The notes under the pieces: model-generated
What the model was told of the DNA's origin: nothing
Database searches by the model: none
Seen by the model: the letters and a program-made list of their open reading frames with translations, nothing else
Shown: in pieces, positions 1 to 59,945 of the stretch
Layout: each line of letters begins with the position of its first letter
Numbering within the stretch: the first letter of the stretch is position 1
Program-made: the position numbers and the translations under genes
Source of the DNA: Pseudomonadota bacterium
Lineage (GTDB): Bacteria > UBA10199 > 2-02-FULL-44-16 > JAAZCA01
Direction: 5' to 3'
DNA: 59,945 nucleotides
Assembly: GCA_043822785.1 (NCBI GenBank)
Contig: JBDRBN010000046.1
Coordinates: 1-59,945, forward strand

Positions 1-76
1 AGCAAAGCGAAGCAATCCCCTTATAACCTGTGTTTGCGGGAGATTGCTTCGTCGCTAAACGCTCCTCGCAATGACA
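1..76. repeat. REP/MITE-like palindrome (GTCATTGCGAG...GAAGCAATC...GATTGCTTCG...CTCGCAATGAC family), truncated by window start
   Basis: gaagcaatc...gagattgcttcg...ctcgcaatgaca; same ends as copies at 36580-36652 and 42859-42948. Confidence 0.75.
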
Positions 77-141
77 CCTAGACATGAGAAAAATGAATTC
101 TTATATTTCAACCAGTTAACACCTCTAACGCGACAGCAGTG

Positions 142-270
142 CAAGCAACAAATACCAAATAAGCACCAAATTCCAAACCCCAAATTCCAAACAAAACCTC
201 ATTATTTTTGTAGTTTGGTTATTGGAATTTGGAGTTTATTTGGAATTTGGTATTTGGAGCTTGGAATTTT
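142..270. repeat. heptamer-repeat inverted element (CCAAATT / TTGGAAT-type units)
   Basis: Tandem degenerate 7-mers followed by their reverse complements; close reverse-complement match to 47871-48022. Confidence 0.8.
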
Positions 271-1126
271 GTTCTTTCAAAAACTCCTCCACCGCCATTG
301 CTGCAGAAATCCCATCACCTATGGCTATCGATATATGCCTATCCTTATTACGATGGCAATCTCCGGCAAAGAAGACCGCTGCTGGTTTGGCTTCAAGTAT
401 TTCACTGTCCATAAAATCAAAGCATGTGTTCTTGCCAATGCATGCTATGACGAGATCTGTTCGTACGCTCTCATCGTTTTTGAATTCAACAATCAGCTGA
501 TCTGATTTGCGAACAATGGATGCAACATTTCTTGACGGCAAAATTTCAATGTTCGCTTTTTGAACATCTCTTAAAAGAGGCTGTGCGCAGCGAGCCTCAT
601 TATATTTCATGGCTATTGTCACATTTTTTGCTCTGCGCGAGAAACTAAGTGCCTGATCAAATGCAGCATCTCCGGTGCCTATTATGAGAACGTCTTTTTT
701 TTCGTGCGCAATCTCATGTGCGTTTGCATAGTAAAATATGTGATGGCCCTCAAGCTCATGCTCACCAGGCACTCCCAGGCGCTTTGGAACAAGTCCTGAT
801 GCTACAACAAGTGCCCGTGTGTTCGTATATCCTTGATCAGTAGTGATTACAAATCCGCATTCAGAGCGTTTTACGTTTTTCACTTCTTCATCACGGATTT
901 CTGCACCACAGGACTTTACCTGTGAGAGAAATCTATCCATAAGCTCTAAGCCGGTTATGCCATCAGGAAATCCTGGATAATTCTCTATCCTGTTTGCAGC
1001 CAGCGCCTGCCCTCCTGGTTTTGCTTTCTCAAACAGGGCAATGGATAGGCCCTGGCGATAAGCTTGCAATGCGCAGGCAAGGCCTGCGGGCCCTGCTCCT
1101 ACTATGGCGCAATCCACGATATTCAT
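236..1126 (-). CDS. thioredoxin reductase-like FAD/NAD(P)-dependent oxidoreductase lacking CxxC
   Basis: IVGAGPAG, IENYPGFPDGITGLELM, IIGTGDAA, FFAGDC; FYYANA where TrxB has CATC. Confidence 0.85.
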   Translation of the reverse strand: MNIVDCAIVGAGPAGLACALQAYRQGLSIALFEKAKPGGQALAANRIENYPGFPDGITGLELMDRFLSQVKSCGAEIRDEEVKNVKRSECGFVITTDQGYTNTRALVVASGLVPKRLGVPGEHELEGHHIFYYANAHEIAHEKKDVLIIGTGDAAFDQALSFSRRAKNVTIAMKYNEARCAQPLLRDVQKANIEILPSRNVASIVRKSDQLIVEFKNDESVRTDLVIACIGKNTCFDFMDSEILEAKPAAVFFAGDCHRNKDRHISIAIGDGISAAMAVEEFLKEQNSKLQIPNSK

Positions 1127-1707
1127 TTTCCCCTGCTTTGAAGCAAAGTTAAGACAGATTCAGTCTTTTCTATGAATGCAAAACCGTATTTCAGGTTTGT
1201 TATTGCTGCATTATGAAACTCGGCGCTGTTTGATGCGCATGCATCCTCCACAACGACTGGCTGCAGATCCTTCATGAATGCATGTCGCGCTGTGGTTTCC
1301 ACACACAGGTTTGTCATGACTCCACATATGACAGTCGTGTTTATACCATCGCCTTTTAGCCTGGCATCCAGCTCATTTCCTTCAAATAGACTATAGCGCG
1401 TCTTTGTGATGAATATTTCGCCTGCAGCAGGTTTTATTTCATCAACGAGCTTTGACTGCTCTTCATCATCCCAAGGCAGTTTATTATCCCACCACTTAGA
1501 CATCTGCCCAGGCGGATCAGTCCTTTTATGCGCATGCCTAGAGAACACGATAGGCCTATACATTTTTCGAAAAGCCTCGATAAGCTTTATGACATTTGGC
1601 AAAAGGCTCTTGGGAGGATCCAAATATGCATCAGCGCCCTCTTCAAGGAAGTAGCGCTGCATATCTATAACGATCAGAGCTGATTTTGTGAGGTCCAATT
1701 GCTTCAT
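1123..1707 (-). CDS. isochorismatase-family cysteine hydrolase
   Basis: ALIVIDMQRYF, K-TRYS, GVMTNLCVETTARHAF; start moved to ATG 1707 because the ORF-track N-terminus lies in a repeat. Confidence 0.9.
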   Translation of the reverse strand: MKQLDLTKSALIVIDMQRYFLEEGADAYLDPPKSLLPNVIKLIEAFRKMYRPIVFSRHAHKRTDPPGQMSKWWDNKLPWDDEEQSKLVDEIKPAAGEIFITKTRYSLFEGNELDARLKGDGINTTVICGVMTNLCVETTARHAFMKDLQPVVVEDACASNSAEFHNAAITNLKYGFAFIEKTESVLTLLQSRGK

Positions 1708-1721
1708 AAGTAAGGTTCTCT

Positions 1722-1803
1722 GAGATCCTTCGGGCGCAAGCACCCTCAGGCTTGTCCTGAGCGCAGCCGAAGGGATGACCCTCGGGGAAAACTCCCGAGG
1801 GTC
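1722..1803. repeat. nested REP/MITE-like element (GAGATCCTTCG...CTCAGG[..CCTGAGC..CGAAGG]GATGAC) plus hairpin
   Basis: Shares GAGATCCTTCG, CCTGAGCG, CGAAGG and CTCAGG/GATGA with 54794-54853; hairpin gaccctcggg/cccgagggtc at 1777-1803. Confidence 0.65.
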
Positions 1804-1938
1804 AACTTGTAAGGTTGCGGCCAGACCAAGTCAATAGTGGTGAGACCAGCGAGAGCGACGAGAAACGCCAGCAACGCCAACAACTTAAATATTTCTCAGA
1901 ATTTTTGGATCTGAAATCATGATAAAAACACATAAAAA

Positions 1939-2099
1939 TTACTGCCATAACGGTAAATATGATGTAAAATATCATACAAACTTCCTAAGAAGGCCATATA
2001 TCCTAATATTTACTGCCATAACAGTAATAATGCTTGAATATTAGTTGAAAATAAGGCTATGCTCTACATTGACATTAAATATTACTGCCATAGCAGTAA
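1939..2099. promoter_or_regulatory. three 18-bp palindromic operators TTACTG-N6-C(A/G)GTAA, probable HipB sites
   Basis: TTACTGCCATAACGGTAA 1939-1956, TTACTGCCATAACAGTAA 2010-2027, TTACTGCCATAGCAGTAA 2082-2099; TTGACA at 2069-2074. Confidence 0.85.
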
Positions 2100-2109
2100 A
2101 AAAGCCACA

Positions 2110-2331
2110 ATGGAATCAAAACTCAGCAATATAGTAAAAGAACACCGTAAGAGAAGCGGACTTAGTCAAATTGAACTCGCGCGAATTGCAGGTGTGGGCA
2201 AGACCGTGGTGTTCGACATTGAACACGGCAAAGAATCTGTCAGGCTAAACACATTGCTCAAGGTGCTAAATGTCTTAAACATCCAGATTATCTTCAAGGG
2301 CCCATTCATAAATAACGAGGATAAGCGATGA
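2110..2331 (+). CDS. hipB: HipB-like XRE HTH regulator/antitoxin
   Basis: RKRSGLSQIELARIAGVGKTVVFDIEHGK HTH; first gene of hip operon. Confidence 0.85.
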   Translation: MESKLSNIVKEHRKRSGLSQIELARIAGVGKTVVFDIEHGKESVRLNTLLKVLNVLNIQIIFKGPFINNEDKR

Positions 2332-2636
2332 GAAAAGCCATGATATCAGTTCATGGAATCGATGCTGGCATACTCGAAGAGATAAGCAGCAGGGAATATC
2401 GCTTTGCATATCTGGAAGAATACAAAAAGCCTGCTATCTCCATGAGCATGCCTACCGATAAAAGGATCTATGAGTTTGATAGGTTTCCTCCGTTCTTTGA
2501 TGGACTTCTCCCAGAAGGATTTCAGCTCGAGGCGCTTCTGAAAACAGACAAGATCGACAAGGATGATTTCTTCACACAACTCGTAACAGTGGGCGCCGAT
2601 CTCGTAGGTGCTGTTACTGTGAGGGAAATCACATGA
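2328..2636 (+). CDS. hipS: HipA N-terminal-domain protein (HipS-like antitoxin)
   Basis: About 100 aa, ISMSMP, PPFFDGLLPEG, GADLVGAVTV; ATGA overlaps on both sides. Confidence 0.8.
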   Translation: MRKAMISVHGIDAGILEEISSREYRFAYLEEYKKPAISMSMPTDKRIYEFDRFPPFFDGLLPEGFQLEALLKTDKIDKDDFFTQLVTVGADLVGAVTVREIT

Positions 2637-3562
2637 GACGATGCCCGATCACCTATGAGATCATAGATGATAATGTGCACTATTCCCGCAAAGGGCTTAA
2701 TCAACTTTCACGTCGGTTAACTGATCTATCACCCCTTCCACTCACAGCTTCTGAGCAACGCCAGGAAGCTGGTGCTCGTTCAGACAAGATGTCCATTCAG
2801 GGCATGCAGCCGAAACTCAGCGCTATCCTCAACATAAAGAAAGGGCGCTTTGAGATAGTTGATAGGAATGGAAAATACATTCTCAAACCCCAATGCGAAT
2901 TCGAGGAAATACCGCAAAACGAAGCCATCACCATGACCATGGCCGGCATGATAGGAATTGAAGTGCCGGTTCACGGACTTTTGTTTTCCAAGGATGGAAG
3001 TTTTACCTATTTTATTAAACGCTTTGACCGCACCCCCAGAAAAGGCAAGTTGCAAGTTGAAGACTTTGCGCAGTTATCAGGTGAGTCGCGCGAAACAAAA
3101 TATCGCAGCTCCATAGAAAAGGTTGCGAGTATCATTGAGAAGCACACAAGTTTTCCAGTTGTTGAAAAGGTAAAACTGTTTACGAGAACGCTCTTCGCAT
3201 ACCTCATAGGCAATGAAGACATGCACCTCAAAAATTTTTCGCTAATAGTTAGAGATGATAAAGTCGAGCTTTCTCCGGCATATGATTTGGTAAACTCGAC
3301 CATTGCTTTGCCACGCGCAAAGGAGGAACTGGCACTTCCTCTTAATGTAAAGAAATCAAAAATTAAACGCAGCGATCTTATCGACTACTTTGGTATGCAA
3401 AGGCTAGGGTTAACTAAAGCAACTATTGATGACATTTTGGCAGTAATTGATGCTGCAATGCCTAAATGGTTCGATCTTATTCAGCAGAGCTTTCTTTCAG
3501 CTAGGATGAAGGAGAATTACATGGCTTTGCTTAAGAATCGCAGCGAGGTGCTTGAATTGTGA
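2633..3562 (+). CDS. hipT: HipA-family Ser/Thr kinase toxin (HipT-like)
   Basis: MSIQGMQPKLS Gly-rich loop, YILKP, IKRFDR, EDFAQL, GNEDMHLKNFS, LSPAYDL. Confidence 0.88.
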   Translation: MRRCPITYEIIDDNVHYSRKGLNQLSRRLTDLSPLPLTASEQRQEAGARSDKMSIQGMQPKLSAILNIKKGRFEIVDRNGKYILKPQCEFEEIPQNEAITMTMAGMIGIEVPVHGLLFSKDGSFTYFIKRFDRTPRKGKLQVEDFAQLSGESRETKYRSSIEKVASIIEKHTSFPVVEKVKLFTRTLFAYLIGNEDMHLKNFSLIVRDDKVELSPAYDLVNSTIALPRAKEELALPLNVKKSKIKRSDLIDYFGMQRLGLTKATIDDILAVIDAAMPKWFDLIQQSFLSARMKENYMALLKNRSEVLEL

Positions 3563-4710
3563 GAGTTCGATATACCATTATCTTTTTTGCCACGCTAATT
3601 GTGCTCGTCGTTTTGCACATATCTCCGGCTTTTGCCCAAACCCATGATCACGTGCTTGGTGGCTTTGAAATGAACGGATATGTAATCGCAGTCGCAGGCT
3701 GGCAGCGTTTCAGCAATGATCCCATAACAGCAAACGGAGACGACGGCTCATACGAAGGCCCCATAGGCGCATGGCTTCCAGGTGCTGTGGTGGCAGGAGC
3801 TGCCGCACCTCAACCAGGAAGCAATTTTATCGGGTTTTTCATACCAAAAGTAGAATTCGATATAATAAAGCGCTTTGGCAATCGGGCGCGTTTGCGCGCA
3901 GATCTACAGTTTGGAAGACCCCAGTCCGGTTCGGGAGCAGGATTCTTTAATCTCGAACACGCCTATGCTGTGGTAACGCTAGTTGAGAAGTACAACGTTG
4001 AATTGTGGCTCGGAAGAATTGGTCTTCAGGCAGGCTTTGAGCCATATCAGAACTATTACAATGATACGATTTCCTGGAGCCTTTTATGGCGTTCTATATT
4101 TCCGCCTGCGTTCATAACCGGCGCACAGATCTCTGCAGTATTTTCTGACAACTGGTCGCTCTATGTTGCAGTGGGAAACGGAGCCATACGCGACACAACG
4201 GCTATGCCAAAGGAAATGCCATCATGGGTGACATCGCTCATCTATTCCTGGGGTGAACAGATAAACGAGTCGAGCCTTGTGCTCACTGGTTGGTTTGGAC
4301 CCGAGTCAAACAGCAACCGGCATTTTACCTTTGGGTGCGATGTTACGCTTAGCTGGTGGATTGCGCCCAAGTGGGAACTCGGACTTGAGGCAGAGTGGCA
4401 GCGCGATAACGGAAACGGGGGCCCGAATACCGATTACGCTGCTGCGCTTTTAAACCTACACTGGGACTTTGCGCCTAAATGGTATGGGGTTTTCAAATAT
4501 GCATATGGCCAGCAGTTTGATGTAGGAAACGGCGTGATAAACAAAACTGGCGCAAAGCAGCAGATCCACGAGCATAGCCTGGCTTTGGGATACTATATCG
4601 CAGATAGTGCAAAGCTTAAGTTAGAAGGGCGGTTTGATGTGGTGGCTCCGGCAGGAGGCCGCACGCAATATGTGGGCGGCACAGCTATTGCGCTTAACTA
4701 TGCATTTTAG
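3559..4710 (+). CDS. outer-membrane beta-barrel porin-like protein
   Basis: Signal peptide (SPAFA-Q), amphipathic strands, C-terminal YAF; resembles OmpL-like/BBP2 porins. Confidence 0.7.
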   Translation: MRVRYTIIFFATLIVLVVLHISPAFAQTHDHVLGGFEMNGYVIAVAGWQRFSNDPITANGDDGSYEGPIGAWLPGAVVAGAAAPQPGSNFIGFFIPKVEFDIIKRFGNRARLRADLQFGRPQSGSGAGFFNLEHAYAVVTLVEKYNVELWLGRIGLQAGFEPYQNYYNDTISWSLLWRSIFPPAFITGAQISAVFSDNWSLYVAVGNGAIRDTTAMPKEMPSWVTSLIYSWGEQINESSLVLTGWFGPESNSNRHFTFGCDVTLSWWIAPKWELGLEAEWQRDNGNGGPNTDYAAALLNLHWDFAPKWYGVFKYAYGQQFDVGNGVINKTGAKQQIHEHSLALGYYIADSAKLKLEGRFDVVAPAGGRTQYVGGTAIALNYAF

Positions 4711-4733
4711 GATTTATTTGAGGGCGGGCATTC

Positions 4734-5519
4734 ATGCGTAAATTACGTCTCTTTGCTTCAGATCTGGATCACACGATGTTTACTCCAGGGGAGCCGGCTG
4801 ACACGGAATCCCTTAAGATCCTTATGGACTGGCTAAAAGACAATTCAATTAAATTAAGCTATGTTTCCGGACGTTCCTTTGACATGGTATGGGATGTAAT
4901 GGCTGAATATAGTCTGCCTATGCCGGATTATATCATTTCCAGCGTGGGAACCTGCATAACCCATCATAAACATGGCAAATGGGTTGTGCTCGACAAATGG
5001 AGAGATCGGCTTAGATCAAAATGGTCGCATATCACTGTATCTAAGCTTACTGAAATGATGTCTTCATTTCCTCAAGCACAGATGCAGCCAGATCAGGAGC
5101 AGGGAGAATTTAAGCTAAGCTACCGCATCCTTGATGATGAACCGCTTAATGTGTGGGAACGGCGAGTTGAACAAGGCCTGAAAGAGCGCGATTTGGAAAT
5201 TACTCTGATCATAAGTCAAGGTGGAGAAAGTCCTATATGTGTAGACTTTGTGCCTAATATAGCTTCCAAATCCAAAGCGCTCGAATTCTTGGCAGAAGAG
5301 ATGAAGATTACTAAGGATGGTGTGGTCTATGCTGGCGACAGCGGTAATGACGAAGACGCCCTTGCGTGCGGAGTTTTTGGAATTCTAGTTGCAGGAGGCG
5401 AAGCCGGTTTAGCTCATAGGCTAGGCAAATACAAACGCATCTATTGTGCAAATTCACTTCAGGTCAAAGGGATATTGGAAGGGCTCAGACACTTTCGCTT
5501 TATGAAGGAGGTAAAATGA
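4734..5519 (+). CDS. HAD-IIB sucrose-phosphate (or mannosylfructose-phosphate) phosphatase-like
   Basis: FASDLDHT, YVSGRS, PDYIISSVGT, QGEFKLSY, YAGDSGNDE. Confidence 0.85.
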   Translation: MRKLRLFASDLDHTMFTPGEPADTESLKILMDWLKDNSIKLSYVSGRSFDMVWDVMAEYSLPMPDYIISSVGTCITHHKHGKWVVLDKWRDRLRSKWSHITVSKLTEMMSSFPQAQMQPDQEQGEFKLSYRILDDEPLNVWERRVEQGLKERDLEITLIISQGGESPICVDFVPNIASKSKALEFLAEEMKITKDGVVYAGDSGNDEDALACGVFGILVAGGEAGLAHRLGKYKRIYCANSLQVKGILEGLRHFRFMKEVK

Positions 5520-8002
5520 TTGCCGTTATAATGGCAGGAGGCGTTGGCTCAAGGCTAAGGCCGCTTACAAGTTATTCGCCAAAGCCCATGTTGCCGATAC
5601 TGAACAAGCCGATCATGGAATACGTGCTTCATCCACTGGTTCGGGCAAAAATAACGCGCGCAATGGTAACGCTGTATTACAGGCCGAACGATATCAGAGA
5701 TTATTTCACTGACGGCAGCGACTGGGACATCGATCTGAAATACTCTTTGGAAAAGCAGCCTCTTGGGACAGCTGGTTCTGTTAAGCTCGCGCTCTCAAAA
5801 CTGAAAGTGAACGAGCCTATTTGTATAATAAGCGGAGACGGGCTTACTGATTTTGATCTTGGCAAAGCTTTTGAAGAGCACAAAAGAAAAAAAGCTGACG
5901 TGAGCATCCTGCTTAAGAAAGTGGAAAATCCGCTGGAGTATGGCGTTGTGGTGACTGATGAGGATGGGTGGATCGATAAATTTATGGAAAAGCCCGGACG
6001 CGGTCAGGTGGTGAGCGATCTGGTGAACACGGGCATATATATCATCGAACCAGACATAATCTCCAAGATTCCCGATGACGTTGAATACGACTTTGCAAAG
6101 GATCTGTTTCCAAAGCTCCTAAAGGCAAAGACCAAAATGTTGGGAATAACGATGGATGGATACTGGGCAGATATCGGCGATCTTAAACAATATGTTCAAA
6201 CTCAATGCGACATACTCGAAGGAAAAGTTAAGCTCAGAATTCCCGGACGAAAGCTGGCGCCTGGCGTTTGGGTTGGAGAACATGTGGAGCTTAGTGGCGA
6301 GGAGGTGCTGCGGTCTCCGGTCTTTGTAGGCGAAAACTGTCGCTTGGGTAAGGATTGTAAAATCGGACCGCATGCGATTATCGGCGATAACGTTGTCGTG
6401 GATCCTAGGGCTAGCGTACAGCACTCAGTCATCATGTCGAACTGTTTTTTGGGCGAAGGCGTTCAGGTTGATGGATCGATACTCGGCAGAAATGTCATCG
6501 CTGAAACAGGAAGCTCGATCTATGAGGGTGCGGTTGTCAGCGACAACTGCCTTCTGGGCCAGCATTCCACTATCCAGGCAGGCGTGTTCATCTGGCCTGA
6601 TAAGCGGGTTGAGGCTGAGGCTGTGGTGACAAACGACATGGTCTGGAGCACATCGCATCAGGCGCAGGTGTTTGCCGGCAACGTTGTAAAGGGTTTGGCC
6701 AACATACGCATCACTCCTCAGTTTGTCATGCGACTGGCCATGGCTTTTGGCGCGGTTTTGGGCCGCAATAAGCTTGTGGTAGTAAGCCGCGATGGTTCGC
6801 GCGCATCTAGGCTCATGAACCGGGTTTTGACCTCAGGGCTTATGGCCATGGGCGTTAATGTGATTGATCTCTATGGAATGCCTGCTTCGATCTGCAGCTA
6901 TGCGGTGAGGTCGCTTGGCGCAAATGGGGCCTGCCATGTTCGCATAGGCGATGAGCATTCTGAGATGATCCAGATGGAGTTTTTTGACAGCAACGGATAT
7001 CCGCTGGGCCGCGATATTCAGCGCAAGATCGAGGCGTTCTATACTCGGGGCGATTTTCCCCGGGTGAAAGTCGAAGATGTAGGCTTGATGCACTATCGGC
7101 CCGGCTTTATTTCAAATTACGTTGCAGAGGCCCTTCGCCACATCGATCGCGATCTCATTGCGTCCAAGAACTTTTCGGTTGTCATCGACTATGCATATGG
7201 AACCACCTGGCAGATCATCCCGCATCTGTTAGAGCCTATCGGTTGTGAGCTCATAACTCTGAGGCCATATACAGAAGGCGGCCCACGGCGCGTTGCGAAT
7301 AGCGAGGCAGCGCTGGAGCGCCTGGTCAGGATGACGCGCCTGAATGCGGATTTGGGCGTGCTCATGAGCCCAAACGGCGACAGCTTCTCTCTTGTGGATG
7401 AGCTTGGCAATGTTCACTCTCCAGAAATGGTGAGATTGCTTCTCGTTAACAGAAAGCTTGCTGTCAGCAGGGATTCGATAGTCGTGCCTGTCAACTGGTC
7501 AGATGCTTATCCTGTTTTGATTCAAAGAAGCGGCGGAAAGGTTGTTCCGGCCAAGGCGGATTGGGGGGATATAATAAGAACCGCTGCAGGCGAGATCGAT
7601 ACGCCTGGCGAATGGGTCACCTTTCATCACTTCTACCATGAGATAGATGCATCATTTGCGTTTATGAAGATTTTGGAGCTGATAGCCAGCACGAAGATGC
7701 CCCTTTCCAAACTAGTAGCAGAACTTCCGTCAGTGCGAATTTATACTGTACGCGTAAGCTGCCCGTGGGAGAAGATGGGTACGGTTCTCAGGCGGTTTGC
7801 AGAGAGTTATCCGCCGACCCAGGTGGAAACACACGACGGCATAAAGATACGGACAGCAGAAGCGTGGTGTCTTGTGCTGCCCGACGCTTCATCTCCAAAA
7901 CTGATCATCTCCGCTGAAGGCACGACCGACGACAAGAGAGACAGAATGCTCACATCCTGTCGGGAACAGATTGAGAAAATGATCGCTGAGGAGGCCGGAT
8001 GA
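5516..8002 (+). CDS. sugar-1-phosphate (mannose-1-P-like) nucleotidyltransferase fused to hexapeptide repeats and PGM/PMM-like domains
   Basis: AVIMAGGVGSRLRPLT..PKPM, EKQPLGTAGS, FMEKP, YWADIG; left-handed beta-helix; PGM-like C-terminus; RBS AGGAGG before ATG 5516. Confidence 0.85.
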   Translation: MIAVIMAGGVGSRLRPLTSYSPKPMLPILNKPIMEYVLHPLVRAKITRAMVTLYYRPNDIRDYFTDGSDWDIDLKYSLEKQPLGTAGSVKLALSKLKVNEPICIISGDGLTDFDLGKAFEEHKRKKADVSILLKKVENPLEYGVVVTDEDGWIDKFMEKPGRGQVVSDLVNTGIYIIEPDIISKIPDDVEYDFAKDLFPKLLKAKTKMLGITMDGYWADIGDLKQYVQTQCDILEGKVKLRIPGRKLAPGVWVGEHVELSGEEVLRSPVFVGENCRLGKDCKIGPHAIIGDNVVVDPRASVQHSVIMSNCFLGEGVQVDGSILGRNVIAETGSSIYEGAVVSDNCLLGQHSTIQAGVFIWPDKRVEAEAVVTNDMVWSTSHQAQVFAGNVVKGLANIRITPQFVMRLAMAFGAVLGRNKLVVVSRDGSRASRLMNRVLTSGLMAMGVNVIDLYGMPASICSYAVRSLGANGACHVRIGDEHSEMIQMEFFDSNGYPLGRDIQRKIEAFYTRGDFPRVKVEDVGLMHYRPGFISNYVAEALRHIDRDLIASKNFSVVIDYAYGTTWQIIPHLLEPIGCELITLRPYTEGGPRRVANSEAALERLVRMTRLNADLGVLMSPNGDSFSLVDELGNVHSPEMVRLLLVNRKLAVSRDSIVVPVNWSDAYPVLIQRSGGKVVPAKADWGDIIRTAAGEIDTPGEWVTFHHFYHEIDASFAFMKILELIASTKMPLSKLVAELPSVRIYTVRVSCPWEKMGTVLRRFAESYPPTQVETHDGIKIRTAEAWCLVLPDASSPKLIISAEGTTDDKRDRMLTSCREQIEKMIAEEAG

Positions 8003-8934
8003 TCGAAGTCATAAGCCTTGGCGAGATGATAGTTGATATGATCGCTGAAGGTGAAAGGCAGTTTTGCGCGCATCCTGGAGGCGCGCCCGCAAACGTGGCC
8101 ATGGATTGTGTGCGGCTTGGGCATTCCGCGGCATTCATAGGCAAGCGCGGAAATGATGCGTTTGGCAACATGCTGAATCAGACGCTGGAGCAAAAGGGGG
8201 TTGATGCCACAGGTTTCACCTCCACGGACGAGGCAAACACGGGGTTGGCATTTGTCTTCAGAAAAGAAGCAGGAGAGCCCAGTTTTTTCTTTTATCGCAA
8301 CCCAGGTGCGGATGAACTTTTGGATCCAGAAGATATTCCATCAGCCTTGTTCGATGGGCCAAAGTGGTTTCACTTTGGCTCTATCTCCCTTTATCACGAT
8401 AGATCAAGAGCCGCTACAGAACATGCCTGCAAGCTAGCTAAGGATAATAATTTGATTGTCTCATACGATCCAAACCTCAGGCCGCACCTTTTGCGCGAGC
8501 GGAAAGGCGCGCTGGATGCGGCGCGCAATGCTGCCCGCTACGCTGATGTGATCAAGCTCGGTGAAAAAGAGGCCCTTCTGATAACAGGCGAATCAGACGA
8601 GAAAGATGCTGTGAAGAGTTTGTTCAAATCCGGCATAAAGATGATCGCCATCACGCGCGGCTCAAAAGGCTCATCTCTCATCCTACCGCACGCCAGGGCG
8701 GATGCGTTTCCTCCCAAGGTCAGTCCGGTCGATACGACCGGCGCTGGCGATGCGTTTACGGCTGCGCTCATCTGCGGAATGCTTGAAGGTGACGTTTTCA
8801 GTAACGATGATATTGCTTCTCTGGATGATAAGAGGTTATCAGCAGTGCTTGAATTTGCATCGGCAGTTTCAGCCAAAAGCACTGAGGCTGAGGGTGCCAC
8901 TGCGGGCGTGAAAAGATGGGGGGAGAGACCATGA
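7999..8934 (+). CDS. PfkB-family fructokinase
   Basis: PGGAPANVA, FYRNPGAD, SYDPNLR, VDTTGAGDAF. Confidence 0.9.
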   Translation: MIEVISLGEMIVDMIAEGERQFCAHPGGAPANVAMDCVRLGHSAAFIGKRGNDAFGNMLNQTLEQKGVDATGFTSTDEANTGLAFVFRKEAGEPSFFFYRNPGADELLDPEDIPSALFDGPKWFHFGSISLYHDRSRAATEHACKLAKDNNLIVSYDPNLRPHLLRERKGALDAARNAARYADVIKLGEKEALLITGESDEKDAVKSLFKSGIKMIAITRGSKGSSLILPHARADAFPPKVSPVDTTGAGDAFTAALICGMLEGDVFSNDDIASLDDKRLSAVLEFASAVSAKSTEAEGATAGVKRWGERP

Positions 8935-10175
8935 GAATCTGTTTTATAAATCCCCACAGCGATCCTTTGGCAAAGCCGGGCGAGCCGGATTCCGGAGGGC
9001 AATGCATCGTTGAAAGTCATCTGATGAAATATTTTGTGAAGATCTCGCCGGATGTCACCATCGACAGCTTCACGCGCCTGTGGGGCGATAAGCCAGAAGT
9101 GGAACAGATAGCAGATCGTGCGCGGGTGATACGCGTTTTGTGCAACGGACAGGACTTTATTCCAAAGGAGATGCTCTGGGAAACCCTTCCCGAATTTGTA
9201 GATAAGATGCTCATTCGATGGGCAGATGAGAAACGCCAGTATGATATCTATCACGCGCATTATGCTGATGGCGGGAAGGCTGCCCTCATTACCATGTCAA
9301 AAAAGAGCGCGCCTCTGGTTTTTACCGCGCATTCTTTGGGGAAACTAAAACAGATGGTCCTTCCGGACGAGAAGGCATATCGTTATTCAGTTCGCATTCC
9401 AGCTGAACAGGAGACTTTGGCTAAAGCATCTAGGATCATTGCGCTAAACAAAGTCGAGATTGGCCATTATAAGGAGCTTTACGGCATTACGCCTCCAAAG
9501 GTTAGGGTAATTCCAAACGGCGTTGATACTGAATATTATAAACCAGCGCCCGACCGAGATGAGATCAGAAAGAAGCTTGGATGGGAAGGAAAGCGGGTGG
9601 TGTTCACAATAGGCAGAATCGATGCTAGAAAAGGATTTAACCTGCTAGCTTCAGCCGCTGCGGATGTGATGCATCAGTTAAAAGAGGCGGGAAAGGAAGT
9701 ATTATTTCTGCTTCCTGGCGCAGGCAAGGGTCGCACAAAGGCTGAAAGGGTAGTTGTGGATGAGATGGCGGAATTATTGGGCGAGGCTGTGTCATCCACC
9801 GCATTTTTTCCACGCCTTTCTGATGAGGAACTTTTGGAGTATTATCGTGCAGCAGATCTTTTCGTGTGTCCTTCGCCGTATGAACCCTTTGGGCTTGTGG
9901 TGATAGAGGCCATGGCATGTGGCGTGCCCGTGGTATCGTTTAATAGCGGTGGGCCGGCAGATATAATTTCACATGGCGTAGATGGGGAGCTTGCAGATAT
10001 TGTGGAAGGGCCCAAATCATTGGCCAAGGCCATGGTGAAGGTGTTGATCGATGAAGATAGAAGGCTTAAGATGGGTAAAATGGGCAGAAAAAAAGTTGAG
10101 GCTCATTATTCATGGGATGCAGTGGCGCGTAGTACTCTGGAGCTATATCAGGAGGTAATTGATGCGCGTAGTTGA
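8931..10175 (+). CDS. GT4 glycosyltransferase, sucrose-phosphate synthase / mannosylfructose-phosphate synthase-like
   Basis: PDSGGQ, FIPKEMLW, HAHYADGG, FTAHSLGKLK, GRIDARKG, EPFGLVVIEAMACG; no fused HAD domain. Confidence 0.8.
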   Translation: MRICFINPHSDPLAKPGEPDSGGQCIVESHLMKYFVKISPDVTIDSFTRLWGDKPEVEQIADRARVIRVLCNGQDFIPKEMLWETLPEFVDKMLIRWADEKRQYDIYHAHYADGGKAALITMSKKSAPLVFTAHSLGKLKQMVLPDEKAYRYSVRIPAEQETLAKASRIIALNKVEIGHYKELYGITPPKVRVIPNGVDTEYYKPAPDRDEIRKKLGWEGKRVVFTIGRIDARKGFNLLASAAADVMHQLKEAGKEVLFLLPGAGKGRTKAERVVVDEMAELLGEAVSSTAFFPRLSDEELLEYYRAADLFVCPSPYEPFGLVVIEAMACGVPVVSFNSGGPADIISHGVDGELADIVEGPKSLAKAMVKVLIDEDRRLKMGKMGRKKVEAHYSWDAVARSTLELYQEVIDARS

Positions 10176-12558
10176 TTCAAGGACGTGGTGCGATCAATCC
10201 GCAGACGTATTGCATGCTTTTTTAGAACACTTGGCCCAAGTGCGAGATGGAATACTGTGGAGAGGAGAAATTGAGGATGCGTTCAAACGATTTCTTCATA
10301 CATATGACCACTCGCAGCGCAGGTTGATTAAGGGAACGATGGGTCAGAAGATATCGCATGTGCAGGAAGCGGTTGTTGGGGAGAAGCAAATATACTTTTT
10401 GCTCAGACCCATCGCAGGCATTCGTGAAGCCATTTCGATCTCACGGCATGATGATCGCATAAATTCAGTCGATATAGAACATTACCTTGCAGCTAGGGAG
10501 ACAGCTGCAACGGGCTCTCCGAGCAGCGAGGAGTTTTCATTTAGCATAGATTTTTCTCCTTTTCGTATCTTTCATCCGGATAAACCCGATCCAACTCTTA
10601 TAGGTAAAGGTCTTGATAGGCTTGCGCATATCTTTATTTCAAAAATTCATGAAAATCCACACTGGGCGCTTAGCAAGCTGTTGGAGTTTCTATCGTTCAG
10701 AAATCACGAAGGTGAACCGCTGCTGTTTAGCAGACCCATGGATTTGGTTTCGCTAAACCGCGCAGTAGAACGAGCGTTGGATCTGACAAGGCTTTATCGC
10801 GATCCACAGGCCAAAGCTGAGCTTTTATCCGAACTAAACCTCCTTGGCCTTGCCAAGGGATGGGGTGATACTGCAGAACGGATGGAAGAAACCTTTACGC
10901 TGTTGGCTCACGTTCTTCATGATCCAAAGGATGAAGACGTGCGCAAGCTTTTGTGTCGATTGCCCCTCATACAAAAAGTTCTGCTCATCACCATTCACGG
11001 GTGGTTTGCACAAGAAGGCGTGCTGGGTCGGCCGGATACTGGTGGACAGGTTGTATATGCTTTAAATCAGGCCCGTGCGCTAGAAAGGCATTTGAAAAAT
11101 CTTTGGAAAGCTGCTGGTGTGGATGCTAACCCAAAGATCATAATCCTGTCTCGTCTTATTCCAGAATCTGACGGCACATCGGTAAATGTTTCCAGAGAAC
11201 CAATTTACGGAACGGATAACAGCTTCATCATGAGGGTGCCATTTAAAAATGAAGATGGTGAAGTGGTGCCGCACTGGATATCTAGGTTTAAGGTGTGGCC
11301 ATACCTCAACCGATTTACAAAAGATTCATACTATCAGCTGATGACAGAATACGAAGGGCTGCCAGATCTGATAATCGGAAATTATTCAGACGGAAACTTT
11401 GTGGCTACAGCGCTTGGACGGGAATGGGGAGTGATTACCGGAGTAATCGCTCATGCGCTTGAAAAGAACAAATACCTGTTTAGCGATGTGAGATGGAAGG
11501 AGATGGATAAAGATTATCACTTCTCCGTGCACTATTTGAATGATATGTTGAGCAGCAACTCTGCGGATTTTATCATCACCAGCACATATCAGGAAATAGC
11601 TGGCACGCATGAGGAGTCAGGGCAGTATGAATCATATGGCGTGTTCACTCTTCCTCAAAACTATCGTGTTCAATCTGGCATCGACATCTATACGCCTCAG
11701 TTTGTAATCAACCCGCCAGGTTATGACGATAGCATCTGTTTTCCGTACGATTTAAAAGATCGCCGTGATGTGGCGCTTGTCAAAGAAGTTGAGAATATGT
11801 GTTTTGGCTCGGATGGAGTTGAAGGCGCGGTGGGGTGCCTTGAGGATCCAAATAAATCGCCTATCTTTTCGATGGCGCGATTGGATAAGATTAAGAATAT
11901 TGCGGGATTGGTTAAAATATTTGCTCAAAGCGATGAGCTTAGAGAACGTGCAAATCTGATAATTGTCGGCGGTGTTACATCTGAAAAACAATCCTCTGAT
12001 TTAGAAGAACAGCATCAGATACGCGCGATACATCAATTGATAAAACGCCATAATTTGAACAGACAGATCAGATGGCTTCCAGGAGAAACCAATTCTGCAA
12101 GAGCTGCTGAATTCTATCGAGTGATGGCCGATCGCGAGGGCGTATTTGTTCAACCTGCGCTTTATGAGGCTTTTGGCTTGACCGTGATTGAATCCATGGC
12201 GTGTGGCTTGCCGGTGATCGCTACGCGGTATGGTGGGCCATCAGAGTCGATACAGGATGGAGTGACCGGTTTGTTAATTGACCCACGTAAATCTGCATCT
12301 GTCACTCGTGCAATAATGCGCCTCATATCGCCTGACGGTGGTACTGCTACCAAGCTGTGGCACCGCATGAGCGAGGACGGAATGAGGCGCGCCCGGGATG
12401 TATTTTCATGGGATCGTCATGTGGGAAAGGCAGTAGAAGCCGCTGGCCTATATGGCTTTTGGGACAGGCTCTTCAGCAGAAGCAGGGCGGTTCAACTAAA
12501 CTATGTGGATGCGATCCATTACCTTTTACTCCTACCAAGGATCAAGGAGAGCGCATAA
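10162..12558 (+). CDS. sucrose synthase
   Basis: HGWFAQEGVLGRPDTGGQVVY, HWISRF.VWPYL, IGNYSDGN, IAHALEK.KY, STYQEIAG, MARLDKIKN, QPALYEAFGLTVIE. Confidence 0.92.
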   Translation: MRVVDSRTWCDQSADVLHAFLEHLAQVRDGILWRGEIEDAFKRFLHTYDHSQRRLIKGTMGQKISHVQEAVVGEKQIYFLLRPIAGIREAISISRHDDRINSVDIEHYLAARETAATGSPSSEEFSFSIDFSPFRIFHPDKPDPTLIGKGLDRLAHIFISKIHENPHWALSKLLEFLSFRNHEGEPLLFSRPMDLVSLNRAVERALDLTRLYRDPQAKAELLSELNLLGLAKGWGDTAERMEETFTLLAHVLHDPKDEDVRKLLCRLPLIQKVLLITIHGWFAQEGVLGRPDTGGQVVYALNQARALERHLKNLWKAAGVDANPKIIILSRLIPESDGTSVNVSREPIYGTDNSFIMRVPFKNEDGEVVPHWISRFKVWPYLNRFTKDSYYQLMTEYEGLPDLIIGNYSDGNFVATALGREWGVITGVIAHALEKNKYLFSDVRWKEMDKDYHFSVHYLNDMLSSNSADFIITSTYQEIAGTHEESGQYESYGVFTLPQNYRVQSGIDIYTPQFVINPPGYDDSICFPYDLKDRRDVALVKEVENMCFGSDGVEGAVGCLEDPNKSPIFSMARLDKIKNIAGLVKIFAQSDELRERANLIIVGGVTSEKQSSDLEEQHQIRAIHQLIKRHNLNRQIRWLPGETNSARAAEFYRVMADREGVFVQPALYEAFGLTVIESMACGLPVIATRYGGPSESIQDGVTGLLIDPRKSASVTRAIMRLISPDGGTATKLWHRMSEDGMRRARDVFSWDRHVGKAVEAAGLYGFWDRLFSRSRAVQLNYVDAIHYLLLLPRIKESA

Positions 12559-12559
12559 G

Positions 12560-14062
12560 ATGAAAAGAGGCAGCGGCATACTCCTTCATATAACTTCACT
12601 TCCTTCGCAGTATGGAATTGGCGATCTGGGCCCGCAGGCTTATGAGTTTGTAGATTTTCTCTCATCTGCTGGGCAGAGCTATTGGCAGCTCCTGCCGCTT
12701 AATCCAACCGATCAGATATGTGGCAACTCTCCCTACAGCAGCGCATCGGCATTTGCTGGTAACACACTTCTCATTAGCCCCGAGCTTCTTGTGAATGATG
12801 GGCTGCTTACTGAGGATGATTTAAGTTCAAAGCCAAATTTTTCAGAAGGGCGTTGTGATTACTCTTCTGTCATTCCTTACAAGGAATCTCTGTTGAAGCG
12901 AGCTTATGAGCGGTTTGTTTCTAAAAAGGGCAACGATGAAAAATATCGGGAATTTTGCAATGAACATGCCTATTGGCTGGATGATTATGCCCTTTTTGCC
13001 GTAATCAAGAAAAGGATGGATGAAAGGGTGTTTAGCGATTGGCCACAAGAGCTTCGCGATAGGGAACCCTCTTGCATGGAGGAGCTGCGAAAAGAGAAGT
13101 CAGATGAAATCGAACAGGTGAAATTCTTCCAATATCTTTTCATGAAGCAGTGGTTTTTGCTCAAAGACTATTGTGATGTAAAGGGAGTTAAGCTCATAGG
13201 CGATATTCCTATATACGTAAATTATGATAGCGTGGATGTATGGACTAACTCTGACATATTTAAGCTTGATCCTATGACCAAGAAGCCATCTGTAGTTGCA
13301 GGCGTGCCCCCTGATTACTTTAGCAAGACAGGCCAGCTATGGGGAAATCCTGTATACAGATGGGATTATCTAAAGGAAACAGGCTTTGAGTGGTGGATGA
13401 AAAGGCTAGGGCACATCCTTCATCTCTTTCACATGACGCGCATAGACCATTTTCGCGGCTTTGTGGATTTTTGGGAAGTGCCTGCATCGCACAAGACGGC
13501 CATGGAGGGAAACTGGGTTAAGGCGCCAGCCATAGAGTTCTTCACAACTCTTATAAAGAAGTTTCCTGAGTCACCCATCCTTGCCGAGGATTTAGGCATC
13601 ATCACCGACGAGGTGCGGGAAGTGATAAAGCAGTTTGGATTCCCAGGCATGCGTATTCTCATGTTCGCATTTAGCGAGGACAAGCCCGATCATCCCTATT
13701 TGCCACAAAACTTCATTCGCAACTGCGTCGTGTATACTGGCACCCATGACAACAACACAGCGCGTGGCTGGTTCAAAAACGAGATATCTGCAGCTGATAA
13801 GAAGAGGCTTGAAGCATGTGTAGGACATGCTGTTTCAGCAGATACTGTAAACCGGGAGCTCATCAAACTTGCCATGGAATCGATTGTAGATACCGTGCTA
13901 ATACCCATGCAGGATGTGTTAGGATTGGGCGAAGAGGCGCGCATGAACGTGCCAGCAAAGACCCAGGGTAACTGGTCATGGCGCGTGTTAAAATCTCAGC
14001 TTACCCCTGAGGTTTCGTCAGGGCTTAAAGCCCTTGCGCAAAAGACAGAGCGTATATCCTAA
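12560..14062 (+). CDS. malQ: 4-alpha-glucanotransferase (GH77)
   Basis: GILLHITSLP, WQLLPLNP, GDIPIYV, AGVPPDYFS.TGQLWGNP, RIDHFRG, AEDLG, YTGTHDN. Confidence 0.95.
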   Translation: MKRGSGILLHITSLPSQYGIGDLGPQAYEFVDFLSSAGQSYWQLLPLNPTDQICGNSPYSSASAFAGNTLLISPELLVNDGLLTEDDLSSKPNFSEGRCDYSSVIPYKESLLKRAYERFVSKKGNDEKYREFCNEHAYWLDDYALFAVIKKRMDERVFSDWPQELRDREPSCMEELRKEKSDEIEQVKFFQYLFMKQWFLLKDYCDVKGVKLIGDIPIYVNYDSVDVWTNSDIFKLDPMTKKPSVVAGVPPDYFSKTGQLWGNPVYRWDYLKETGFEWWMKRLGHILHLFHMTRIDHFRGFVDFWEVPASHKTAMEGNWVKAPAIEFFTTLIKKFPESPILAEDLGIITDEVREVIKQFGFPGMRILMFAFSEDKPDHPYLPQNFIRNCVVYTGTHDNNTARGWFKNEISAADKKRLEACVGHAVSADTVNRELIKLAMESIVDTVLIPMQDVLGLGEEARMNVPAKTQGNWSWRVLKSQLTPEVSSGLKALAQKTERIS

Positions 14063-14148
14063 GCACTATAGAGGATATTATTTGATTTTGATTATGTCGA
14101 ATAGAGTTGCACATGCGTAGATTTTTTATTGGTTGAAGGAGATAGGGG

Positions 14149-15549
14149 ATGACTAAATTCAAGGTTCTTGTCGTCGATGACGACAAAGAGATGGCGGATC
14201 TCGTCGCCACTATTTTTCAGAGGGATGGCTATCGTGCTGAAGCCGTCAACAGCGGCAAAGGCGCATTTGAATACCTGTCACGAGAGAGGCCGGATTTGAT
14301 AATCCTGGATCTCCTGATGCCAGAGATGGACGGCTATGAAGTCTGCAAGAGGTTAAAGTCCTGCAAAGCCACATCCATGATTCCGGTCTTAATGCTTACT
14401 GTCGATGATTCTCAAAAGCACAGGATTGCGGCGTTCGACACCGGAATAGACGACTATATCGCCAAGCCCTTTAATGCTGAAGAGCTTCTGGCAAGGGCCA
14501 AATCCCATTTGAGACGTACGCATGAGCTGAAGCGGGCTCAAAAAAAACAGCGCAAGCCAAAAATCAAGAATATACTGGTGACAGGTGGGGCGGGCTTTAT
14601 CGGCTCGCATTTGGCAAGGGCGCTCGCCAAGGCAAAATACAATGTCCATATCATCGATGATTTTTCCACCGGCAGGATGGAGAATATCGACGATATTTTG
14701 AAAAAGAAAAACGTGCATCTGACAACCGGCTCCATTACCGATGAGGTCATCTTGAGTAAGGCAATAGAACAGGCTGACATGGTCTATCATCTGGCTGCTA
14801 CCGTAGGGGTGAAGCATGTGGTTGATAGCGCTTTGGATACTATCGTTTACGACACGTTAGGCACATTGCTGGTATTGAAATATGCATCTTCAAAAGGCAT
14901 AAAAGTCCTTCTCACCTCCACGTCAGAGGTTTACGGAAAAACGAAAGAGATTCCGTTCAGAGAGGATAGTGATATCATCATAGGCCCACCACATATCCAC
15001 AGGTGGAGTTACGCCTGCTCGAAACTTTTGGATGAATTTCTGTCCATCGCATATTTTCGGGAAAGAAACCTCCAGGTGATCATCGTCAGGCTGTTTAACG
15101 TGGTAGGGCCGGGTCAAGTGGGCCATTACGGCATGGTGCTTCCCCGTTTTTTCAAGAGCGCATACCGCAATAAACCGATACATATCTACGGCACAGGGAA
15201 ACAGAGCAGATGCTTCACGTACATCGATGATGCGATCACGTTGCTCATGCGCATTGCCAAGTCCGAAAAGGCAAGCGGCGAGGTCATCAACCTAGGCAGC
15301 GCCGAAGAAATTTCCATCCTGGAGCTGGCAAATAAAGTCAAAAAAATCACAGGGAGTTCGTCTAAGCTCGTATTTGAAGACTACAACAAATTCTATGGGA
15401 GATTCTTTCAGGACGTAAAAAGGCGGGTGCCAGAGACGACAAGGTTAAAAAAGATAGTCGGGGCCATGCCCATGATTGGCCTCGATGAAATTTTAAGGCG
15501 GATGAAACGCTTCTTCGATGAGCATCCTGAAGAATTGCAGAGGATCTGA
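14149..15549 (+). CDS. receiver domain fused to NAD-dependent nucleotide-sugar epimerase/decarboxylase (extended SDR)
   Basis: Intact REC (VVDDD, LDLLMP, MLT, AKPF), basic linker, then TGGAGFIG, STSEVYG, RWSYACSK, RLFNVVGP. Confidence 0.88.
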   Translation: MTKFKVLVVDDDKEMADLVATIFQRDGYRAEAVNSGKGAFEYLSRERPDLIILDLLMPEMDGYEVCKRLKSCKATSMIPVLMLTVDDSQKHRIAAFDTGIDDYIAKPFNAEELLARAKSHLRRTHELKRAQKKQRKPKIKNILVTGGAGFIGSHLARALAKAKYNVHIIDDFSTGRMENIDDILKKKNVHLTTGSITDEVILSKAIEQADMVYHLAATVGVKHVVDSALDTIVYDTLGTLLVLKYASSKGIKVLLTSTSEVYGKTKEIPFREDSDIIIGPPHIHRWSYACSKLLDEFLSIAYFRERNLQVIIVRLFNVVGPGQVGHYGMVLPRFFKSAYRNKPIHIYGTGKQSRCFTYIDDAITLLMRIAKSEKASGEVINLGSAEEISILELANKVKKITGSSSKLVFEDYNKFYGRFFQDVKRRVPETTRLKKIVGAMPMIGLDEILRRMKRFFDEHPEELQRI

Positions 15550-15553
15550 ATAT

Positions 15554-16867
15554 ATGAAACTGTTAGAAAAAATCGCTTCAAAGAAAGCTACGGTGGGCAT
15601 AATCGGGCTTGGCTATGTGGGGTTGCCGACGATTGGTGATTTTCTTCAGGCTGGTTTCAGGGTGATCGGATTTGATGAGGATGTTTCCAGAGTCGAATCA
15701 CTCATGGCCGGCAAAAGCTACATAAAACATATCCACTCTTCGTTGATACAAAAATGGCTTGCCGGAAATAAATTTCATGCCACTGCGGAATTTGCAGAGT
15801 TGAGCGAGGTGGATGTGAAGATCATCTGTGTGCCCACTCCCATAAATGAAAACCAGGAGCCCGAACTATCGTGTATTTTAAATGCTGTAAGACAAATTGC
15901 CAAATACCTTCAAAAGGGACAGCTCATAATTCTCGAATCCACCACTTATCCAGGCACGACGGACGAAAATGTAAGAGCCATTCTTGAAGAGACGGGGCTC
16001 AAGGTGGGCAAAGACTATTATCTCGGCTATTCACCAGAGAGGCAGGATCCCAACAACACGGAATTCACGTCAAGGTCCATCCCAAAGATCGTTTCAGGAT
16101 ACACACAAGAGTGCTTTGGTGCGGTAATAGCTCTCTACGATGCGGTATCCATACCGACGGTACCGGTTTCCTCCACAAGAGTCGCGGAGGCTGCCAAGCT
16201 GCTCGAAAATATCTACAGGTCGGTGAACATCGCTTTAGTAAATGAATTGAAGATGCTCTTCGATAGAATGGAAATAGATATATGGGAGGTCATCGAAGCA
16301 GCCAAGACAAAGCCTTTCGGATTTCAGGCGTTCTATCCGGGGCCAGGGCTTGGGGGGCACTGCATTCCCGTGGATCCCTATTATCTTACCTGGAAGGCGC
16401 ATGAATACGATTTTCACACCGGCGTCATCGAGTCGGCAGGCGACGTCAATAAGGCAATGCCTCACTACATCGAGAAAAAAATATTCGAAGTTTTAAATGG
16501 ATTAGGGAAAGCGATCAAAGGATCAAAAATTATCATCTTGGGGATTGCATATAAGAAAGACATTGATGATCCCAGGGAGTCTCCTGCTTTTCCGATTATG
16601 GACCTCTTGCTGAAGAATGGTGCCAAAGTCAGCTATAACGATCCTTATATACCGGTCTCCAAGGGCAGCATACAATTCAGTCATATCAACATGCATTCAG
16701 TAAAGCTCACAGAAGAGATCATAACCGGCGCCGACCTGATTCTTTTGATCACCGATCATTCAGATTATGATTATGCCTTGATAGAGAGACATGCAAAATG
16801 CATCGTGGACACGAGAAATGCGTTCGAAAGGCAGGGTATCAGGAGCAAGAAGATATACAAGGCGTAA
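15554..16867 (+). CDS. UDP-N-acetylhexosamine 6-dehydrogenase (WecC/WbpO/TviB family)
   Basis: GLGYVGLP, ICVPTP, ESTTYPGTT, YSPER, KLLENIYR.VN, GPGLGGHCIPVDP, DPRESP. Confidence 0.9.
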   Translation: MKLLEKIASKKATVGIIGLGYVGLPTIGDFLQAGFRVIGFDEDVSRVESLMAGKSYIKHIHSSLIQKWLAGNKFHATAEFAELSEVDVKIICVPTPINENQEPELSCILNAVRQIAKYLQKGQLIILESTTYPGTTDENVRAILEETGLKVGKDYYLGYSPERQDPNNTEFTSRSIPKIVSGYTQECFGAVIALYDAVSIPTVPVSSTRVAEAAKLLENIYRSVNIALVNELKMLFDRMEIDIWEVIEAAKTKPFGFQAFYPGPGLGGHCIPVDPYYLTWKAHEYDFHTGVIESAGDVNKAMPHYIEKKIFEVLNGLGKAIKGSKIIILGIAYKKDIDDPRESPAFPIMDLLLKNGAKVSYNDPYIPVSKGSIQFSHINMHSVKLTEEIITGADLILLITDHSDYDYALIERHAKCIVDTRNAFERQGIRSKKIYKA

Positions 16868-16882
16868 AACCTGTTGGTTGAT

Positions 16883-17716
16883 ATGCGTTTAAAAAAAGTC
16901 GCAATTCTAGTCATCATACTGCTCTCCGGCATTCCCTTATCTGCCTCTGCGGCAGGCTCTGACGTTGAAGTCAGGAAGGACGTCCTAAAAGATCAGTCCA
17001 AGGCTGAAGAGTCTGCAAAAGAGCGGGTTTTTGTTTCATCTTTTTTTGACTATGGCACTGTCGAGCTCCCTTCTGGTGGACAGACGTGGACTGCGCTTAT
17101 GGCGAGGGCTGCCTATCTGCACAAGGGCCTTCAGCTGCCATATTTTGAGTTTTCCCGTTATTCACGGGGTGGAAATATCGATTACACTTATGACCTGGGC
17201 GGTTATTATAAGATCAAGCGCTGCTACCTTAATGTCGAAACCGGAGCCGGAAGCAGCGTCGATTACATATATAAATACAAATTCGTCGGCGAGTTTAGCC
17301 ATCCCATATACAAAACCTTCTATTTGAGGGAGAGGTACAAATTTCTGTTATATAATAATGAAAACTTTAACATTCTCGCTCTGGCTTTGGTATATTATTT
17401 CAAAAATCATTATATTGAAGCAGAATACGATGCTGATTTTTCAAGCAAAAGAGGATATGGACAATGGGGTTCTACAAGGTTCAATTTAAATCTGTCTAAA
17501 ACTGCTGATCTTTGGATAGGTGGGGTGGTAGGAGAGCGCATCTATGATGTTCTGGCGCTACCTTCTGCGGTAGATGCGTTTGGCTTTATCGTGTATGGTG
17601 GATTCCGATTCAGCCCGGTAAAAAATCTTTTTTTCAGCATGACGTTTTCATACGCTCAAGAGGACCCCAGCTTCAAGCACCGTTCCGTTGTCGCTGGCCT
17701 TTACTATAAATTCTGA
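16883..17716 (+). CDS. YaiO-like outer-membrane beta-barrel
   Basis: Signal peptide, Tyr/aromatic-rich alternating strands, C-terminal YYKF; next to a GT2 gene. Confidence 0.65.
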   Translation: MRLKKVAILVIILLSGIPLSASAAGSDVEVRKDVLKDQSKAEESAKERVFVSSFFDYGTVELPSGGQTWTALMARAAYLHKGLQLPYFEFSRYSRGGNIDYTYDLGGYYKIKRCYLNVETGAGSSVDYIYKYKFVGEFSHPIYKTFYLRERYKFLLYNNENFNILALALVYYFKNHYIEAEYDADFSSKRGYGQWGSTRFNLNLSKTADLWIGGVVGERIYDVLALPSAVDAFGFIVYGGFRFSPVKNLFFSMTFSYAQEDPSFKHRSVVAGLYYKF

Positions 17717-17725
17717 GGGGGATAT

Positions 17726-19174
17726 GTGAAAAATTCTTATGTCCTGGTTGTGGATGACGAGGTAGATGCAGCAGATCTGCTTGCCACATACCTGAGAAAA
17801 TTCGACCTTGATTCAGATGCCGTCTATGGTGGAACAAAGGCGCTTGAGCACATAAAAAAGAAAAAGCCTGATTTGATTATCTTAGATCTTCTTATGCCAG
17901 ATATGGATGGGTATGAATTTACAGCCAAACTTAACTCTGATGAATCCACTGCAAATATCCCGATTATAATGTTGACAGTTGATTCTACTCAAAAAGATAA
18001 GGTTAAGGCCTTGAAGATGGGGATAGATGATTATGTTATAAAGCCATATGATATAGATGAGTTGATTGCGCGAATCGAGGTTATATTAAAAAGATCAAAG
18101 GCTCATGAATTTACACCTCGTGAGGGAAGCGGTATTGGTATCAGGGAAAGAAAGCGTTTGGAGTTTTTGAAGTATTTGGAAGAAAAAAGAATCGAGAAAA
18201 TCGAGCCCGAATACAATCTTCAATCCAGAAGTGGATATTGTTATAAAGTTGCGGCCTACTTCTTTAATGCCAGCGATTTTTCAGAAATAGAAGAACTGAG
18301 GCATCTCACGGACAATCATGTCTTGAAACCGGAGTTCTTTGATAAGATACTGGTATGCCCCTTTTGTTTACATCACGATATTAATATTCGCGAGACTTGC
18401 CCTACCGATCACAGCGCTGACATTAGTGTCCACGATGCTTTTCATCACTATCGCTGCGGTTATGTTGGAACGGAAGATGAATATCTTCAAGGAATCAGGC
18501 ATGTTTGTCCCAAGTGTTTTCAAGAGCTCAGACACGTTGGCGTTGATTATGACAGGCCAGGTAAAATTTATGTTTCCAATACAACAAAAGAAAAATTCAC
18601 CGACCCTGTTGTCTACTGTCAGTGCAGGAACTGCAAAAAATCATTTAATGTAGATGATGCAGTGAGACAGAATATTTATGCCTATGTCGTAACGGACAGG
18701 GCCTTAGATGTGATTGCAGAAGGTGCGTTTACGCCGATCAGCCTCGAGCAGGAGTTGATAGACCAAGATGTAAACATATATAATTTGAAATATTTCAGGA
18801 CAAAGCTTGCTGAAGAAGTAGGCCGTTGCAAGACCTTTAATAGGCACCTTTCCATCATCCTTGTTGGAATCATCAATTTCGATTCTCTAATTTTAAACTA
18901 CGGTGAAGCCGTTACTAAACGGAAATTGCAGGAATTGGCGTTGATGCTCAAACAGAGCTTGCGTGAAGTTGATATTCCAGCTCGCTACGATAAAAACGAT
19001 TTTATAACTCTCCTTCCTGAAGCGGAAAGGGAAAAGGCTGAATCGATCATCCGCGAGCTTAAAGAAGAGATACCGGATGGGCTTGAGGTCGGTTTTAAGA
19101 TTGTCTCGTTCCCCAAAGATGCAGACACAGAGGCAAGCCTTATTGAAACACTGATAAATAGCAGATACATATAA
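17726..19174 (+). CDS. REC + Cys-rich zinc-ribbon output domain (TackOD1-like) + degenerate GGDEF
   Basis: REC; CPFC, HHYRCGY, CPKC..ELRHVGVDY, CRNC; REVD I-site then RYDKNDF in place of RYGGEEF. Confidence 0.8.
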   Translation: MKNSYVLVVDDEVDAADLLATYLRKFDLDSDAVYGGTKALEHIKKKKPDLIILDLLMPDMDGYEFTAKLNSDESTANIPIIMLTVDSTQKDKVKALKMGIDDYVIKPYDIDELIARIEVILKRSKAHEFTPREGSGIGIRERKRLEFLKYLEEKRIEKIEPEYNLQSRSGYCYKVAAYFFNASDFSEIEELRHLTDNHVLKPEFFDKILVCPFCLHHDINIRETCPTDHSADISVHDAFHHYRCGYVGTEDEYLQGIRHVCPKCFQELRHVGVDYDRPGKIYVSNTTKEKFTDPVVYCQCRNCKKSFNVDDAVRQNIYAYVVTDRALDVIAEGAFTPISLEQELIDQDVNIYNLKYFRTKLAEEVGRCKTFNRHLSIILVGIINFDSLILNYGEAVTKRKLQELALMLKQSLREVDIPARYDKNDFITLLPEAEREKAESIIRELKEEIPDGLEVGFKIVSFPKDADTEASLIETLINSRYI

Positions 19175-19176
19175 CA

Positions 19177-20631
19177 ATGAAGTTGAGAAATATTAAAATC
19201 GTAGATCTGGAATTACTGTCAGATTTTAGGGTAGGGGGGCCTTCCCAAAAGAAACTGTCAGCTGTGTCCGTGCTGGCAATTGTCCTGCTATCGCTTGCGA
19301 TATTATCTTACATATATTTTGTATTTTTTGAGAGAGATCTTTCTTGGTTGTTCATTTCAATAAATGAATACATAACGTACTGTATCGCAAATGTCATGGC
19401 CAGACCAACTTGGCAGAAGTTTCTCCTTTTTGCTCCTGCATTGATGTTTGATACAGTCAGATATTATCTCTCAAATACGATCATCTTTTTTATAGATATC
19501 TTTCGGGGAGGCGCATCTTATGAAGATGGAGGACCGGATTTCTATCCATTTGTGAGCATAATATTGCCTGCTTATAATGAAGGTCCAAGGATTAGGGGCA
19601 CCATCAATTCATTGCTTGCAAGCGATTATAAAAACTTCGAGATTATAGTCGTCGACGACTGTTCGACTGACACGACGCCAGCGATCTGCAGAGAATTTGA
19701 GCGGAGAGGGTTGATAAAGTTTATCCGCAAAGAAATCAGAGGTGGCAAGCCGTCGTCGCTGAATTATGGTTTTCAATTCACCAAAGGCGAACTCATTTTC
19801 CATTTTGATGCAGAGGTTGCAGTTCTTCCCAATACAATCAGCGAGGCTATAAAGCCGTTTAAAGATCCAAAGATCGGAGCTGTCAGCGGCAACCTCAAAG
19901 TGCACAATGATAAAAAAAGCCTCGCAAGTCGACTTCAAGCCGCTGAATATGGAATGGTAATCAGCCTGCAGAGGAGGTGGCTATCAGCCACACGTACGCT
20001 GCAGATAGCGTCGGGCGCATTTGGTGTGTTCAGGCGTGAGGCGATTGAGATGTCAAAGGGGGCTGATCCGGAGCATGGCGATGACTTGGACATTACTCTC
20101 AAAGTCAAAAAGCTCGGTTACAGGGTCGTTTTTGCGCCCAGGGCTATTGCATTAACCAACGTCCCCGAAAGTTTTTGGGTTCTATTCCAGCAAAGGGTGC
20201 GCTGGGACAAGTGCTATGTAAGGATAAGCTTTAGGAAACACAGAAACATCTCTGATATTTCTAAGTTTAGATTCGCAGATTTTCTTATATATGTGTTGGA
20301 TATCGTCTTTAACCTGTTATTGATGTTGGTCTTCCCAATTTACATTGTGCTCGTCGCAATTTTTGTGCCACATTTATTTTTGTTCATTATCGTCATTACC
20401 TATCTTTTCTACGTTATTATGAATATGTGGCAGTTTATTATGGTAGTTTTACTTTCAGATACGCGCTCAAGAGATTGGGTTTTTGTACTGTATGCACCGC
20501 TTTATTTTGCATATAGTGTTTTTTTGTGGGTAGCTAGAATGTTAGCATATACTATAGAGTTGTTGAGGCTAAAATTTATGAAGAGCGGGTTTTTGCCTGA
20601 AAAAATCTGGGATAGCATGCCCAAATACTAA
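19177..20631 (+). CDS. processive GT2 membrane synthase (PgaC/IcaA/YaiP-like)
   Basis: PAYNE, VDDCSTD, GGKPSSLN, FDAE, SGAFGVFRR, GDDLD, QQRVRW; N- and C-terminal TM helices. Confidence 0.9.
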   Translation: MKLRNIKIVDLELLSDFRVGGPSQKKLSAVSVLAIVLLSLAILSYIYFVFFERDLSWLFISINEYITYCIANVMARPTWQKFLLFAPALMFDTVRYYLSNTIIFFIDIFRGGASYEDGGPDFYPFVSIILPAYNEGPRIRGTINSLLASDYKNFEIIVVDDCSTDTTPAICREFERRGLIKFIRKEIRGGKPSSLNYGFQFTKGELIFHFDAEVAVLPNTISEAIKPFKDPKIGAVSGNLKVHNDKKSLASRLQAAEYGMVISLQRRWLSATRTLQIASGAFGVFRREAIEMSKGADPEHGDDLDITLKVKKLGYRVVFAPRAIALTNVPESFWVLFQQRVRWDKCYVRISFRKHRNISDISKFRFADFLIYVLDIVFNLLLMLVFPIYIVLVAIFVPHLFLFIIVITYLFYVIMNMWQFIMVVLLSDTRSRDWVFVLYAPLYFAYSVFLWVARMLAYTIELLRLKFMKSGFLPEKIWDSMPKY

Positions 20632-20637
20632 ATCTAA

Positions 20638-21342
20638 TTGAATGGAGGAATAATAATCATGATCGTAGACGACATATCAATGGCAAGACACAGGATGGGG
20701 GGAATTCTCACCATCATTCGTGAAAGTCTTTCCATGGTCTTAAGGGACATGGAGAGTCAAGGTAATACAGACCATGTAAAGGTGCTGAGCAGAGCGAATA
20801 AAAATGTCGATAGGCTGATTAGGCTAGCAAACAATTATTTTTTGATTCAGATGCTTGAGGCGGGAATAATCGACGTCAATTCGAAAGTTGACGATCTGAA
20901 TAAAGTTGCGCAAGTCATCTGTACCAATTTAAGCACAGTGGCTAGCCAAAAAGAGACTGAAATTGTATTGAAGTTGGATGATAAATTGCCGAAAACAAAA
21001 TTTGACTCCGAACTTATGGGTATAGTTATCGAAAACTTAGTAAGTAATGCAATTGATTTTACCGATAATGGCACGATTGTCGTCACAATATTTTCTGATG
21101 ATGAATCGATTCGGCTATCGGTAGCGGATACAGGTTGCGGTATTGACGAGAGCGAGGTCTCGAAACTCTTTCATCGATTTGAAAAATTATCGAACAATAG
21201 TGAAAGAGGAAGGACAGGCGACGGCATGGGGTTGGCTGTATCTAAAGAGATCATGACAAAGCTAGGTGGCGGGATCTGGTTAGAATCGACTTCGGACAAG
21301 GGCTCGACGTTCGTCATCTCTCTGCCCATCCGTGTCGATTGA
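20638..21342 (+). CDS. sensor-less histidine kinase with divergent H-box
   Basis: SMARHRMGGIL (H-box position), NLVSNAIDF, DTGCGI, GDGMGLA, KGSTF; true start may be ATG 20659. Confidence 0.75.
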   Translation: MNGGIIIMIVDDISMARHRMGGILTIIRESLSMVLRDMESQGNTDHVKVLSRANKNVDRLIRLANNYFLIQMLEAGIIDVNSKVDDLNKVAQVICTNLSTVASQKETEIVLKLDDKLPKTKFDSELMGIVIENLVSNAIDFTDNGTIVVTIFSDDESIRLSVADTGCGIDESEVSKLFHRFEKLSNNSERGRTGDGMGLAVSKEIMTKLGGGIWLESTSDKGSTFVISLPIRVD

Positions 21343-21375
21343 CCCTAGTTTTTTTCTTTTGCGAGTTTCCTTTTT

Positions 21376-21404
21376 GACGCGGGATCAGTGGAGCACAAGG
21401 GATT
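21376..21404 (-). repeat. 29-bp inverted copy of tRNA-Ala 3' end plus its 3' flank
   Basis: GACGCGGGATCAGTGGAGCACAAGGGATT is the exact reverse complement of 23581-23609. Confidence 0.9.
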
Positions 21405-21527
21405 GTCTGCGCGAATACTCCATAAGCTATCAATATTTTATGGTTTTTCCATAACGAGCGGCAACCGCTGATTATCATTAACTCTTGTCTTTCAAAATCC
21501 TTTAAGCTAATTTCCCGCATCACTTTA

Positions 21528-21599
21528 GGGCGTTTAGCTCAGCGGAAGAGCACTGTCTTCACACGGCAGGGGTCACAGGTTCAAATCCTGTAACGCCCA
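21528..21599 (+). tRNA. tRNA-Val(CAC)
   Basis: GGGCGTT/AACGCCC acceptor, CTGTC-TT-CAC-AC-GGCAG anticodon arm, GGTTCAAATCC; CCA not encoded. Confidence 0.93.
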
Positions 21600-21649
21600 C
21601 ATAAAAACAGGTGATAGGGATAAGGGAATAGGGCAATAAACTAAGAGAT

Positions 21650-21723
21650 GCGCCTATAGCTCAGAGGATTAGAGCGTCTGCCTCCGGAGCAGAAGGTCGC
21701 AGGTTCGATCCCTGCTAGGCGCG
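21650..21723 (+). tRNA. tRNA-Arg(CCG)
   Basis: GCGCCTA/TAGGCGC acceptor, TCTGC-CT-CCG-GA-GCAGA anticodon arm, GGTTCGATCC. Confidence 0.93.
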
Positions 21724-21725
21724 CA

Positions 21726-21895
21726 ACGATTTTCCGTCAGGAAAATCGTCCTCTAATGCCAATGCCATTTTCCAGTGCGAATTGGAGTTCCGTGCTTTAT
21801 CGGAGTCGGAAAATCGAGCATTAGCATTAGAAAATAGCATTAGAGGTGATCTGCCGAAGCAGATCCCTCCAATGCCAATGCGATTATCTAATGCG
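21726..21895. repeat. hairpins and AATGCC/GCATTA hexamer inverted repeats upstream of four-helix-bundle gene
   Basis: acgattttcc/ggaaaatcgt hairpin; cctctaatgccaatgcc...gcattagcattag...gcattagagg; gatctgc/gcagatc; cctccaatgccaatgc. Confidence 0.7.
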
Positions 21896-21906
21896 GGGAT
21901 TTAAAC

Positions 21907-22272
21907 ATGCCATTTCCATTTGAGCATCTTGATGTATATAAGAAATCCTTAGATTTTGTTGAATCAATTGAGTCCTTGACCAACGACTTGAAGGGCAAAG
22001 CATCCTACAGCATTATTGACCAACTTTCACGCGCAGCATTATCGATTCCCTTGAACATCGCCGAGGGCAATGGCCGCTGGCATAAAGGTGAGAAACGACA
22101 ATTTTTCTGGATTGCACGTGGGTCTGTATTTGAATGCGTTCCGATTTTGCAAGTTCTTCACAGAAAATCTTTGATCAATGAACAGCAATATGCTGGTTAT
22201 TATGAACGGCTCGATATCATCGCCAAGATGCTCACGAATTTGGTGAAATCTGTGGAGGAGTTGAAAAGATGA
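21907..22272 (+). CDS. four-helix-bundle protein (23S rRNA IVS / bAvd-like family)
   Basis: FEHLDVYKKS, DQLSRAALSIPLNIAEGNGR, FFWIARGSVFEC. Confidence 0.92.
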   Translation: MPFPFEHLDVYKKSLDFVESIESLTNDLKGKASYSIIDQLSRAALSIPLNIAEGNGRWHKGEKRQFFWIARGSVFECVPILQVLHRKSLINEQQYAGYYERLDIIAKMLTNLVKSVEELKR

Positions 22273-23054
22273 TGAAATATCGCTCATTCGGAAATACCGG
22301 CCTCAAGTTTTTCCCTCTTGGCCTTGGCACGATCTGGTTTGGTCGCCAATGGCCGCCGAACAATACTTCATATAAATCTCCCTCATTCAAAGAAATTTCC
22401 GAACATCTCATGCTGGCTTATAAAACAATGGGCAATCACGAGGGGATGGTCATGATTGACACCGCTGCCGCATATGGGGATAGCGAAGTACATATTGGAG
22501 AGTTTTTGAGAGAAAACCCGGCAAACGCGGCAAGGTTCTTCATAGCTACAAAATGGGGGGAAGATTTTGATGTGGGAAGCGGTAGCTCCACTGTGGATCA
22601 TTCTGCAGAAAATCTGCATCAATCTTTTGAGCGCAGTGTGAAGCGCCTGGGAAGGGTGGATTTGCTTTACCTTCATAAGGCGAATACTGCCGTTCTCAGA
22701 GATGCTACGATTATTCGGGAAATGGTGAAGATCAAGGAAACTGCTCGGGTACAATTGCTGGGAACGTCGATTTCTGATGCGCTGATATTGAGGGATGCTA
22801 CCGAAAAGGACTTCCTTACCCCTTTTGATGTCATTCAAATGCCAGCGTCAGTCTTCATGGAAGAACGCGGTATCGTCCAGTCCCTTTGTGAAGCCGGAAA
22901 AGCTATTGTGCTGAACTCTCCAATTCGTAAATTAATCGGATCAGATCCGAAATTCTGCTACGCTGAATTGCTGGCTCGACCAGAAGTTTCTATGATTTTA
23001 ACAGGCACGAGAACACATTTGAAAGAAACGGTTGGATACCTTGATGAAAAATGA
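22269..23054 (+). CDS. aldo/keto reductase
   Basis: YRSFGNTGL, LGLGT, IDTAAAYGDSE, IATKWG, DLLYLH. Confidence 0.85.
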   Translation: MMKYRSFGNTGLKFFPLGLGTIWFGRQWPPNNTSYKSPSFKEISEHLMLAYKTMGNHEGMVMIDTAAAYGDSEVHIGEFLRENPANAARFFIATKWGEDFDVGSGSSTVDHSAENLHQSFERSVKRLGRVDLLYLHKANTAVLRDATIIREMVKIKETARVQLLGTSISDALILRDATEKDFLTPFDVIQMPASVFMEERGIVQSLCEAGKAIVLNSPIRKLIGSDPKFCYAELLARPEVSMILTGTRTHLKETVGYLDEK

Positions 23055-23221
23055 CCGAAACACAGGTTCGACGTCCTGAAGGATGGGCGCGCATAAAAAC
23101 AGGGAATAGGGGTTGGGGAACATTGTACGTTCGCAACGTTCTTTGACGCTTGAGACAAACCGCGTTTGGCCCATTCTATGATATCTGTGGGGCACTAGCT
23201 CAGTTGGGAGAGCGATGCGTT

Positions 23222-23292
23222 GTCACTTCGTTCTGACAATCAAGGCTATTTGTTCTGAGCAAAGCTCAGAACTTTATTATAGCTTTTGTATG
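23222..23292 (+). mobile_element. mini insertion element copy 1 (71 bp) in anticodon loop
   Basis: GTCACTTCGTTCTGACAATCAAGGCTATTTGTTC-[hairpin]-TTTATTATAGCTTTTGTATG, flanked by TT on both sides. Confidence 0.8.
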
Positions 23293-23294
23293 TT

Positions 23295-23368
23295 GTCGCT
23301 TCGCTCTGACGATTAAGGTCATTTGTATCCACGCTAATGCGTGGATACTTGATTAGATTCTTTGTTCG
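23295..23368 (+). mobile_element. mini insertion element copy 2 (74 bp), tandem to copy 1
   Basis: GTCGCTTCGCTCTGACGATTAAGGTCATTT-[GTATCCACGC/GCGTGGATAC hairpin]-...TTTGTTCG, TT on both sides. Confidence 0.78.
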
Positions 23369-23396
23369 TTCGCAACGTCGGGGTCGAGGGTTCGAA

Positions 23397-23470
23397 CGTA
23401 CAGAGGCTATAATAAAGTGACCCCGCTTAGGCGGGGGAACAAATAGCCTTGATCGTCAGAACGAAGTGAC
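23397..23470 (-). mobile_element. mini insertion element copy 3 (74 bp), inverted, in T loop
   Basis: Reverse complement GTCACTTCGTTCTGACGATCAAGGCTATTTGTTC-CCCCGCCTAAGCGGGG-TCACTTTATTATAGCCTCTGTACG; AA on both sides on + strand. Confidence 0.82.
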
Positions 23471-23523
23471 AATCCCTTGTACGGTTTAAAATTTGACGAT
23501 TGAATCACAGACGCGGGATCAGT

Positions 23524-23596
23524 GGGGCACTAGCTCAGCTGGGAGAGCACCACGTTCGCAACGTGGGGGTCGAGGGTTCGAATCCCTTGTGCTCCA
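23524..23596 (+). tRNA. tRNA-Ala(CGC), intact
   Basis: GGGGCAC/GTGCTCC with G3:U70, CCACG-TT-CGC-AA-CGTGG, GGTTCGAATCC; CCA not encoded. Confidence 0.94.
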
Positions 23597-23654
23597 CTGA
23601 TCCCGCGTCTTCTTATGTAGAATCTACGAACAGGGCGCGAGTAGCGCGGAGGGA

Positions 23655-23673
23655 AATCCCTTGTGCTCCACTG
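23655..23673 (+). repeat. direct repeat of tRNA-Ala 3' end (att-like)
   Basis: AATCCCTTGTGCTCCACTG identical to 23581-23599. Confidence 0.85.
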
Positions 23674-23718
23674 GTCCAATCAAAATTCAGGTGCCGAAAT
23701 ATGTCCCATTGTTTTCTT

Positions 23719-23789
23719 GTCGAGGGTTTGAACATACAAGTGCTATAATGAATGACCCAGCTTCAGCGGGGGAACAAATAGCCTTTGAT
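23719..23789 (-). mobile_element. tRNA-Ala T-arm fragment with partial mini element copy 4
   Basis: GTCGAGGGTTTGAA then CATACAAGTGCTATAATGAATGACCCAGCTTCAGCGGGGGAACAAATAGCCTT, parallel to 23383-23450. Confidence 0.75.
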
Positions 23790-23924
23790 ATTGCTTACGC
23801 TCTCTGCGATTTGTGCACTACATAAGGGGGAGGGCAGAAGGGGTAGATCCCTGGTCCCTGTCCCGGGAATTCCCGATTTCCTTTCGTTCGGGGTCATGCC
23901 GCAGGGATCGAGCAGGAGGGTGCC

Positions 23925-25313
23925 ATGGCGAGATCAGCATTTCGGCGTTTAACCGTCGGCGTTGTGTTGTATATCATCTCCTTTTCGCTCTTCGGATGCG
24001 GTGGGTCCGGCAGCGCGGCAGGCACTGCGCAGAGCGTCGCCGACTTTGAGCGTTTTGAGGAAACGACGCTCAATGCCTCGACGCTATTCACCACGAAGAG
24101 CGAGGGAACAGTTGCCCAGGTGGCGGGCGTTCAGGTCGCCGTTGGTTCTATGAACCAGACGCTCGACGTCACGTTTGTCGACGAAAACGAACAGGTCCTG
24201 GCAGGGCCGATCACGCTTGCGCTCGAGAGCGGATCGAATAACGACATCCTTCTCTTCAGTGCGACGGGTGTCGATGCTTTCGGCTACGAGGGCTTGACGC
24301 TCAAGGCCTTCGCTGGTTTCTCTGATGCCGAGCGGCCGGTGTTCTATGTGGGTTTCGGGCCGCAAGGATTCTTCGTCGATGCGCAGGCGGGAGCTTTCTC
24401 GACTTCGGCCGCCCGCGCGTTCAAGTCCAACAACGATGTCACGCGGCAGCGGCGGTTGGATTTTTTAAACTACTGGACGAACCTCGAGAACAACGCGGAA
24501 CTCACAGACATCGAGCGCTTCGCGTCTCTGGTGCAATATATTGTGACGGTCAACGCTACCAATGTGGATACGCGCGACGACGCTGTGGACTACATCCTGG
24601 ACGACATGGTCGACCTGTTCGTCGGCGGCGGCTTTCAGGATCTCAAGGGATGGCTCATGGCGAATACTGAGCCGGTTCTGGATTCAGGCAGCGCGAACGA
24701 ACACATCTCGGATCCTGCTCCATACACCGGTTTCAGTCCATTGCTGCAGAAGGGCGAGGGGTGATTTCGGCACTTCGCCTGCAACGCCTCGATGGACCGG
24801 TGGGCGCAATACATCGATGACAGCGTGACCTTCTGGGCAGCAGTTGCTCAGGGCGGAGACTGGAACCCCTGGAATGACCCTACGGGCGACATCAACGCCG
24901 ACTTGATCACGAATGCCCTCGGGATCGATTTTTACAACTACCTTGTAGAACTCGCGAGCGCCGGCACGCTGACCCAGGGTAACGTGCGGCAGTGGATCAT
25001 CGACAACTTCGGCAATCACCCGCCCGAACTCGTAACCTTCACCGCGACGGCCCGGACATCCGACATCAACGATTACACCATTGCGGCCACCGATTGGGAC
25101 CAGGAGGCGTTGACCTACAGTTGGCGGTTGGAGGGCGATGCTGCCGATTGCGGGACTACCGCGAGCGCAGGCGACCTCTTCAGCTGGGATCACACAGGTT
25201 GCTGCCCCATTATGATGTCGAACACGAACGTGATCGTCGAAGTCTCCGACGGGACGTGGATCGTGAGCTACACCCATCCTGCGACGCAGATGGGAGAGTT
25301 CACCGATTTTTGA
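23925..25313 (+). pseudogene. GC-rich putative lipoprotein with C-terminal Ig-like domain, interrupted by one in-frame TGA (24762-24764)
   Basis: ORFs 23925-24764 and 24792-25313 are in the same frame with open codons between; lipobox LFGC; NHPPEL..ATDWDQEALTYSW. Confidence 0.6.
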
Positions 25314-25459
25314 GACAGGTTCGGCACACGTGAAGTCCTCAAAATCTTCAGCTTATGGCGGCTTTTTGTTTTAATGGATTTTAGAAAAACTTCTATGAGC
25401 ATGCTAAAAAATAGAGGCTGTGCTGTTATGGTATCGTCTATGTCTAATCCAAGATTCAT
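25268..25459 (-). pseudogene. truncated HAD-family protein
   Basis: N-terminal LGLDIDDTIT (DxD motif I), coupled to upstream gene stop, only 63 aa and runs into the GC-rich segment. Confidence 0.5.
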
Positions 25460-26031
25460 TTAGAACCAAGTTCGGCCTTACGCTGCTCGATTAGCCCCTT
25501 TATGGCAGGGCCATAGTTTTTAAGAGTGTGCATCACTGCTGATATCTCTTTTTCGTCCTTTTTGAATATTATCACAACTGCATCCTGATTTTTGCCGCGT
25601 AGCTCGCTTATTACCAAGCGGGTTTCAAGTTGCTTTGTAGCCATACCAAATACGGTTACAGGATACTCCCACATGCCTGCAGGAACTGTTGGCAGCTTTC
25701 CATCCTGAACAGCCGATCTCGCTTCTTTATTTATGAGAACCTTCTCTATAGCTGTATACGGCGTGCTGAATATTGTAATTTCTTTCAGATTTTTCTTTCC
25801 AGCCTTATCTGTTGCGCTGGCCTTGTATGTGGCTACCACATCGCTTTCGTTAAGATAGAGCGTTCCGCGGCGATCGAAATGGTAGCCATGAATTCCAGCA
25901 ACAACAGTCGTGTTATCAAAGACCGCAGGAATTGAATCAGGAGCCTCTCGCGGTGGCCTGGACGGCCCCTTAACTGCAAATGCTGTTGCGGGAATAAGGA
26001 TAAGGATGATCAATGTGATTATTTTCTTCAT
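25456..26031 (-). CDS. hypothetical secreted protein
   Basis: Signal peptide MKKIITLIILILIPATAFA; RBS AAGGAGG. Confidence 0.75.
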   Translation of the reverse strand: MKKIITLIILILIPATAFAVKGPSRPPREAPDSIPAVFDNTTVVAGIHGYHFDRRGTLYLNESDVVATYKASATDKAGKKNLKEITIFSTPYTAIEKVLINKEARSAVQDGKLPTVPAGMWEYPVTVFGMATKQLETRLVISELRGKNQDAVVIIFKKDEKEISAVMHTLKNYGPAIKGLIEQRKAELGSK

Positions 26032-26149
26032 CTTTCCTCCTTATAGATGTCTTAAATCATGATCGTAGCTATTTTTGCACAGGAGGCAATGCATTTCTTA
26101 TACGACAAGGTAAATCCTCTCTTGTCCACTGCTTCATAATTCATTAGTG

Positions 26150-26177
26150 TGAGGGATCAAGGTGTATTGATCCCTCA
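26150..26177. promoter_or_regulatory. 11-bp perfect inverted repeat in divergent intergenic region (possible operator or hairpin)
   Basis: TGAGGGATCAA-N6-TTGATCCCTCA. Confidence 0.4.
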
Positions 26178-26203
26178 TGAAGACCCCAAGAAAGGAGCAA
26201 GCT

Positions 26204-26782
26204 ATGAAAAGAATATTCGTAGGAACAGTAGTTTCTATAGCAATGTTTTTGTTCGTTGCGACAGGATGTACGGCCAAGCCTAGCCTTAAGATCACAACTA
26301 AGAGCGTGGGCCCTGGAGAGGAGATCACTGTAGAGTATAAGACGCCTAAGGGTTACAAAGAAAACGCGTGGATCGGAATTATACCTTCGAATATCGAACA
26401 CGGCAGCGAAGCCACAAACGACAAGCACGATGTAGCCTACACTTATCTCAAGGGATCCACATCTGGCACGTTTACCTTTAAGGCGCCTATAAAGCCTGGT
26501 TCCTATGATTTTAGAATGCACGATACAGATGCAGGCGGCACTGAGGTAGCATCGGTAACCTTTAGGGTTGAGGAAAAGAAAACTGAGCAAGCATCTGAGC
26601 TCACTGCGTCTGCAGGCGGCATAGGTTTAGACGATGCAGTCATGGTGGAATGGAAGGGCAGCTGGTGGCCGGCAAAGGTAATTGCCATAGGCAAGGGCAA
26701 GGCACCTTATAAGATCCACTATGACGGCTATAGCAGCTCATGGGATGAATGGGTAGGCGATGCCAGGATAAAGAAGAAGTAG
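26204..26782 (+). CDS. lipoprotein with Ig-like domain and C-terminal Tudor-knot/Agenet-like domain
   Basis: Lipobox VATGC; AWIGII..GTFTFKAP..PGSYDFRM; VEWKGSWWPAKV..YKIHYDGYSSSWDEWV. Confidence 0.78.
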   Translation: MKRIFVGTVVSIAMFLFVATGCTAKPSLKITTKSVGPGEEITVEYKTPKGYKENAWIGIIPSNIEHGSEATNDKHDVAYTYLKGSTSGTFTFKAPIKPGSYDFRMHDTDAGGTEVASVTFRVEEKKTEQASELTASAGGIGLDDAVMVEWKGSWWPAKVIAIGKGKAPYKIHYDGYSSSWDEWVGDARIKKK

Positions 26783-26787
26783 CCTCA

Positions 26788-27021
26788 ATGAAGAGTGATT
26801 TCTTTCGCATTAAAGTAAAAACATATGACGGGCACAAGGGCGCCCAGAGGCCTGTGTCCTTTGTATGGAAGGAGCGCTCAATCGAATGCACAAAGATTTT
26901 GGATCAATGGTATGGCGAGGATTACGAGTACTTCAAAATAGAGGCAGACGACAGCCGTACCTACAGTTTGCGATATGATAGAAAGGCGAATAGCTGGGAG
27001 CTGTCCGCCTTTAAAACCTAG
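26788..27021 (+). CDS. small hypothetical protein (DUF6504-like)
   Basis: RPVSFVW..ILDQWYG..YFKI..Y.LRYD..WEL pattern; 5 bp after upstream stop. Confidence 0.6.
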   Translation: MKSDFFRIKVKTYDGHKGAQRPVSFVWKERSIECTKILDQWYGEDYEYFKIEADDSRTYSLRYDRKANSWELSAFKT

Positions 27022-27113
27022 TTTATTGATTAATGCGACATATAAGCATGAAGATGATGAAAGCGATGAAACAAACGAAATTTTATAGCCCCAAAAGCGT
27101 CCGATTATTACGC

Positions 27114-27671
27114 TCAGGTTTTGGTTTCGTTTAGAATATCATGAAAAACTTTCACAAAATTTTCGTGAAGGGAATTGTCAAACTCCTTAAGCCATTTTTT
27201 TATATAGCCTTCATCAAATGAAGTGTTTTTAAGCAGTATTGTTTTTATATCTTCAAGATCGCGCGGTCTGCCTGCAATTATTTTATGTATAATTACGTCC
27301 TCTAGTGAGGCGAATTTGACTGGCACATCATCAAACATTACGGTTTTTGCTCGTTCAATTGCCTGCTTTTCATAAGGAGAGAATGAAAAAATGAGATCAA
27401 CCCTGATGCCAGTCGATTCTTGAAGTGCCGGAAGAACCATTGTTTTTTTAACGAAATCTTCGGGGTTTGAAACTAATATCTTCAGGTTGAGCGAATTCAC
27501 CATTTCCATGACTTCATTTTGCAAATCCAGACCCACTCCAAGTGTTATATCAATATCTTTGGTGAGCCGCGGCTCTCCGTAAAGTAAGACTGCCTGCCCC
27601 CCTATGAGCATATAGGGGATGGTGATTGAATCCAGAGCATGAGCGAGCTTTTTAAGCAGCTCTTGAAACAT
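27114..27671 (-). CDS. nucleotidyltransferase-fold protein (DUF6036/AbiEii-like)
   Basis: YMLIGGQAV..YGEPRLTKDIDI, EDVIIHKIIAGRPRDLEDI. Confidence 0.8.
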   Translation of the reverse strand: MFQELLKKLAHALDSITIPYMLIGGQAVLLYGEPRLTKDIDITLGVGLDLQNEVMEMVNSLNLKILVSNPEDFVKKTMVLPALQESTGIRVDLIFSFSPYEKQAIERAKTVMFDDVPVKFASLEDVIIHKIIAGRPRDLEDIKTILLKNTSFDEGYIKKWLKEFDNSLHENFVKVFHDILNETKT

Positions 27672-27858
27672 GGTTGATGACCTTTGCGATTCTTATGTCG
27701 ACAGAAAGTCCTTCGAGAGGATCCTTCATGGGGAGGGCGCCAAGGGCTCGCGCTTCATCATAGAGAGCGTCGATAAGCCGAAATTTTTGTTCTATATCGA
27801 GTCGCTCTCGCCTGAGCTCCTCAATTTCAAATTCTTGCCATTCCTTTTTAATAATCAT
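27652..27858 (-). CDS. small hypothetical partner of the nucleotidyltransferase
   Basis: 68 aa, overlaps the downstream start; TA-like arrangement. Confidence 0.65.
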   Translation of the reverse strand: MIIKKEWQEFEIEELRRERLDIEQKFRLIDALYDEARALGALPMKDPLEGLSVDIRIAKVINHVSRAA

Positions 27859-27997
27859 AACTTATTCTAACATTCCAATGCTTAAAGGACAAGTGACTTT
27901 ATTCCTTGAGCTTTTTGCGGAGGGCCTGGATGCCAAGTTTTACTTGGGCGATTGAGGTACTACTTTTATAGGCAGCGCGAAACGCCATCTCCCCAAC

Positions 27998-29956
27998 TCA
28001 CTCATATCTCAACGCTTCGACAGGGTCGAGCTGCGATGCTTTCTTGGCCGGCCACATGCCGAAAAACAGACCTACGATGATCGAAAACGCGGTCGCAAGC
28101 ACTACGGAGAATACGGTTATGCGCACTGCCCAGCCGGCGAAGATCGACAAGCTCGTGGCGGCGATGCTGCCGATGAGCACTCCCAAAAGGCCGCCTACAA
28201 GGGTCATCACGATGGATTCGGTCAAAAACTGCGCGAGTATATCTATCCTTCGCGCGCCGATCGCCTTTCGCAAACCGATCTCCCTCGTGCGTTCGGTCAC
28301 AGACACGAGCATTATGTTCATAATGCCGATGCCGCCGACCACAAGCGAAATTGCAGCGATGATCCCCAAGAGCGTGCCCATGGTCTGCATGGTGCTGCTG
28401 AGCATCTCCTGTATCTCGCTCATGTCACGTATGTGAAAGGTGTCTTCGTCTTTATACAGTTTGTGCTTTTTCTTGATGATCCCTTCTATCTCGCGCTGGG
28501 CTTCGCTCATGTATGCGGGATCAGCGACCTCCACATACATGCCATCCAGATAATCCTTTCCGAACAGGCGATACATCGCAGTGGTCACCGGAATATAGAC
28601 CGTATCGTCCTGATCGCGCGGCCCGAACGATCCCTTTTCTGGCGCTATGCCGATCACTTTGAAATTTATGCGGTTGAGCTTTATCGTCCTGCCGATGGGA
28701 TTTGTATTTCCAAAAAGCTTTGAAAGAACCGTGGTCCCGAGGATCACCACCTTTGCGCGCTTGTTTATCTCGTCTTGGGTAAACCACCTGCCTACTGAAG
28801 GCTGGGCAGCGCGTATCTCGGCGTAATTATAACCCACCCCCTCAATGCTCGTATTCCAGTTTTCGTTTTGATAAACCGCCTGCGCGCTTCCGCCAACGGT
28901 GCCGGTCACCCTTTGGATGAGCGGCTCAAGGGATTTTATGCTTTCCACATCGTTGAAGGTAAATCTGGTCACCGTATCCGCGCCGCTGGCTACACCATGC
29001 TGTTTGGACGAACCGCCTCTCACCGAGAGCAGATTGGAGCCCAGCGTCTTAAGCCTCTCTGCTATGGATTCCTTGGCGCCCGATCCCAAGGCGAGCATGG
29101 CGATCACCGCAGCAACTCCAACTAGTATGCCCAGCATGGAAAGAAACGAACGCACTCTGTTTGATAAAATAGTATTAATTGCCTGCTTGAAATAACCCAG
29201 CACCTCAGCCTTATTGAGCGATGATCTTTTGGTAAGAAGTATATCCTTGATCGTCCTGCGGCTTTCCTCTGACGGAGCGATATCCCTTCTGCGTTCATCT
29301 GAGATAATTTTTCCATCTCGAATGGTGATGATCCTGTTTGCGTACTTTGCGATTTCAGGTTCGTGCGTGACCATGATTATGGTCTTGCCCTGCTCGTTGA
29401 GCTTCTTCAAAACCTCCATGATCTCGTGGCCGCTTTTGGAATCGAGGTTGCCTGTGGGCTCGTCGGCAAACAGAATCATGGGGTCGTTGATGAGCGCGCG
29501 AGCAATAGCCACCCTCTGCTGCTCGCCGCCAGATAATTCGTTAGGCCGATGGTCTGCACGCTGAGTAAGCCCGACAATGCGAAGCTTTTGCATGGCATCT
29601 CTGTGCACGCTGCCAGAGTCGCCGCTGTATATGGATGGAAGATAGACGTTGTCTAGTGCAGATATCCTTCGAAGAAGATGAAACTGCTGAAACACAAAGC
29701 CTGCAAGCTGGTTTCTTAAGTTTGCAAGCTCGTTGTCGGTAAGCTGGCTCGCGTTTTTATCATAGACGATATAGTCGCCGCTGTCCGGACGATCCAGAAA
29801 ACCGAGTATATGCAGAAGGGTTGATTTTCCTGAACCTGACGGCCCCATGATCGCGATAAACTCGCCAGGCTCTACCATGAGCGACACATCGCTTAAGGCC
29901 CTTACCTTAACTTTGCCCATGCAATATGTCTTTGATATGTTTTCAAGCCGTATCAT
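27998..29956 (-). CDS. macB: MacB-type ABC ATPase/permease
   Basis: GPSGSGKST, LSGGEQQR, ADEPTGNLD, GGIGIMNIMLVSVTERTREIG, ALRYE. Confidence 0.95.
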   Translation of the reverse strand: MIRLENISKTYCMGKVKVRALSDVSLMVEPGEFIAIMGPSGSGKSTLLHILGFLDRPDSGDYIVYDKNASQLTDNELANLRNQLAGFVFQQFHLLRRISALDNVYLPSIYSGDSGSVHRDAMQKLRIVGLTQRADHRPNELSGGEQQRVAIARALINDPMILFADEPTGNLDSKSGHEIMEVLKKLNEQGKTIIMVTHEPEIAKYANRIITIRDGKIISDERRRDIAPSEESRRTIKDILLTKRSSLNKAEVLGYFKQAINTILSNRVRSFLSMLGILVGVAAVIAMLALGSGAKESIAERLKTLGSNLLSVRGGSSKQHGVASGADTVTRFTFNDVESIKSLEPLIQRVTGTVGGSAQAVYQNENWNTSIEGVGYNYAEIRAAQPSVGRWFTQDEINKRAKVVILGTTVLSKLFGNTNPIGRTIKLNRINFKVIGIAPEKGSFGPRDQDDTVYIPVTTAMYRLFGKDYLDGMYVEVADPAYMSEAQREIEGIIKKKHKLYKDEDTFHIRDMSEIQEMLSSTMQTMGTLLGIIAAISLVVGGIGIMNIMLVSVTERTREIGLRKAIGARRIDILAQFLTESIVMTLVGGLLGVLIGSIAATSLSIFAGWAVRITVFSVVLATAFSIIVGLFFGMWPAKKASQLDPVEALRYE

Positions 29957-30927
29957 TTTTTGGACTTATCGTCTTTTCCTCTGAACGATGGAAAAAAAGG
30001 ACTGTCTCCGTTTTTCTTTTTGGGCACCGCATAAGAGCGCTTACTCGCATAAATCGTGTCGACATCTGAGATGCCGGATACCACCTCGGCAAATCCGTTG
30101 CTTTCAATACCTACGATGATCTGTTTTTTCTTCACAGCTCCGTCAGAAGGATCCTTCATCCAAACAAACGTTTTCTGCTTCTCATGTATCACAGCATCAG
30201 AAGGTATGAGGAGTGCGTCCTTAACTTCCTGTACAAACACTTCGACGTTTGCGCTCATGCCGGAGCGAAACACATCAGGGATCTCGCGCGGGAGGATATC
30301 CACTTTGTATATGGTCACGTTGCTTACCACCTGGGATTCGTAGGATATATGGTCGACTAAAGCATCTATCTTTATCTCAGGGTAGGCATCCAGGCCGATT
30401 ATGGCACGCTGCCCCACCTTTAGCTCGCCGATGTCGGTCTCATCCACATCCCCCTCAACGATGAGGCGGTCTGAGAGGACAAGCACTGCATCACTGGCGG
30501 TCACCGTCTGCCCTGGTTCAACATCGCGAACGATAACCACGCCGTCGATGGGAGCGATGAGCGGCGTTTCCTTATACGCCTGTTTCCAATACTTGAATTC
30601 CTTTTCGCCTTTGAGTCTGGCCGCATCGATGAGAGTGGCGCGCTCGGTCGAACTCATAAGCGCAAGCACATCTCCTATCTTTACTTCCTGCCCTTCATTC
30701 ACCAATATTTTTTCGATGCGACCGTTGATAGGCGGTTTGATCTCCAAACGGTTCTGAGGCTTGACAGTTCCGATCGTGGATACGGTGAGGGCAAGATCCC
30801 CGCGAGATGGTTTGATTGGCACGAGCTTGCCATCCGAATCGCCTCGCCCGGCTATCCTAAAAAATATGAACGCTAGCACTACACTAGCGATGATAATCGT
30901 TAGAGCCAGTTTGACTTTTTTATTCAT
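29953..30927 (-). CDS. macA: MacA-type periplasmic adaptor
   Basis: N-terminal anchor, lipoyl-like motifs (APIDGVV, VDETDIG), RSGMSA. Confidence 0.88.
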   Translation of the reverse strand: MNKKVKLALTIIIASVVLAFIFFRIAGRGDSDGKLVPIKPSRGDLALTVSTIGTVKPQNRLEIKPPINGRIEKILVNEGQEVKIGDVLALMSSTERATLIDAARLKGEKEFKYWKQAYKETPLIAPIDGVVIVRDVEPGQTVTASDAVLVLSDRLIVEGDVDETDIGELKVGQRAIIGLDAYPEIKIDALVDHISYESQVVSNVTIYKVDILPREIPDVFRSGMSANVEVFVQEVKDALLIPSDAVIHEKQKTFVWMKDPSDGAVKKKQIIVGIESNGFAEVVSGISDVDTIYASKRSYAVPKKKNGDSPFFPSFRGKDDKSKK

Positions 30928-30928
30928 G

Positions 30929-32188
30929 CTATAATGCCTCCCCCCGCGCCCTTACCCATTCGGCCTCTGCAATCATCATCTCCGCTGCAGCTTCTACATA
31001 AGCTTTTTGAGATCTGACGTAATTATCTTCGATGATAATCCAGTTATCAAAAATAAGCAGGCCATTTGCATATTGAGCTCTTCCGATCTTTGCGCGAATC
31101 TCGTTAGCTGTGAGATATTTTTTTTGGACCTCATAGTACTCCTCAGCATCTTTCAGTCTCTGCCATGCGCCCTCAAGGATTGAGAGCACCAGATCGTATT
31201 CGCTGGTTTCGCTGGAGGTCACCTCCAGAAGCCTGGCTGCTGCCTTGTCTGTGTTGGCGATGCGGCGTCCGCCTTCGAATACTGGCAACGATGCGCCTAC
31301 GCCCACCGACCACCCGTCATCGCTCGAAAAACCACCTGACCTTACCCTGCCTGCTTCAGCGGTTAGCTTGAGCGTGGGAAAGAACTCTGATTTTGCAGAT
31401 CTCAGGCTGTATTTTGCCGCACCCTTTTCCGAAGCAACCCTCTTTACATCCGGATGATTGTCCGCAATCGCCCTCAGGTCTGGTTTTCCTTTCATGGGGT
31501 ACTGAAGCGCAAAGCTGCCCTTTACCCTGATGGGTGTATCGTCATTCCAGCCCAGCTCCTTTCTCAATGCATACTGGGCCACAGAGATATCGCGCTTAGC
31601 TTTGCGATGATCATACTCGGCTTGCGCCAGATCGGCCTCTGCAAGCAAAAGCGAGCCCTGATGCTCGCGCCCTGATTCGTACCTCAACTGTATCATGTCC
31701 AGGTTCTGTTTTCTCCTGGCAATGATGCCCTGGGTTATCGGAACCAGGTCCTGGGCCTTTAGCAGATCGGCAAAGGCCTTTCTCAGATTGTAGCGGATCT
31801 CTGAAGACGTTGCCGTGTAGGTATGTTGGGACGCGCTTATATCCTCCTCAGCTGATTTAAAATCATTGTATGTTTTGAATCCATCAAACAGAAGCTGCTC
31901 TCCTTTTGCCGAATATGTGTTGTTGTTTTTCTCGTTGTTGCCGGAAAACGTGTTTGTCTTGTTTGCGCTCGCATCCACGCTTATCTGCGGAAGCATGGGG
32001 CTTGTCGCAACCCACTTCTGCGCCTTGCGCTGGTTTACGACCTGAAGCGATGCTGCGAGCTGGGGGTTCTGCTTTGCTGCCTCCCTGACGCACTCATTCC
32101 AATCTAGAACCAGCGTTTTCCCGGCTAAGGCTGCAGGGCAGGATAGCAAAAACAATGCAATAATAATGAAGGCACACGTGTGTTTCAT
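30929..32188 (-). CDS. TolC-family outer-membrane channel
   Basis: Signal peptide, A..QNP.L, LP.I.V, LFDG, LPVFEGG repeats; operon with macAB. Confidence 0.88.
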   Translation of the reverse strand: MKHTCAFIIIALFLLSCPAALAGKTLVLDWNECVREAAKQNPQLAASLQVVNQRKAQKWVATSPMLPQISVDASANKTNTFSGNNEKNNNTYSAKGEQLLFDGFKTYNDFKSAEEDISASQHTYTATSSEIRYNLRKAFADLLKAQDLVPITQGIIARRKQNLDMIQLRYESGREHQGSLLLAEADLAQAEYDHRKAKRDISVAQYALRKELGWNDDTPIRVKGSFALQYPMKGKPDLRAIADNHPDVKRVASEKGAAKYSLRSAKSEFFPTLKLTAEAGRVRSGGFSSDDGWSVGVGASLPVFEGGRRIANTDKAAARLLEVTSSETSEYDLVLSILEGAWQRLKDAEEYYEVQKKYLTANEIRAKIGRAQYANGLLIFDNWIIIEDNYVRSQKAYVEAAAEMMIAEAEWVRARGEAL

Positions 32189-32272
32189 ATTAGTTTCCAA
32201 CATCCCTCATTATTAAAGTTACCCAATGGATGCAATTAATAATCTGATTTTTATGACGTATGCGAAGGTGCT

Positions 32273-33649
32273 TTATTCAGAAAGGGTTTTGCGTAAGGTT
32301 TGGACGCCCTGTTTTACTTGGGCGATTGAGGTGCCGCCGGGATTGTTTCGCTTTTCAACTGCGGATTCTGCAGACAGAGATCTCATAAAACCCACATCGA
32401 TTTCAGGTAGAATGGATTTTATGGTTTCGCTATCGAGCGTGTGCACTTGAACGCCTTTGCTCTCAGCAATCTCCACCATCTGCGCCACTTTCTTGTAAGC
32501 ATCCCGAAATGCCATGCCCTGGGAAGTCAGGTGATCTGCTATTTCGGTTGCGAGTATATGGCCAGTGCTTAAAAGCTCTTGTGCGCGCGTTTCGTTGAGT
32601 TTTATTCCCTCAATAAAAGGAACCATTATCTCAAGGCAAGATGTTAGCTCTGTCTTGGCACCAACAAATGTTTTCTTAAGCTCGTGAAGATCTGATCCAT
32701 AACTTGTGGGAACTGATTTTACGAGAAAATGTGCTTCACTTGCTGCTGCAATGATTCGCGATGCCTTTGCCCGAGTGATCTCTGCCACATCTGGGTTTCG
32801 CTTGTTGGGCATGATCGAGCTTCCGGTAGAATAATTTTTTGGCAACACGACTAAACCCACAGGTGTTGAAGACCAATAGATAACATCCTCGCACAACCTT
32901 CCAAGATGAATAGCGATGGATGCAAATGCATCAAGGGATTCGATCATAAAGTCGCGGTCGCCTACTGCGTCATAGCTATTATTAGGAGCTGACTCAAAGC
33001 CAAGCTTATTTGCAAGTGTCACCAAATCCAGTTTGAGCGATGTGCCTGAAAAAGCAGCAGAGCCAAGGGGCAAATATTCGAGACACGCCTTCTGTGTATT
33101 CTTGAGTCTCTTTATGTCTCTACCAAATGCCCAAGCATGGGAAGCCAGCACATGGCCAAAACTTATGGGCTGGCCATGTTGCATGTGCGTTGTGCCAGGC
33201 ACGATTACAGATGCATATTTTTCAGCCAAATCGCACAGCGCGCTTGCGAGACTGCGAGTTTGGCCTGATGCTTCTTTTGCCACATCATTTGTATAAAGGC
33301 GCAAGGTCGTGGCGATGAGATCGTTTCTCGACCTGCCCACATGTATCTTTTTTCCCAAATCACCAGCACGTTCCGTGATGAACCTCTCCAGATTCATGTG
33401 AATGTCTTCATCCTCTATGCGCCATTCAAATGAACCTTTCTGAATCATCCCCAAAGCTTCTTGCAAAAGCGAATTAGCTTTGTGGCCTTCCTCTTTTGGG
33501 AGGTAATTACCTTGTACAAGTGCGTCCACCCATGCGCATTGTACGCGAATTTCATAAGGAGCGAGCAATTTATCGACCTCAATGCCGCTGGTAAAATTAT
33601 AAAGATCAGCGCCTCCGCTATTATTGCGTTTTGTATTAAGTACATTCAT
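32273..33649 (-). CDS. argH: argininosuccinate lyase
   Basis: EDIHMNLE, GRSRND, PGTTHMQ, PLGSAA, TGSSIMPNKRNPD. Confidence 0.95.
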   Translation of the reverse strand: MNVLNTKRNNSGGADLYNFTSGIEVDKLLAPYEIRVQCAWVDALVQGNYLPKEEGHKANSLLQEALGMIQKGSFEWRIEDEDIHMNLERFITERAGDLGKKIHVGRSRNDLIATTLRLYTNDVAKEASGQTRSLASALCDLAEKYASVIVPGTTHMQHGQPISFGHVLASHAWAFGRDIKRLKNTQKACLEYLPLGSAAFSGTSLKLDLVTLANKLGFESAPNNSYDAVGDRDFMIESLDAFASIAIHLGRLCEDVIYWSSTPVGLVVLPKNYSTGSSIMPNKRNPDVAEITRAKASRIIAAASEAHFLVKSVPTSYGSDLHELKKTFVGAKTELTSCLEIMVPFIEGIKLNETRAQELLSTGHILATEIADHLTSQGMAFRDAYKKVAQMVEIAESKGVQVHTLDSETIKSILPEIDVGFMRSLSAESAVEKRNNPGGTSIAQVKQGVQTLRKTLSE

Positions 33650-33650
33650 T

Positions 33651-33690
33651 TCACTGATTCCTGTTTACTGATAACTGATTACTGGTCACT
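33651..33690. repeat. heptamer repeat (ACTGAT/ACTGGT-type) between argG and argH
   Basis: tcactgattc ctgtttactg ataactgatt actggtcact; same unit as 39061-39165. Confidence 0.6.
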
Positions 33691-34882
33691 TTTTCCTCTT
33701 CCCTGCCTGCCATTGTCTAAAGCTCAGTGTGCGGCAGAAGCCGTGCGCTGCGCCGTTTAGATCAAACTCATCCTTTTCAAAGCTCACAAGATCCTGGCCA
33801 TAGAGAGAATAAGAAGAGTGTCTGCCTGTGATCAATATGCGTCCGTTGACCAGCTTCATGCTTATCTTGCCAGTGAGCACATCCGCGGCTTTTTCAAAAA
33901 ACGCATCGATTGCAGCCCTTGCATCTGAATGCCACATGCCGTCGTAAACCAGATCAGCATATTCCCTGCCCAAATTAGAAGCAATGTTTAACATAGAGCG
34001 GTCCCAGCACAAATGCTTTAGCACACGGCAGGCATGATGCAGAAGCGTTCCGCCAGGCGTTTCATATACCCCGCGGCATTTGATGCCGTTGGTGCGCTCC
34101 TCAATCAAATCAGCCACGCCTATTCCGTGCTCGCCGCCGATCTCGTTTAATTTTTCAAGTAGCGCAGCAGGCGTAAGGTTTTGGCCGTTTACCGCCACAG
34201 GAATTCCCTTTTTGAACTCTATGGTCAGATCAGCAGGCTCACGTGAGCTCTCAGAAGGGGACTTGGTCCATTCATATATTTCCTTTGGATCAAACTCCTT
34301 TTCCACCTGCTCTAAAATATCGCCTTCGCATGAGCGATGCAGCAGGTTTACATCAACGCTGAACCGGCTTTCCTCATTCTTAACATCAAAACCTTTGCCA
34401 GTAAGATAACCCACCAGATCAGTGCGTCCTTTAAAATCCCAGATCTTCCATGGAGCTATGATTTTAATATCTGGAACCAGATAAGCCCATGCCAGCTCAA
34501 AGCGAATCTGATCATTGCCTTTGCCAGTTGCGCCGTGCGCGATTGCGAACGCGCCCTTTTCCTTAGCAAGCGTTGCGACGCGCTCTGCGATGAGCGGGCG
34601 GCCTAAAGCCGTGCCCAACAGATAATCATCTTGATAGATGGCTCCAGCACGTATGGCAGGAAACACATAATCCTTTGTTAGCGTTTCTTTGAGATCCTCA
34701 AAGATGAATTCTGTTGCGCCAAGTTCTTTGGCGCGCCTGGCAAGCCATCCCTTATCAGGCGCGTTTCCCAGATCTGAGCAGTATGCGATTACATCTGCAT
34801 CATATTCATCGATGAGCCATGGGATAATGGCTGATGTGTCCAAACCGCCTGAATATGCGAGCACGATCTTTTTCTTTTCCAT
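33686..34882 (-). CDS. argG: argininosuccinate synthase
   Basis: LAYSGGLDTS, YLLGTALGRP, HGATGKGNDQ, RGVYETPGG. Confidence 0.96.
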   Translation of the reverse strand: MEKKKIVLAYSGGLDTSAIIPWLIDEYDADVIAYCSDLGNAPDKGWLARRAKELGATEFIFEDLKETLTKDYVFPAIRAGAIYQDDYLLGTALGRPLIAERVATLAKEKGAFAIAHGATGKGNDQIRFELAWAYLVPDIKIIAPWKIWDFKGRTDLVGYLTGKGFDVKNEESRFSVDVNLLHRSCEGDILEQVEKEFDPKEIYEWTKSPSESSREPADLTIEFKKGIPVAVNGQNLTPAALLEKLNEIGGEHGIGVADLIEERTNGIKCRGVYETPGGTLLHHACRVLKHLCWDRSMLNIASNLGREYADLVYDGMWHSDARAAIDAFFEKAADVLTGKISMKLVNGRILITGRHSSYSLYGQDLVSFEKDEFDLNGAAHGFCRTLSFRQWQAGKRKK

Positions 34883-34911
34883 TTATTTTCCCTCCAATGA
34901 TTATGCAACCT

Positions 34912-35000
34912 GTTGAAATAATATGCCCGTATATGCATATATATTCGACATTATCAAGAAATAGTTGCTAATTATTTCATTATGTGCATAAAAATGCACA
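34912..35000. promoter_or_regulatory. ARG boxes between divergent argG and argR
   Basis: TGTGCATAAAAATGCACA 34983-35000 and TATGCATATATATTCGAC 34932-34949 fit TGnAT-W4-ATnCA. Confidence 0.75.
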
Positions 35001-35012
35001 TACGGAGACATT

Positions 35013-35468
35013 ATGGATTCGCTTAAGAGAAAAGAGCTTCATTCAGTTTTAAGACGCCTTTTGGCATCAGGCTTTGCTGGAACCCAAGAGGATATCTGCA
35101 ACGTGCTTGAGAAGCATGGGTTTGATGTGAATCAGTCCACGGTTTCAAGGCTCTTAAGAAGGTTAGAAGCAGTGAAATCAACGGAGGGCGGCAAGGTGGT
35201 TTATCGCCTGCCTGAGCGCAGAACATCTTCTGACCTATCAGGATCTTTAGATAGCCTTGTCATCGAAATAGCCTCGAACGAAGCCATGGTCGTGATAAGA
35301 ACCATTCCTGGGTCTGCGATGTTTGTAGGGCACTTTCTCGACGCAGCAAATATGCAGAAGATTTTAGGCACAGTAGCAGGGGATGACACGATATTCATCA
35401 CGCCCAAGTCGATAAAGGAAATAAAAGCGCTTGAAGACGAGATCAGGGAGATGGTTAAGAGCACGTAA
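35013..35468 (+). CDS. argR: arginine repressor
   Basis: TQEDI, VNQSTVSR, RTIPGSA, LGTVAGDDTIF. Confidence 0.95.
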   Translation: MDSLKRKELHSVLRRLLASGFAGTQEDICNVLEKHGFDVNQSTVSRLLRRLEAVKSTEGGKVVYRLPERRTSSDLSGSLDSLVIEIASNEAMVVIRTIPGSAMFVGHFLDAANMQKILGTVAGDDTIFITPKSIKEIKALEDEIREMVKST

Positions 35469-35477
35469 AAATGTGGA

Positions 35478-36365
35478 TCAGTTATTTTCTAAACCTAAAA
35501 ACATCTCGATCCAAATATCTCTTTGCTCCACATTACTTTCATCAATTCGAAGAAGCCTGCGAACGATTCCCCAATATAGTGGCGATTCTCCATCTGTTCG
35601 CAGAATTCTGTGCAGCATTTCATTCAGGTGCCATTGGGGATCTTTTAAGTCTATGTGTTCTTCACTTAACTCTTTACCATAATTCATTTCAATGAGGGCC
35701 TTGCCTCGTTTCTCAAACATCCTCACCATCTTGGCAGCATGTTGCACATGGTCCCAATCCATATCGTGCGATCTGCTATAGGTGCCACCCATCAGCGAGT
35801 CGAGCAATACAACAGAGTGAAGCATTGCTTGGCGCTTCTTAGCCTTTTCATGCGTGCGAAAAGAAAGGCCACCTATTTTGTATGAGGTTTGTTCAGAGAT
35901 GTTGCGAAATTTATGTGAGCAATTTGCTCCTTTGGGAAAATGGGCTTTTATATGTTCTATTGCTTGCTCACGCGATTCAAAAGCCTCCCCCTTGTAAAAA
36001 AATCTGGTAACTTCTTGAATCTGATATCTGTCAGAGCTGGTCAAGGCCCAAAGCGTGTCATTAACCCTTCTTGCAGTTATTGAATTGGGGCTGCCAATTG
36101 AATTGCGGATACCAAGCTCAACCATTCCTTGCACCCAAAGATTAGGTTCAAAGCAGCAGTCTGCGCGTCTGTTCTTTGCCCTTACAAATGCGCCGTGGTT
36201 GATGCCTTGTTGAAATTGGGTTTCGCTTATTCCAATTGTGACCATATGCTGCACAAGAGCATACACTGGCTTAGGCATAGCATCAGTAAACAGAGGTGAA
36301 GCGGCAATGGTGAGTGCTGTACCAGTTGTTAATACAGGGCTTGTCATACGATGAACTCCTTTCAA
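35478..36365 (-). CDS. hypothetical protein
   Basis: 295-aa ORF with no recognisable motif; start may be the second Met after AGGAG. Confidence 0.6.
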   Translation of the reverse strand: MKGVHRMTSPVLTTGTALTIAASPLFTDAMPKPVYALVQHMVTIGISETQFQQGINHGAFVRAKNRRADCCFEPNLWVQGMVELGIRNSIGSPNSITARRVNDTLWALTSSDRYQIQEVTRFFYKGEAFESREQAIEHIKAHFPKGANCSHKFRNISEQTSYKIGGLSFRTHEKAKKRQAMLHSVVLLDSLMGGTYSRSHDMDWDHVQHAAKMVRMFEKRGKALIEMNYGKELSEEHIDLKDPQWHLNEMLHRILRTDGESPLYWGIVRRLLRIDESNVEQRDIWIEMFLGLENN

Positions 36366-36565
36366 GTGTCGGTTTTTCTAAAAAGTATTGAACTCAGATA
36401 GAACATGCCGCCGCGCGAGACTTTTGCGCCTGGCATCTGCGTTACTTCTGTGCGCACATCTAAAACTTCATAACCTTTAAACTCAGACGATTTAATTGCC
36501 TCGTTTATTTTAGTTTCGAGGTCATATGGGCTTGTGGCTTCAACGATTTTTACTTTGTATTTCAT
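36362..36565 (-). CDS. small hypothetical protein
   Basis: MKYKVKIVEA..DLETKINE..VLDVR; ORF-track N-terminus lies in a REP element. Confidence 0.6.
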   Translation of the reverse strand: MKYKVKIVEATSPYDLETKINEAIKSSEFKGYEVLDVRTEVTQMPGAKVSRGGMFYLSSILFRKTDT

Positions 36566-36579
36566 AATATGATCAATTG

Positions 36580-36652
36580 TGTCATTGCGAGGAGTGAAGC
36601 GACGAAGCAATCTTCTTCGATGGGGATTGCTTCGCTTTCGCTCGCAATGACA
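36580..36652. repeat. REP/MITE-like palindrome
   Basis: TGTCATTGCGAG..GAAGCAATC..GATTGCTTCG..CTCGCAATGACA. Confidence 0.85.
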
Positions 36653-36657
36653 TGCGT

Positions 36658-37938
36658 TTAACGCTCAATCCTCTCTATCCCATTCATATAGGGAGCCAAA
36701 GCTTTTGGCACCAAGATGCTCCCGTCCTTTTGCTGATAATTCTCAAGTATGGCTATGAGCGCGCGGCTTATGGCTATGGCAGTGCCGTTTAACATGTGCA
36801 CGAAAATAGGTTTCTTTTCGTTCTGTCGACGAAAGCGTATGCCCAAACGCCGCGCCTGATAATCGGTACAGTTGGATGTGGAGGTTACTTCGCCATATGC
36901 TCCGGCCTCGCCCCTGCCTGGCATCCATGCTTCAAGATCGTATTTGCGATATGCCGGGCCGCCCATGTCGCCGGTGCAGATATCCATAGCGCGGTAAGGT
37001 ATCTCAAGCCCTTGAAATAGTTTTTCTTCAAGCTTTAGAAACTCATCGTGCATCGTCTCTGAAGCCTCTGGTGTCGTAAACGCAAACATCTCCACTTTTG
37101 TGAATTGATGCACGCGATATAGGCCCTTTGACTCTTTGCCAGCTGCGCCCGCCTCAGTGCGAAAACAGTGAGACACGCCCACGTATTTGAGAGGCAGTTC
37201 ATCTTCATCCATTATCGTCTGCGACATCATGCCGCCAAGTGTGATCTCAGCCGTAGCTATGAGGCACAGATCAGAATTCTCTACAGAGTAGATTTGAGTC
37301 TCTTCACCGCGAGGATTAAACCCTATGCCGTCTAATATCTCTGATCTTGCCAGATCAGGCGTCATTATGGGTGTGAATCCCTCTTTTTGCAGCGTGTGAA
37401 GCGCGTAAGTTATAAGCGCCTGTTCTAAAAGCACGGCCTCGTTTTTAAGATAGTAAAACTTCTGGCCAACGACCTTTGCGCCCATTTCAAAATCTATGAG
37501 GTCTAGCTTTTCGCCAAGCTCCAGATGATCAAGCGCCTTGAAATTAAACGCGGTGGGCTTGCCCCATTTTCTGATCTCGCGGTTTCCCTCTTCTGTAGAA
37601 GCTACAGGAGAGTCAGGATGTGTCATGTTGGGGATTTGCCTGACGAGCAAATCGAACTCAGCTTCGATGGTGCGCAGTTTTTCTTCTGCCTCCTGTGCCC
37701 AGTTTTTTAACTCTTTGCCTCTCTCTATTAGCTTCTGCCTTGCATCAGGCTCAATCTTGCTTTTCATGCTGGCAGCAACGTCGTTTTGCTCCTTGCGAAT
37801 TTCTTCTAACGAGGCGATGGTCTTGCGGCGCTGGTTATCGAGCTCACTGAACCTTTCAAGGTTTACCGAGATATTTCTGTTAGCACAGTTGACCTTTATT
37901 GCATCCAGGTTTTCGCGTATGAATTTTATATCAAGCAT
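36658..37938 (-). CDS. serS: seryl-tRNA synthetase
   Basis: MLDIKFIREN, LIATAE, CFRTEAG, GLYRVHQFTKVE, SNCTDYQARRL, LNGTA. Confidence 0.97.
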   Translation of the reverse strand: MLDIKFIRENLDAIKVNCANRNISVNLERFSELDNQRRKTIASLEEIRKEQNDVAASMKSKIEPDARQKLIERGKELKNWAQEAEEKLRTIEAEFDLLVRQIPNMTHPDSPVASTEEGNREIRKWGKPTAFNFKALDHLELGEKLDLIDFEMGAKVVGQKFYYLKNEAVLLEQALITYALHTLQKEGFTPIMTPDLARSEILDGIGFNPRGEETQIYSVENSDLCLIATAEITLGGMMSQTIMDEDELPLKYVGVSHCFRTEAGAAGKESKGLYRVHQFTKVEMFAFTTPEASETMHDEFLKLEEKLFQGLEIPYRAMDICTGDMGGPAYRKYDLEAWMPGRGEAGAYGEVTSTSNCTDYQARRLGIRFRRQNEKKPIFVHMLNGTAIAISRALIAILENYQQKDGSILVPKALAPYMNGIERIER

Positions 37939-37951
37939 AATAAAAACAGGC

Positions 37952-38965
37952 CTATCTCTTGATCTCCATATCTATGAGCTCTTTGAATGACTCGTAAGGT
38001 CTGGCGCCAGTGAGCATGATGCCATTTATGAAAAACACTGGCGTTCCAGAAACTCCTGCCTTGGCGCCTTTCTCGATCATCTTCTCAACGGTTGCTGTGT
38101 GCGCGCCAGAATCCAGACATTGGTTAAACTTGTTAGTATCGAAATTTAGTTGCTTTGCATACTTTTTTAGATCGTCTGGTTCGAGTTTTGACTGATTTTC
38201 AAACAGCTTTCTATTGTATTCATAATACTTACCCTGATCACCTGCGCATCGCGCTGCTTCGTGTGCCTTTTTTGCTTCGCGATGAAATGAGAGAGGAAAA
38301 TCTAAGAATACGTACCTCAGCTTGCCCTTGTATTCATCTACAAGGCGCCAGATTGTGGGGCGAACCCTCTTACAGAACGAACATTGGTAATCGGCAAATT
38401 CTACTAGTATTACTTCAGCGTCATCTTCTCCAATAGCAGGCACATCGCCCAACTCGATATTCACTCGCGGTGGGCTGAGCTTCATTTCAACTTGAGCATT
38501 TTCTATAAGCATGGACAGCAGCTCGGCTCTTGCTTGAGCCTTGCGGTTCTGCTTGAGATATTCGGCAATCTGTCCCTTTACCTCATCAAAGGGTTTGGTA
38601 ATTGCACCCTCTCTTGCGTCGTAGAGCGCTTTGGCTTCCTCATCAGTGGGTTCAGCAGATTTTACGTCTATTTCCTCATACATGAATTTATCTACGTTTA
38701 TGCCCTTTTTCTTTGCTGCATTGGCGATGAGTTTTTCTTCGACAAGGCTGTCCAATACCCGTTTCTTTATCTGATAGATCTCAGTGTCTATCCTGGCCAG
38801 CTGGTCCTTTGCAGCGCTGTTTAAGTTTTCCATGGTTATGTTTTCGCCATCTACAACAGCAGCTATGCCCCCTTCAGCATCGCATGGATTACAGGGTTTA
38901 TTGCTGCATGCACACAGCACAGCTGCAATTGCTACGCATACAAGACCAATCACAAACCGCTTCAT
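37952..38965 (-). CDS. DsbA-family lipoprotein with SurA-N-like helical domain
   Basis: Lipobox LCAC; VEFADYQCSFC, DFPL.FH, AARCAGDQG, GVSGTPVFFING; RBS before ATG 38965. Confidence 0.88.
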   Translation of the reverse strand: MKRFVIGLVCVAIAAVLCACSNKPCNPCDAEGGIAAVVDGENITMENLNSAAKDQLARIDTEIYQIKKRVLDSLVEEKLIANAAKKKGINVDKFMYEEIDVKSAEPTDEEAKALYDAREGAITKPFDEVKGQIAEYLKQNRKAQARAELLSMLIENAQVEMKLSPPRVNIELGDVPAIGEDDAEVILVEFADYQCSFCKRVRPTIWRLVDEYKGKLRYVFLDFPLSFHREAKKAHEAARCAGDQGKYYEYNRKLFENQSKLEPDDLKKYAKQLNFDTNKFNQCLDSGAHTATVEKMIEKGAKAGVSGTPVFFINGIMLTGARPYESFKELIDMEIKR

Positions 38966-38980
38966 GAAACCCCCTTGGTT

Positions 38981-39165
38981 AAATTCCAAATTCCAAGCTC
39001 CAAATTCCAAACCCCAAAATCCAAACAAATGCTTGAAATTGCTGCGCAACCTATCACTTCCAGTGATCAGTGACAAGTGATCAGTGACCAGTAATCATAG
39101 ATTCGAGTCCAGAGCAACCCTGACGTTTGTTTGTATGTTTACTGATCACTGGTTACTGGTTTCAC
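38981..39165. repeat. two heptamer repeat tracts (CCAAATT-type; CAGTGAT/ACTGAT inverted pair)
   Basis: aaattccaaattccaagctccaaattccaaaccccaaa; cagtgatcagtgacaagtgatcagtgaccagtaatca...actgatcactggttactgg. Confidence 0.75.
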
Positions 39166-39246
39166 AGCTTGACAGCACATTCCTCCCAATATAACACCCG
39201 CATGCAAGTTTATATCATAATCATCTAATTCAGAAAGGGGTGAGGT

Positions 39247-40512
39247 ATGGAAAAGAAGCGCTGGCTTGTGGTTGTAGGAGCTTTACTAATGCAACTCTGT
39301 CTAGGCGCGATCTACGCGTGGGGAGCATTTACCAAGGCGTTGCAGGATCCAAATGGCGCCTTTGCATTTTCTGCCACACAAGCGCAGGCAATCTTCTCGG
39401 CCGGGCTAGCAACGTTTGCGATTGTGATGATATTAGCCGGACGTTGGCAGGATAGAATCGGGCCCAGAAAGGTAGCACTCGCAGGTGCTGTGCTTTTGGG
39501 ACTAGGCTATGTACTAGCTGGCCTCGTAGGTGGGACCAGTTTCTGGGCACTTCTTTTCTTCATCGGCATAGTCGGTGGTGCAGGAATTGGGCTTGGCTAT
39601 GTATGCCCGATCGCCGCATGCGTGAAGTGGTTTCCTGATCTCAAGGGCTTTGTGACAGGTCTTGCTGTAGCTGGATTTGGCGCTGGCGCCTTCATTTTCG
39701 TCAAGCTCGCTGGCACCTGGGGCGGGTTTATTACAAATTACGGCGTAAATGGCACGTTCACCGCATTCGGAATCATCTTCTTTATCTCAGTCGTCATAGG
39801 CGCTCTTCTTTTGTCTAACCCACCTGCTGGATGGAAACCTGCTGGATGGAATCCTCCTGCTGCGCATGCGACGGCTCCAAAGGCAGAGGATTTCAGCCAA
39901 GGTGAAACTATTCGCACAAGCCAATTCTGGATGTTGTGGCTTGCATTTGTTTTTTCTGCAGGTTCTGGACTCATGGTTATCGGTTGCCTTAAGAATTTTG
40001 GCGAGCTCGTAAGCGGACTAACCGCGGCTACTGCTGCCTCAGCGCTAGGTCTTCTGGCTCTGTTCAATGGCCTGGGACGCATCGTCTGGGGTACGGTGTC
40101 ACAGAAGCTTGGCGCGCGTAAATCCATAGCGGTTATGACTTTTTTCCAGGCAATCATGCTAGTTGGCATCTTAAAGATCGGCATGACTGAATTTGGCCTG
40201 GTGTTTGCGGCTTGCTGGATCGGGTTCAATTTTGGAGGAAACTTCGCCCTGTTCCCGCTCGCCACTGCAGAATCGTTTGGCACAAAGAACTTGGGCGCCA
40301 ACTACGGAGCTATGTTCACATCCTATGGCGTTGGTGGAATACTCATGCCCATATTGGCAGGAAGGCTTTGGGATATGTTCGGTTCATACACATGGGCCTT
40401 TATCATTGCTGCGATAATATGCATATTTGCGACGATTCTGGCTTGGGTAGTGAAGCCGCCGCACCATGTGGCAGCTGCGGCTTGTGAGCCCAGACTACAG
40501 ACGCAAGAATAA
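39247..40512 (+). CDS. OFA-family (oxalate/formate antiporter-like) MFS transporter
   Basis: QLCLGAIYAW, GRWQDRIGPR, VKWFPD.KG..TGLAVAGFG, FNGLGRI.WG, FGTKNLGANYG. Confidence 0.9.
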   Translation: MEKKRWLVVVGALLMQLCLGAIYAWGAFTKALQDPNGAFAFSATQAQAIFSAGLATFAIVMILAGRWQDRIGPRKVALAGAVLLGLGYVLAGLVGGTSFWALLFFIGIVGGAGIGLGYVCPIAACVKWFPDLKGFVTGLAVAGFGAGAFIFVKLAGTWGGFITNYGVNGTFTAFGIIFFISVVIGALLLSNPPAGWKPAGWNPPAAHATAPKAEDFSQGETIRTSQFWMLWLAFVFSAGSGLMVIGCLKNFGELVSGLTAATAASALGLLALFNGLGRIVWGTVSQKLGARKSIAVMTFFQAIMLVGILKIGMTEFGLVFAACWIGFNFGGNFALFPLATAESFGTKNLGANYGAMFTSYGVGGILMPILAGRLWDMFGSYTWAFIIAAIICIFATILAWVVKPPHHVAAAACEPRLQTQE

Positions 40513-40535
40513 GTTTGAGATGCAAATAATAAGTA

Positions 40536-40570
40536 AAAATGGGAAGCGAGCGCGTTTTGCTTCCCATTTT
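40536..40570. terminator. intrinsic terminator
   Basis: AAAATGGGAAGC...GCTTCCCATTTT after MFS stop. Confidence 0.7.
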
Positions 40571-40612
40571 TCATTTTATTTACAGTACATTGCAGGCGTT
40601 GAAAATTATAGC

Positions 40613-40639
40613 GCAACAAATTGCGCAATCTGCCGATAA
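40613..40639 (+). promoter_or_regulatory. sigma28-like promoter
   Basis: GCAAC-N14-GCCGATAA upstream of S8 protease. Confidence 0.7.
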
Positions 40640-40660
40640 CTAATTTGGACCGGGGGTTAG

Positions 40661-42802
40661 GTGATAAGACGACTTTTAATAACAGCTGTATGCCTATCTT
40701 TATTCTGCATAGTAACGCAAGCTTACGCGCAGACAAAGATAGATCCTTATCTGGACTTCACACCCAAAGGCGCTCCATTTAAAGCGCTATCCATAAGCAA
40801 AATTCCAAATACCGAAGCGGACGCTTCTTTTGTAGAAGTTTTCATCAAAACATATGATCTGGAGCAGACCAAAAGTGTTGTGGCTTTAGCTGGCGGAAAG
40901 GTTCATACCGCCTTTGGCCAAATTGTTACAGCAAGTGTTCCTAGGGAAGAGCTGGATACCATTGGGCAGTCTGATCATGTGATCTTCATAGAGGCAGCAA
41001 AGCCGATCAATCTATCAAATGATGTGGCTGCTGATGAAATCAATTTAACTGAAGTGCATGCAGGCACTGATCTTCCTCAAGCATACTCTGGAAAGGGTAT
41101 AGTTGTCGGAATAATCGATACGGGCATCGATTACAGCCATGATGATTTTACAGACGGCGAGGGAAATACCCGCATACTTGCGATATGGGATCAGAGCAAG
41201 AGCATGGGCAAGGGGCCTTTGGAGATTGGCAATACCTATGGCACAGAGTGCAATGCAGAATCCATTTCCGATGGATTATGTCCTCTTACGGATTTTGACG
41301 GGCACGGCACTCACGTGGCCGGCATAGCTGCTGGCAGGGATGAGAAATATGGGGGCGTGGCACCAGATGCAAATATCATTGCTGTCAAATACGATGCAAA
41401 GTTGGATCTCGAATCAGGCTATGCTGATACAATTTTTTCCACAAAGATATGTCAGGCAGCATATTACATATTTGCCAAAGCAGAAAAGTTAGGCATGCCG
41501 GCGGTCGTGAATTTGAGCCTTGGCACGCATTTGGGATCGCATGATGGAACTTCGCTCTTTGAGGAGTGCTTGGCTGCACTTGTGGGCGAGGCAGGAAAAG
41601 CTTTGGTCGCCGCTGGCGGCAATGAGTACTCAGGCGAATATGATTATACGGGAATCCACACTGGGTTTAAGTTATCCCAATCCGAAGCTGCAACAAACTT
41701 CGTCATACGAAACGCCAGCTCGGATGGAGTCTACTACATCGACATATGGGGCACGCCAGAAAGCGAGCTGCATGTAGGATTAGCCATTCACGATGGCGAG
41801 CCGATTGGTTTGCCAAAAGAATATTCTGAACTCACCGATCCTGGCAGCATAAATTCAGGTTCATTTGAGAACGGGAAAATTGATTATGTGATAAGCGCTA
41901 CGGAAACAAAATCTGTTCTCAATGACAAACCGCATGTCGGAGTTCGCATCGTGGTTGATCCTAAGTTAGATGACATAGGAAATTTCAGCTTTGATCTTGT
42001 AGTAAAGGGAAAAGGCAACTTTGATGCATGGCTGTTTCCAGACAAGCCAGCCAGAACCATACAGTTTAGTTCTATTTCAAAAGCGCAGAGCGATGGTCTG
42101 TGGCAGTATGTTGCAGGCGATAGAATTAAAAATATTGCCATTCCAGCTACATCGCCTGAGGTAATATCGGTCGTAGGCTATGCCACCCGCAACAGGTGGA
42201 CGACTGGAGCGTTAACATGGTTATTTAACGGCCAGTTGCTTGATGAGATTTTAAACTTTTCAAGCTCTGGTCCAACAGCTGATCCTGATTTCACCGGTCA
42301 AAAGCCTGAAATAGCAGCGCCAGGCGGCATGATAGCTTCTACAAAATCCTCTCATGCCCAGATAGGCTCTGAAGTTACCATAAACGAAGGCGAACATTTC
42401 CTGCAAGCAGGTACGAGCATGGCTGCGCCGTTTGTGTCTGGAACTATAGCTCTTATGTTTGAGTTAAATCCCAATTTTACTCAGGGTGATGTACGCGACT
42501 TTCTCATAAATAGTGCATATGCAGACACGTATGTGGGGAATGTGCCAAATGATAGATGGGGATATGGAAAGCTCGATACATTCCGTGCAATGGAATTTGC
42601 AATGAATGGAACGGCATCAGGGTATTTTGAGTCAAACAATCCCATCGGAGCTCCAATTCAGTCTGAATCAGCAGGCCACTCGAGCTGCCAGCTCATAAGC
42701 GCTGAGAAGGGCGTTCTCTTGAACGCAGAAGTATTTGTGTTAATGCTTGTTGTGCTTGTGCTTGGATTGGTTGCGCGCAACCCCCGGTTCATTTGCGCAT
42801 AA
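40661..42802 (+). CDS. secreted S8 subtilisin-like protease with C-terminal Cys-TM-basic sorting tail
   Basis: IIDTG, HGTHVAG, GTSMAAP triad; signal peptide; tail HSSCQL..hydrophobic..RNPR. Confidence 0.92.
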   Translation: MIRRLLITAVCLSLFCIVTQAYAQTKIDPYLDFTPKGAPFKALSISKIPNTEADASFVEVFIKTYDLEQTKSVVALAGGKVHTAFGQIVTASVPREELDTIGQSDHVIFIEAAKPINLSNDVAADEINLTEVHAGTDLPQAYSGKGIVVGIIDTGIDYSHDDFTDGEGNTRILAIWDQSKSMGKGPLEIGNTYGTECNAESISDGLCPLTDFDGHGTHVAGIAAGRDEKYGGVAPDANIIAVKYDAKLDLESGYADTIFSTKICQAAYYIFAKAEKLGMPAVVNLSLGTHLGSHDGTSLFEECLAALVGEAGKALVAAGGNEYSGEYDYTGIHTGFKLSQSEAATNFVIRNASSDGVYYIDIWGTPESELHVGLAIHDGEPIGLPKEYSELTDPGSINSGSFENGKIDYVISATETKSVLNDKPHVGVRIVVDPKLDDIGNFSFDLVVKGKGNFDAWLFPDKPARTIQFSSISKAQSDGLWQYVAGDRIKNIAIPATSPEVISVVGYATRNRWTTGALTWLFNGQLLDEILNFSSSGPTADPDFTGQKPEIAAPGGMIASTKSSHAQIGSEVTINEGEHFLQAGTSMAAPFVSGTIALMFELNPNFTQGDVRDFLINSAYADTYVGNVPNDRWGYGKLDTFRAMEFAMNGTASGYFESNNPIGAPIQSESAGHSSCQLISAEKGVLLNAEVFVLMLVVLVLGLVARNPRFICA

Positions 42803-42822
42803 AACTATTCAGGCACGCAAAG

Positions 42823-42853
42823 AAAAGCCGATCCTCTTGAGGACCGGCTTTTT
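42823..42853. terminator. bidirectional intrinsic terminator
   Basis: AAAAGCCG.TCCTC ttga GGACCGGCTTTTT between convergent genes. Confidence 0.7.
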
Positions 42854-42858
42854 ATATT

Positions 42859-42948
42859 TGTCATTGCGAGGACGAAGTCCGAAGCAATTTCCTCAATCCA
42901 AGGAGATCGCCACGCCCTGCACCGTATGGTGCAGGGCTCGCGATGACA
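42859..42948. repeat. REP/MITE-like palindrome with nested hairpin
   Basis: TGTCATTGCGAG..GAAGCAAT..GAGATCGCCACG-[CCCTGCACC gtat GGTGCAGGG]-CTCGCGATGACA. Confidence 0.8.
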
Positions 42949-42956
42949 CCTCTTAT

Positions 42957-44369
42957 TTAAATATCATAATAAAGACTAAACTCCATAGGAACAGGTCTTA
43001 GCCGCAAAGGTTTTACCTCTTCCTCCATCTTATATTCTATCCACTTGTCGATCACGTCCTGCGTAAACACATCTCCCTTGAGCAGAAACTCGTGATCGTC
43101 CCTGAGGGCTTTTATCGCCTCATCAAGCGATGCAGGAGCATGACCTACGTCGCGCAATTCTTCGGGCGATAGCTTATAGATATTCTTATCGAGCGGTGAG
43201 CCTGGATCGATGCGATTCTGTATGCCATCAAGGCCTGCCATAAGGATGGCTGCAAATGCCATATAGCCGTTGCAGGATGGGTCAGGCGTTCTAAACTCAA
43301 TTCTTTTGGTCTTTGGGTCGGATGAGTACATGGGTATACGCACTGCGGCCGAGCGGTTGCGGCTGGAATATGCCAAGTTGATAGGTGCTTCAAAGCCAGG
43401 CACTAGCCTGCGATATGAGTTGGTAGTGGGATTGCAGAATGCACAAAGCGCCCTGGCGTGTTTGAGGATGCCGCCAATAAAAAAGAGCGCTGTTTCGGAC
43501 AAGCCACCATATCGGTCGCCAGCAAATAGTGGATCATTGCCTTTCCAAAGGGAGACGTGGACATGCATGCCACTGCCGTTATCATCGAACAGGGGTTTGG
43601 GCATAAATGTTACGGTCTTGTTATGACGCCTGGCAACATTCTTGACGATATATTTAAACCAAAGGAGTTTATCGCCTGCTTCTACCAGAGGAGCGAATCG
43701 CATGTCGATCTCGGCTTGCCCTGCTGTTGCCACCTCGTGATGCTGGCATTCTACCTTGATGCCAACTTTTTCCATCTCTAGCACCATCTCGGTGCGCAGA
43801 TCGTGTTGGCTATCAGTAGGTGATACAGGAAAATACCCTTCTTTGTAGCGCGGTTTGTACCCTAGATTTTGACTTAGCTCAGATCCGCTGTTCCAGCGGC
43901 CCTCAGTTGAGTCGATACGATAGTATCCCTCATTCACTGTCTGATCAAAAGCTATGTGATCGAAGATGAAGAACTCGGCTTCTGGTCCAAAGTAAGCAGT
44001 ATCTGCTATACCAGTAGAGCGTAGATAATTTTCTGCCTTTTGTGCGATGTGGCGAGGATCTCTCGAGTAGGGTTCTTTAGTGATGGGATCTACAATATTG
44101 CAGATAAGAGAGAGAGTTTTTTCCTTCATGAACGGATCCATTACAGCTGTGAGAGGATCGGGTAGGATGAGCATGTCTGAGGCATGAATTGGCTGCCAAC
44201 CTCTGATGGATGAACCATCAAAGCCAAAGCCATTATCAAAGGCAGCTTCATCAAGTTCTGAGACAGGAACTGAGAAGTGCTGCCATACTCCCGGAAAATC
44301 AACGAATTTGAAATCTACCATCCTTGAATTATTTTGTTCTACCATGCCGAGCGCCTTAGAAATAGCCAT
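42957..44369 (-). CDS. glnA: glutamine synthetase type I
   Basis: [56 protein letters not shown] adenylylation region. Confidence 0.97.
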
Positions 44370-44426
44370 ATACCCTCCCTTTAGGATGTTTGGTTGCCTA
44401 CCTGATTTTGGTGAAAAAAAAAAGGG

Positions 44427-44810
<384 letters not shown>

Positions 44811-44828
44811 TTAAAAAAAACACTACTT

Positions 44829-44905
44829 TTGGTCGGGGTGAGAGGATTCTCCCTTCGGCTTACGCCTGCGGGATTTCCTCAGCCACCCACCTTCGGTCAG
44901 AACCT
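44829..44905 (-). repeat. duplicated tRNA-Pro 3' end with 50-bp insert in T loop
   Basis: TTGGTCGGGGTGAGAGGATTC equals 44954-44974; then 44850-44899 insert; then GAACCT resumes the tRNA sequence. Confidence 0.8.
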
Positions 44906-44954
44906 AAAATGATGCCTTTGCTGGCAAAGAAATAAAATGAAATGAGCATCACAT

Positions 44955-45033
<79 letters not shown>

Positions 45034-45246
45034 TAAAAAATGCTTCGCATTTTTCGTAATTCGTTTTTCGTTCTTAATATCTTCCCAATGCAGTCTAAAC
45101 CAGGTTGCTTGCCTAACAAGCATCTAAGAATGTCGCAGGTCTAGTGAAAAAGGGTGGGGGTGTCAACGTCATTGAAATATGCCAGCAACGTCAGTAAACA
45201 CTGATACGACTTGTTTTCAAACAGTTTATGTAATAGAAACATGCGC

Positions 45247-46182
45247 ATGGCAACGTCAGCCCGCACATCCCGCACAAGAAAGAAGTCTGCAAAGAGCGCC
45301 CCTAAGAAGAAGAGAGAAAGGGCTACCATACCTTACGAGGGGACAACCTCACCTCTTGATCCGCTCGATCTCATAAAACAAGTGCTTAGGTCTCAGGATA
45401 TGCTTTTTTTGAGCCGCCAAGTTGCATATCATATAGCCTCAGAAGCAGAGCTTCCAGATGCATGGGCGAATACTGATCAGGTAAGGCTTGTGCTATCAAA
45501 GCTCATGGAGCACATTGTGAAGAGGTCGCCCAGGCGCAGCAATATATCTATCAACCTTAAGGAGTTTTCGCTCAGATGCGGACCTGGTGTGGAGTTTAAG
45601 ATCATCAGCACTGATCGCCTTCTTGAGAAGATGGATAGGAGCGCCTTTATGGCAAGTCTCTTCACTGCAAATATTGATAGTGAGAGCGGGGTCTCGCTGA
45701 CAGAATGCAGGGAGTCCATTTTGCGGCAACGCGGAAGATTTTGGGTGGATCTGCCAAAGACCAATCAACCTGTTTATCATGTAGTTCTTCCCACGTCCGA
45801 AGAAGTTGCGAATGTCGAACGAGCTGAACATTATACCTTTAAATACGATATCTTAATCAGCAACTTCGCTGCAGTAAGAAAGCGCTTTGGAATATGCAAG
45901 AGCCAATCGCTTGTCGAACAGATCGAACACTATGTGCGATCACTAGTGCGATATCCTATGGATATGGTGATGTCCGTTGGCGAGGAGGGCATCATAACTA
46001 CTATTTATGAGACCGAAGGCGGAATAGCTGAATCTGTTGCTAGCCGTATATCACAGCGGCTGGGCAGAGAAATTTTTCGTATCGGAAAAAACACGGTGGA
46101 ACTCACCTTCAAGTATCACCTTTCCGCATTAAAGGTAACTCCAGCAAATCATCGTAAAGCAGCACATAAGAGGAGCTTCTAA
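45247..46182 (+). CDS. hypothetical signalling protein with degenerate HATPase-like and GGDEF-like regions
   Basis: DQVRLVLSKLMEHIVKRS and GVSLTECRESILRQRGRFWV echo N/G2 boxes; ISNFAAVRKRFG..VRYPMDMV echoes GGDEF N-half; start uncertain. Confidence 0.5.
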   Translation: MATSARTSRTRKKSAKSAPKKKRERATIPYEGTTSPLDPLDLIKQVLRSQDMLFLSRQVAYHIASEAELPDAWANTDQVRLVLSKLMEHIVKRSPRRSNISINLKEFSLRCGPGVEFKIISTDRLLEKMDRSAFMASLFTANIDSESGVSLTECRESILRQRGRFWVDLPKTNQPVYHVVLPTSEEVANVERAEHYTFKYDILISNFAAVRKRFGICKSQSLVEQIEHYVRSLVRYPMDMVMSVGEEGIITTIYETEGGIAESVASRISQRLGREIFRIGKNTVELTFKYHLSALKVTPANHRKAAHKRSF

Positions 46183-46186
46183 TCCA

Positions 46187-47872
46187 ATGGGATGGATAGA
46201 CATTGCCGATGGCCTTTGGGGATTGCGCTTTTGGATGCTACCTTTTCTGGGTGCGCTTTATCTCATTCCTATACTTAGAGTCATAGGATATCCCCTGCAA
46301 TATGGCGGTAGGATATTTATGCGCATAAACCGCTTGTTCGGCCAGTGGGAACACCTCATAATGTTGCCGAGGGATACGCTTATCACCTTATATCTCGTGG
46401 GCGCCATCATATGGCATGCCTTTGTGCCTGCAACATCCATGAGCGAATGGATGCACGCCGCCGCAGCGCTGGCTGCAGCACTTCTGATAGGCACAGGTGC
46501 AATGCAGAGATCATTTCGGCGCCGTGGTCATATGGCGCTTGTAGAATTTGCCCGTCGCAACCCATCGATTCATCCGCAAGAGTTTTTCGATTACCTTCTC
46601 TGCTGCTCTGGAATCATAAGACAAGTATTACCTAAGCTACCCTATCGCACCATTGACCACACTGATATGGATTTTCGAAATGGCAGACAGGGAGCTTGGG
46701 TTGGAAAAGGGGCGAAGCTAAATGGCCTATGGAGCACTGCATGGCTTGCACGCTTGCTGACCATGGCAAGCAAAGACATGGGCGCTTTGGAGCTCAGTGA
46801 GGCAGGAGGAGCGCTAGCTCTTGTGTGGTCCTCTCGCATTGCCCAGGTCGCTCGCGCACGCGTCACTGTGGAAGGCCGCGAAAAAATACTTCCAGGAAAA
46901 GGCGCTGAGATATATCTCTTTACGCATATGAGTTTTCTGGATTTCGCCTTGGCGCCGCTAGCGCTTGTTGAGAGCCCGTATGCTCCCATTTTCCTGTTAG
47001 CCAAAGATCACTTCCGCGACAATCCCATATACTATCGCATACTGGGCATAGGTCGCGCAGCCCAAGCTCTAGGCATGATCTTTGTAGAAAGAAAAAAGAA
47101 AAGCGAACTAAATAGAGCAAAGGAAATAGTACACGAGGCTTCAGAAAAACTCGTAACCAAAGGCGCAGGGCTTGCCATATATCCACAGGGCTCTCGCGCT
47201 GCGCCATGTATAGACCGAGAAGGAAGGCGGTTGAACTCGGGCTATTATACGGTAGGTTCGCGCGATAGAATTAAGAGGGATGGGGGACATCTGAAAAAGG
47301 GCGCAGCTCACATCGCGGCTGAGGCTGCCCTGATGCTTGCAGAGAAAGGATCTGATATAGAAGTGAGGCTAATACCTGTTGCTATAACTGGAACCGGAAT
47401 TGCCTGTCCGCGTGGCACCTCTAATATACTTTCAAATGTTCACATGAGTTTGCGTATAGGCGAGACCATAGTCATACATCCGTCAGGCCTTGAGCTGATC
47501 GCATCGCCAGAGGATAGCAGGCCTACAAATCAAAAGGAAGATGCCTATTTCGATTTTATCCACAAACTTCATAGCCGAATAGACGTATCCTTGAAAACAA
47601 TCGCTCGCGTTCACGCTACGCTTGAGAGAAGATTTTTCGAGGACATAAGGGATATGCTCGATGCTATCCAGCATGAAGAGATAGCGGTTGCTATAAAACC
47701 GTGGAGAGGAGAAGATTGCCTCTTCTATGCCATTCTTGATACGATCTATGCGTGTCCGCCAGCAAGGTGGCGCGCTCTACATGGAGAGCTCATTCATTTG
47801 CTCCTCAACTTTGCACCTCGCTCAGAGCTCCTCGCCTTCAAGGCCCGCATAGCTGATGAAATACCCCTTTAA
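46187..47872 (+). CDS. PlsC-family lysophospholipid acyltransferase with membrane N-terminus
   Basis: THMSFLD (HxxxxD), FLLAK, GMIFVER, IYPQGSR, KKGAA, IPVAITG. Confidence 0.8.
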   Translation: MGWIDIADGLWGLRFWMLPFLGALYLIPILRVIGYPLQYGGRIFMRINRLFGQWEHLIMLPRDTLITLYLVGAIIWHAFVPATSMSEWMHAAAALAAALLIGTGAMQRSFRRRGHMALVEFARRNPSIHPQEFFDYLLCCSGIIRQVLPKLPYRTIDHTDMDFRNGRQGAWVGKGAKLNGLWSTAWLARLLTMASKDMGALELSEAGGALALVWSSRIAQVARARVTVEGREKILPGKGAEIYLFTHMSFLDFALAPLALVESPYAPIFLLAKDHFRDNPIYYRILGIGRAAQALGMIFVERKKKSELNRAKEIVHEASEKLVTKGAGLAIYPQGSRAAPCIDREGRRLNSGYYTVGSRDRIKRDGGHLKKGAAHIAAEAALMLAEKGSDIEVRLIPVAITGTGIACPRGTSNILSNVHMSLRIGETIVIHPSGLELIASPEDSRPTNQKEDAYFDFIHKLHSRIDVSLKTIARVHATLERRFFEDIRDMLDAIQHEEIAVAIKPWRGEDCLFYAILDTIYACPPARWRALHGELIHLLLNFAPRSELLAFKARIADEIPL

Positions 47873-48022
47873 AGCAAATACCAAACTCCAAATACCAAAC
47901 TCCAAATAAATTCCAATCTCCAATGACCAATGACCAAAACATCGAATCAATGGGTTATGTTTGGAATTTTGTTTTTGGAATTTGGAGCTTGTTTGGTATT
48001 TGGTGCTTGGAATTTGGGATTT
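47871..48022. repeat. heptamer-repeat inverted element
   Basis: CCAAATA/CCAAACT units then TTGGAAT/TTGGTAT units; same family as 142-270; lies between convergent genes. Confidence 0.85.
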
Positions 48023-48346
48023 CTAATTGAGGTGTTTATTGACGTATTGCTGGACGGTTTTGTGGCTGAGTGAAAAGATGTTTGTAAACTGGATGCCTAC
48101 TCTTGTGTGATCGTTTGAATCCTCTATATGTGTGATCTGTCCGCGCATCGAGACATCTCGTTCTTTCTCGTTTAAATCGAAGATGACTTCTACGGATGCA
48201 TCGTTTGATATGGATGATTGTTCTACACAAAGATACATACCACCACAGCTGATGTTGAGCATGGTGGCTGGAATGAACTTTCCCCTGTGCCTTAGAATGA
48301 CAGGCATGTTAACTGAAAGACGGCCATATCGTCGCTTTTCTAACAT
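48023..48346 (-). CDS. stand-alone PilZ domain protein
   Basis: KRRYGR (RxxxR) and NISCGG (D/NxSxxG), GIQF. Confidence 0.9.
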   Translation of the reverse strand: MLEKRRYGRLSVNMPVILRHRGKFIPATMLNISCGGMYLCVEQSSISNDASVEVIFDLNEKERDVSMRGQITHIEDSNDHTRVGIQFTNIFSLSHKTVQQYVNKHLN

Positions 48347-48400
48347 ACCGATCTCCTATTATCTTCATAGGTTATATGCTTGCAACACTTTTCATCCTAT

Positions 48401-48427
48401 ATATCGGCATGCTTCTGAAAAAGTTGT
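48401..48427 (-). promoter_or_regulatory. sigma28-like promoter
   Basis: Reverse complement ACAAC-N14-GCCGATAT upstream of PilZ gene. Confidence 0.65.
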
Positions 48428-48481
48428 GCGATTTATGTTAACATTGGCATTTCATTCAGAATGAGGCTAAACTGCAACGCC

Positions 48482-49507
48482 ATGACTGAAAAGATAGCAA
48501 TAATAGGTGCGGGATCATGGGGCACGGCTCTTGCAAAGCTTCTGGCTGAGAAGGGCATGGATGTGCTCATCTGGGCTTATGAAGACGAAGTGGTCAAAGG
48601 TATCAATGCCTCCCATCAGAATCCCTTTTATCTTGCCGATATTACGCTTCCTCCCCGTGTTCGGGCCACTTCTGACCCGGCAATGGCCTTGAGTGAAAGG
48701 GATTATGTGGTATCAGTGGTTCCATCGTTTGCTTTGAGAGTGGTGTGGCAAAATCATGGTGCTTATCTGGAAAAAAATTCGATACTAGTAAGCTGCACAA
48801 AGGGTTTTGAAGAAAACAGCCTAAAACTCATGAGCCAGGTTCTTGACGATTGCCTGCCAGACCATCCTATAAATCATAGAGCTGTTCTTTCGGGTCCAAG
48901 TTTTGCAAAAGAAGTGGCCATGGGCCTGCCGACATCAGTGGTGATCGCTGGTAAGGATAGAAATATTATCAAGAAGCTACAAAACCTATTTCGCACCGAC
49001 TTTTTTCTTACATTTACAAACGATGACATGATCGGAGTTGAGGTGGGAGGCGCTGTCAAAAACGTGATCGCCATAGCAGCTGGCCTTTCAGATGGCCTTT
49101 CTCTTGGCCACAATACGCGCGCTAGTATAATAACTAGGGGCCTTTACGAAATCATAAAAATAGGAAATGCTTTGGGTGCATCACCTCTTACATTTGCAGG
49201 GCTTTCAGGAATTGGCGATCTTGTGCTCACATGCACTGCTTCAGAGTCACGCAATTACACAGTTGGCTTTGAGCTCGGAAAAGGAAAAAGCCTTGCCTCT
49301 ATCACGAAGGGCATGAGGATGGTAGCAGAGGGCATACCTACTACGCATGCGGTAAACGAGCTTGCAAAGAAGCATCGCATAAACGTGCCCATATGCAATG
49401 CCATGTATAGAATACTTTTTGAAAACCTCTCTCCAAGGCAGGCGGTGACAGAGCTTTGCAAGATGGAGCTAAAAGATGAGCTTGGATCTATTTTGAAAAG
49501 AGGGTAA
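48482..49507 (+). CDS. gpsA: NAD(P)H-dependent glycerol-3-phosphate dehydrogenase
   Basis: IGAGSWGTALA, CTKG, LSGPSFAKE, GGAVKNVIAIA, GIGDLVLTC, SRN, VAEG. Confidence 0.96.
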   Translation: MTEKIAIIGAGSWGTALAKLLAEKGMDVLIWAYEDEVVKGINASHQNPFYLADITLPPRVRATSDPAMALSERDYVVSVVPSFALRVVWQNHGAYLEKNSILVSCTKGFEENSLKLMSQVLDDCLPDHPINHRAVLSGPSFAKEVAMGLPTSVVIAGKDRNIIKKLQNLFRTDFFLTFTNDDMIGVEVGGAVKNVIAIAAGLSDGLSLGHNTRASIITRGLYEIIKIGNALGASPLTFAGLSGIGDLVLTCTASESRNYTVGFELGKGKSLASITKGMRMVAEGIPTTHAVNELAKKHRINVPICNAMYRILFENLSPRQAVTELCKMELKDELGSILKRG

Positions 49508-49527
49508 TACTAAATAGGATATTTGCT

Positions 49528-49755
49528 ATGACTAGAAAGTTCGATCTTAAATTCTCTATAGATGAAGACGCTCTTATAAGAGGGCTTTTGGATTCTAAAG
49601 GAAAGCGCGTCGAAATAATTGCGTTTGGAATTGTGTATACTGGAAAGCTCGAAAGCGTGGACCCTGACAACGGCACTCTCACCATAGTGGATGATGAAGA
49701 TAAAGCGATGCTTGAGATAGAGCGGGTTGAATCACTTTCAATACTTGAATCATGA
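49528..49755 (+). CDS. small hypothetical protein, possible Sm-like/SH3 barrel
   Basis: GKRVEI..GIVYTGKLESVD..LTI pattern. Confidence 0.55.
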   Translation: MTRKFDLKFSIDEDALIRGLLDSKGKRVEIIAFGIVYTGKLESVDPDNGTLTIVDDEDKAMLEIERVESLSILES

Positions 49756-50132
49756 TGCAGCGTTTTTCCATTATTGTCTTGATCGTACTCTTTGCGGCTG
49801 GCGTTTGCATGCAAGCAAGAGCAGCCGATGATGAGCCTGATCCTGGTTTATCGTCTCCCTTTACGCTCATCATCCTCGGCACAAGAAGCGCATCAGATAT
49901 CGAGCTCATTCGAAAAAATATAAAAAGTCTCGCATACATAAAAGGCTTTAGCCCCTCACAAGTAAGTCAAAGGCATCTAGAATTCACTGGCTCCTTTGTT
50001 GGCTCTGAGGAGACTTTTCTTGCAGATATAGAAAGCCTTTCAGCTGACCGATTTGAAGTGAACAGTAAAGACGATAGGGAAAGGGGGCTCGTCGTAACCC
50101 TCAGGAAGATCCAGCCTGTACCTGTTGAGTAA
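49752..50132 (+). CDS. hypothetical secreted protein
   Basis: Signal peptide ending ARA; ATGA overlap with upstream gene. Confidence 0.65.
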   Translation: MMQRFSIIVLIVLFAAGVCMQARAADDEPDPGLSSPFTLIILGTRSASDIELIRKNIKSLAYIKGFSPSQVSQRHLEFTGSFVGSEETFLADIESLSADRFEVNSKDDRERGLVVTLRKIQPVPVE

Positions 50133-50640
50133 TGTTTTTCATCTGCGCTTTATATGCGGTGCGCATCTTCACAAATGTAGGAAATAGGCTTTTGTCGCGA
50201 AAATCTGGAAATGCCCACGGAAATGCCTCCCAACCTTTGTTGTACCATAAAAGCATGTCAGCATAAGCGCCTGGTGCAATGGCGATCTTATGGCCGCCAT
50301 GCTTTCCTGAGATGAGCACTACCTTGTTTGCATCAATATACCCGGGATCGATATTGACTCTACGTTTGTTTCCATCCTTAAAGCGAGATTCTACCTCAAT
50401 GCCATATGTTTTATAATCCTTAGCTTCCTCAGGATGGGCGAGTTTTTCAAATGCGACAAAGCAGCGCTTAAGGCATGTGCCCATCTCCTCTTCATAATAG
50501 CGTGTGTGATCAAATAAAAGCCATTCGCTTACAATGTCGGTGCCTCCAAAGTGATTGGCGAGTGCATCTAGAATGCGGTCGAGCTCATCGATGTGCGACG
50601 TAAGTATGCCTGCTATGGGCTTTATTAAATCATGCATCAT
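50101..50640 (-). CDS. DUF4416-family protein
   Basis: FDHTRYYEEEMG, RRVNIDPGY, FPWAFPDF. Confidence 0.8.
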   Translation of the reverse strand: MMHDLIKPIAGILTSHIDELDRILDALANHFGGTDIVSEWLLFDHTRYYEEEMGTCLKRCFVAFEKLAHPEEAKDYKTYGIEVESRFKDGNKRRVNIDPGYIDANKVVLISGKHGGHKIAIAPGAYADMLLWYNKGWEAFPWAFPDFRDKSLFPTFVKMRTAYKAQMKNITQQVQAGSS

Positions 50641-51440
50641 GCACCTCTGCTTTTAAGCGCATCCTGAGCTGCACTCACGATGCGCATATCTATACCAAAA
50701 GCTTTTTCAATCTCTCTTGAAAAGTTTCTGCCTATTCGATCCTGCGCTCTTTTGGTTTTGTCTGTAAATCTGACGACTCCATCTCTCATGAAAAGCTGGC
50801 CCGTGCCAGTTTGCCTGGATACACATAGATGCCTCATCATGGCCCACTCAAATGAATCAATCCATCTGCTGCGAAAATGTATAGCGCTTACAGGCTCATC
50901 GCGCAGCCTGTATCTGATTCGCGTTTTTCCTTTGCGCTCTGTTATGAGCAGGAGCTGTTTGCTCGTGCCCAGCCTCATAAGCCGCAGCATGCCTGTTGGG
51001 CTGTGTTGCACTGAATCGCCAAAAGTAGGAATTACTAGCGGTTCTTCCATAAGATAGCCTGGGTCGACTAAAAAACGCATGTTGCTAAGTGGCACTATGA
51101 TGGCGCAATGAGTATCTGGACCGTAGGACCGATCGCAAAAAACAGGCCAAGAATCATATCCTGCAAAAAAAAGAACCTGCTGAAAGAAATATGTGAGTGA
51201 AAAGCACGTTCCTCCAGCGCCCATGTCAATATGTTCTTCTAAAATTACATCAGGGGTCCGTAGCCTTTTTTCAGGGTCAGCTGTCTTGGTTGCCCTGATG
51301 ACCTTTGTGAGGTTTTCATAAGGGAGCCTGTTAAACGCACGCGTAAGCTTGCAAAGAAACGCATGATCAGGCTTAGCAGGAGGCAACCCCACCAGCTTAA
51401 GAAAATCCCGAGCAACGTCTGAATAACTAATCTCAGCCAT
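50637..51440 (-). CDS. arylamine N-acetyltransferase family protein
   Basis: PYENL, GGTCF, THCAI, LVDPG (Cys-His-Asp triad); ORF-track N-terminus is repeat-derived. Confidence 0.82.
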   Translation of the reverse strand: MAEISYSDVARDFLKLVGLPPAKPDHAFLCKLTRAFNRLPYENLTKVIRATKTADPEKRLRTPDVILEEHIDMGAGGTCFSLTYFFQQVLFFAGYDSWPVFCDRSYGPDTHCAIIVPLSNMRFLVDPGYLMEEPLVIPTFGDSVQHSPTGMLRLMRLGTSKQLLLITERKGKTRIRYRLRDEPVSAIHFRSRWIDSFEWAMMRHLCVSRQTGTGQLFMRDGVVRFTDKTKRAQDRIGRNFSREIEKAFGIDMRIVSAAQDALKSRGA

Positions 51441-51499
51441 AATGAGGTGCATAGCTGCTAACCAATTTATGTTCAAGTATGATGTTAATCTCCAATAAA

Positions 51500-51565
51500 G
51501 CGAGACACGCGAGAAAGGCGAGACACGCGAGAAACGCCAGCAACACGTTTCTCGCCTTTCTCGCC
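51500..51565. repeat. 9-mer tandem/inverted repeat (GCGAGAMAC)
   Basis: gcgagacac gcgagaaag gcgagacac gcgagaaac...gtttctcgc ctttctcgcc; 17-mer shared with 1859-1875. Confidence 0.75.
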
Positions 51566-51615
51566 TAGTTAAATTTGGCGCTTGGAATTTCATTTTCTCT
51601 AGGCATTATGACCCT

Positions 51616-52761
51616 ATGCCGCATCGAGTAGCCCTCATAAAACAGACTAGCTACGAGCAAAAATCGCTCGAAGCATCCATTCGTCGCGCAGTTGAGCTTA
51701 CAGGATTCGATCTTTCGAGCGCACGAGGTAAATGCGTGCTTCTCAAACCCAACCTGCTGGGCGCCTATCCCCCATCCATGGGCGTCACAACTCATCCGCA
51801 CTTTGTCGCTGCAGTAGGTTGCATCTTCAAACAAGCCGGTGCGCACGTTTCAGTTGGCGATAGCCCAAACGGCGTACATTCTATACAGAAAACCTGGGAA
51901 GTGACTGGTATGCGTGAGGTATGCCGCATACATGGATTTGCCGAAGCTCCATTTGAGGCTTCGGGCAGCGTGGAAAGAGCCGGCTTAAGGATCGCTAAGG
52001 CGCTAGCCCAAGCTGATATGATAATAAATCTACCCAAGTTCAAGACGCATGGGCTAACGGTCTTAACCCTTGCGGTAAAAAATCTCTTTGGCTGCATAAA
52101 CGGCATGCAGAAATCTAGCATACATCGAGCACATCCTGATGCATACGATTTTTCAGAGCAAGTGGTGCGCATAGCTGATTGCGTGTGTCCCCATTTCAAC
52201 ATCATTGATGGAATAGTAGCCATGGAGGGAGATGGACCATCAGGCGGAAATCTGATTGAGCTAGGAGTCATAGCAGCAGGACAGAATATGCATTTTGTGG
52301 ACGCTATCTGCTGCAAGCTGATTGGCCTTTCTCCAAAACATCTGGATACGCTAGCAGCTGCATTACAGCTTAAGCTGTTAAACGATGTGGAGGACATCTT
52401 AGTTGTGGGCGACAGCATGGATGAATTGCGCCCTCCTTGCTTTAAGTTGCCTTCAACCTATACACATGGCATGCGAGACTGGTGGATATCCAAGCTAGTC
52501 ATGCGCATCATATGGCACAACATGAGTGCCCAACCTGTGATAGATGAAAATCTGTGTAAACGATGTAATTTGTGCGTGAATGCGTGTCCTGTTTTGGCGA
52601 TCGATGAAGGCGAACAGGATTTTGCCCCTAAGATTAATAGCGAGCAATGCATACAATGCTTTTGCTGCCATGAAGTCTGTCCACACAGGGCAATACAGCT
52701 TAGACGCAGCCCGTTACTTAAAATATGGCAATGGTTTGCTGATAGGAGGATAAGACTATGA
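51616..52761 (+). CDS. DUF362 protein with 2x[4Fe-4S] domain
   Basis: VLLKPNL, TTHP, INLPKFKTH, AVKNLFG, AMEGDGP, two CxxCxxCxxxCP. Confidence 0.9.
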   Translation: MPHRVALIKQTSYEQKSLEASIRRAVELTGFDLSSARGKCVLLKPNLLGAYPPSMGVTTHPHFVAAVGCIFKQAGAHVSVGDSPNGVHSIQKTWEVTGMREVCRIHGFAEAPFEASGSVERAGLRIAKALAQADMIINLPKFKTHGLTVLTLAVKNLFGCINGMQKSSIHRAHPDAYDFSEQVVRIADCVCPHFNIIDGIVAMEGDGPSGGNLIELGVIAAGQNMHFVDAICCKLIGLSPKHLDTLAAALQLKLLNDVEDILVVGDSMDELRPPCFKLPSTYTHGMRDWWISKLVMRIIWHNMSAQPVIDENLCKRCNLCVNACPVLAIDEGEQDFAPKINSEQCIQCFCCHEVCPHRAIQLRRSPLLKIWQWFADRRIRL

Positions 52762-53207
52762 AACATAAACTCATAGCAGTAATCGGTGCTGCAGACGCTA
52801 GTGCAGAAGATCTTAAAACAGCTGAAGAGCTGGGAAGGCAGATCGCCTTGAGGGGATGGACGCTCATCACAGGGGGGCTCTCGGGCGTAATGGAAGCTGC
52901 CTCCAAAGGCGCATCAGAAGCAGGCGGAACGGTTGTCGGGATATTGCCCCACGCAGATGCCGCACATGCCAATCCGCACGTAGGCATACCCATCGCCACA
53001 AACATGGGCCATGCCAGAAACATGGTCATCGTGCACAGCGCAAGTGCTGTGATAGCTGTGGGTGGCAGTTACGGCACGCTCTCGGAGATCGCCGTAGCGC
53101 TCAAGTTGGACAAGCCGGTTTTTGTATTGAACAGCTGGGATATAGACGGCACGGAGTCCGTAGAAAATGCCGAGGCCGCAATCGAGGCATGCGAGAACTT
53201 ACTATGA
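52758..53207 (+). CDS. LOG/SLOG family protein (TIGR00725-like)
   Basis: ITGGLSGVMEAASKGA, VGILP, ARN, GGSYGTLSEIA. Confidence 0.9.
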   Translation: MKHKLIAVIGAADASAEDLKTAEELGRQIALRGWTLITGGLSGVMEAASKGASEAGGTVVGILPHADAAHANPHVGIPIATNMGHARNMVIVHSASAVIAVGGSYGTLSEIAVALKLDKPVFVLNSWDIDGTESVENAEAAIEACENLL

Positions 53208-54733
53208 AACTTCTGCTCATAGTACCATGCAAGAACAAGAAGGAACGCGAGTTCTTCGATTTTCGCTTTGTTGCCAAATTCATCGGGATGAAGCGCGGGT
53301 TCTGGGGCATACCCCTGGCCGTTCCCACGGTTGCTGCTATCACGCCTTCTGATGTGGAAGTGGAGATAGTTGATGAAAACATAGAGGAGATCGACTTTAA
53401 TAAGCCATGCGATTTGATAGGCATAACGGTCATGAGCCTTCAGGCTATTCGTGCCTATCAAATTGCAGATGAGTTTCGCAGGCGCAAAAGGCCGGTGGTT
53501 TTAGGCGGGGTGCACGCGTCGATGCTTCCCCAAGAGGCTTTGGAGCATGCTGATAGCGTATTTGTAGGAGAGGCAGAGGGCCGCTGGTACAAAGTGATAG
53601 AAGATTTCAAAAGAGGCGAATTAAAAAAGATCTACACGCCTGATCCTGACGAGGGAAGACCTCATCTGGGGGCATCGCCTGGTCCTAGGCGCGATCTGCA
53701 GAAAAATCATTATTACGTGGCCAACATGCTGCAGACCTCGCGCGGTTGCCCGTTTGATTGCGATTTCTGTTCGGTTCAGGATTTTTTGGGATCAAAGATG
53801 CGGTACAAGGCTCCTGCACAAGTCGAAGATGAAATCCACGACATCTACAGATACGCTGTTCACGACAATTACATGAAACAGCTATTCATAACCGACGACA
53901 ATCTGGTGGGTAACAGAAAGCGCATCATGGAGATGCTAAGAGACGCCCTCATACCCATGAACCAGAAATTCGACATCAGCGGTTGGACCTGCCAATGCTC
54001 TGTAAACGTTGCCAAAGACCTTGAGTTGCTTGCCATGATGAAAGATGCAGGGTGCCAGCACATATTCATAGGGTTTGAAAGCCTCTCGGCAGATAGTCTT
54101 AAAACGCTCTCAAAGGCTATAAATAATGTAGATCAGTATAGCGAAGCCATTAGCTCCATTCGAAGCTTTGGCATCGATGTGATAGGCTCGTTTATCCTTG
54201 GAAACGATTGCGATGATACGTCTTCGTTTTCTAGGCTTGCTGATTTCATCCACGACAACGCGCTGCTCGATAATCTGATTAACATTCTCGTGCCATTTCC
54301 AGGAACCAAGCTGTTTGAGCGCATGAAGGCTGAGGGCAGGATATTACACTATGATTGGTCCAAATACGATTTGGGACATGTAGTCTTTAAACCAAAGCGC
54401 ATGAGCGTGCGAGAGCTGGAGGAGGGATACATCTGGGTTCACCAAGAGGTTTATGCACTCAAGAATCTATATCCAAAACTCAGATACCGTATTTGGAAAC
54501 CAGGCAAGAATCGAATGAGCACAAGCTTAAAGCTTAAGTTCACAGCAAGGCTTATGAGCTTGCTTTCACCAACAGACTGGGATCGAAACAGATTTATCTT
54601 CAGGGTGATCCCAGACGTATTTAATTCCAACCTCGACATGCAGTTGTCGAATATCGTCAACTGCATGGATCACCAGGATTTTGCCAGGAAATTAGAAGCC
54701 CGCAGAAAGAGCTTACACCTCTTGACCTCATGA
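53204..54733 (+). CDS. B12-binding radical SAM protein
   Basis: VVLGGVH, VFVGEAE, SRGCPFDCDFC, TDDN, IGFES, PFPGT; start ATG 53204. Confidence 0.9.
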   Translation: MKLLLIVPCKNKKEREFFDFRFVAKFIGMKRGFWGIPLAVPTVAAITPSDVEVEIVDENIEEIDFNKPCDLIGITVMSLQAIRAYQIADEFRRRKRPVVLGGVHASMLPQEALEHADSVFVGEAEGRWYKVIEDFKRGELKKIYTPDPDEGRPHLGASPGPRRDLQKNHYYVANMLQTSRGCPFDCDFCSVQDFLGSKMRYKAPAQVEDEIHDIYRYAVHDNYMKQLFITDDNLVGNRKRIMEMLRDALIPMNQKFDISGWTCQCSVNVAKDLELLAMMKDAGCQHIFIGFESLSADSLKTLSKAINNVDQYSEAISSIRSFGIDVIGSFILGNDCDDTSSFSRLADFIHDNALLDNLINILVPFPGTKLFERMKAEGRILHYDWSKYDLGHVVFKPKRMSVRELEEGYIWVHQEVYALKNLYPKLRYRIWKPGKNRMSTSLKLKFTARLMSLLSPTDWDRNRFIFRVIPDVFNSNLDMQLSNIVNCMDHQDFARKLEARRKSLHLLTS

Positions 54734-54740
54734 CAGACAT

Positions 54741-54773
54741 AAAAAAACCGGCGGATATTCCGCCGGTTTTTTT
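54741..54773. terminator. bidirectional intrinsic terminator
   Basis: AAAAAAACCGGCGGA tat TCCGCCGGTTTTTTT. Confidence 0.9.
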
Positions 54774-54793
54774 GTATCTATACACTAACTAGA

Positions 54794-54853
54794 GAGATCC
54801 TTCGACGAAGTTTACCCTGAGCGACCGACAGGGAGTCGAAGGGCTCAGGATGA
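54794..54853. repeat. nested REP/MITE-like element
   Basis: GAGATCCTTCG-[..CCCTGAGCG..GTCGAAGG]-GCTCAGGATGA; same family as 1722-1779. Confidence 0.65.
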
Positions 54854-54875
54854 TGAATCGAAAAATCTCGACCCA

Positions 54876-55118
54876 TCATTTCGTGTTGAGGCGATTTCTC
54901 TTCACGTATGCCCAAAGCTTCTTTGTCATCTGGCTTGGTGCTATGGGTGTGCGGCCAAGAACTTGCTCTAGAGTATGTGCGCAGCCGCGGAAGTTTACTG
55001 TGTAGCCACCAAATGCCTTCTTGCCCTTCTTTGACTTTTTCTTCTTTACGACCTTCTTCTTTTTCCTCTTAACTGTCTTTTTCTTCTTCACTACCTTTTT
55101 CTTTTTCTTCTTTGCCAT
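54876..55118 (-). CDS. Lys-rich histone H1-like tail fused to short SWIB/MDM2-like domain
   Basis: MAKKKKKKVVKKKK..; LEQVLG..PI..SQMTKKLWAYVKRNRL; RBS AGGAGG. Confidence 0.78.
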   Translation of the reverse strand: MAKKKKKKVVKKKKTVKRKKKKVVKKKKSKKGKKAFGGYTVNFRGCAHTLEQVLGRTPIAPSQMTKKLWAYVKRNRLNTK

Positions 55119-55239
55119 AATCCCTCCTGTGCTGGATGCGCTATTTTCACTATAGGTCGCGCATCACAAATTGATTGTTAACCACTACAGTTGGTAGCAT
55201 TTCTTATAGCAAATTTTGACCATAATTAAAAACAAAAAA

Positions 55240-56160
55240 TCAGATTATATCTAGCCACTCGCTATGCAGTGTATTCTTGCCTCGTACAGCATCAAAGAAG
55301 GCATTCTGAAGCTGTTTTGTGATAGGGCCAGGAGCGCCTGAGCCAACTTTTCTATTATCAACTTCGCGCACTGGGGTGATTTCGGCAGCTGTACCGCTGA
55401 GAAACACCTCATCGCATATATAGAGAAAATCTCGAGTAAACTTCTGCTCTCGCAAGGGTAAATCCATATCATTAGCAAGGGCGATGACTGTATCTCGGGT
55501 AACGCCTGGCAGAATGGGAGAGGTCATAGGAGGTGTTAATATTATACCATCGCGAACTGCAAATATGTTCTCGCCGCTTCCCTCTGCCACATATCCATGC
55601 GTATCTAGCATAATAGCTTCGTCATAGCCCATGCTCAAGGCCTCGCGCTTAGCCAAAATACTTGTTACATATTGGCCGATGATCTTTCCTTGAACCATGC
55701 CTATGTTTACATGATGCCGGTTGAAAGAAGATACTTTGGCACGAATTCCCTTTTCTAAAGCACCGGCTCCTAGATATTCACCCCACGTCCATGCGGCGAT
55801 AGCTGCTTTTGTGGGATTTATTGCTGAAAGCCCCATCTCACCCTCTGCGCTGTACATGATCGGTCGCACATAGCATTCATCAAAACCATTCACCCTTACG
55901 GTTTCAATACAGGCATTCACGAGCTGTTTTTCTGTGAAAGGCGATTCCATAGAGAGGATCTTAAGCCCGTCGAATAGTCTTCGTATATGGAGCTTAAGCC
56001 TGAATATGGCTGAGCCGTCTTTTGCTAGCTTGTAGCAGCGCATGCCCTCGAACACGCCTAGGCCATAATGTAGAGCATTTGTTAGGATATGGACTTTGGC
56101 ATCTTTCCAATCCACAAATTTGCCATCCATCCAGACCATTTTAGCGTGCTTGACCAGCAT
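55240..56160 (-). CDS. ilvE: branched-chain amino acid aminotransferase
   Basis: LHYGLGVFEG, YVRP, GKIIGQY, GYDEAIML, AEGSGENIF, ILPGVTR, GTAAEITPV. Confidence 0.95.
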   Translation of the reverse strand: MLVKHAKMVWMDGKFVDWKDAKVHILTNALHYGLGVFEGMRCYKLAKDGSAIFRLKLHIRRLFDGLKILSMESPFTEKQLVNACIETVRVNGFDECYVRPIMYSAEGEMGLSAINPTKAAIAAWTWGEYLGAGALEKGIRAKVSSFNRHHVNIGMVQGKIIGQYVTSILAKREALSMGYDEAIMLDTHGYVAEGSGENIFAVRDGIILTPPMTSPILPGVTRDTVIALANDMDLPLREQKFTRDFLYICDEVFLSGTAAEITPVREVDNRKVGSGAPGPITKQLQNAFFDAVRGKNTLHSEWLDII

Positions 56161-56262
56161 AGCGCCTCCTCAAGATTGATTTGCAAAAACTAGACTATGG
56201 CAGCATAAGGGGCAACCGTAAAATGACAAACCTAAGTTGATGCAATTTTTTGTAGTTTTTTA

Positions 56263-56289
56263 GCAACTTTCCAGGCGGTATGCCGATAT
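56263..56289 (+). promoter_or_regulatory. sigma28-like promoter
   Basis: GCAAC-N14-GCCGATAT, 20 bp before orphan ORF. Confidence 0.7.
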
Positions 56290-56308
56290 GTGAGGCAAGA
56301 TCAAGACT

Positions 56309-57397
56309 ATGAATCAGATAGGCAAAAAACAAACAGCAGCCTTGGCTTCGATTTATCGCTTAGACGATCGATGGAGAAGTGCGCTTCAGCCATTTCACCA
56401 GGCAAAAGGACCTGTAAGCTTTGATACATTCGAAGGCGGCATTAATGCTTTTGAAGACTTTCTGCGAACTGATGGAAGAACTAGCGGCCTTTATCTTGCC
56501 ATGATCTCCGGGGTTGCAACAAAGGAAGTTATAGAAGCTGCTTATAGGCAGGCAGTTCTCAATCAGGGACTAGATTGGGTTTCAGAGGTAAGTGCGATAA
56601 GCGATCCAAACATATATCTGAGCGCATGGTATGCATTCATGGAAGATTTTTTTAAGAGGGCAGGCGAGTTAATACCCCAGCTTGAGCTTAGGCTGGCTAG
56701 AGAAAAAGAGCCTGACCCTGTGGAAGAGGATCCTCTGATTAGACATCCGAAGGAATTTATTAGACTATTGCAAATGCTGAGGAGTGCTCTTGATATGCCC
56801 AATAGCACTTTTAGGAGTAGCAAGGTTCTTAGAGATAGCTGGGAATATCAAATGGTTTCCGGTCAGATCGCTAAGCTCAACAATGCGAATCAGCTTGTAA
56901 CTATACCACTGGATATAGAAGAAGGTTGCTTAAGATACTTGGATATCCTTTATGCTATTAATGCCTTGTATTGCCTCGTTGACCCCATAGATCATATCAG
57001 AACAGTATATGAGTATGGCCATACTAGCGAATGGCTTAAAACCAGCGTCCAGGGGAGCGTGCCTGAACGATTAACCTTTCAAAGCGGTGCTGTGCTGCGC
57101 AGGGTGATCGACGAGATCGTGCACAAGGCAGGTGCTGCTGTTGCTTTGCATGCCCAAGCCCCTCATGAGATCGCATTTCAGTTTGAAGGCAACAGGATGA
57201 ACGTGAGTGACATAAGCGAAAGGGGTGCTTTTGCCGCATTTGCTGATGGACGGCCAGAGCGGGAAATGCTCGTGAGCCTTGCAGGGCAGCTTAGCCCTGG
57301 CGGGCAGGTTCAGTTCGCAAATAATGGGGCTTTGATGATATCTGCCATCCATATCACAATGCCGCTTGCAGGCATGAGTATGCGCGCGATTTTCTAA
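56309..57397 (+). CDS. hypothetical protein
   Basis: 362-aa ORF with no recognisable motif. Confidence 0.7.
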   Translation: MNQIGKKQTAALASIYRLDDRWRSALQPFHQAKGPVSFDTFEGGINAFEDFLRTDGRTSGLYLAMISGVATKEVIEAAYRQAVLNQGLDWVSEVSAISDPNIYLSAWYAFMEDFFKRAGELIPQLELRLAREKEPDPVEEDPLIRHPKEFIRLLQMLRSALDMPNSTFRSSKVLRDSWEYQMVSGQIAKLNNANQLVTIPLDIEEGCLRYLDILYAINALYCLVDPIDHIRTVYEYGHTSEWLKTSVQGSVPERLTFQSGAVLRRVIDEIVHKAGAAVALHAQAPHEIAFQFEGNRMNVSDISERGAFAAFADGRPEREMLVSLAGQLSPGGQVQFANNGALMISAIHITMPLAGMSMRAIF

Positions 57398-57467
57398 GGA
57401 TTTTCCACTCCTAAGGCCTTGAAATATATACCCAATTATTTAAATCGATCAAAAAACAATCTCCCAC

Positions 57468-57494
57468 GCAACATTTGCAAAATTCTGCCGATAA
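57468..57494 (+). promoter_or_regulatory. sigma28-like promoter
   Basis: GCAAC-N14-GCCGATAA; supports ATG 57523 as the start. Confidence 0.7.
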
Positions 57495-57522
57495 TAAAGA
57501 TGAGAATATACGGGAGACAATT

Positions 57523-59790
57523 ATGACAATCTGCGGAATCAAGGGTAAAGCCTGCAGCACCTGGGATGAGTACCCGGTGTGCGATGAGTCACAACACATA
57601 AACTCTCAGCAAGTATTCATGATGAAAGATCCTAAGCTGGGATGGCTTCCAGCCATCCCTGAAATGTTTGGAGCAGGTCAGGAAGCATCAAAGCTCCCCA
57701 TGTTAAGGCCAGACACTTTTAGGGCGCCTGTCATAATGGGTGAAGGCGAAAACAAGATAGATGAAATTAAGGTGTTGCTGGAATCGCCTCTGGGTCAGAC
57801 CTGGTTAACATCGATGCAAAAGCAGGGCATGTGCCGCTCTCCATTTTTACCTTACAAGTGGTTTGCCTTTGAGAAGCTCGTGGAACCCGCTGTTTATCTA
57901 ACTTTCTATAATAGGAAAATAGAGCAGAGCCAGGACTTTTTGAAATTTGAAAGCGCAGGCTTTGAACTTACCGTGCCCGAGATGATGGCGCTTGCAAGGT
58001 GTAAGGAACTAAAATTCGATAGAGAGACTCTTAAGATCAAGGAGGGATCAGCGCCAAAAATAGTTGGGGAAGACCCAGATGGAAACTTTAAATACGATCA
58101 ATCTGTCAAAGGAACCTATTTATTTACCAAGATGCCTGACAGACTTAAAAGTGATGAGGGCACGGGCATTATCGATGTCTTAGAGAATGACGATGTTAAA
58201 ATACCAGGCCTTAGCGATGAACGTCGCAAAGAGCTGATAGATCATCTTGAGGGGATATATAAAGAGGCAAATATACAGAGGGATTTTATCAGTTTGAGCA
58301 CAGTGATGTCGGTGGTGGGCGGTGTATCTGGCCTGCTCGTGTCGGTTTATTTTGGCAAGATGGTAGGGGAAGACATAATAAAGCGAATCCGTGGCCGAGT
58401 CATAACCACGCGCTTTGATCAGGTCATAGACAAGCGTCTTAAGATGGATCCCAACTATGACGTCAAGGGTCGAGGTGTGGAGGCAAAAGTCGCATGGGAG
58501 ATGGCAAGCCAGCGCAGCGGATACATCAATTTAATTTTTGACGCGCCCACTGGCGAGGGTAAGGATGTCATAGTAGAGAAGATGACAATCATGAAGCAGA
58601 AGGGCGATGCAGCAGTGCCTGAACGATTCCGCAACGCTTCTGTCATGAAGATCAATGCTGCCGAGTTTCAGGCTGGCACCATGTACAGGGGTAATGTGGC
58701 TGACAAGGTAGCGGAGATCGCGCGTGAAGCAAGAAAAGGACCGGTCATATTCTACATCTCGGAGATCGATCTGGTGTTCTTAAGCGGCGGTACGACGAGT
58801 GGCGACACAGAATCGCCAGGCAAACTCATTCTTGATTTGGTGGATGATCCTGCGATCAAGCATAATCTTTTGCTCATAGGTACGACTAGCCGTGGGAAGG
58901 CAATGCTTGAGAGGTACCCAGATTTGCAACGCAGGTTCAACTGGCCCAAAGTTCGTAGCTTTACGCTTGAAGAAAAGATCGATGTGCTCGATGGACCAAA
59001 GGCCAGAGAGCTCGAAAAGCTTTATGATGTTAAGATTTTTCGCGAGATGATCGATGCTGCAGCTCGCATGGCAGAGCACTATTATCGGCCAACGCAATAT
59101 GCCCTTGTTGGCACGGTGCCTCCACAGTTTTCAGCTATAACCGCAGTATTGGAAAAAGCAATTCAGACTGCCAACAAGGCTGGGTATAGCGCGCTCACAT
59201 TTGAGCACATCGCTGCTGCAACAGGCGAGCTTTGCGCCATGAGTATCGATCCTACACTGCAGAATGAGTTGTTAACAGAACCACTGGAACAAGTAGTGGC
59301 TGAAGCACAGGCAACGATGGCTTCTTCTTCCGCTATTGCAGGCAAGCCTGATCGTGCAGTGCGTGCCATGGACTTTGGTGCCCAGATGCTCTTTGGTTCA
59401 GCGAGCGAGATTTTAGAAAAGCTAAGAGCTAATCCCGAGCTTCGAAGAATGGGATTTGCGAGAACCGGAGGGCTACCTGAGCACGTGCAGATGGAATATG
59501 CAGCAGCGATAGACGAATTATTGGACAATCTTCCAGAAGATGCACGTCGTGAGTTTGTGGATCCAGCAACAAAAGCATTTATTCCAGATGCACTGCCTCG
59601 TCTTGTCAAATTGACAGCTGGCATGGGAATGCAAAGCAGACGCATCGATATGGTTAGGCAGCGCGCTGAAGCGCGAGACACCACAAAGGCCGATGATGCC
59701 ACGGACGCCACGCGGCGCGGGCGTACTCTGCCGCGTCCAGATGGGCGCAGAGGTGGAAACGGCAATGGCGGCCCGCATGGGATTAAGTGA
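57523..59790 (+). CDS. orphan protein with central TM segment and divergent ClpA/B NBD1-like AAA+ domain
   Basis: VKGR..E, DAPTGEGKD, AGTMYRG pore loop, IFYISEID, LIGTTS, DLQRRF; hydrophobic stretch FISLSTVMSVVGGVSGLLVSVYFG. Confidence 0.72.
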   Translation: MTICGIKGKACSTWDEYPVCDESQHINSQQVFMMKDPKLGWLPAIPEMFGAGQEASKLPMLRPDTFRAPVIMGEGENKIDEIKVLLESPLGQTWLTSMQKQGMCRSPFLPYKWFAFEKLVEPAVYLTFYNRKIEQSQDFLKFESAGFELTVPEMMALARCKELKFDRETLKIKEGSAPKIVGEDPDGNFKYDQSVKGTYLFTKMPDRLKSDEGTGIIDVLENDDVKIPGLSDERRKELIDHLEGIYKEANIQRDFISLSTVMSVVGGVSGLLVSVYFGKMVGEDIIKRIRGRVITTRFDQVIDKRLKMDPNYDVKGRGVEAKVAWEMASQRSGYINLIFDAPTGEGKDVIVEKMTIMKQKGDAAVPERFRNASVMKINAAEFQAGTMYRGNVADKVAEIAREARKGPVIFYISEIDLVFLSGGTTSGDTESPGKLILDLVDDPAIKHNLLLIGTTSRGKAMLERYPDLQRRFNWPKVRSFTLEEKIDVLDGPKARELEKLYDVKIFREMIDAAARMAEHYYRPTQYALVGTVPPQFSAITAVLEKAIQTANKAGYSALTFEHIAAATGELCAMSIDPTLQNELLTEPLEQVVAEAQATMASSSAIAGKPDRAVRAMDFGAQMLFGSASEILEKLRANPELRRMGFARTGGLPEHVQMEYAAAIDELLDNLPEDARREFVDPATKAFIPDALPRLVKLTAGMGMQSRRIDMVRQRAEARDTTKADDATDATRRGRTLPRPDGRRGGNGNGGPHGIK

Positions 59791-59945
59791 TCTACCCCAC
59801 CTTCACCCTCCCCTCACAGAGACTGTGTCGCAATAGGGGAGGGTTCAAAGTTCTTTGACAAAAAAATATGAGAGGGCAGTGGAAAGCAATGCTTCAATAT
59901 ATTAATGATATGCTATAGTTTTTTTCCGAAAGGAGCAAGGTTATG

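Follow-up and report, generated by a model that had tools for sequence, protein, structure and literature searches.

Synthase-dependent polysaccharide systems, such as those for cellulose, PNAG, alginate, and Pel, have a central place in the biology of biofilms, yet few kinds are known. A six-gene block in a 59,945-nucleotide stretch of bacterial DNA (the entire stretch analyzed, hereafter "the window") raises the question of whether it encodes one of these systems or another kind. Based on gene content, order, conservation, motifs, and folds, from which we also infer the steps of a mechanism, we moderately favor the reading that the six genes specify a synthase-dependent machine that makes and exports a polysaccharide, either at the surface or extracellular. 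The operon would represent a widespread and seemingly undescribed family, defined by the pairing of a PgaC-like GT2 with a cytoplasmic TackOD1 protein.

A conserved six-gene operon

The initial annotation described six tightly spaced, co-oriented genes at this site, and the coordinates of the open reading frames (ORFs) together with domain searches agree with that description. The genes are separated by 2-9 nt or overlap nominally, and the spacing outside the block is 87 nt before and 565 nt after.

14149-15549, + strand: REC-SDR; receiver at residues 1-127 followed by an extended SDR of UXS/ArnA type
15518-16867, + strand: UDP-HexNAc-type 6-dehydrogenase, TviB/WecC/Cap5O-like
16874-17716, + strand: YaiO-family outer-membrane beta-barrel; signal peptide, 14 predicted strands, C-terminal Phe
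17726-19174, + strand: REC-TackOD1-degenerate GGDEF (ORF 4); TackOD1 at residues ~139-335, GGDEF at residues ~343-482
19177-20631, + strand: PgaC-like GT2 with QxxRW; membrane-embedded, processive synthase type
20638-21342, + strand: short, soluble, sensor-less histidine kinase; DHp and catalytic domain only

The entire block recurs in identical order in metagenome loci L202 and L203, themselves a nearly identical pair, and L204 has part of it. Identity to the window ranges from 62 to 86% within the block in these three loci, whereas the flanking regions are different or unrelated. Because the same genes occur in the same order in these loci, the arrangement is not due to chance. The dehydrogenases of L202 and L203 align to the window protein only from residue 13, and therefore the true start of this gene is probably at 15554 (Met13), in which case its overlap with REC-SDR disappears. 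Co-conservation of the block thus holds for L202-L204, but throughout the wider set of relatives only the TackOD1 protein and GT2 recur. The other components (barrel, SDR, dehydrogenase, and kinase) behave as modules among relatives, and what stays constant is the TackOD1 protein together with GT2 rather than the GGDEF domain.

TackOD1 and GT2 are paired across many phyla

ORF 4 had been annotated as a REC, Zn-ribbon, and degenerate GGDEF protein. Pfam matches support this architecture (Response_reg, 100 bits; TackOD1, PF18551, 150.9 bits against a cut-off of 32; GGDEF, 57 bits), but the "Zn-ribbon" is already a named domain, TackOD1, whose function is called obscure in the only paper found to mention it. 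The protein is predicted to be soluble and to lack a membrane segment, and its structural model (pLDDT 83) has three separate domains. Invariant columns of the TackOD1 alignment include C211, C214, H241, C244, C261, C264, C300, and C303. TackOD1 is a multi-Cys zinc-ribbon domain, and we propose that ORF 4 is a cytoplasmic regulatory partner of the synthase.

Of 16 genome loci, 13 have a GT2 orthologue after the TackOD1-GGDEF gene, as do 7 of the 13 metagenome loci; the contig ends first in the other 3 and 6, respectively. A broad TackOD1 scan provided 76 further loci from many phyla, in 61 of which the GT2 orthologue lies directly downstream. In the rest, GT2 is elsewhere in the locus (4), the contig ends (5), or GT2 is missing (6), so that it is missing within reach in 6 of 71 assessable loci. 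In two loci, L074 and L075, the protein encoded between a YaiO-like barrel and GT2 consists of TackOD1 only. Our literature search found no published description of a TackOD1-GT2 system. The initial annotation noted that no co-polymerase is visible, which needs amending in that the TackOD1 protein, as the conserved partner of GT2, may fill that role.

TackOD1 is not exclusive to synthases, because the metagenome scan also yielded a separate set of nine TackOD1-Mrr fusions (L215-L223), and the two examined (L215 and L219) are located in type IV pilus loci instead. A check of one Sinorhizobium genome, made with the aps cluster in view, did not detect the domain.

The synthase belongs to none of the known systems compared

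GT2 is 484 aa long without an additional domain and matches Glycos_transf_2 (117 bits) and Chitin_synth_2 (32 bits). It carries DD, DxE/D, GDDLD, and QRVRW motifs and has hydrophobic segments at its N- and C-terminus. Across 12 orthologues, neither the catalytic nor the QxxRW columns vary. Motifs, domains, and conservation thus uphold the original view of a QxxRW synthase-type GT2 that is encoded with an outer-membrane barrel and phosphorelay parts.

It had also been stated that this set matches no characterized system. Profile, BLASTP, and domain searches place GT2 and the barrel in none of Pga, Nfr, Pel, and Bcs, and the system does not match sfz either. The likeness to Pga consists of a PgaC-like GT2 with a matching overall topology, which is accompanied by a small partner in the cytoplasm or membrane and by a barrel in the outer membrane. 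Among the GT2 proteins of E. coli, PgaC is the closest (26% identity over 352 aa, E 1e-34). However, the window protein scores 170 bits with the PgaC_IcaA profile (TIGR03937) against a cut-off of 422.3, and the genes for precursor supply suggest that a modified HexNAc is used. No PgaB-type deacetylase, PgaD, or TPR-barrel PgaA occurs among the Pfam matches of ORFs scanned across the window. BLASTP to E. coli NfrB yields just a 41-residue stretch (E 0.002), and the C-terminal c-di-GMP-binding domain of NfrB is missing from the window GT2. Likewise, PelF, PelE, and PelG were not found by Pfam, and the synthase of Pel, PelF, is a GT4. The match to BcsA is 22 bits, that to TIGR03030 is 41 bits against a cut-off of 699, and Pfam finds no PilZ domain or BcsB in the operon.

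Tripartite synthase systems are described in PMC13438883, namely rhizobial BgsA/BgsB/TolC for mixed-linkage glucan and cyanobacterial Xcs for cellulose (Maeda 2018, as cited there). These combine a GT2 with an HlyD-type membrane-fusion protein and a TolC-like channel, as do most relatives of the window operon, whereas the window operon itself has a YaiO barrel in place of HlyD and OEP. Furthermore, the BgsA and Xcs synthases are cellulose-synthase-like with their own c-di-GMP-binding parts, unlike the window GT2 with its low BcsA score and separate TackOD1 partner.

A YaiO barrel as a proposed, interchangeable export part

The assignment of the third gene as a YaiO-like barrel is confirmed by TIGR04390 (37.1 bits, over the cut-off of 32) and by a protein atlas search in which 27 of 30 matches carry YaiO. 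The corresponding Pfam family, PF19413, scores below its cut-off of 23.9 in the window protein (16.6 bits) and above it in relatives L181 (31.0 bits), L074 (25.4 bits), and L075 (24.4 bits). An AlphaFold model (pLDDT 86.4, pTM 0.81) has 14 strands, and Foldseek matches of this model are generic (OmpG, TMt 0.69; PgaA barrel, TMq 0.59). The exporters known for Pga, Bcs, and alginate are larger, with 16 to 18 strands. We propose that it is the outer-membrane conduit for the polymer.

The window barrel sits where relatives carry HlyD and OEP genes; Pfam finds no HlyD or TolC-like (OEP) gene within the window operon. Among the 61 adjacent TackOD1-GT2 pairs, HlyD is directly upstream in 42, HlyD and OEP are downstream in 7, HlyD alone is downstream in 1, and YaiO is upstream in 2; no export part was seen in 9. 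Both HlyD and OEP were confirmed by Pfam in six loci (L180, L182, L190, L239, L269, and L297). The outer-membrane part is therefore swappable, being HlyD plus a TolC-like protein in most relatives and a YaiO barrel in the window. No outer-membrane part was seen near the type C relatives from the window's phylum. Elsewhere in the window, a MacB-HlyD-OEP set at 27998-32203 is efflux pump-like.

A YaiO-family gene also adjoins a GT2 gene in the uncharacterized yaiO-yaiX-yaiP-yaiS cluster of E. coli K-12, whose members share a strand and comprise, next to yaiO, an acyltransferase pseudogene, yaiP for the GT2, and yaiS for a deacetylase. However, E. coli YaiO has no BLASTP similarity to the window barrel, YaiP is merely 28% identical to the window GT2 over 229 aa, and TackOD1 is absent (0 of 14 control genomes). 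Among the matches listed in our literature search, YaiO appears as a PCR marker or in passing mention.

Precursor enzymes suggest a decarboxylated sugar

The annotation of the second gene as a UDP-HexNAc-type dehydrogenase is supported in that HexNAc enzymes give the highest scores with both profiles and PDB entries. The protein has the three UDPG_MGDP_dh domains and matches TIGR03026 (409 bits), UDP-ManNAc dehydrogenase (262 bits), TviB (221 bits; cut-off 592), and WecC (220 bits), the last three below their equivalog cut-offs. Its best structural matches are Cap5O (212 bits), UDP-ManNAcA dehydrogenase (211 bits), and GalNAcA dehydrogenase (209 bits), compared to 95-144 bits for UDP-Glc dehydrogenases.

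The first gene had been called a REC-epimerase. Its receiver (Response_reg, 105 bits) and Epimerase-family SDR fold (Epimerase, 177 bits; GDP_Man_Dehyd, 173 bits) are present, but its T-S-E motif is of the decarboxylase type. The Ser/Thr-Ser-Glu triad of STSEVYG, in which the Glu has a role, is typical of UXS/ArnA decarboxylases. The window SDR carries STSEVYG and YACSK, both invariant, and STSEVYGK is retained in 6 of 6 locus-linked SDR orthologues. Moreover, the best PDB match is human UXS1, a UDP-glucuronate decarboxylase (163 bits), with which it shares STSEVYG and YxxxK. Scores with the curated equivalogs PRK11908 (151 bits; cut-off 294) and ArnA (126 bits; cut-off 777) are under threshold. 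The REC-SDR fusion also occurs in L182, L202, and L203, and in L180 the REC and SDR are adjacent ORFs with an in-frame stop between them. We propose that REC-SDR is a phosphorylation-gated committed step in precursor supply.

These features make a UXS/ArnA-like decarboxylase the likelier assignment for the "epimerase". Because of the invariant motif and the UXS1 match, a uronic acid is more likely an intermediate, and a decarboxylated sugar is the likelier product, which weakens the earlier proposal of a uronic-acid-containing glycan. The identity of the sugar is judged here from motif and score ranking only, with every equivalog cut-off missed. A precedent is the B. cereus pathway from UDP-GlcNAc through UDP-GlcNAcA to UDP-XylNAc, in which, according to PMC5078965, a UDP-HexNAc 6-dehydrogenase (UGlcNAcDH) is followed by a UXS-like decarboxylase (UXNAcS). 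The likeness is one of described role, and the window SDR differs from UXNAcS in its N-terminal REC. Since the SDR and dehydrogenase are missing from the loci of many relatives, the polymer building block may vary between family members or come from elsewhere.

A sensor-less kinase and two related receivers

The kinase was rightly described as sensor-less: Pfam identifies HATPase_c (92 bits) and neither a sensor domain nor a hydrophobic segment was found. HisKA was undetected by Pfam and the H-box is degenerate (ARHRMGG). The alignment shows the N, G1, F, and G2 boxes as well as an invariant His18, which falls at the position of the HisKA His in four relatives. Equally short orthologues (62-67% identity) occupy the same place in L202-L204, and sensor-bearing orthologues (35-39%) are located upstream of the core in L180, L206, L207, L210, and L211. 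The two RECs of the operon are 48.7% identical, are mutual best matches within the genome, and both retain the DD...D...T...K residues. We propose that the kinase phosphorylates both.

The active site of the GGDEF domain reads DKNDF in the window protein, and none of 24 relatives has GG[DE]EF; the domain is predicted to be catalytically dead in all 24. Five residues ahead of DKNDF, the I-site (RxxD) position is occupied by REVD, and an Arg follows 27 residues after. Reportedly, B. subtilis YdaK, Listeria PssE, and BcsE are degenerate-GGDEF receptors beside EPS synthases. In Pel, a catalytically dead GGDEF protein, PelD, is likewise encoded beside a polysaccharide synthase, and its function as a c-di-GMP receptor requires RxxD and R402, as described in PMC8461298.

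Alternative explanations for control and product

The initial annotation named the Pel precedent and proposed c-di-GMP wiring. In the corresponding model, the degenerate GGDEF would be a c-di-GMP receptor like PelD, BcsE, YdaK, or PssE, and I-site binding together with phosphorylation would activate the synthase. In addition to REVD and the +27 Arg, this explanation draws on the presence of RxxD in 7 of 8 deep-branching members, on the intact GGDEF fold of the model, which matches c-di-GMP-bound GcbC (Z 19.5) and FimX (Z 19.0), and on a host that probably makes c-di-GMP, because its genome encodes two strong GGDEF proteins and four PilZ matches. However, the receptor signature is poorly conserved: RxxD is found in 8 of 24 relatives and the +27 Arg in 4 of 24, while WxxD is found in 11 of 24, including a relative that is 76% identical. 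The domain itself is dispensable in many relatives, as Pfam detects GGDEF in merely 5 of 19 sampled TackOD1 partners, and the TackOD1-only proteins of L074 and L075 (207 and 210 aa) lack it entirely. Because of this distribution, the sequences indicate that c-di-GMP cannot be the general control of the family. The window protein also differs from the known receptors in that its GGDEF follows REC and TackOD1 in a soluble protein. We therefore regard activation by c-di-GMP as possible but rather doubtful.

Alternatives to the proposed product appear weaker still. If the SDR were a C4-epimerase like TviC, WbpP, or PelX, the polymer would be a uronic-acid homopolymer, for example a Vi-like poly-GalNAcA. 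A dehydrogenase adjoining an SDR is the TviB/TviC layout, the Pfam domain is named Epimerase, and PelX-like (125 bits), GalE (114 bits), and UDP-GlcA 4-epimerase (111 bits) structures are matched. Yet UXS1 outscores every epimerase by at least 38 bits; ArnA scores 98 bits. Moreover, SDRs beside other dehydrogenases in the relatives' genomes carry SSSSVYG or canonical ASTSEVYGDP motifs, and it is the epimerase-type neighbors that have SSSSVYG in place of the STSEVYG triad; an epimerase is thus unlikely. Even less probable is that GT2 modifies a lipid, protein, or cell-wall component and that the barrel is an unrelated porin located nearby by chance. The top solved match of GT2 is indeed a small archaeal mannosyltransferase (6yv7, 71 bits), a monoglucosyl-diacylglycerol synthase cluster appears among its atlas matches, and the fold matches of the barrel are unspecific. 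In contrast, GT2 has QxxRW and membrane segments at its C-terminus, as processive synthases typically do, hyaluronan synthase aligns with residues 189-447, and HlyD/OEP or YaiO export parts flank the TackOD1-GT2 pair in 52 of 61 adjacent cases.

A proposed mechanism and its wider meaning

In the favored reading of a polysaccharide synthase machine, the dehydrogenase would oxidize a UDP-HexNAc, most simply UDP-GlcNAc, to its uronic acid. The REC-fused, UXS-like SDR would then decarboxylate this intermediate to a UDP-2-acetamido-pentose (e.g., UDP-XylNAc) or a 4-keto-pentose. GT2 would polymerize the decarboxylated sugar, alone or with UDP-GlcNAc, and thread the chain through the inner membrane, and the 14-strand YaiO barrel would pass it across the outer membrane, replacing the HlyD adaptor and TolC-like channel of most relatives. 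By phosphorylating both closely related RECs, the sensor-less kinase could switch precursor supply (REC-SDR) and polymerization (REC-TackOD1-degenerate GGDEF acting on GT2) together. The direct fusion of receivers, one to a nucleotide-sugar enzyme and one to the synthase partner, is an unusual control design.

More tentatively, we suggest a joint wider reading in which a large, unrecognized class of GT2 exopolysaccharide synthases has TackOD1 as its dedicated cytoplasmic subunit for control or assembly, a sister TackOD1 form serves type IV pilus machines, the window version has gained a phosphorelay that gates sugar supply and polymerization, and its polymer is a decarboxylated, XylNAc-like HexNAc exported via the YaiO barrel. 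If true, this reading would also provide a first function for YaiO-family proteins. Carriers of this putative class include Alpha-, Beta-, Gamma-, and Zetaproteobacteria, Bacteroidota, Planctomycetota, Omnitrophota, Nitrospinota, Nitrospirota, and the window's lineage.

The finding points to another widespread kind of synthase-dependent system, with TackOD1 as a new conserved partner and with interchangeable outer-membrane exits. For TackOD1 and YaiO, both orphan families, it suggests for the first time a function that can be tested. Bench work is feasible, as L269, L297, and L298 come from cultured strains.

Gene content and conservation of the putative polysaccharide operon

Judging from gene content, gene order and conservation, the operon at 14149-21342 is a real, conserved and apparently undescribed variant of synthase-dependent polysaccharide secretion. 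The central idea of the initial annotation holds, whereas the proposed c-di-GMP control and uronic acid content are weakened. Its more notable features are a TackOD1 (PF18551, a multi-cysteine zinc ribbon) partner protein and a swappable outer-membrane exit. ORF coordinates and domain scores confirmed six co-oriented genes with the expected domains:

14149-15549, + strand: ORF 1, receiver domain (REC) fused to an extended SDR enzyme (Response_reg 105 bits, Epimerase 177 bits)
15518-16867, + strand: ORF 2, nucleotide-sugar dehydrogenase (TIGR03026, 409 bits)
16874-17716, + strand: ORF 3, YaiO-family barrel (TIGR04390, 37.1 bits; cut-off 32)
17726-19174, + strand: ORF 4, REC-TackOD1-GGDEF protein (100, 151 and 57 bits, respectively)
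19177-20631, + strand: ORF 5, family-2 glycosyltransferase (GT2) with QRVRW (Glycos_transf_2, 117 bits)
20638-21342, + strand: ORF 6, 234-residue kinase (HATPase_c, 92 bits)

These ORFs are separated by 2-9 nt or nominally overlap. The dehydrogenase probably starts at 15554, because alignments with close relatives begin only at residue 13. An ATP-binding domain is present in the kinase, which carries neither a sensor nor a membrane segment. A promoter and terminator scan gave counts near the shuffled expectation (24 versus 16.6 ± 4.2 and 7 versus 6.9) and was uninformative on transcription units.

The whole set is co-conserved: a REC-free alignment (A2) run against metagenomes recovered three loci (L202, L203 and, in part, L204) that have these genes in unchanged order. 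Identities to the window are 84% for REC-SDR, 86% for the dehydrogenase, 85% for the barrel, 76-77% for REC-TackOD1-GGDEF, 80-81% for GT2 and 62-67% for the kinase, which is equally short in these relatives. L202 and L203 are near-identical to each other. Neither shares the sucrose-metabolism genes that lie upstream of the window block, and we therefore place the bounds of the block at the REC-SDR and kinase genes.

Those genes, which lie directly upstream of the operon, form a co-oriented sucrose and glucan cluster (4734-14062) that encodes a sucrose-6F-phosphate phosphatase, an 852-residue nucleotidyltransferase-phosphoglucomutase fusion, a PfkB kinase, a GT4 resembling sucrose-phosphate synthase, a sucrose synthase and a GH77 4-alpha-glucanotransferase. 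At 2328-3562, a HipA-like kinase is present as two adjacent ORFs, Couple_hipA (102 residues) followed by HipA_C (309 residues), possibly a HipBA-type toxin module that is split or otherwise unusual. On the other side, the operon is followed by a gap of 565 nt, and directly beyond it is a member of the 23S rRNA intervening-sequence protein family (21907-22272; PF05635, 99 bits).

TackOD1 and GT2 form the conserved core

The core conserved across relatives is TackOD1 together with GT2. Few proteins have the full REC-TackOD1-GGDEF architecture: among 5.8 billion searched, 30 clusters reached E <= 1e-10; TackOD1 and GGDEF occur together in 28 of these, with REC as well in 26. A locus scan with the full-length alignment of this protein (A1) drew on REC patterns and returned 80 unrelated response regulators, and REC-free alignments were therefore used for the locus scans. 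In the genome collection, 16 loci encode a protein of this type; 13 have a GT2 orthologue downstream on the same strand, and the contigs of the other three end first. Likewise, GT2 was seen in seven of 13 such metagenome loci, the remaining six contigs ending too early. With the GT2 as a single query, the one close relative recovered was on a 1.7-kb contig; the other hits were distant GT2s, including ORFs of 1129-1152 residues that span the GT2 match (L002 and L025).

The association extends to simpler partner proteins. Two loci from the phylum of the window (L074 and L075) encode TackOD1-only proteins of 207 and 210 residues that lack REC and GGDEF, and their genes are placed between those for a YaiO-like barrel and GT2. 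Searching more widely with an alignment of TackOD1 by itself (A9) gave 125 relatives; we retained the 80 best, 76 of them new. The records are labeled Alpha-, Beta-, Gamma- and Zetaproteobacteria, Bacteroidota, Planctomycetota, KSB1 and Omnitrophota, and three are titled as named strains rather than metagenome-assembled genomes. Cultured strains of Sphingobacterium, Paenimyroides and Chryseobacterium carry the loci L269, L297 and L298. When the 76 new loci were scored with HMMs made from our alignments, GT2 was adjacent to the TackOD1 gene on the same strand in 61 and elsewhere in the locus in four; the contig ended within 1.5 kb in five, and no GT2 was found in six. Seven of the 76 repeat earlier loci, and kin are not independent, but the association is nevertheless far beyond chance. 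Of 19 partner proteins sampled with Pfam, all had TackOD1, only five a detectable GGDEF domain and four a clear REC domain.

A fold search with the whole TackOD1 protein yielded matches taken up by REC and GGDEF structures. PMC5847659, the sole paper we found that mentions TackOD1, describes its function as obscure and places the domain at type IV pilus loci of thaumarchaea. In a parallel to that association, metagenome loci L215-L223 encode fusions of TackOD1 with an Mrr_cat restriction-endonuclease-like domain (455-483 residues; L215:8872-10323 and L219:5709-7076). Their neighbors are bacterial type IV pilus genes, encoding a prepilin peptidase, N_methyl pilin, T2SSE ATPase and PilM/PilN, as seen in the two of nine loci on which Pfam was run (L215 and L219).

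The outer-membrane component is modular

The outer-membrane part of this family is modular. Among the 61 adjacent cases, an HlyD-type adaptor lies directly upstream of the TackOD1 gene in 42, HlyD and a TolC-like channel (OEP) lie downstream in seven, HlyD alone lies downstream in one, a YaiO-like barrel lies upstream in two, and no export part was seen in nine. Pfam confirmed HlyD and OEP in six loci (L180, L182, L190, L239, L269 and L297). With every set counted, YaiO-like barrels were seen ahead of the TackOD1 gene in the window and in L202, L203, L204 (partial), L178, L181, L213, L214, L074 and L075. Mainly because it occupies the place of the known export module of relatives, we read the barrel as the probable outer-membrane exit of the polymer, where it would stand in for HlyD and OEP.

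The structure model of the barrel is confident (pLDDT 86.4, pTM 0.81) and has 14 strands; it resembles outer-membrane barrels in general, with OmpG, Omp33 and the PgaA barrel as its top matches. Its family is small: among 1.84 billion, 42 representatives reach E <= 1e-30. The yaiO gene of E. coli K-12 likewise has a GT2 gene (yaiP) nearby, along with a deacetylase gene and the pseudogene of an acyltransferase. The YaiO-like ORFs at L213:156-1373 and L214:5965-7182 carry an extra part (about 405 residues versus 280 in the window). Elsewhere in the window (27998-32203, - strand), a MacB-type ABC transporter, HlyD adaptor and OEP channel form a tripartite efflux set that is probably unrelated to the operon and shows that TolC-like parts exist in this genome.

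Precursor enzymes suggest a decarboxylated sugar

The Glu of the T-S-E triad of UXS and ArnA distinguishes decarboxylases from epimerases. The best solved relative of the SDR domain is human UDP-glucuronate decarboxylase (UXS1, 163 bits), ahead of a PelX-like C4-epimerase (125 bits), UDP-glucuronate 4-epimerase (111 bits) and ArnA (98 bits). STSEVYG and YxxxK are common to the window SDR and UXS1, and six locus-linked orthologues all have STSEVYGK. Both contrasting types, SSSSVYG and the canonical ASTSEVYGDP, occur in other nucleotide-sugar clusters of the relatives' genomes. The UXS1 match and the invariant motif weaken the earlier proposal of a uronic acid-containing product.

The dehydrogenase scores highest against HexNAc-specific enzymes, and the simplest pathway would run from UDP-GlcNAc through UDP-GlcNAcA to a UDP-2-acetamido-pentose, a route with precedent in B. 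cereus (PMC5078965). All equivalog cut-offs for the precursor enzymes were missed, and many loci of relatives lack both SDR and dehydrogenase. In two HlyD-type relatives, a CofD/YvcK-like protein (PF01933, about 270 bits; L180:3602-4972 and L182:6852-8192) precedes the REC-SDR gene and may be a further nucleotide-sugar-linked regulator.

Signaling inputs

The initial annotation also wired the system to c-di-GMP, a link that may hold for the window protein itself. The window protein has RxxD, a downstream Arg and an intact GGDEF fold in its predicted structure, and its genome encodes cyclases and PilZ proteins; binding there is possible. Across the 24 relatives counted, however, the GGDEF motif is dead in all, RxxD is present in only eight and WxxD in 11; c-di-GMP binding is not a family-wide feature. 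Among the deep-branching members (A3), RxxD occurs in seven of eight.

Joint phosphorelay control is plausible because the RECs are related, the kinase boxes are conserved and REC-SDR fusions recur; such a relay would gate sugar supply and polymerization together. The two REC domains are 48.7% identical, each is the best match of the other in the genome, and both keep their phospho-acceptor residues. The kinase retains its N, G1, F and G2 boxes and a His that lines up with the HisKA His of four relatives; its H-box is degenerate. Orthologous kinases with sensor domains (35-39% identity) and an extra single REC lie upstream of the core in L180, L206, L207, L210 and L211, and the REC-SDR fusion recurs in L182, L202 and L203. 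At L180:4969-6339, where relatives have the fusion, REC and SDR share one frame with one in-frame stop between them, which may reflect a split gene, read-through or a sequencing error.

Comparison with known systems

The GT2 is 26% identical to E. coli PgaC and 28% identical to YaiP, each over part of its length, falls below the PgaC equivalog cut-off and is unrelated to NfrB by BLASTP. In a GT2 tree none of these three is close; their placement is weakly supported (60/78), and the terminal branches of the E. coli sequences measure 5-9 changes per column. Pfam detected no Pga, Pel or Bcs accessory genes among the ORFs of the window.

Two further clusters were considered and set aside. The sfz/sfb stalk cluster of iron oxidizers is described (PMC8250860) as having a BcsB-like Sfz1 and an Sfz2 in which a T2SS-E-like N-domain is fused to GT2, a make-up that marks a different system. 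The Sinorhizobium uxs1-uxe-apsS-apsE-apsH cluster pairs UXS with exopolysaccharide genes (PMC12560781). It is weakly excluded by the absence of PF18551 from 18 candidates in one Sinorhizobium genome that may lack the cluster; the same search was positive in the genome of the window.

The degenerate-GGDEF receptors to which ORF 4 can be likened are PelD and BcsE (PMC8461298), as well as YdaK and PssE. Among working systems, the nearest analogues of the operon are Bgs and Xcs, which are tripartite GT2-MFP-TolC systems (PMC13438883).

Follow-up and report, generated by a model that had tools for sequence, protein, structure and literature searches.

Small structured mobile elements inserted at TT dinucleotides, most often in tRNA loops, in uncultured bacteria

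Interrupted tRNA-Ala copies in the window

The window, that is, the whole stretch of 59,945 nucleotides analysed here, contains an intact tRNA-Ala(CGC) gene and, beside it, three complete copies (A, B and C) of a short element, a fourth copy (D) without its left end and one small remnant, all of them lying in fragments of tRNA-Ala(CGC). The features are as follows, with the terminal TT counted as part of each copy.

23123..23139, + strand: remnant in which the element right end TTGTACGTT is joined to CGCAACGT, the 3' half of the tRNA-Ala anticodon loop and stem (direct repeat D3, 94% alike to 23362-23378)
23189..23221, + strand: decayed second tRNA-Ala(CGC), positions 1-33, stopping at the anticodon-loop TT (repeat D4, 94% alike to the intact gene)
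23222..23294, + strand: copy A, 73 nt, in the anticodon loop, sense to the tRNA (nhmmer E 1e-15; covariance model R1, 86 bits; R2, 75 bits)
23295..23370, + strand: copy B, 76 nt, head-to-tail after A (nhmmer E 3e-18; R1, 92 bits)
23371..23394, + strand: decayed tRNA-Ala, positions 34 to about 57, CGCAACGTCGGGGTCGAGGGTTCG (repeat D5, 97% alike to the intact gene)
23395..23470, - strand: copy C, 76 nt, in the T loop, antisense to the tRNA (nhmmer E 2e-22; R1, 100 bits; inverted repeats I1 and I2)
23471..23482, + strand: remaining T loop and stem of the decayed tRNA-Ala, AATCCCTTGTAC (sequence compared with 23581-23597)
23524..23597, + strand: intact, uninterrupted tRNA-Ala(CGC) (ARAGORN; Rfam tRNA, 63.7 bits)
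23640..23677, + strand: GCGCGGAGGGAA followed by a copy of the tRNA-Ala 3' end, ATCCCTTGTGCTCCACTGGTCC (repeat D6)
23719..23730, + strand: isolated 5' fragment of a T arm, GTCGAGGGTTTG, preceding copy D (repeat D2)
23731..23791, - strand: copy D, lying antisense in a fragment of the T loop and truncated on the left by about 18 nt (nhmmer E 1e-13; R1, 29.9 bits, E 0.002; alignment)

Everything that the original prediction had described at this locus, a second tRNA-Ala(CGC) cut by three related elements, a partial copy and a remnant, was present in the sequence. Copies A and B lie between T33 and C34 of the decayed tRNA-Ala(CGC), and C is inverted in the T loop of the same pseudo-tRNA, whose anticodon stem pairing is lost, whose acceptor 3' strand is gone and which was not called by ARAGORN. 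At the remnant the remainder of an element copy has been deleted, and the remnant junction with its downstream flank recurs in a metagenome locus (L164). The T-arm fragment preceding copy D was also found, with an identical upstream flank, in two other genomes, G001 and G012. The segment at 23640..23677 is the empty counterpart of a filled site on another contig, C19, which reads GCGCGGAGGGAA, element, TCCCACTCCCTC.

When the window's genome (G000) was searched with nhmmer, five matches were obtained at E values of 1e-13 to 2e-22, with the next best at 0.22, so that these matches are not due to chance. The fifth copy, at G000:C19:16274-16351, lies beside tRNA-Ser(GGA) on a different contig from the window. 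All five copies in this genome sit in tRNA-derived loops, as against 363,799 TT sites genome-wide. Furthermore, separately assembled contigs from two public runs of different studies matched 23195-23496 (X1, possibly the source sample itself) and 23286-23510 (X4) at every position, demonstrating that the arrangement is not a misassembly.

Structure, target and mobility of the element

Copies of the element occur in short forms of 67-81 nt and in long forms of 105-125 nt that have an additional 3' hairpin. The left end, GTC-RY-TTC-RY-TC, holds a covarying 2-bp stem with a 3-nt loop, and neither this stem nor the long variants had been noted in the original prediction. It is followed by a long interrupted hairpin made up of P2 (AAGGCTAT/ATAGCYTT) and P3, a GC-rich stem whose sequence is free, and by a right end that is TGTWCGTT in the short forms but GCGGTT in the long ones. 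The ends are asymmetric and there are no terminal inverted repeats (TIRs), GTCRC... and ...GTWCGTT not being complementary. We found that 88.5% of cells were paired compared to 79.3% in shuffles, none of 500 shuffles reaching the observed value, and that 72 cells had changed on both sides where 29.8 were expected. The left-end mini-helix was 100% paired (AU 28 / GC 8; CG 34 / UA 2). The hairpin is thus selected for base pairing, as had been suspected from its exchangeable sequence. P2 is rich in G:U pairs, which would be C:A on the opposite strand, so that one strand would be favoured; folding z-scores ranged from -3.9 to -5.0, and by energy both strands fold equally well.

The element is non-coding, with no open reading frame. 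A coding reading was considered for four G001 copies that are preceded by ATG, but the frames are closed and the flanking sequence is a palindromic repeat. The only Rfam family with a match in 22500-24500 at E<=10 was tRNA, and the elements themselves had none. By eye the left end recalls the CUGANGA box of the hammerhead ribozyme, and this candidate was rejected because GAAA and helix III of the hammerhead consensus are lacking.

The insertion target was tabulated for 30 copies. The dinucleotide to the left of the element was TT in all 30, position -1 was a purine in 28, position +1 was C or G in 29 and position +6 was C in 23. All copies have a single orientation, directly 3' of TT. T loops accounted for 12 copies (10 complete and 2 half), all antisense, and tRNA-Ala anticodon loops for five, all sense, the preferred targets being the antisense T loop GGRATT|CGAACC and the sense tRNA-Ala anticodon loop CACGTT|CGCAAC. 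The remaining 13 lay outside tRNA loops. Hence the proposed TT|CG rule in tRNA loops stood for the left-hand TT, and it had to be relaxed both for the next base, which may be C or G, and for the restriction to tRNA loops. When left-end variants were compared by eye with target flanks in the 30-copy table, no covariation suggestive of guide-like pairing was seen.

TT was present on both sides of 26 of the 30 copies, which had been read as a duplicated target. In the other four (an Arg T loop, two Ala T-loop copies in G012 and G001, and an Ala anticodon loop) the right dinucleotide was TG, as it was in a long copy in a Gln T loop of G001 (contig C16), and intact tRNAs read TT where the TG-ended copies sit. 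Since these four occupy differing sites, the right dinucleotide most likely moves as a piece of the element itself, and a duplication of the target is improbable. In addition, the element 3' end WCGTT resembles the preferred target RSR-TT, which makes head-to-tail stacking and nesting possible. Stacking had been anticipated, and metagenome arrays with a 77-nt period were indeed seen, two of them of 3.1 and 2.7 units that are 98-99% alike.

Comparison of filled and empty sites gave direct evidence on mobility. A filled site in G001 (contig C15) reads ...CTGCGTTGTT, element, GCCCGCAAAC, whereas two paralogous repeat copies in G010 read ...CTGCGTTGTTGCCCGCAAAC without interruption, the net gain being an element that ends in TT. 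In a G001 palindrome one arm holds a copy and the other arm is uninterrupted, reading AAGTTGCCCAC. These two cases supplied the empty sites that had been called for. A nested copy was found at G001:C21:369, placed after TTTGTT. The copy on G001 contig C20 is absent from the orthologous intergenic region of G010, and at five G001 insertion loci both flanks are adjacent in G000 with no copy between them. Copies that are 93-95% alike occupy non-orthologous sites in G001 and G010. Low-depth contigs of DNA runs showed neither circle junctions nor empty alleles; one joint in X2 was not an empty allele but an ordinary tRNA-Ala of another genome. The filled and empty site pair, the nested copy and the precise ends demonstrate that the element is mobile.

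Distribution of the family and the search for longer forms

As had been proposed, a covariance model was applied to further genomes; among 93 of the class it located the element at 43 places, spread over nine genomes, at E<=0.001. The carriers were eight of the 13 genomes of the window's family, the window's own genome among them (seven of the other 12), and the single genome of a second family, f24. The element was also found on fourteen metagenome stretches, some of them as head-to-tail arrays. G001 (99% complete), which is among the richest carriers, has 19 copies, and a distant carrier, G074, keeps the left-end core alone, covariation included. The same four tRNA loci are occupied by many copies in several genera, so the insertions in tRNA loops may go back to as few as 5-7 independent events, and a large part of the family may be old and no longer active. 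Genes beside the copies and arrays are housekeeping genes. Plasmid, phage and viral searches returned no match, viral contigs giving only chance hits to the left-end pattern. The left-end sequence was in no paper found, and the literature search, which covered papers without their supplements, yielded nothing on small repeats that target tRNA loops. The family is seemingly undescribed and confined to one group of uncultured bacteria.

The element had been described as non-coding, TIR-less, site-specific and apparently non-autonomous, and our searches for longer forms agreed with this description. Pattern searches of G000 and five relatives turned up no element of greater length with this left end, and neither did the left-end loci read in G003, an assembly of three contigs that is 100% complete. 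Across all species genomes the left-end pattern gave 71 stretches, mostly chance by the covariance-model filter, and no long element, and in metagenomes it gave no long element carrying an enzyme. Left-end-only matches in G001, considered as longer elements, proved to be truncated copies, long variants or chance. One of them adjoins a type I restriction methylase, not a recombinase.

Possible modes of transposition

Our tentative preference is for a lineage-restricted family of small, non-coding, non-autonomous mobile elements that is moved by a trans-acting HUH/Y1 enzyme, an account to which we give somewhat less than even weight. The element would move as a folded single strand, and a Y1 tyrosine transposase supplied in trans would cut and rejoin it, by analogy with the 'peel and paste' of IS200/IS605 or with REP/RAYT. 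Copies would survive only where the tRNA they enter is redundant or broken and an intact gene lies beside it, presumably because insertions in working tRNA genes are lethal. The element resembles the palindrome-associated transposable elements (PATEs), non-autonomous derivatives of IS200/IS605: its ends are asymmetric and without TIRs, its hairpins are conserved, it has no open reading frame and probably duplicates no target, it goes in with one orientation 3' of a short fixed motif, which remains on its left, and its hosts have Y1 genes. It differs from them in that its motif is merely TT with a weak RSR context, theirs being 4-5 nt; in that a 2-bp stem on the left and a single large hairpin in the centre take the place of one hairpin per end; and in that it is much shorter and prefers tRNA loops, with no cognate tnpA found. 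With REP/BIME (REPIN) sequences and their RAYTs it shares being short, structured, non-coding and intergenic, compensatory stem changes and possibly a terminator-like character, and RAYT-like genes are abundant in genomes of the carrier group. However, the element flanks no RAYT gene, the RAYT-like genes read carry other palindromes, and the element has defined asymmetric ends and precise TT insertion without a GTAG or CGTC tag.

Y1_Tnp domains were found in all 13 family genomes, including five without the element, and their presence therefore discriminates nothing. Neither the flanks of the nine Y1 genes of G000 nor those of 12 retrieved Y1 loci had anything in common with the element, and no Y1 gene adjoins a copy. 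Those Y1 genes that were examined come with their own palindromes: a 26-nt inverted repeat, GGGGTCAAGTCTTGAC..., in one type and GTGCCAGGCAC upstream in another. Further points against the HUH/Y1 model are that the canonical IS605 of G012 inserts at TTAC and carries an 8-bp hairpin at each end, that both strands of the element have equal folding energy, and that sense and antisense insertions within one pseudo-tRNA are unlike a simple lagging-strand bias such as that of IS608.

Other kinds of enzyme were weighed against this model. A recombinase acting in trans on a 2-bp TT core left on both sides, whether an IS110/IS1111 DEDD enzyme with a guide RNA, a serine recombinase or an IS607-type enzyme, would explain the frequent TT on both sides, the lack of TIRs and the oriented, site-specific insertion, all but the first also being shared with IS110/IS1111, which have a short core on both sides; G000 itself has three DEDD matches and one Resolvase match. 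A liking for repeated palindromes is a further likeness, known for IS110/IS1111 and stated in PMC3184786. We consider this reading quite unlikely, and the earlier IS110 lead is not sustained: the DEDD domain (PF01548) was found in five of the 13 family genomes, and a domain search did not find it in G001, with its many copies, or in G006, G007 and G009; Resolvase (PF00239) was found in six of 13 and not in G001, G010, G006, G007 or G009. In most carriers, then, the DEDD enzyme was not found, no element-like ends lie around DEDD genes, the targets share little besides TT, and the element has no room for a guide RNA of known size. The right 'core' varies with the element, being TG at at least four differing tRNA sites that read TT, something that exchange at matching cores would not lead one to expect. 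A tyrosine integrase had also been suggested, and integrases are well known to target T loops and anticodon loops. The copies might accordingly be miniature derivatives, with attL and attR joined, of a tRNA-targeting island moved by its own integrase; the hot spots coincide, the loci are strewn with tRNA 3' fragments, and in G004 a tRNA-Ala 3' fragment starting in the anticodon loop abuts foreign-looking DNA. Such islands and phages share a multi-bp core with the target and replace the tRNA 3' end, whereas the element destroys the gene it enters, and its T-loop target GGGATTCGAACC and junction ..GTACGTTGTCAC.. share TT alone, with no 6-8 bp core. As the non-tRNA sites also have unrelated flanks and none of the copies read has an integrase beside it, this origin is highly improbable.

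Scarcely more can be said for a rolling-circle Y2 (IS91- or Helitron-like) element, to which we give a very small chance. It would account for dinucleotide insertion probably without duplication, for the absence of TIRs, for a subterminal hairpin before the 3' end and for tandem arrays produced by repeated rounds, but Y2_Tnp (PF04986) was found in only three of 13 family genomes, not in G001, G010, G003, G006, G007 or G009, and neither GTTC nor CTTG, the IS91 target sequences, precedes the insertion point. Classical bacterial MITEs such as Correia and Nezha are likewise small, non-coding, multi-copy, foldable and non-autonomous, but the element lacks TIRs and probably target duplication, and both features belong to MITEs according to PMC3184786. 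Very unlikely, too, is a reading without transposition, in which the copies would be structured modules of RNA or DNA that are retained as terminators, small RNAs or 3' elements stabilising an mRNA, with duplication and gene conversion as their means of spread. Compensatory changes keep the pairing, copies A and C resemble terminators by score when read along the element's sense strand, two metagenome arrays (L159 and L162) lie just downstream of genes and some sites are common across genera; against this stand the precise filled and empty pair inside an unrelated repeat, the nested copies, the exact TT ends in unrelated contexts and the copies inside dead tRNA fragments in either orientation. 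A function acquired after insertion could coexist with mobility. Finally, the enzyme might be of a kind not yet linked to such elements, of host or mobile origin, that recognises GTC-RY-TTC-RY-TC and TT in tRNA-like loops, the IS200/IS605 resemblance being superficial. None of the four known TIR-less transposase families was linked to a copy, a 2-bp left stem with a single large hairpin fits no described family, Rfam, plasmid, phage and viral searches gave no hit, no paper containing the left-end sequence was found, and only the covarying left-end core is kept in the distant carrier. We regard this as unlikely, though the least so of these alternatives; it is an argument from absence over four surveyed enzyme families, and repeated mobile genes are often absent from metagenome-assembled genomes.

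Small TIR-less mobile elements are rare, and the TIR-less mechanisms found so far (IS200/IS605 with TnpB, and IS110 with its bridge RNA) are important both biologically and technically. With its compact anatomy, strict dinucleotide target, oriented preference for tRNA loops and covariation, the element described here offers a concrete substrate for experimental enzyme discovery. A bolder proposal, which we hold to be rather improbable, is a new transposition system whose enzyme would read the tiny structured left end and pick TT in tRNA-like DNA hairpin loops by shape as much as by sequence, the arrays of broken tRNAs arising from its activity by way of target duplication or repair, beyond being sites where insertions are tolerated. 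For these bacteria, the element accounts for genome assemblies breaking at tRNA loci and is a source of unannotated pseudo-tRNAs, and spare or broken tRNA copies can be sinks for a tRNA-directed parasite.

Copies in a broken tRNA-Ala(CGC) gene and their fold

Pieces of tRNA-Ala(CGC) were found to surround a single intact gene at 23100-23800 of the window. The features of this locus, and a fifth copy in the same genome, are as follows.

23123-23139, right-end remnant joined to the 3′ half of an anticodon loop
23189 onward, second tRNA-Ala(CGC) copy, normal up to T33 of the anticodon loop (23221)
23222-23294, element A, after T33 of the second tRNA copy
23295-23370, element B, head-to-tail behind A
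23371-23394, second tRNA-Ala copy resumed, CGCAACGTCGGGGTCGAGGGTTCG
23395-23470, element C, inverted, in the T loop
3′ of element C, premature tRNA end, AATCCCTTGTAC
23524-23597, intact tRNA-Ala(CGC)
23731-23791, element D, inverted, without its left end, preceded by an isolated T-arm fragment
Contig C19, fifth copy, 190 bp downstream of tRNA-Ser(GGA), flanked by GCGCGGAGGGAA on one side and a duplicate of the tRNA-Ser 3′ end on the other

This agrees with the original prediction, in which a second tRNA copy was cut by a tandem in its anticodon loop and an inverted element in its T loop, accompanied by a fourth partial copy after a T-arm fragment and a right-end/anticodon remnant. Judged from its sequence, the second copy is a pseudogene, since its anticodon stem is unpaired and it has lost the 3′ strand of its acceptor stem. 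Contigs that were assembled separately, in two studies, matched 23195-23496 and 23286-23510 without difference (one of the two runs may be the source sample), so the arrangement is not the misassembly that had been a concern. Between the tRNA-Arg and the tRNA-Ala pieces (21907-23054) lie genes for a PF05635 23S-rRNA-intervening-sequence protein and an aldo/keto reductase, a pair that looks inserted because the three tRNA genes of this locus (Val-Arg-Ala) are adjacent in the related genome G001. A response regulator that combines a TackOD1 output domain with a GGDEF domain is also encoded in the window (17726-19174).

The copies had in common a left end, GTC-RY-TTC-RY-TCTGAC, followed by AAGGYYATTTGT, a GC-rich hairpin of free sequence (P3; types CCCCGC/GCGGGG, CCACGC/GCGTGG, CCCAGC/GCTGGG and CGAGC/GCTCG), ACTTTATTATAGCYYT and TGTWCGTT. 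As predicted, the central hairpin varied with its pairing kept: among 37 distinct sequences, 88.5% of cells were paired versus 79.3% in shuffles (0/500 reached the observed value) and 72 cells had both-sided changes versus 29.8 expected, figures from related, non-independent copies in an alignment fitted to the model, which somewhat favours structure. Pairing fell to 31-50% when the 3′ partners were slid. A left-end stem of 2 bp with a 3-nt loop was paired in all sequences (AU 28/GC 8, CG 34/UA 2). Folding energy was equally good on both strands (z −3.9 to −5.0); in the stem P2, however, the numerous G:U pairs would turn into C:A on the opposite strand, which suggests that it is the element's own strand that folds. 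The element had no ORF and no inverted terminal repeat, again as predicted, and no Rfam match.

Spread, target sites and movement

A profile of the copies identified five places in the window's own genome (G000; 2.3 Mb, 87% complete) with E values of 1e-13 to 2e-22, the next match having E 0.22. A covariance model of 4 copies matched 9/101 related genomes, and a second, of 38 copies, found 43 places in 9 of the 93 genomes of the class, revealing that the family recognized in the window has copies in relatives. With the second model, the carriers besides G000 were 7 of the 12 other genomes of its family (f1) and one genome of another (f24), and the 79 genomes of the 22 remaining families had none. 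Copy number was low, 1 to 19 per genome, and 14 metagenome stretches also held the element. Long forms of 105-125 nt shared the left two-thirds, contained an extra hairpin and ended in GCGGTT or GCGGTG. The f24 genome had a 112-nt form in tandem, with mainly the left-end core kept; at a contig end there (G074:C169, stretch L018, 1700-1830), two 112-nt element-like units are followed by tandem 52-nt units that open with the core TTGTCATTTCATTCC... and are otherwise unlike the element.

Among 30 complete copies, the left neighbour was TT in 30, position −1 a purine in 28, +1 C or G in 29 and +6 C in 23. The T-loop copies, 10 in complete and 2 in half T loops, all read GGRATT^CRAACC (^, insertion point) and were antisense to the tRNA in 12/12, despite the palindromic TTCGAA; the tRNA-Ala anticodon-loop copies (5/30) were all sense (CACGTT^CGCAAC or GGCAAC). 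Heptamer-like repeats, other repeats and regions upstream of genes held 13/30. Hence, of the predicted TT^CG target in tRNA loops, the TT and the loop enrichment (17/30) stood, and strict CG and confinement to tRNAs did not. T-loop copies beyond these 30 were D, a partial copy in G001:C21, the second copy of stretch L172, and long forms at tRNA-Ser and tRNA-Gln in G001 and G003. In G000, 5/5 copies lie in tRNA-derived loops versus 363,799 TT sites genome-wide, and six exact GGRATTCGAACC sites are all within intact, uninterrupted tRNA genes.

The targeted tRNAs were Ala, Ser(GGA), Gln(CTG) and Arg(ACG). Ten T-loop copies were read in context: 9 had an intact gene of the matching tRNA within about 300 bp, and the contig ended too early at the tenth. 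Insertion into a tRNA gene without a second copy would presumably kill the cell, so insertions would survive just in redundant copies or in 3′ fragments from island integration. In G004, the 3′ portion of a tRNA-Ala(CGC), with 100% identity from position 33 in the anticodon loop onward, adjoins non-tRNA DNA with an ORF beside foreign-looking genes (G004:C90, stretch L246, about 1500-1545); the arrangement resembles the distal end of an island that has integrated, and no integrase was found within 1.5 kb. Element activity itself may also produce extra tRNA pieces. The tRNA-Ser locus of G003 has three tandem 193-bp units of tRNA fragment plus element, which could reflect plain unequal crossing-over.

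Because a Val-Arg-Ala locus containing a broken Ala copy is seen in five genera, many tRNA-loop insertions may be old and shared, and independent events may number as few as five to seven. Simple inheritance is disfavoured at the Ser and Gln sites, which hold the short form in some genomes and the long form in others, with differing hairpins.

On sequence comparison, the cleanest case of movement is a G001:C15 copy inside another, unrelated repeat (...CATCTGCGTTGTT[GTCAC...GTACGTT]GCCCGCAAAC): two G010 copies of that repeat lack the insert (...CATCTGCGTTGTTGCCCGCAAAC), giving the empty sites that had been sought. Furthermore, the G010 orthologue of the intergenic region around the G001:C20 copy is 84 bp shorter and element-free, and at five G001 insertion loci both flanks are adjacent in G000, with no copy there. 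In the interval that precedes a gene identified by eye as rplJ, just a short look-alike, TTGATCTAGGCGCTATAGCT, is present in G000, and this may be a decayed copy. One arm of a G001 palindromic repeat is element-free (AAGTTGCCCAC) and the other reads AAGTT[element]GTCCAC. Another G001 copy has a second nested in it after TTTGTT, the sister locus being without the outer left part. Metagenome head-to-tail arrays had 3.1 and 2.7 units (77-nt period, 98-99% alike), and non-orthologous places in G001 and G010 held copies 93-95% alike. We consider a real, once-mobile family with this target rule very probable.

Several neighbouring repeats were recorded. The palindromic repeat TCAA.AAAAA...AGGAGAAGAGACGTATATGTCCAAGTTGTCCACAA ... 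TTGTGGGCAACTTGGACAT occurs at four G001 places (L033, L035, L047, L057); each of these has its element in one and the same arm, so repeat and element may have travelled together. The host repeat of one copy spans about 200 nt, has GGGGACCTCTAATAACCGCCCA... as its terminal inverted repeats (L034, about 1440-1760; L232; L233), is unrelated to the element and occupies at least six places in G010. Four G001 copies lie inside GCTTGCG-type short repeats (L021, L029, L032, L038); at one place where G001 has such repeats, G000:C2 has a (GGCTAAC)n heptamer tandem (about 20060-20150). In L067 (G001:C20 90000-100500), a shortened copy directly precedes the gene of a type I restriction-modification methylase that begins with an HTH; by eye, the ORFs after it resemble a specificity subunit and other defence genes.

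The right end, candidate enzymes and classification

The right-hand TT resembles a 2-bp target duplication, as had been proposed. However, the right dinucleotide was TG in 4/30 copies (an Arg T loop, two Ala T loops in G012 and G001, and an Ala anticodon loop) where the tRNAs themselves read TT, and the long Gln copy of G001 likewise ends in GCGGTG. On the simplest reading, these two final bases would be the element's own, the element would be placed 3′ of a TT, and nothing would be duplicated. The end WCGTT would imitate the preferred target RSR-TT and so allow tandem stacking and nesting; the predicted re-creation of the target fits the arrays observed.

A longer, recombinase-carrying version with the same ends had been proposed as something to look for. 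By its left end, none was found in G000, in five relatives by pattern search, among the left-end loci read in G003 (100% complete, 3 contigs), or in genome, metagenome and viral-contig collections. The suggested IS110 link also lost ground: DEDD domains occurred in 5/13 f1 genomes, Resolvase in 6/13 and Y2 in 3/13, and all three were missing, MAG incompleteness applying, from G006, G007, G009 and G001, which has the most copies and is 99% complete. By these tests an IS110 or serine element is unlikely, DEDD and Resolvase both being missing from G001. A MITE was rejected because the element is without inverted terminal repeats and probably without target duplication, and an integrase att scar was rejected as its identity.

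Y1_Tnp domains were present in 13/13 f1 genomes, including five element-free ones; no Y1 gene adjoins a copy or shares sequence with the element, and those read carry palindromes of their own. The case for Y1 is based on anatomy, not linkage: the lack of terminal inverted repeats and, probably, of duplication, the fixed left motif, oriented insertion, strand-specific structure and stacking. Mobilization by Y1, taken together with the proposed identity of the element, is a tentative model that we hold slightly more doubtful than probable. A canonical IS605 with TTAC target is present in G012 as two copies 94% alike (L225 116-1678, L226 453-2014), with a 133-aa TnpA, a second ORF, a TTAC left flank and 8-bp hairpins, CCCACGAC-TTTA-GTCGTGGG, at both ends. 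Inverted repeats of 26 nt, GGGGTCAAGTCTTGACAT..., enclose a gene for a 329-aa Y1_Tnp protein (L144 876-1913, G001:C9; L238 about 850-1900, G010:C30); this unit looks mobile because it is placed differently in two genomes of one genus. On its right, the G010 unit directly borders a solitary 3′ fragment of tRNA-Ser whose start lies in the T loop (TTCGAATCCCACTCCCTCCGC).

PATE or REP-type elements are closest in working, whereas the present element has neither one hairpin per end nor a linked enzyme. Literature searches by topic words and by element sequence gave no description of it. A new mechanism is unlikely; in kind, the family belongs with the small non-autonomous elements that lack terminal inverted repeats, as a new variety.
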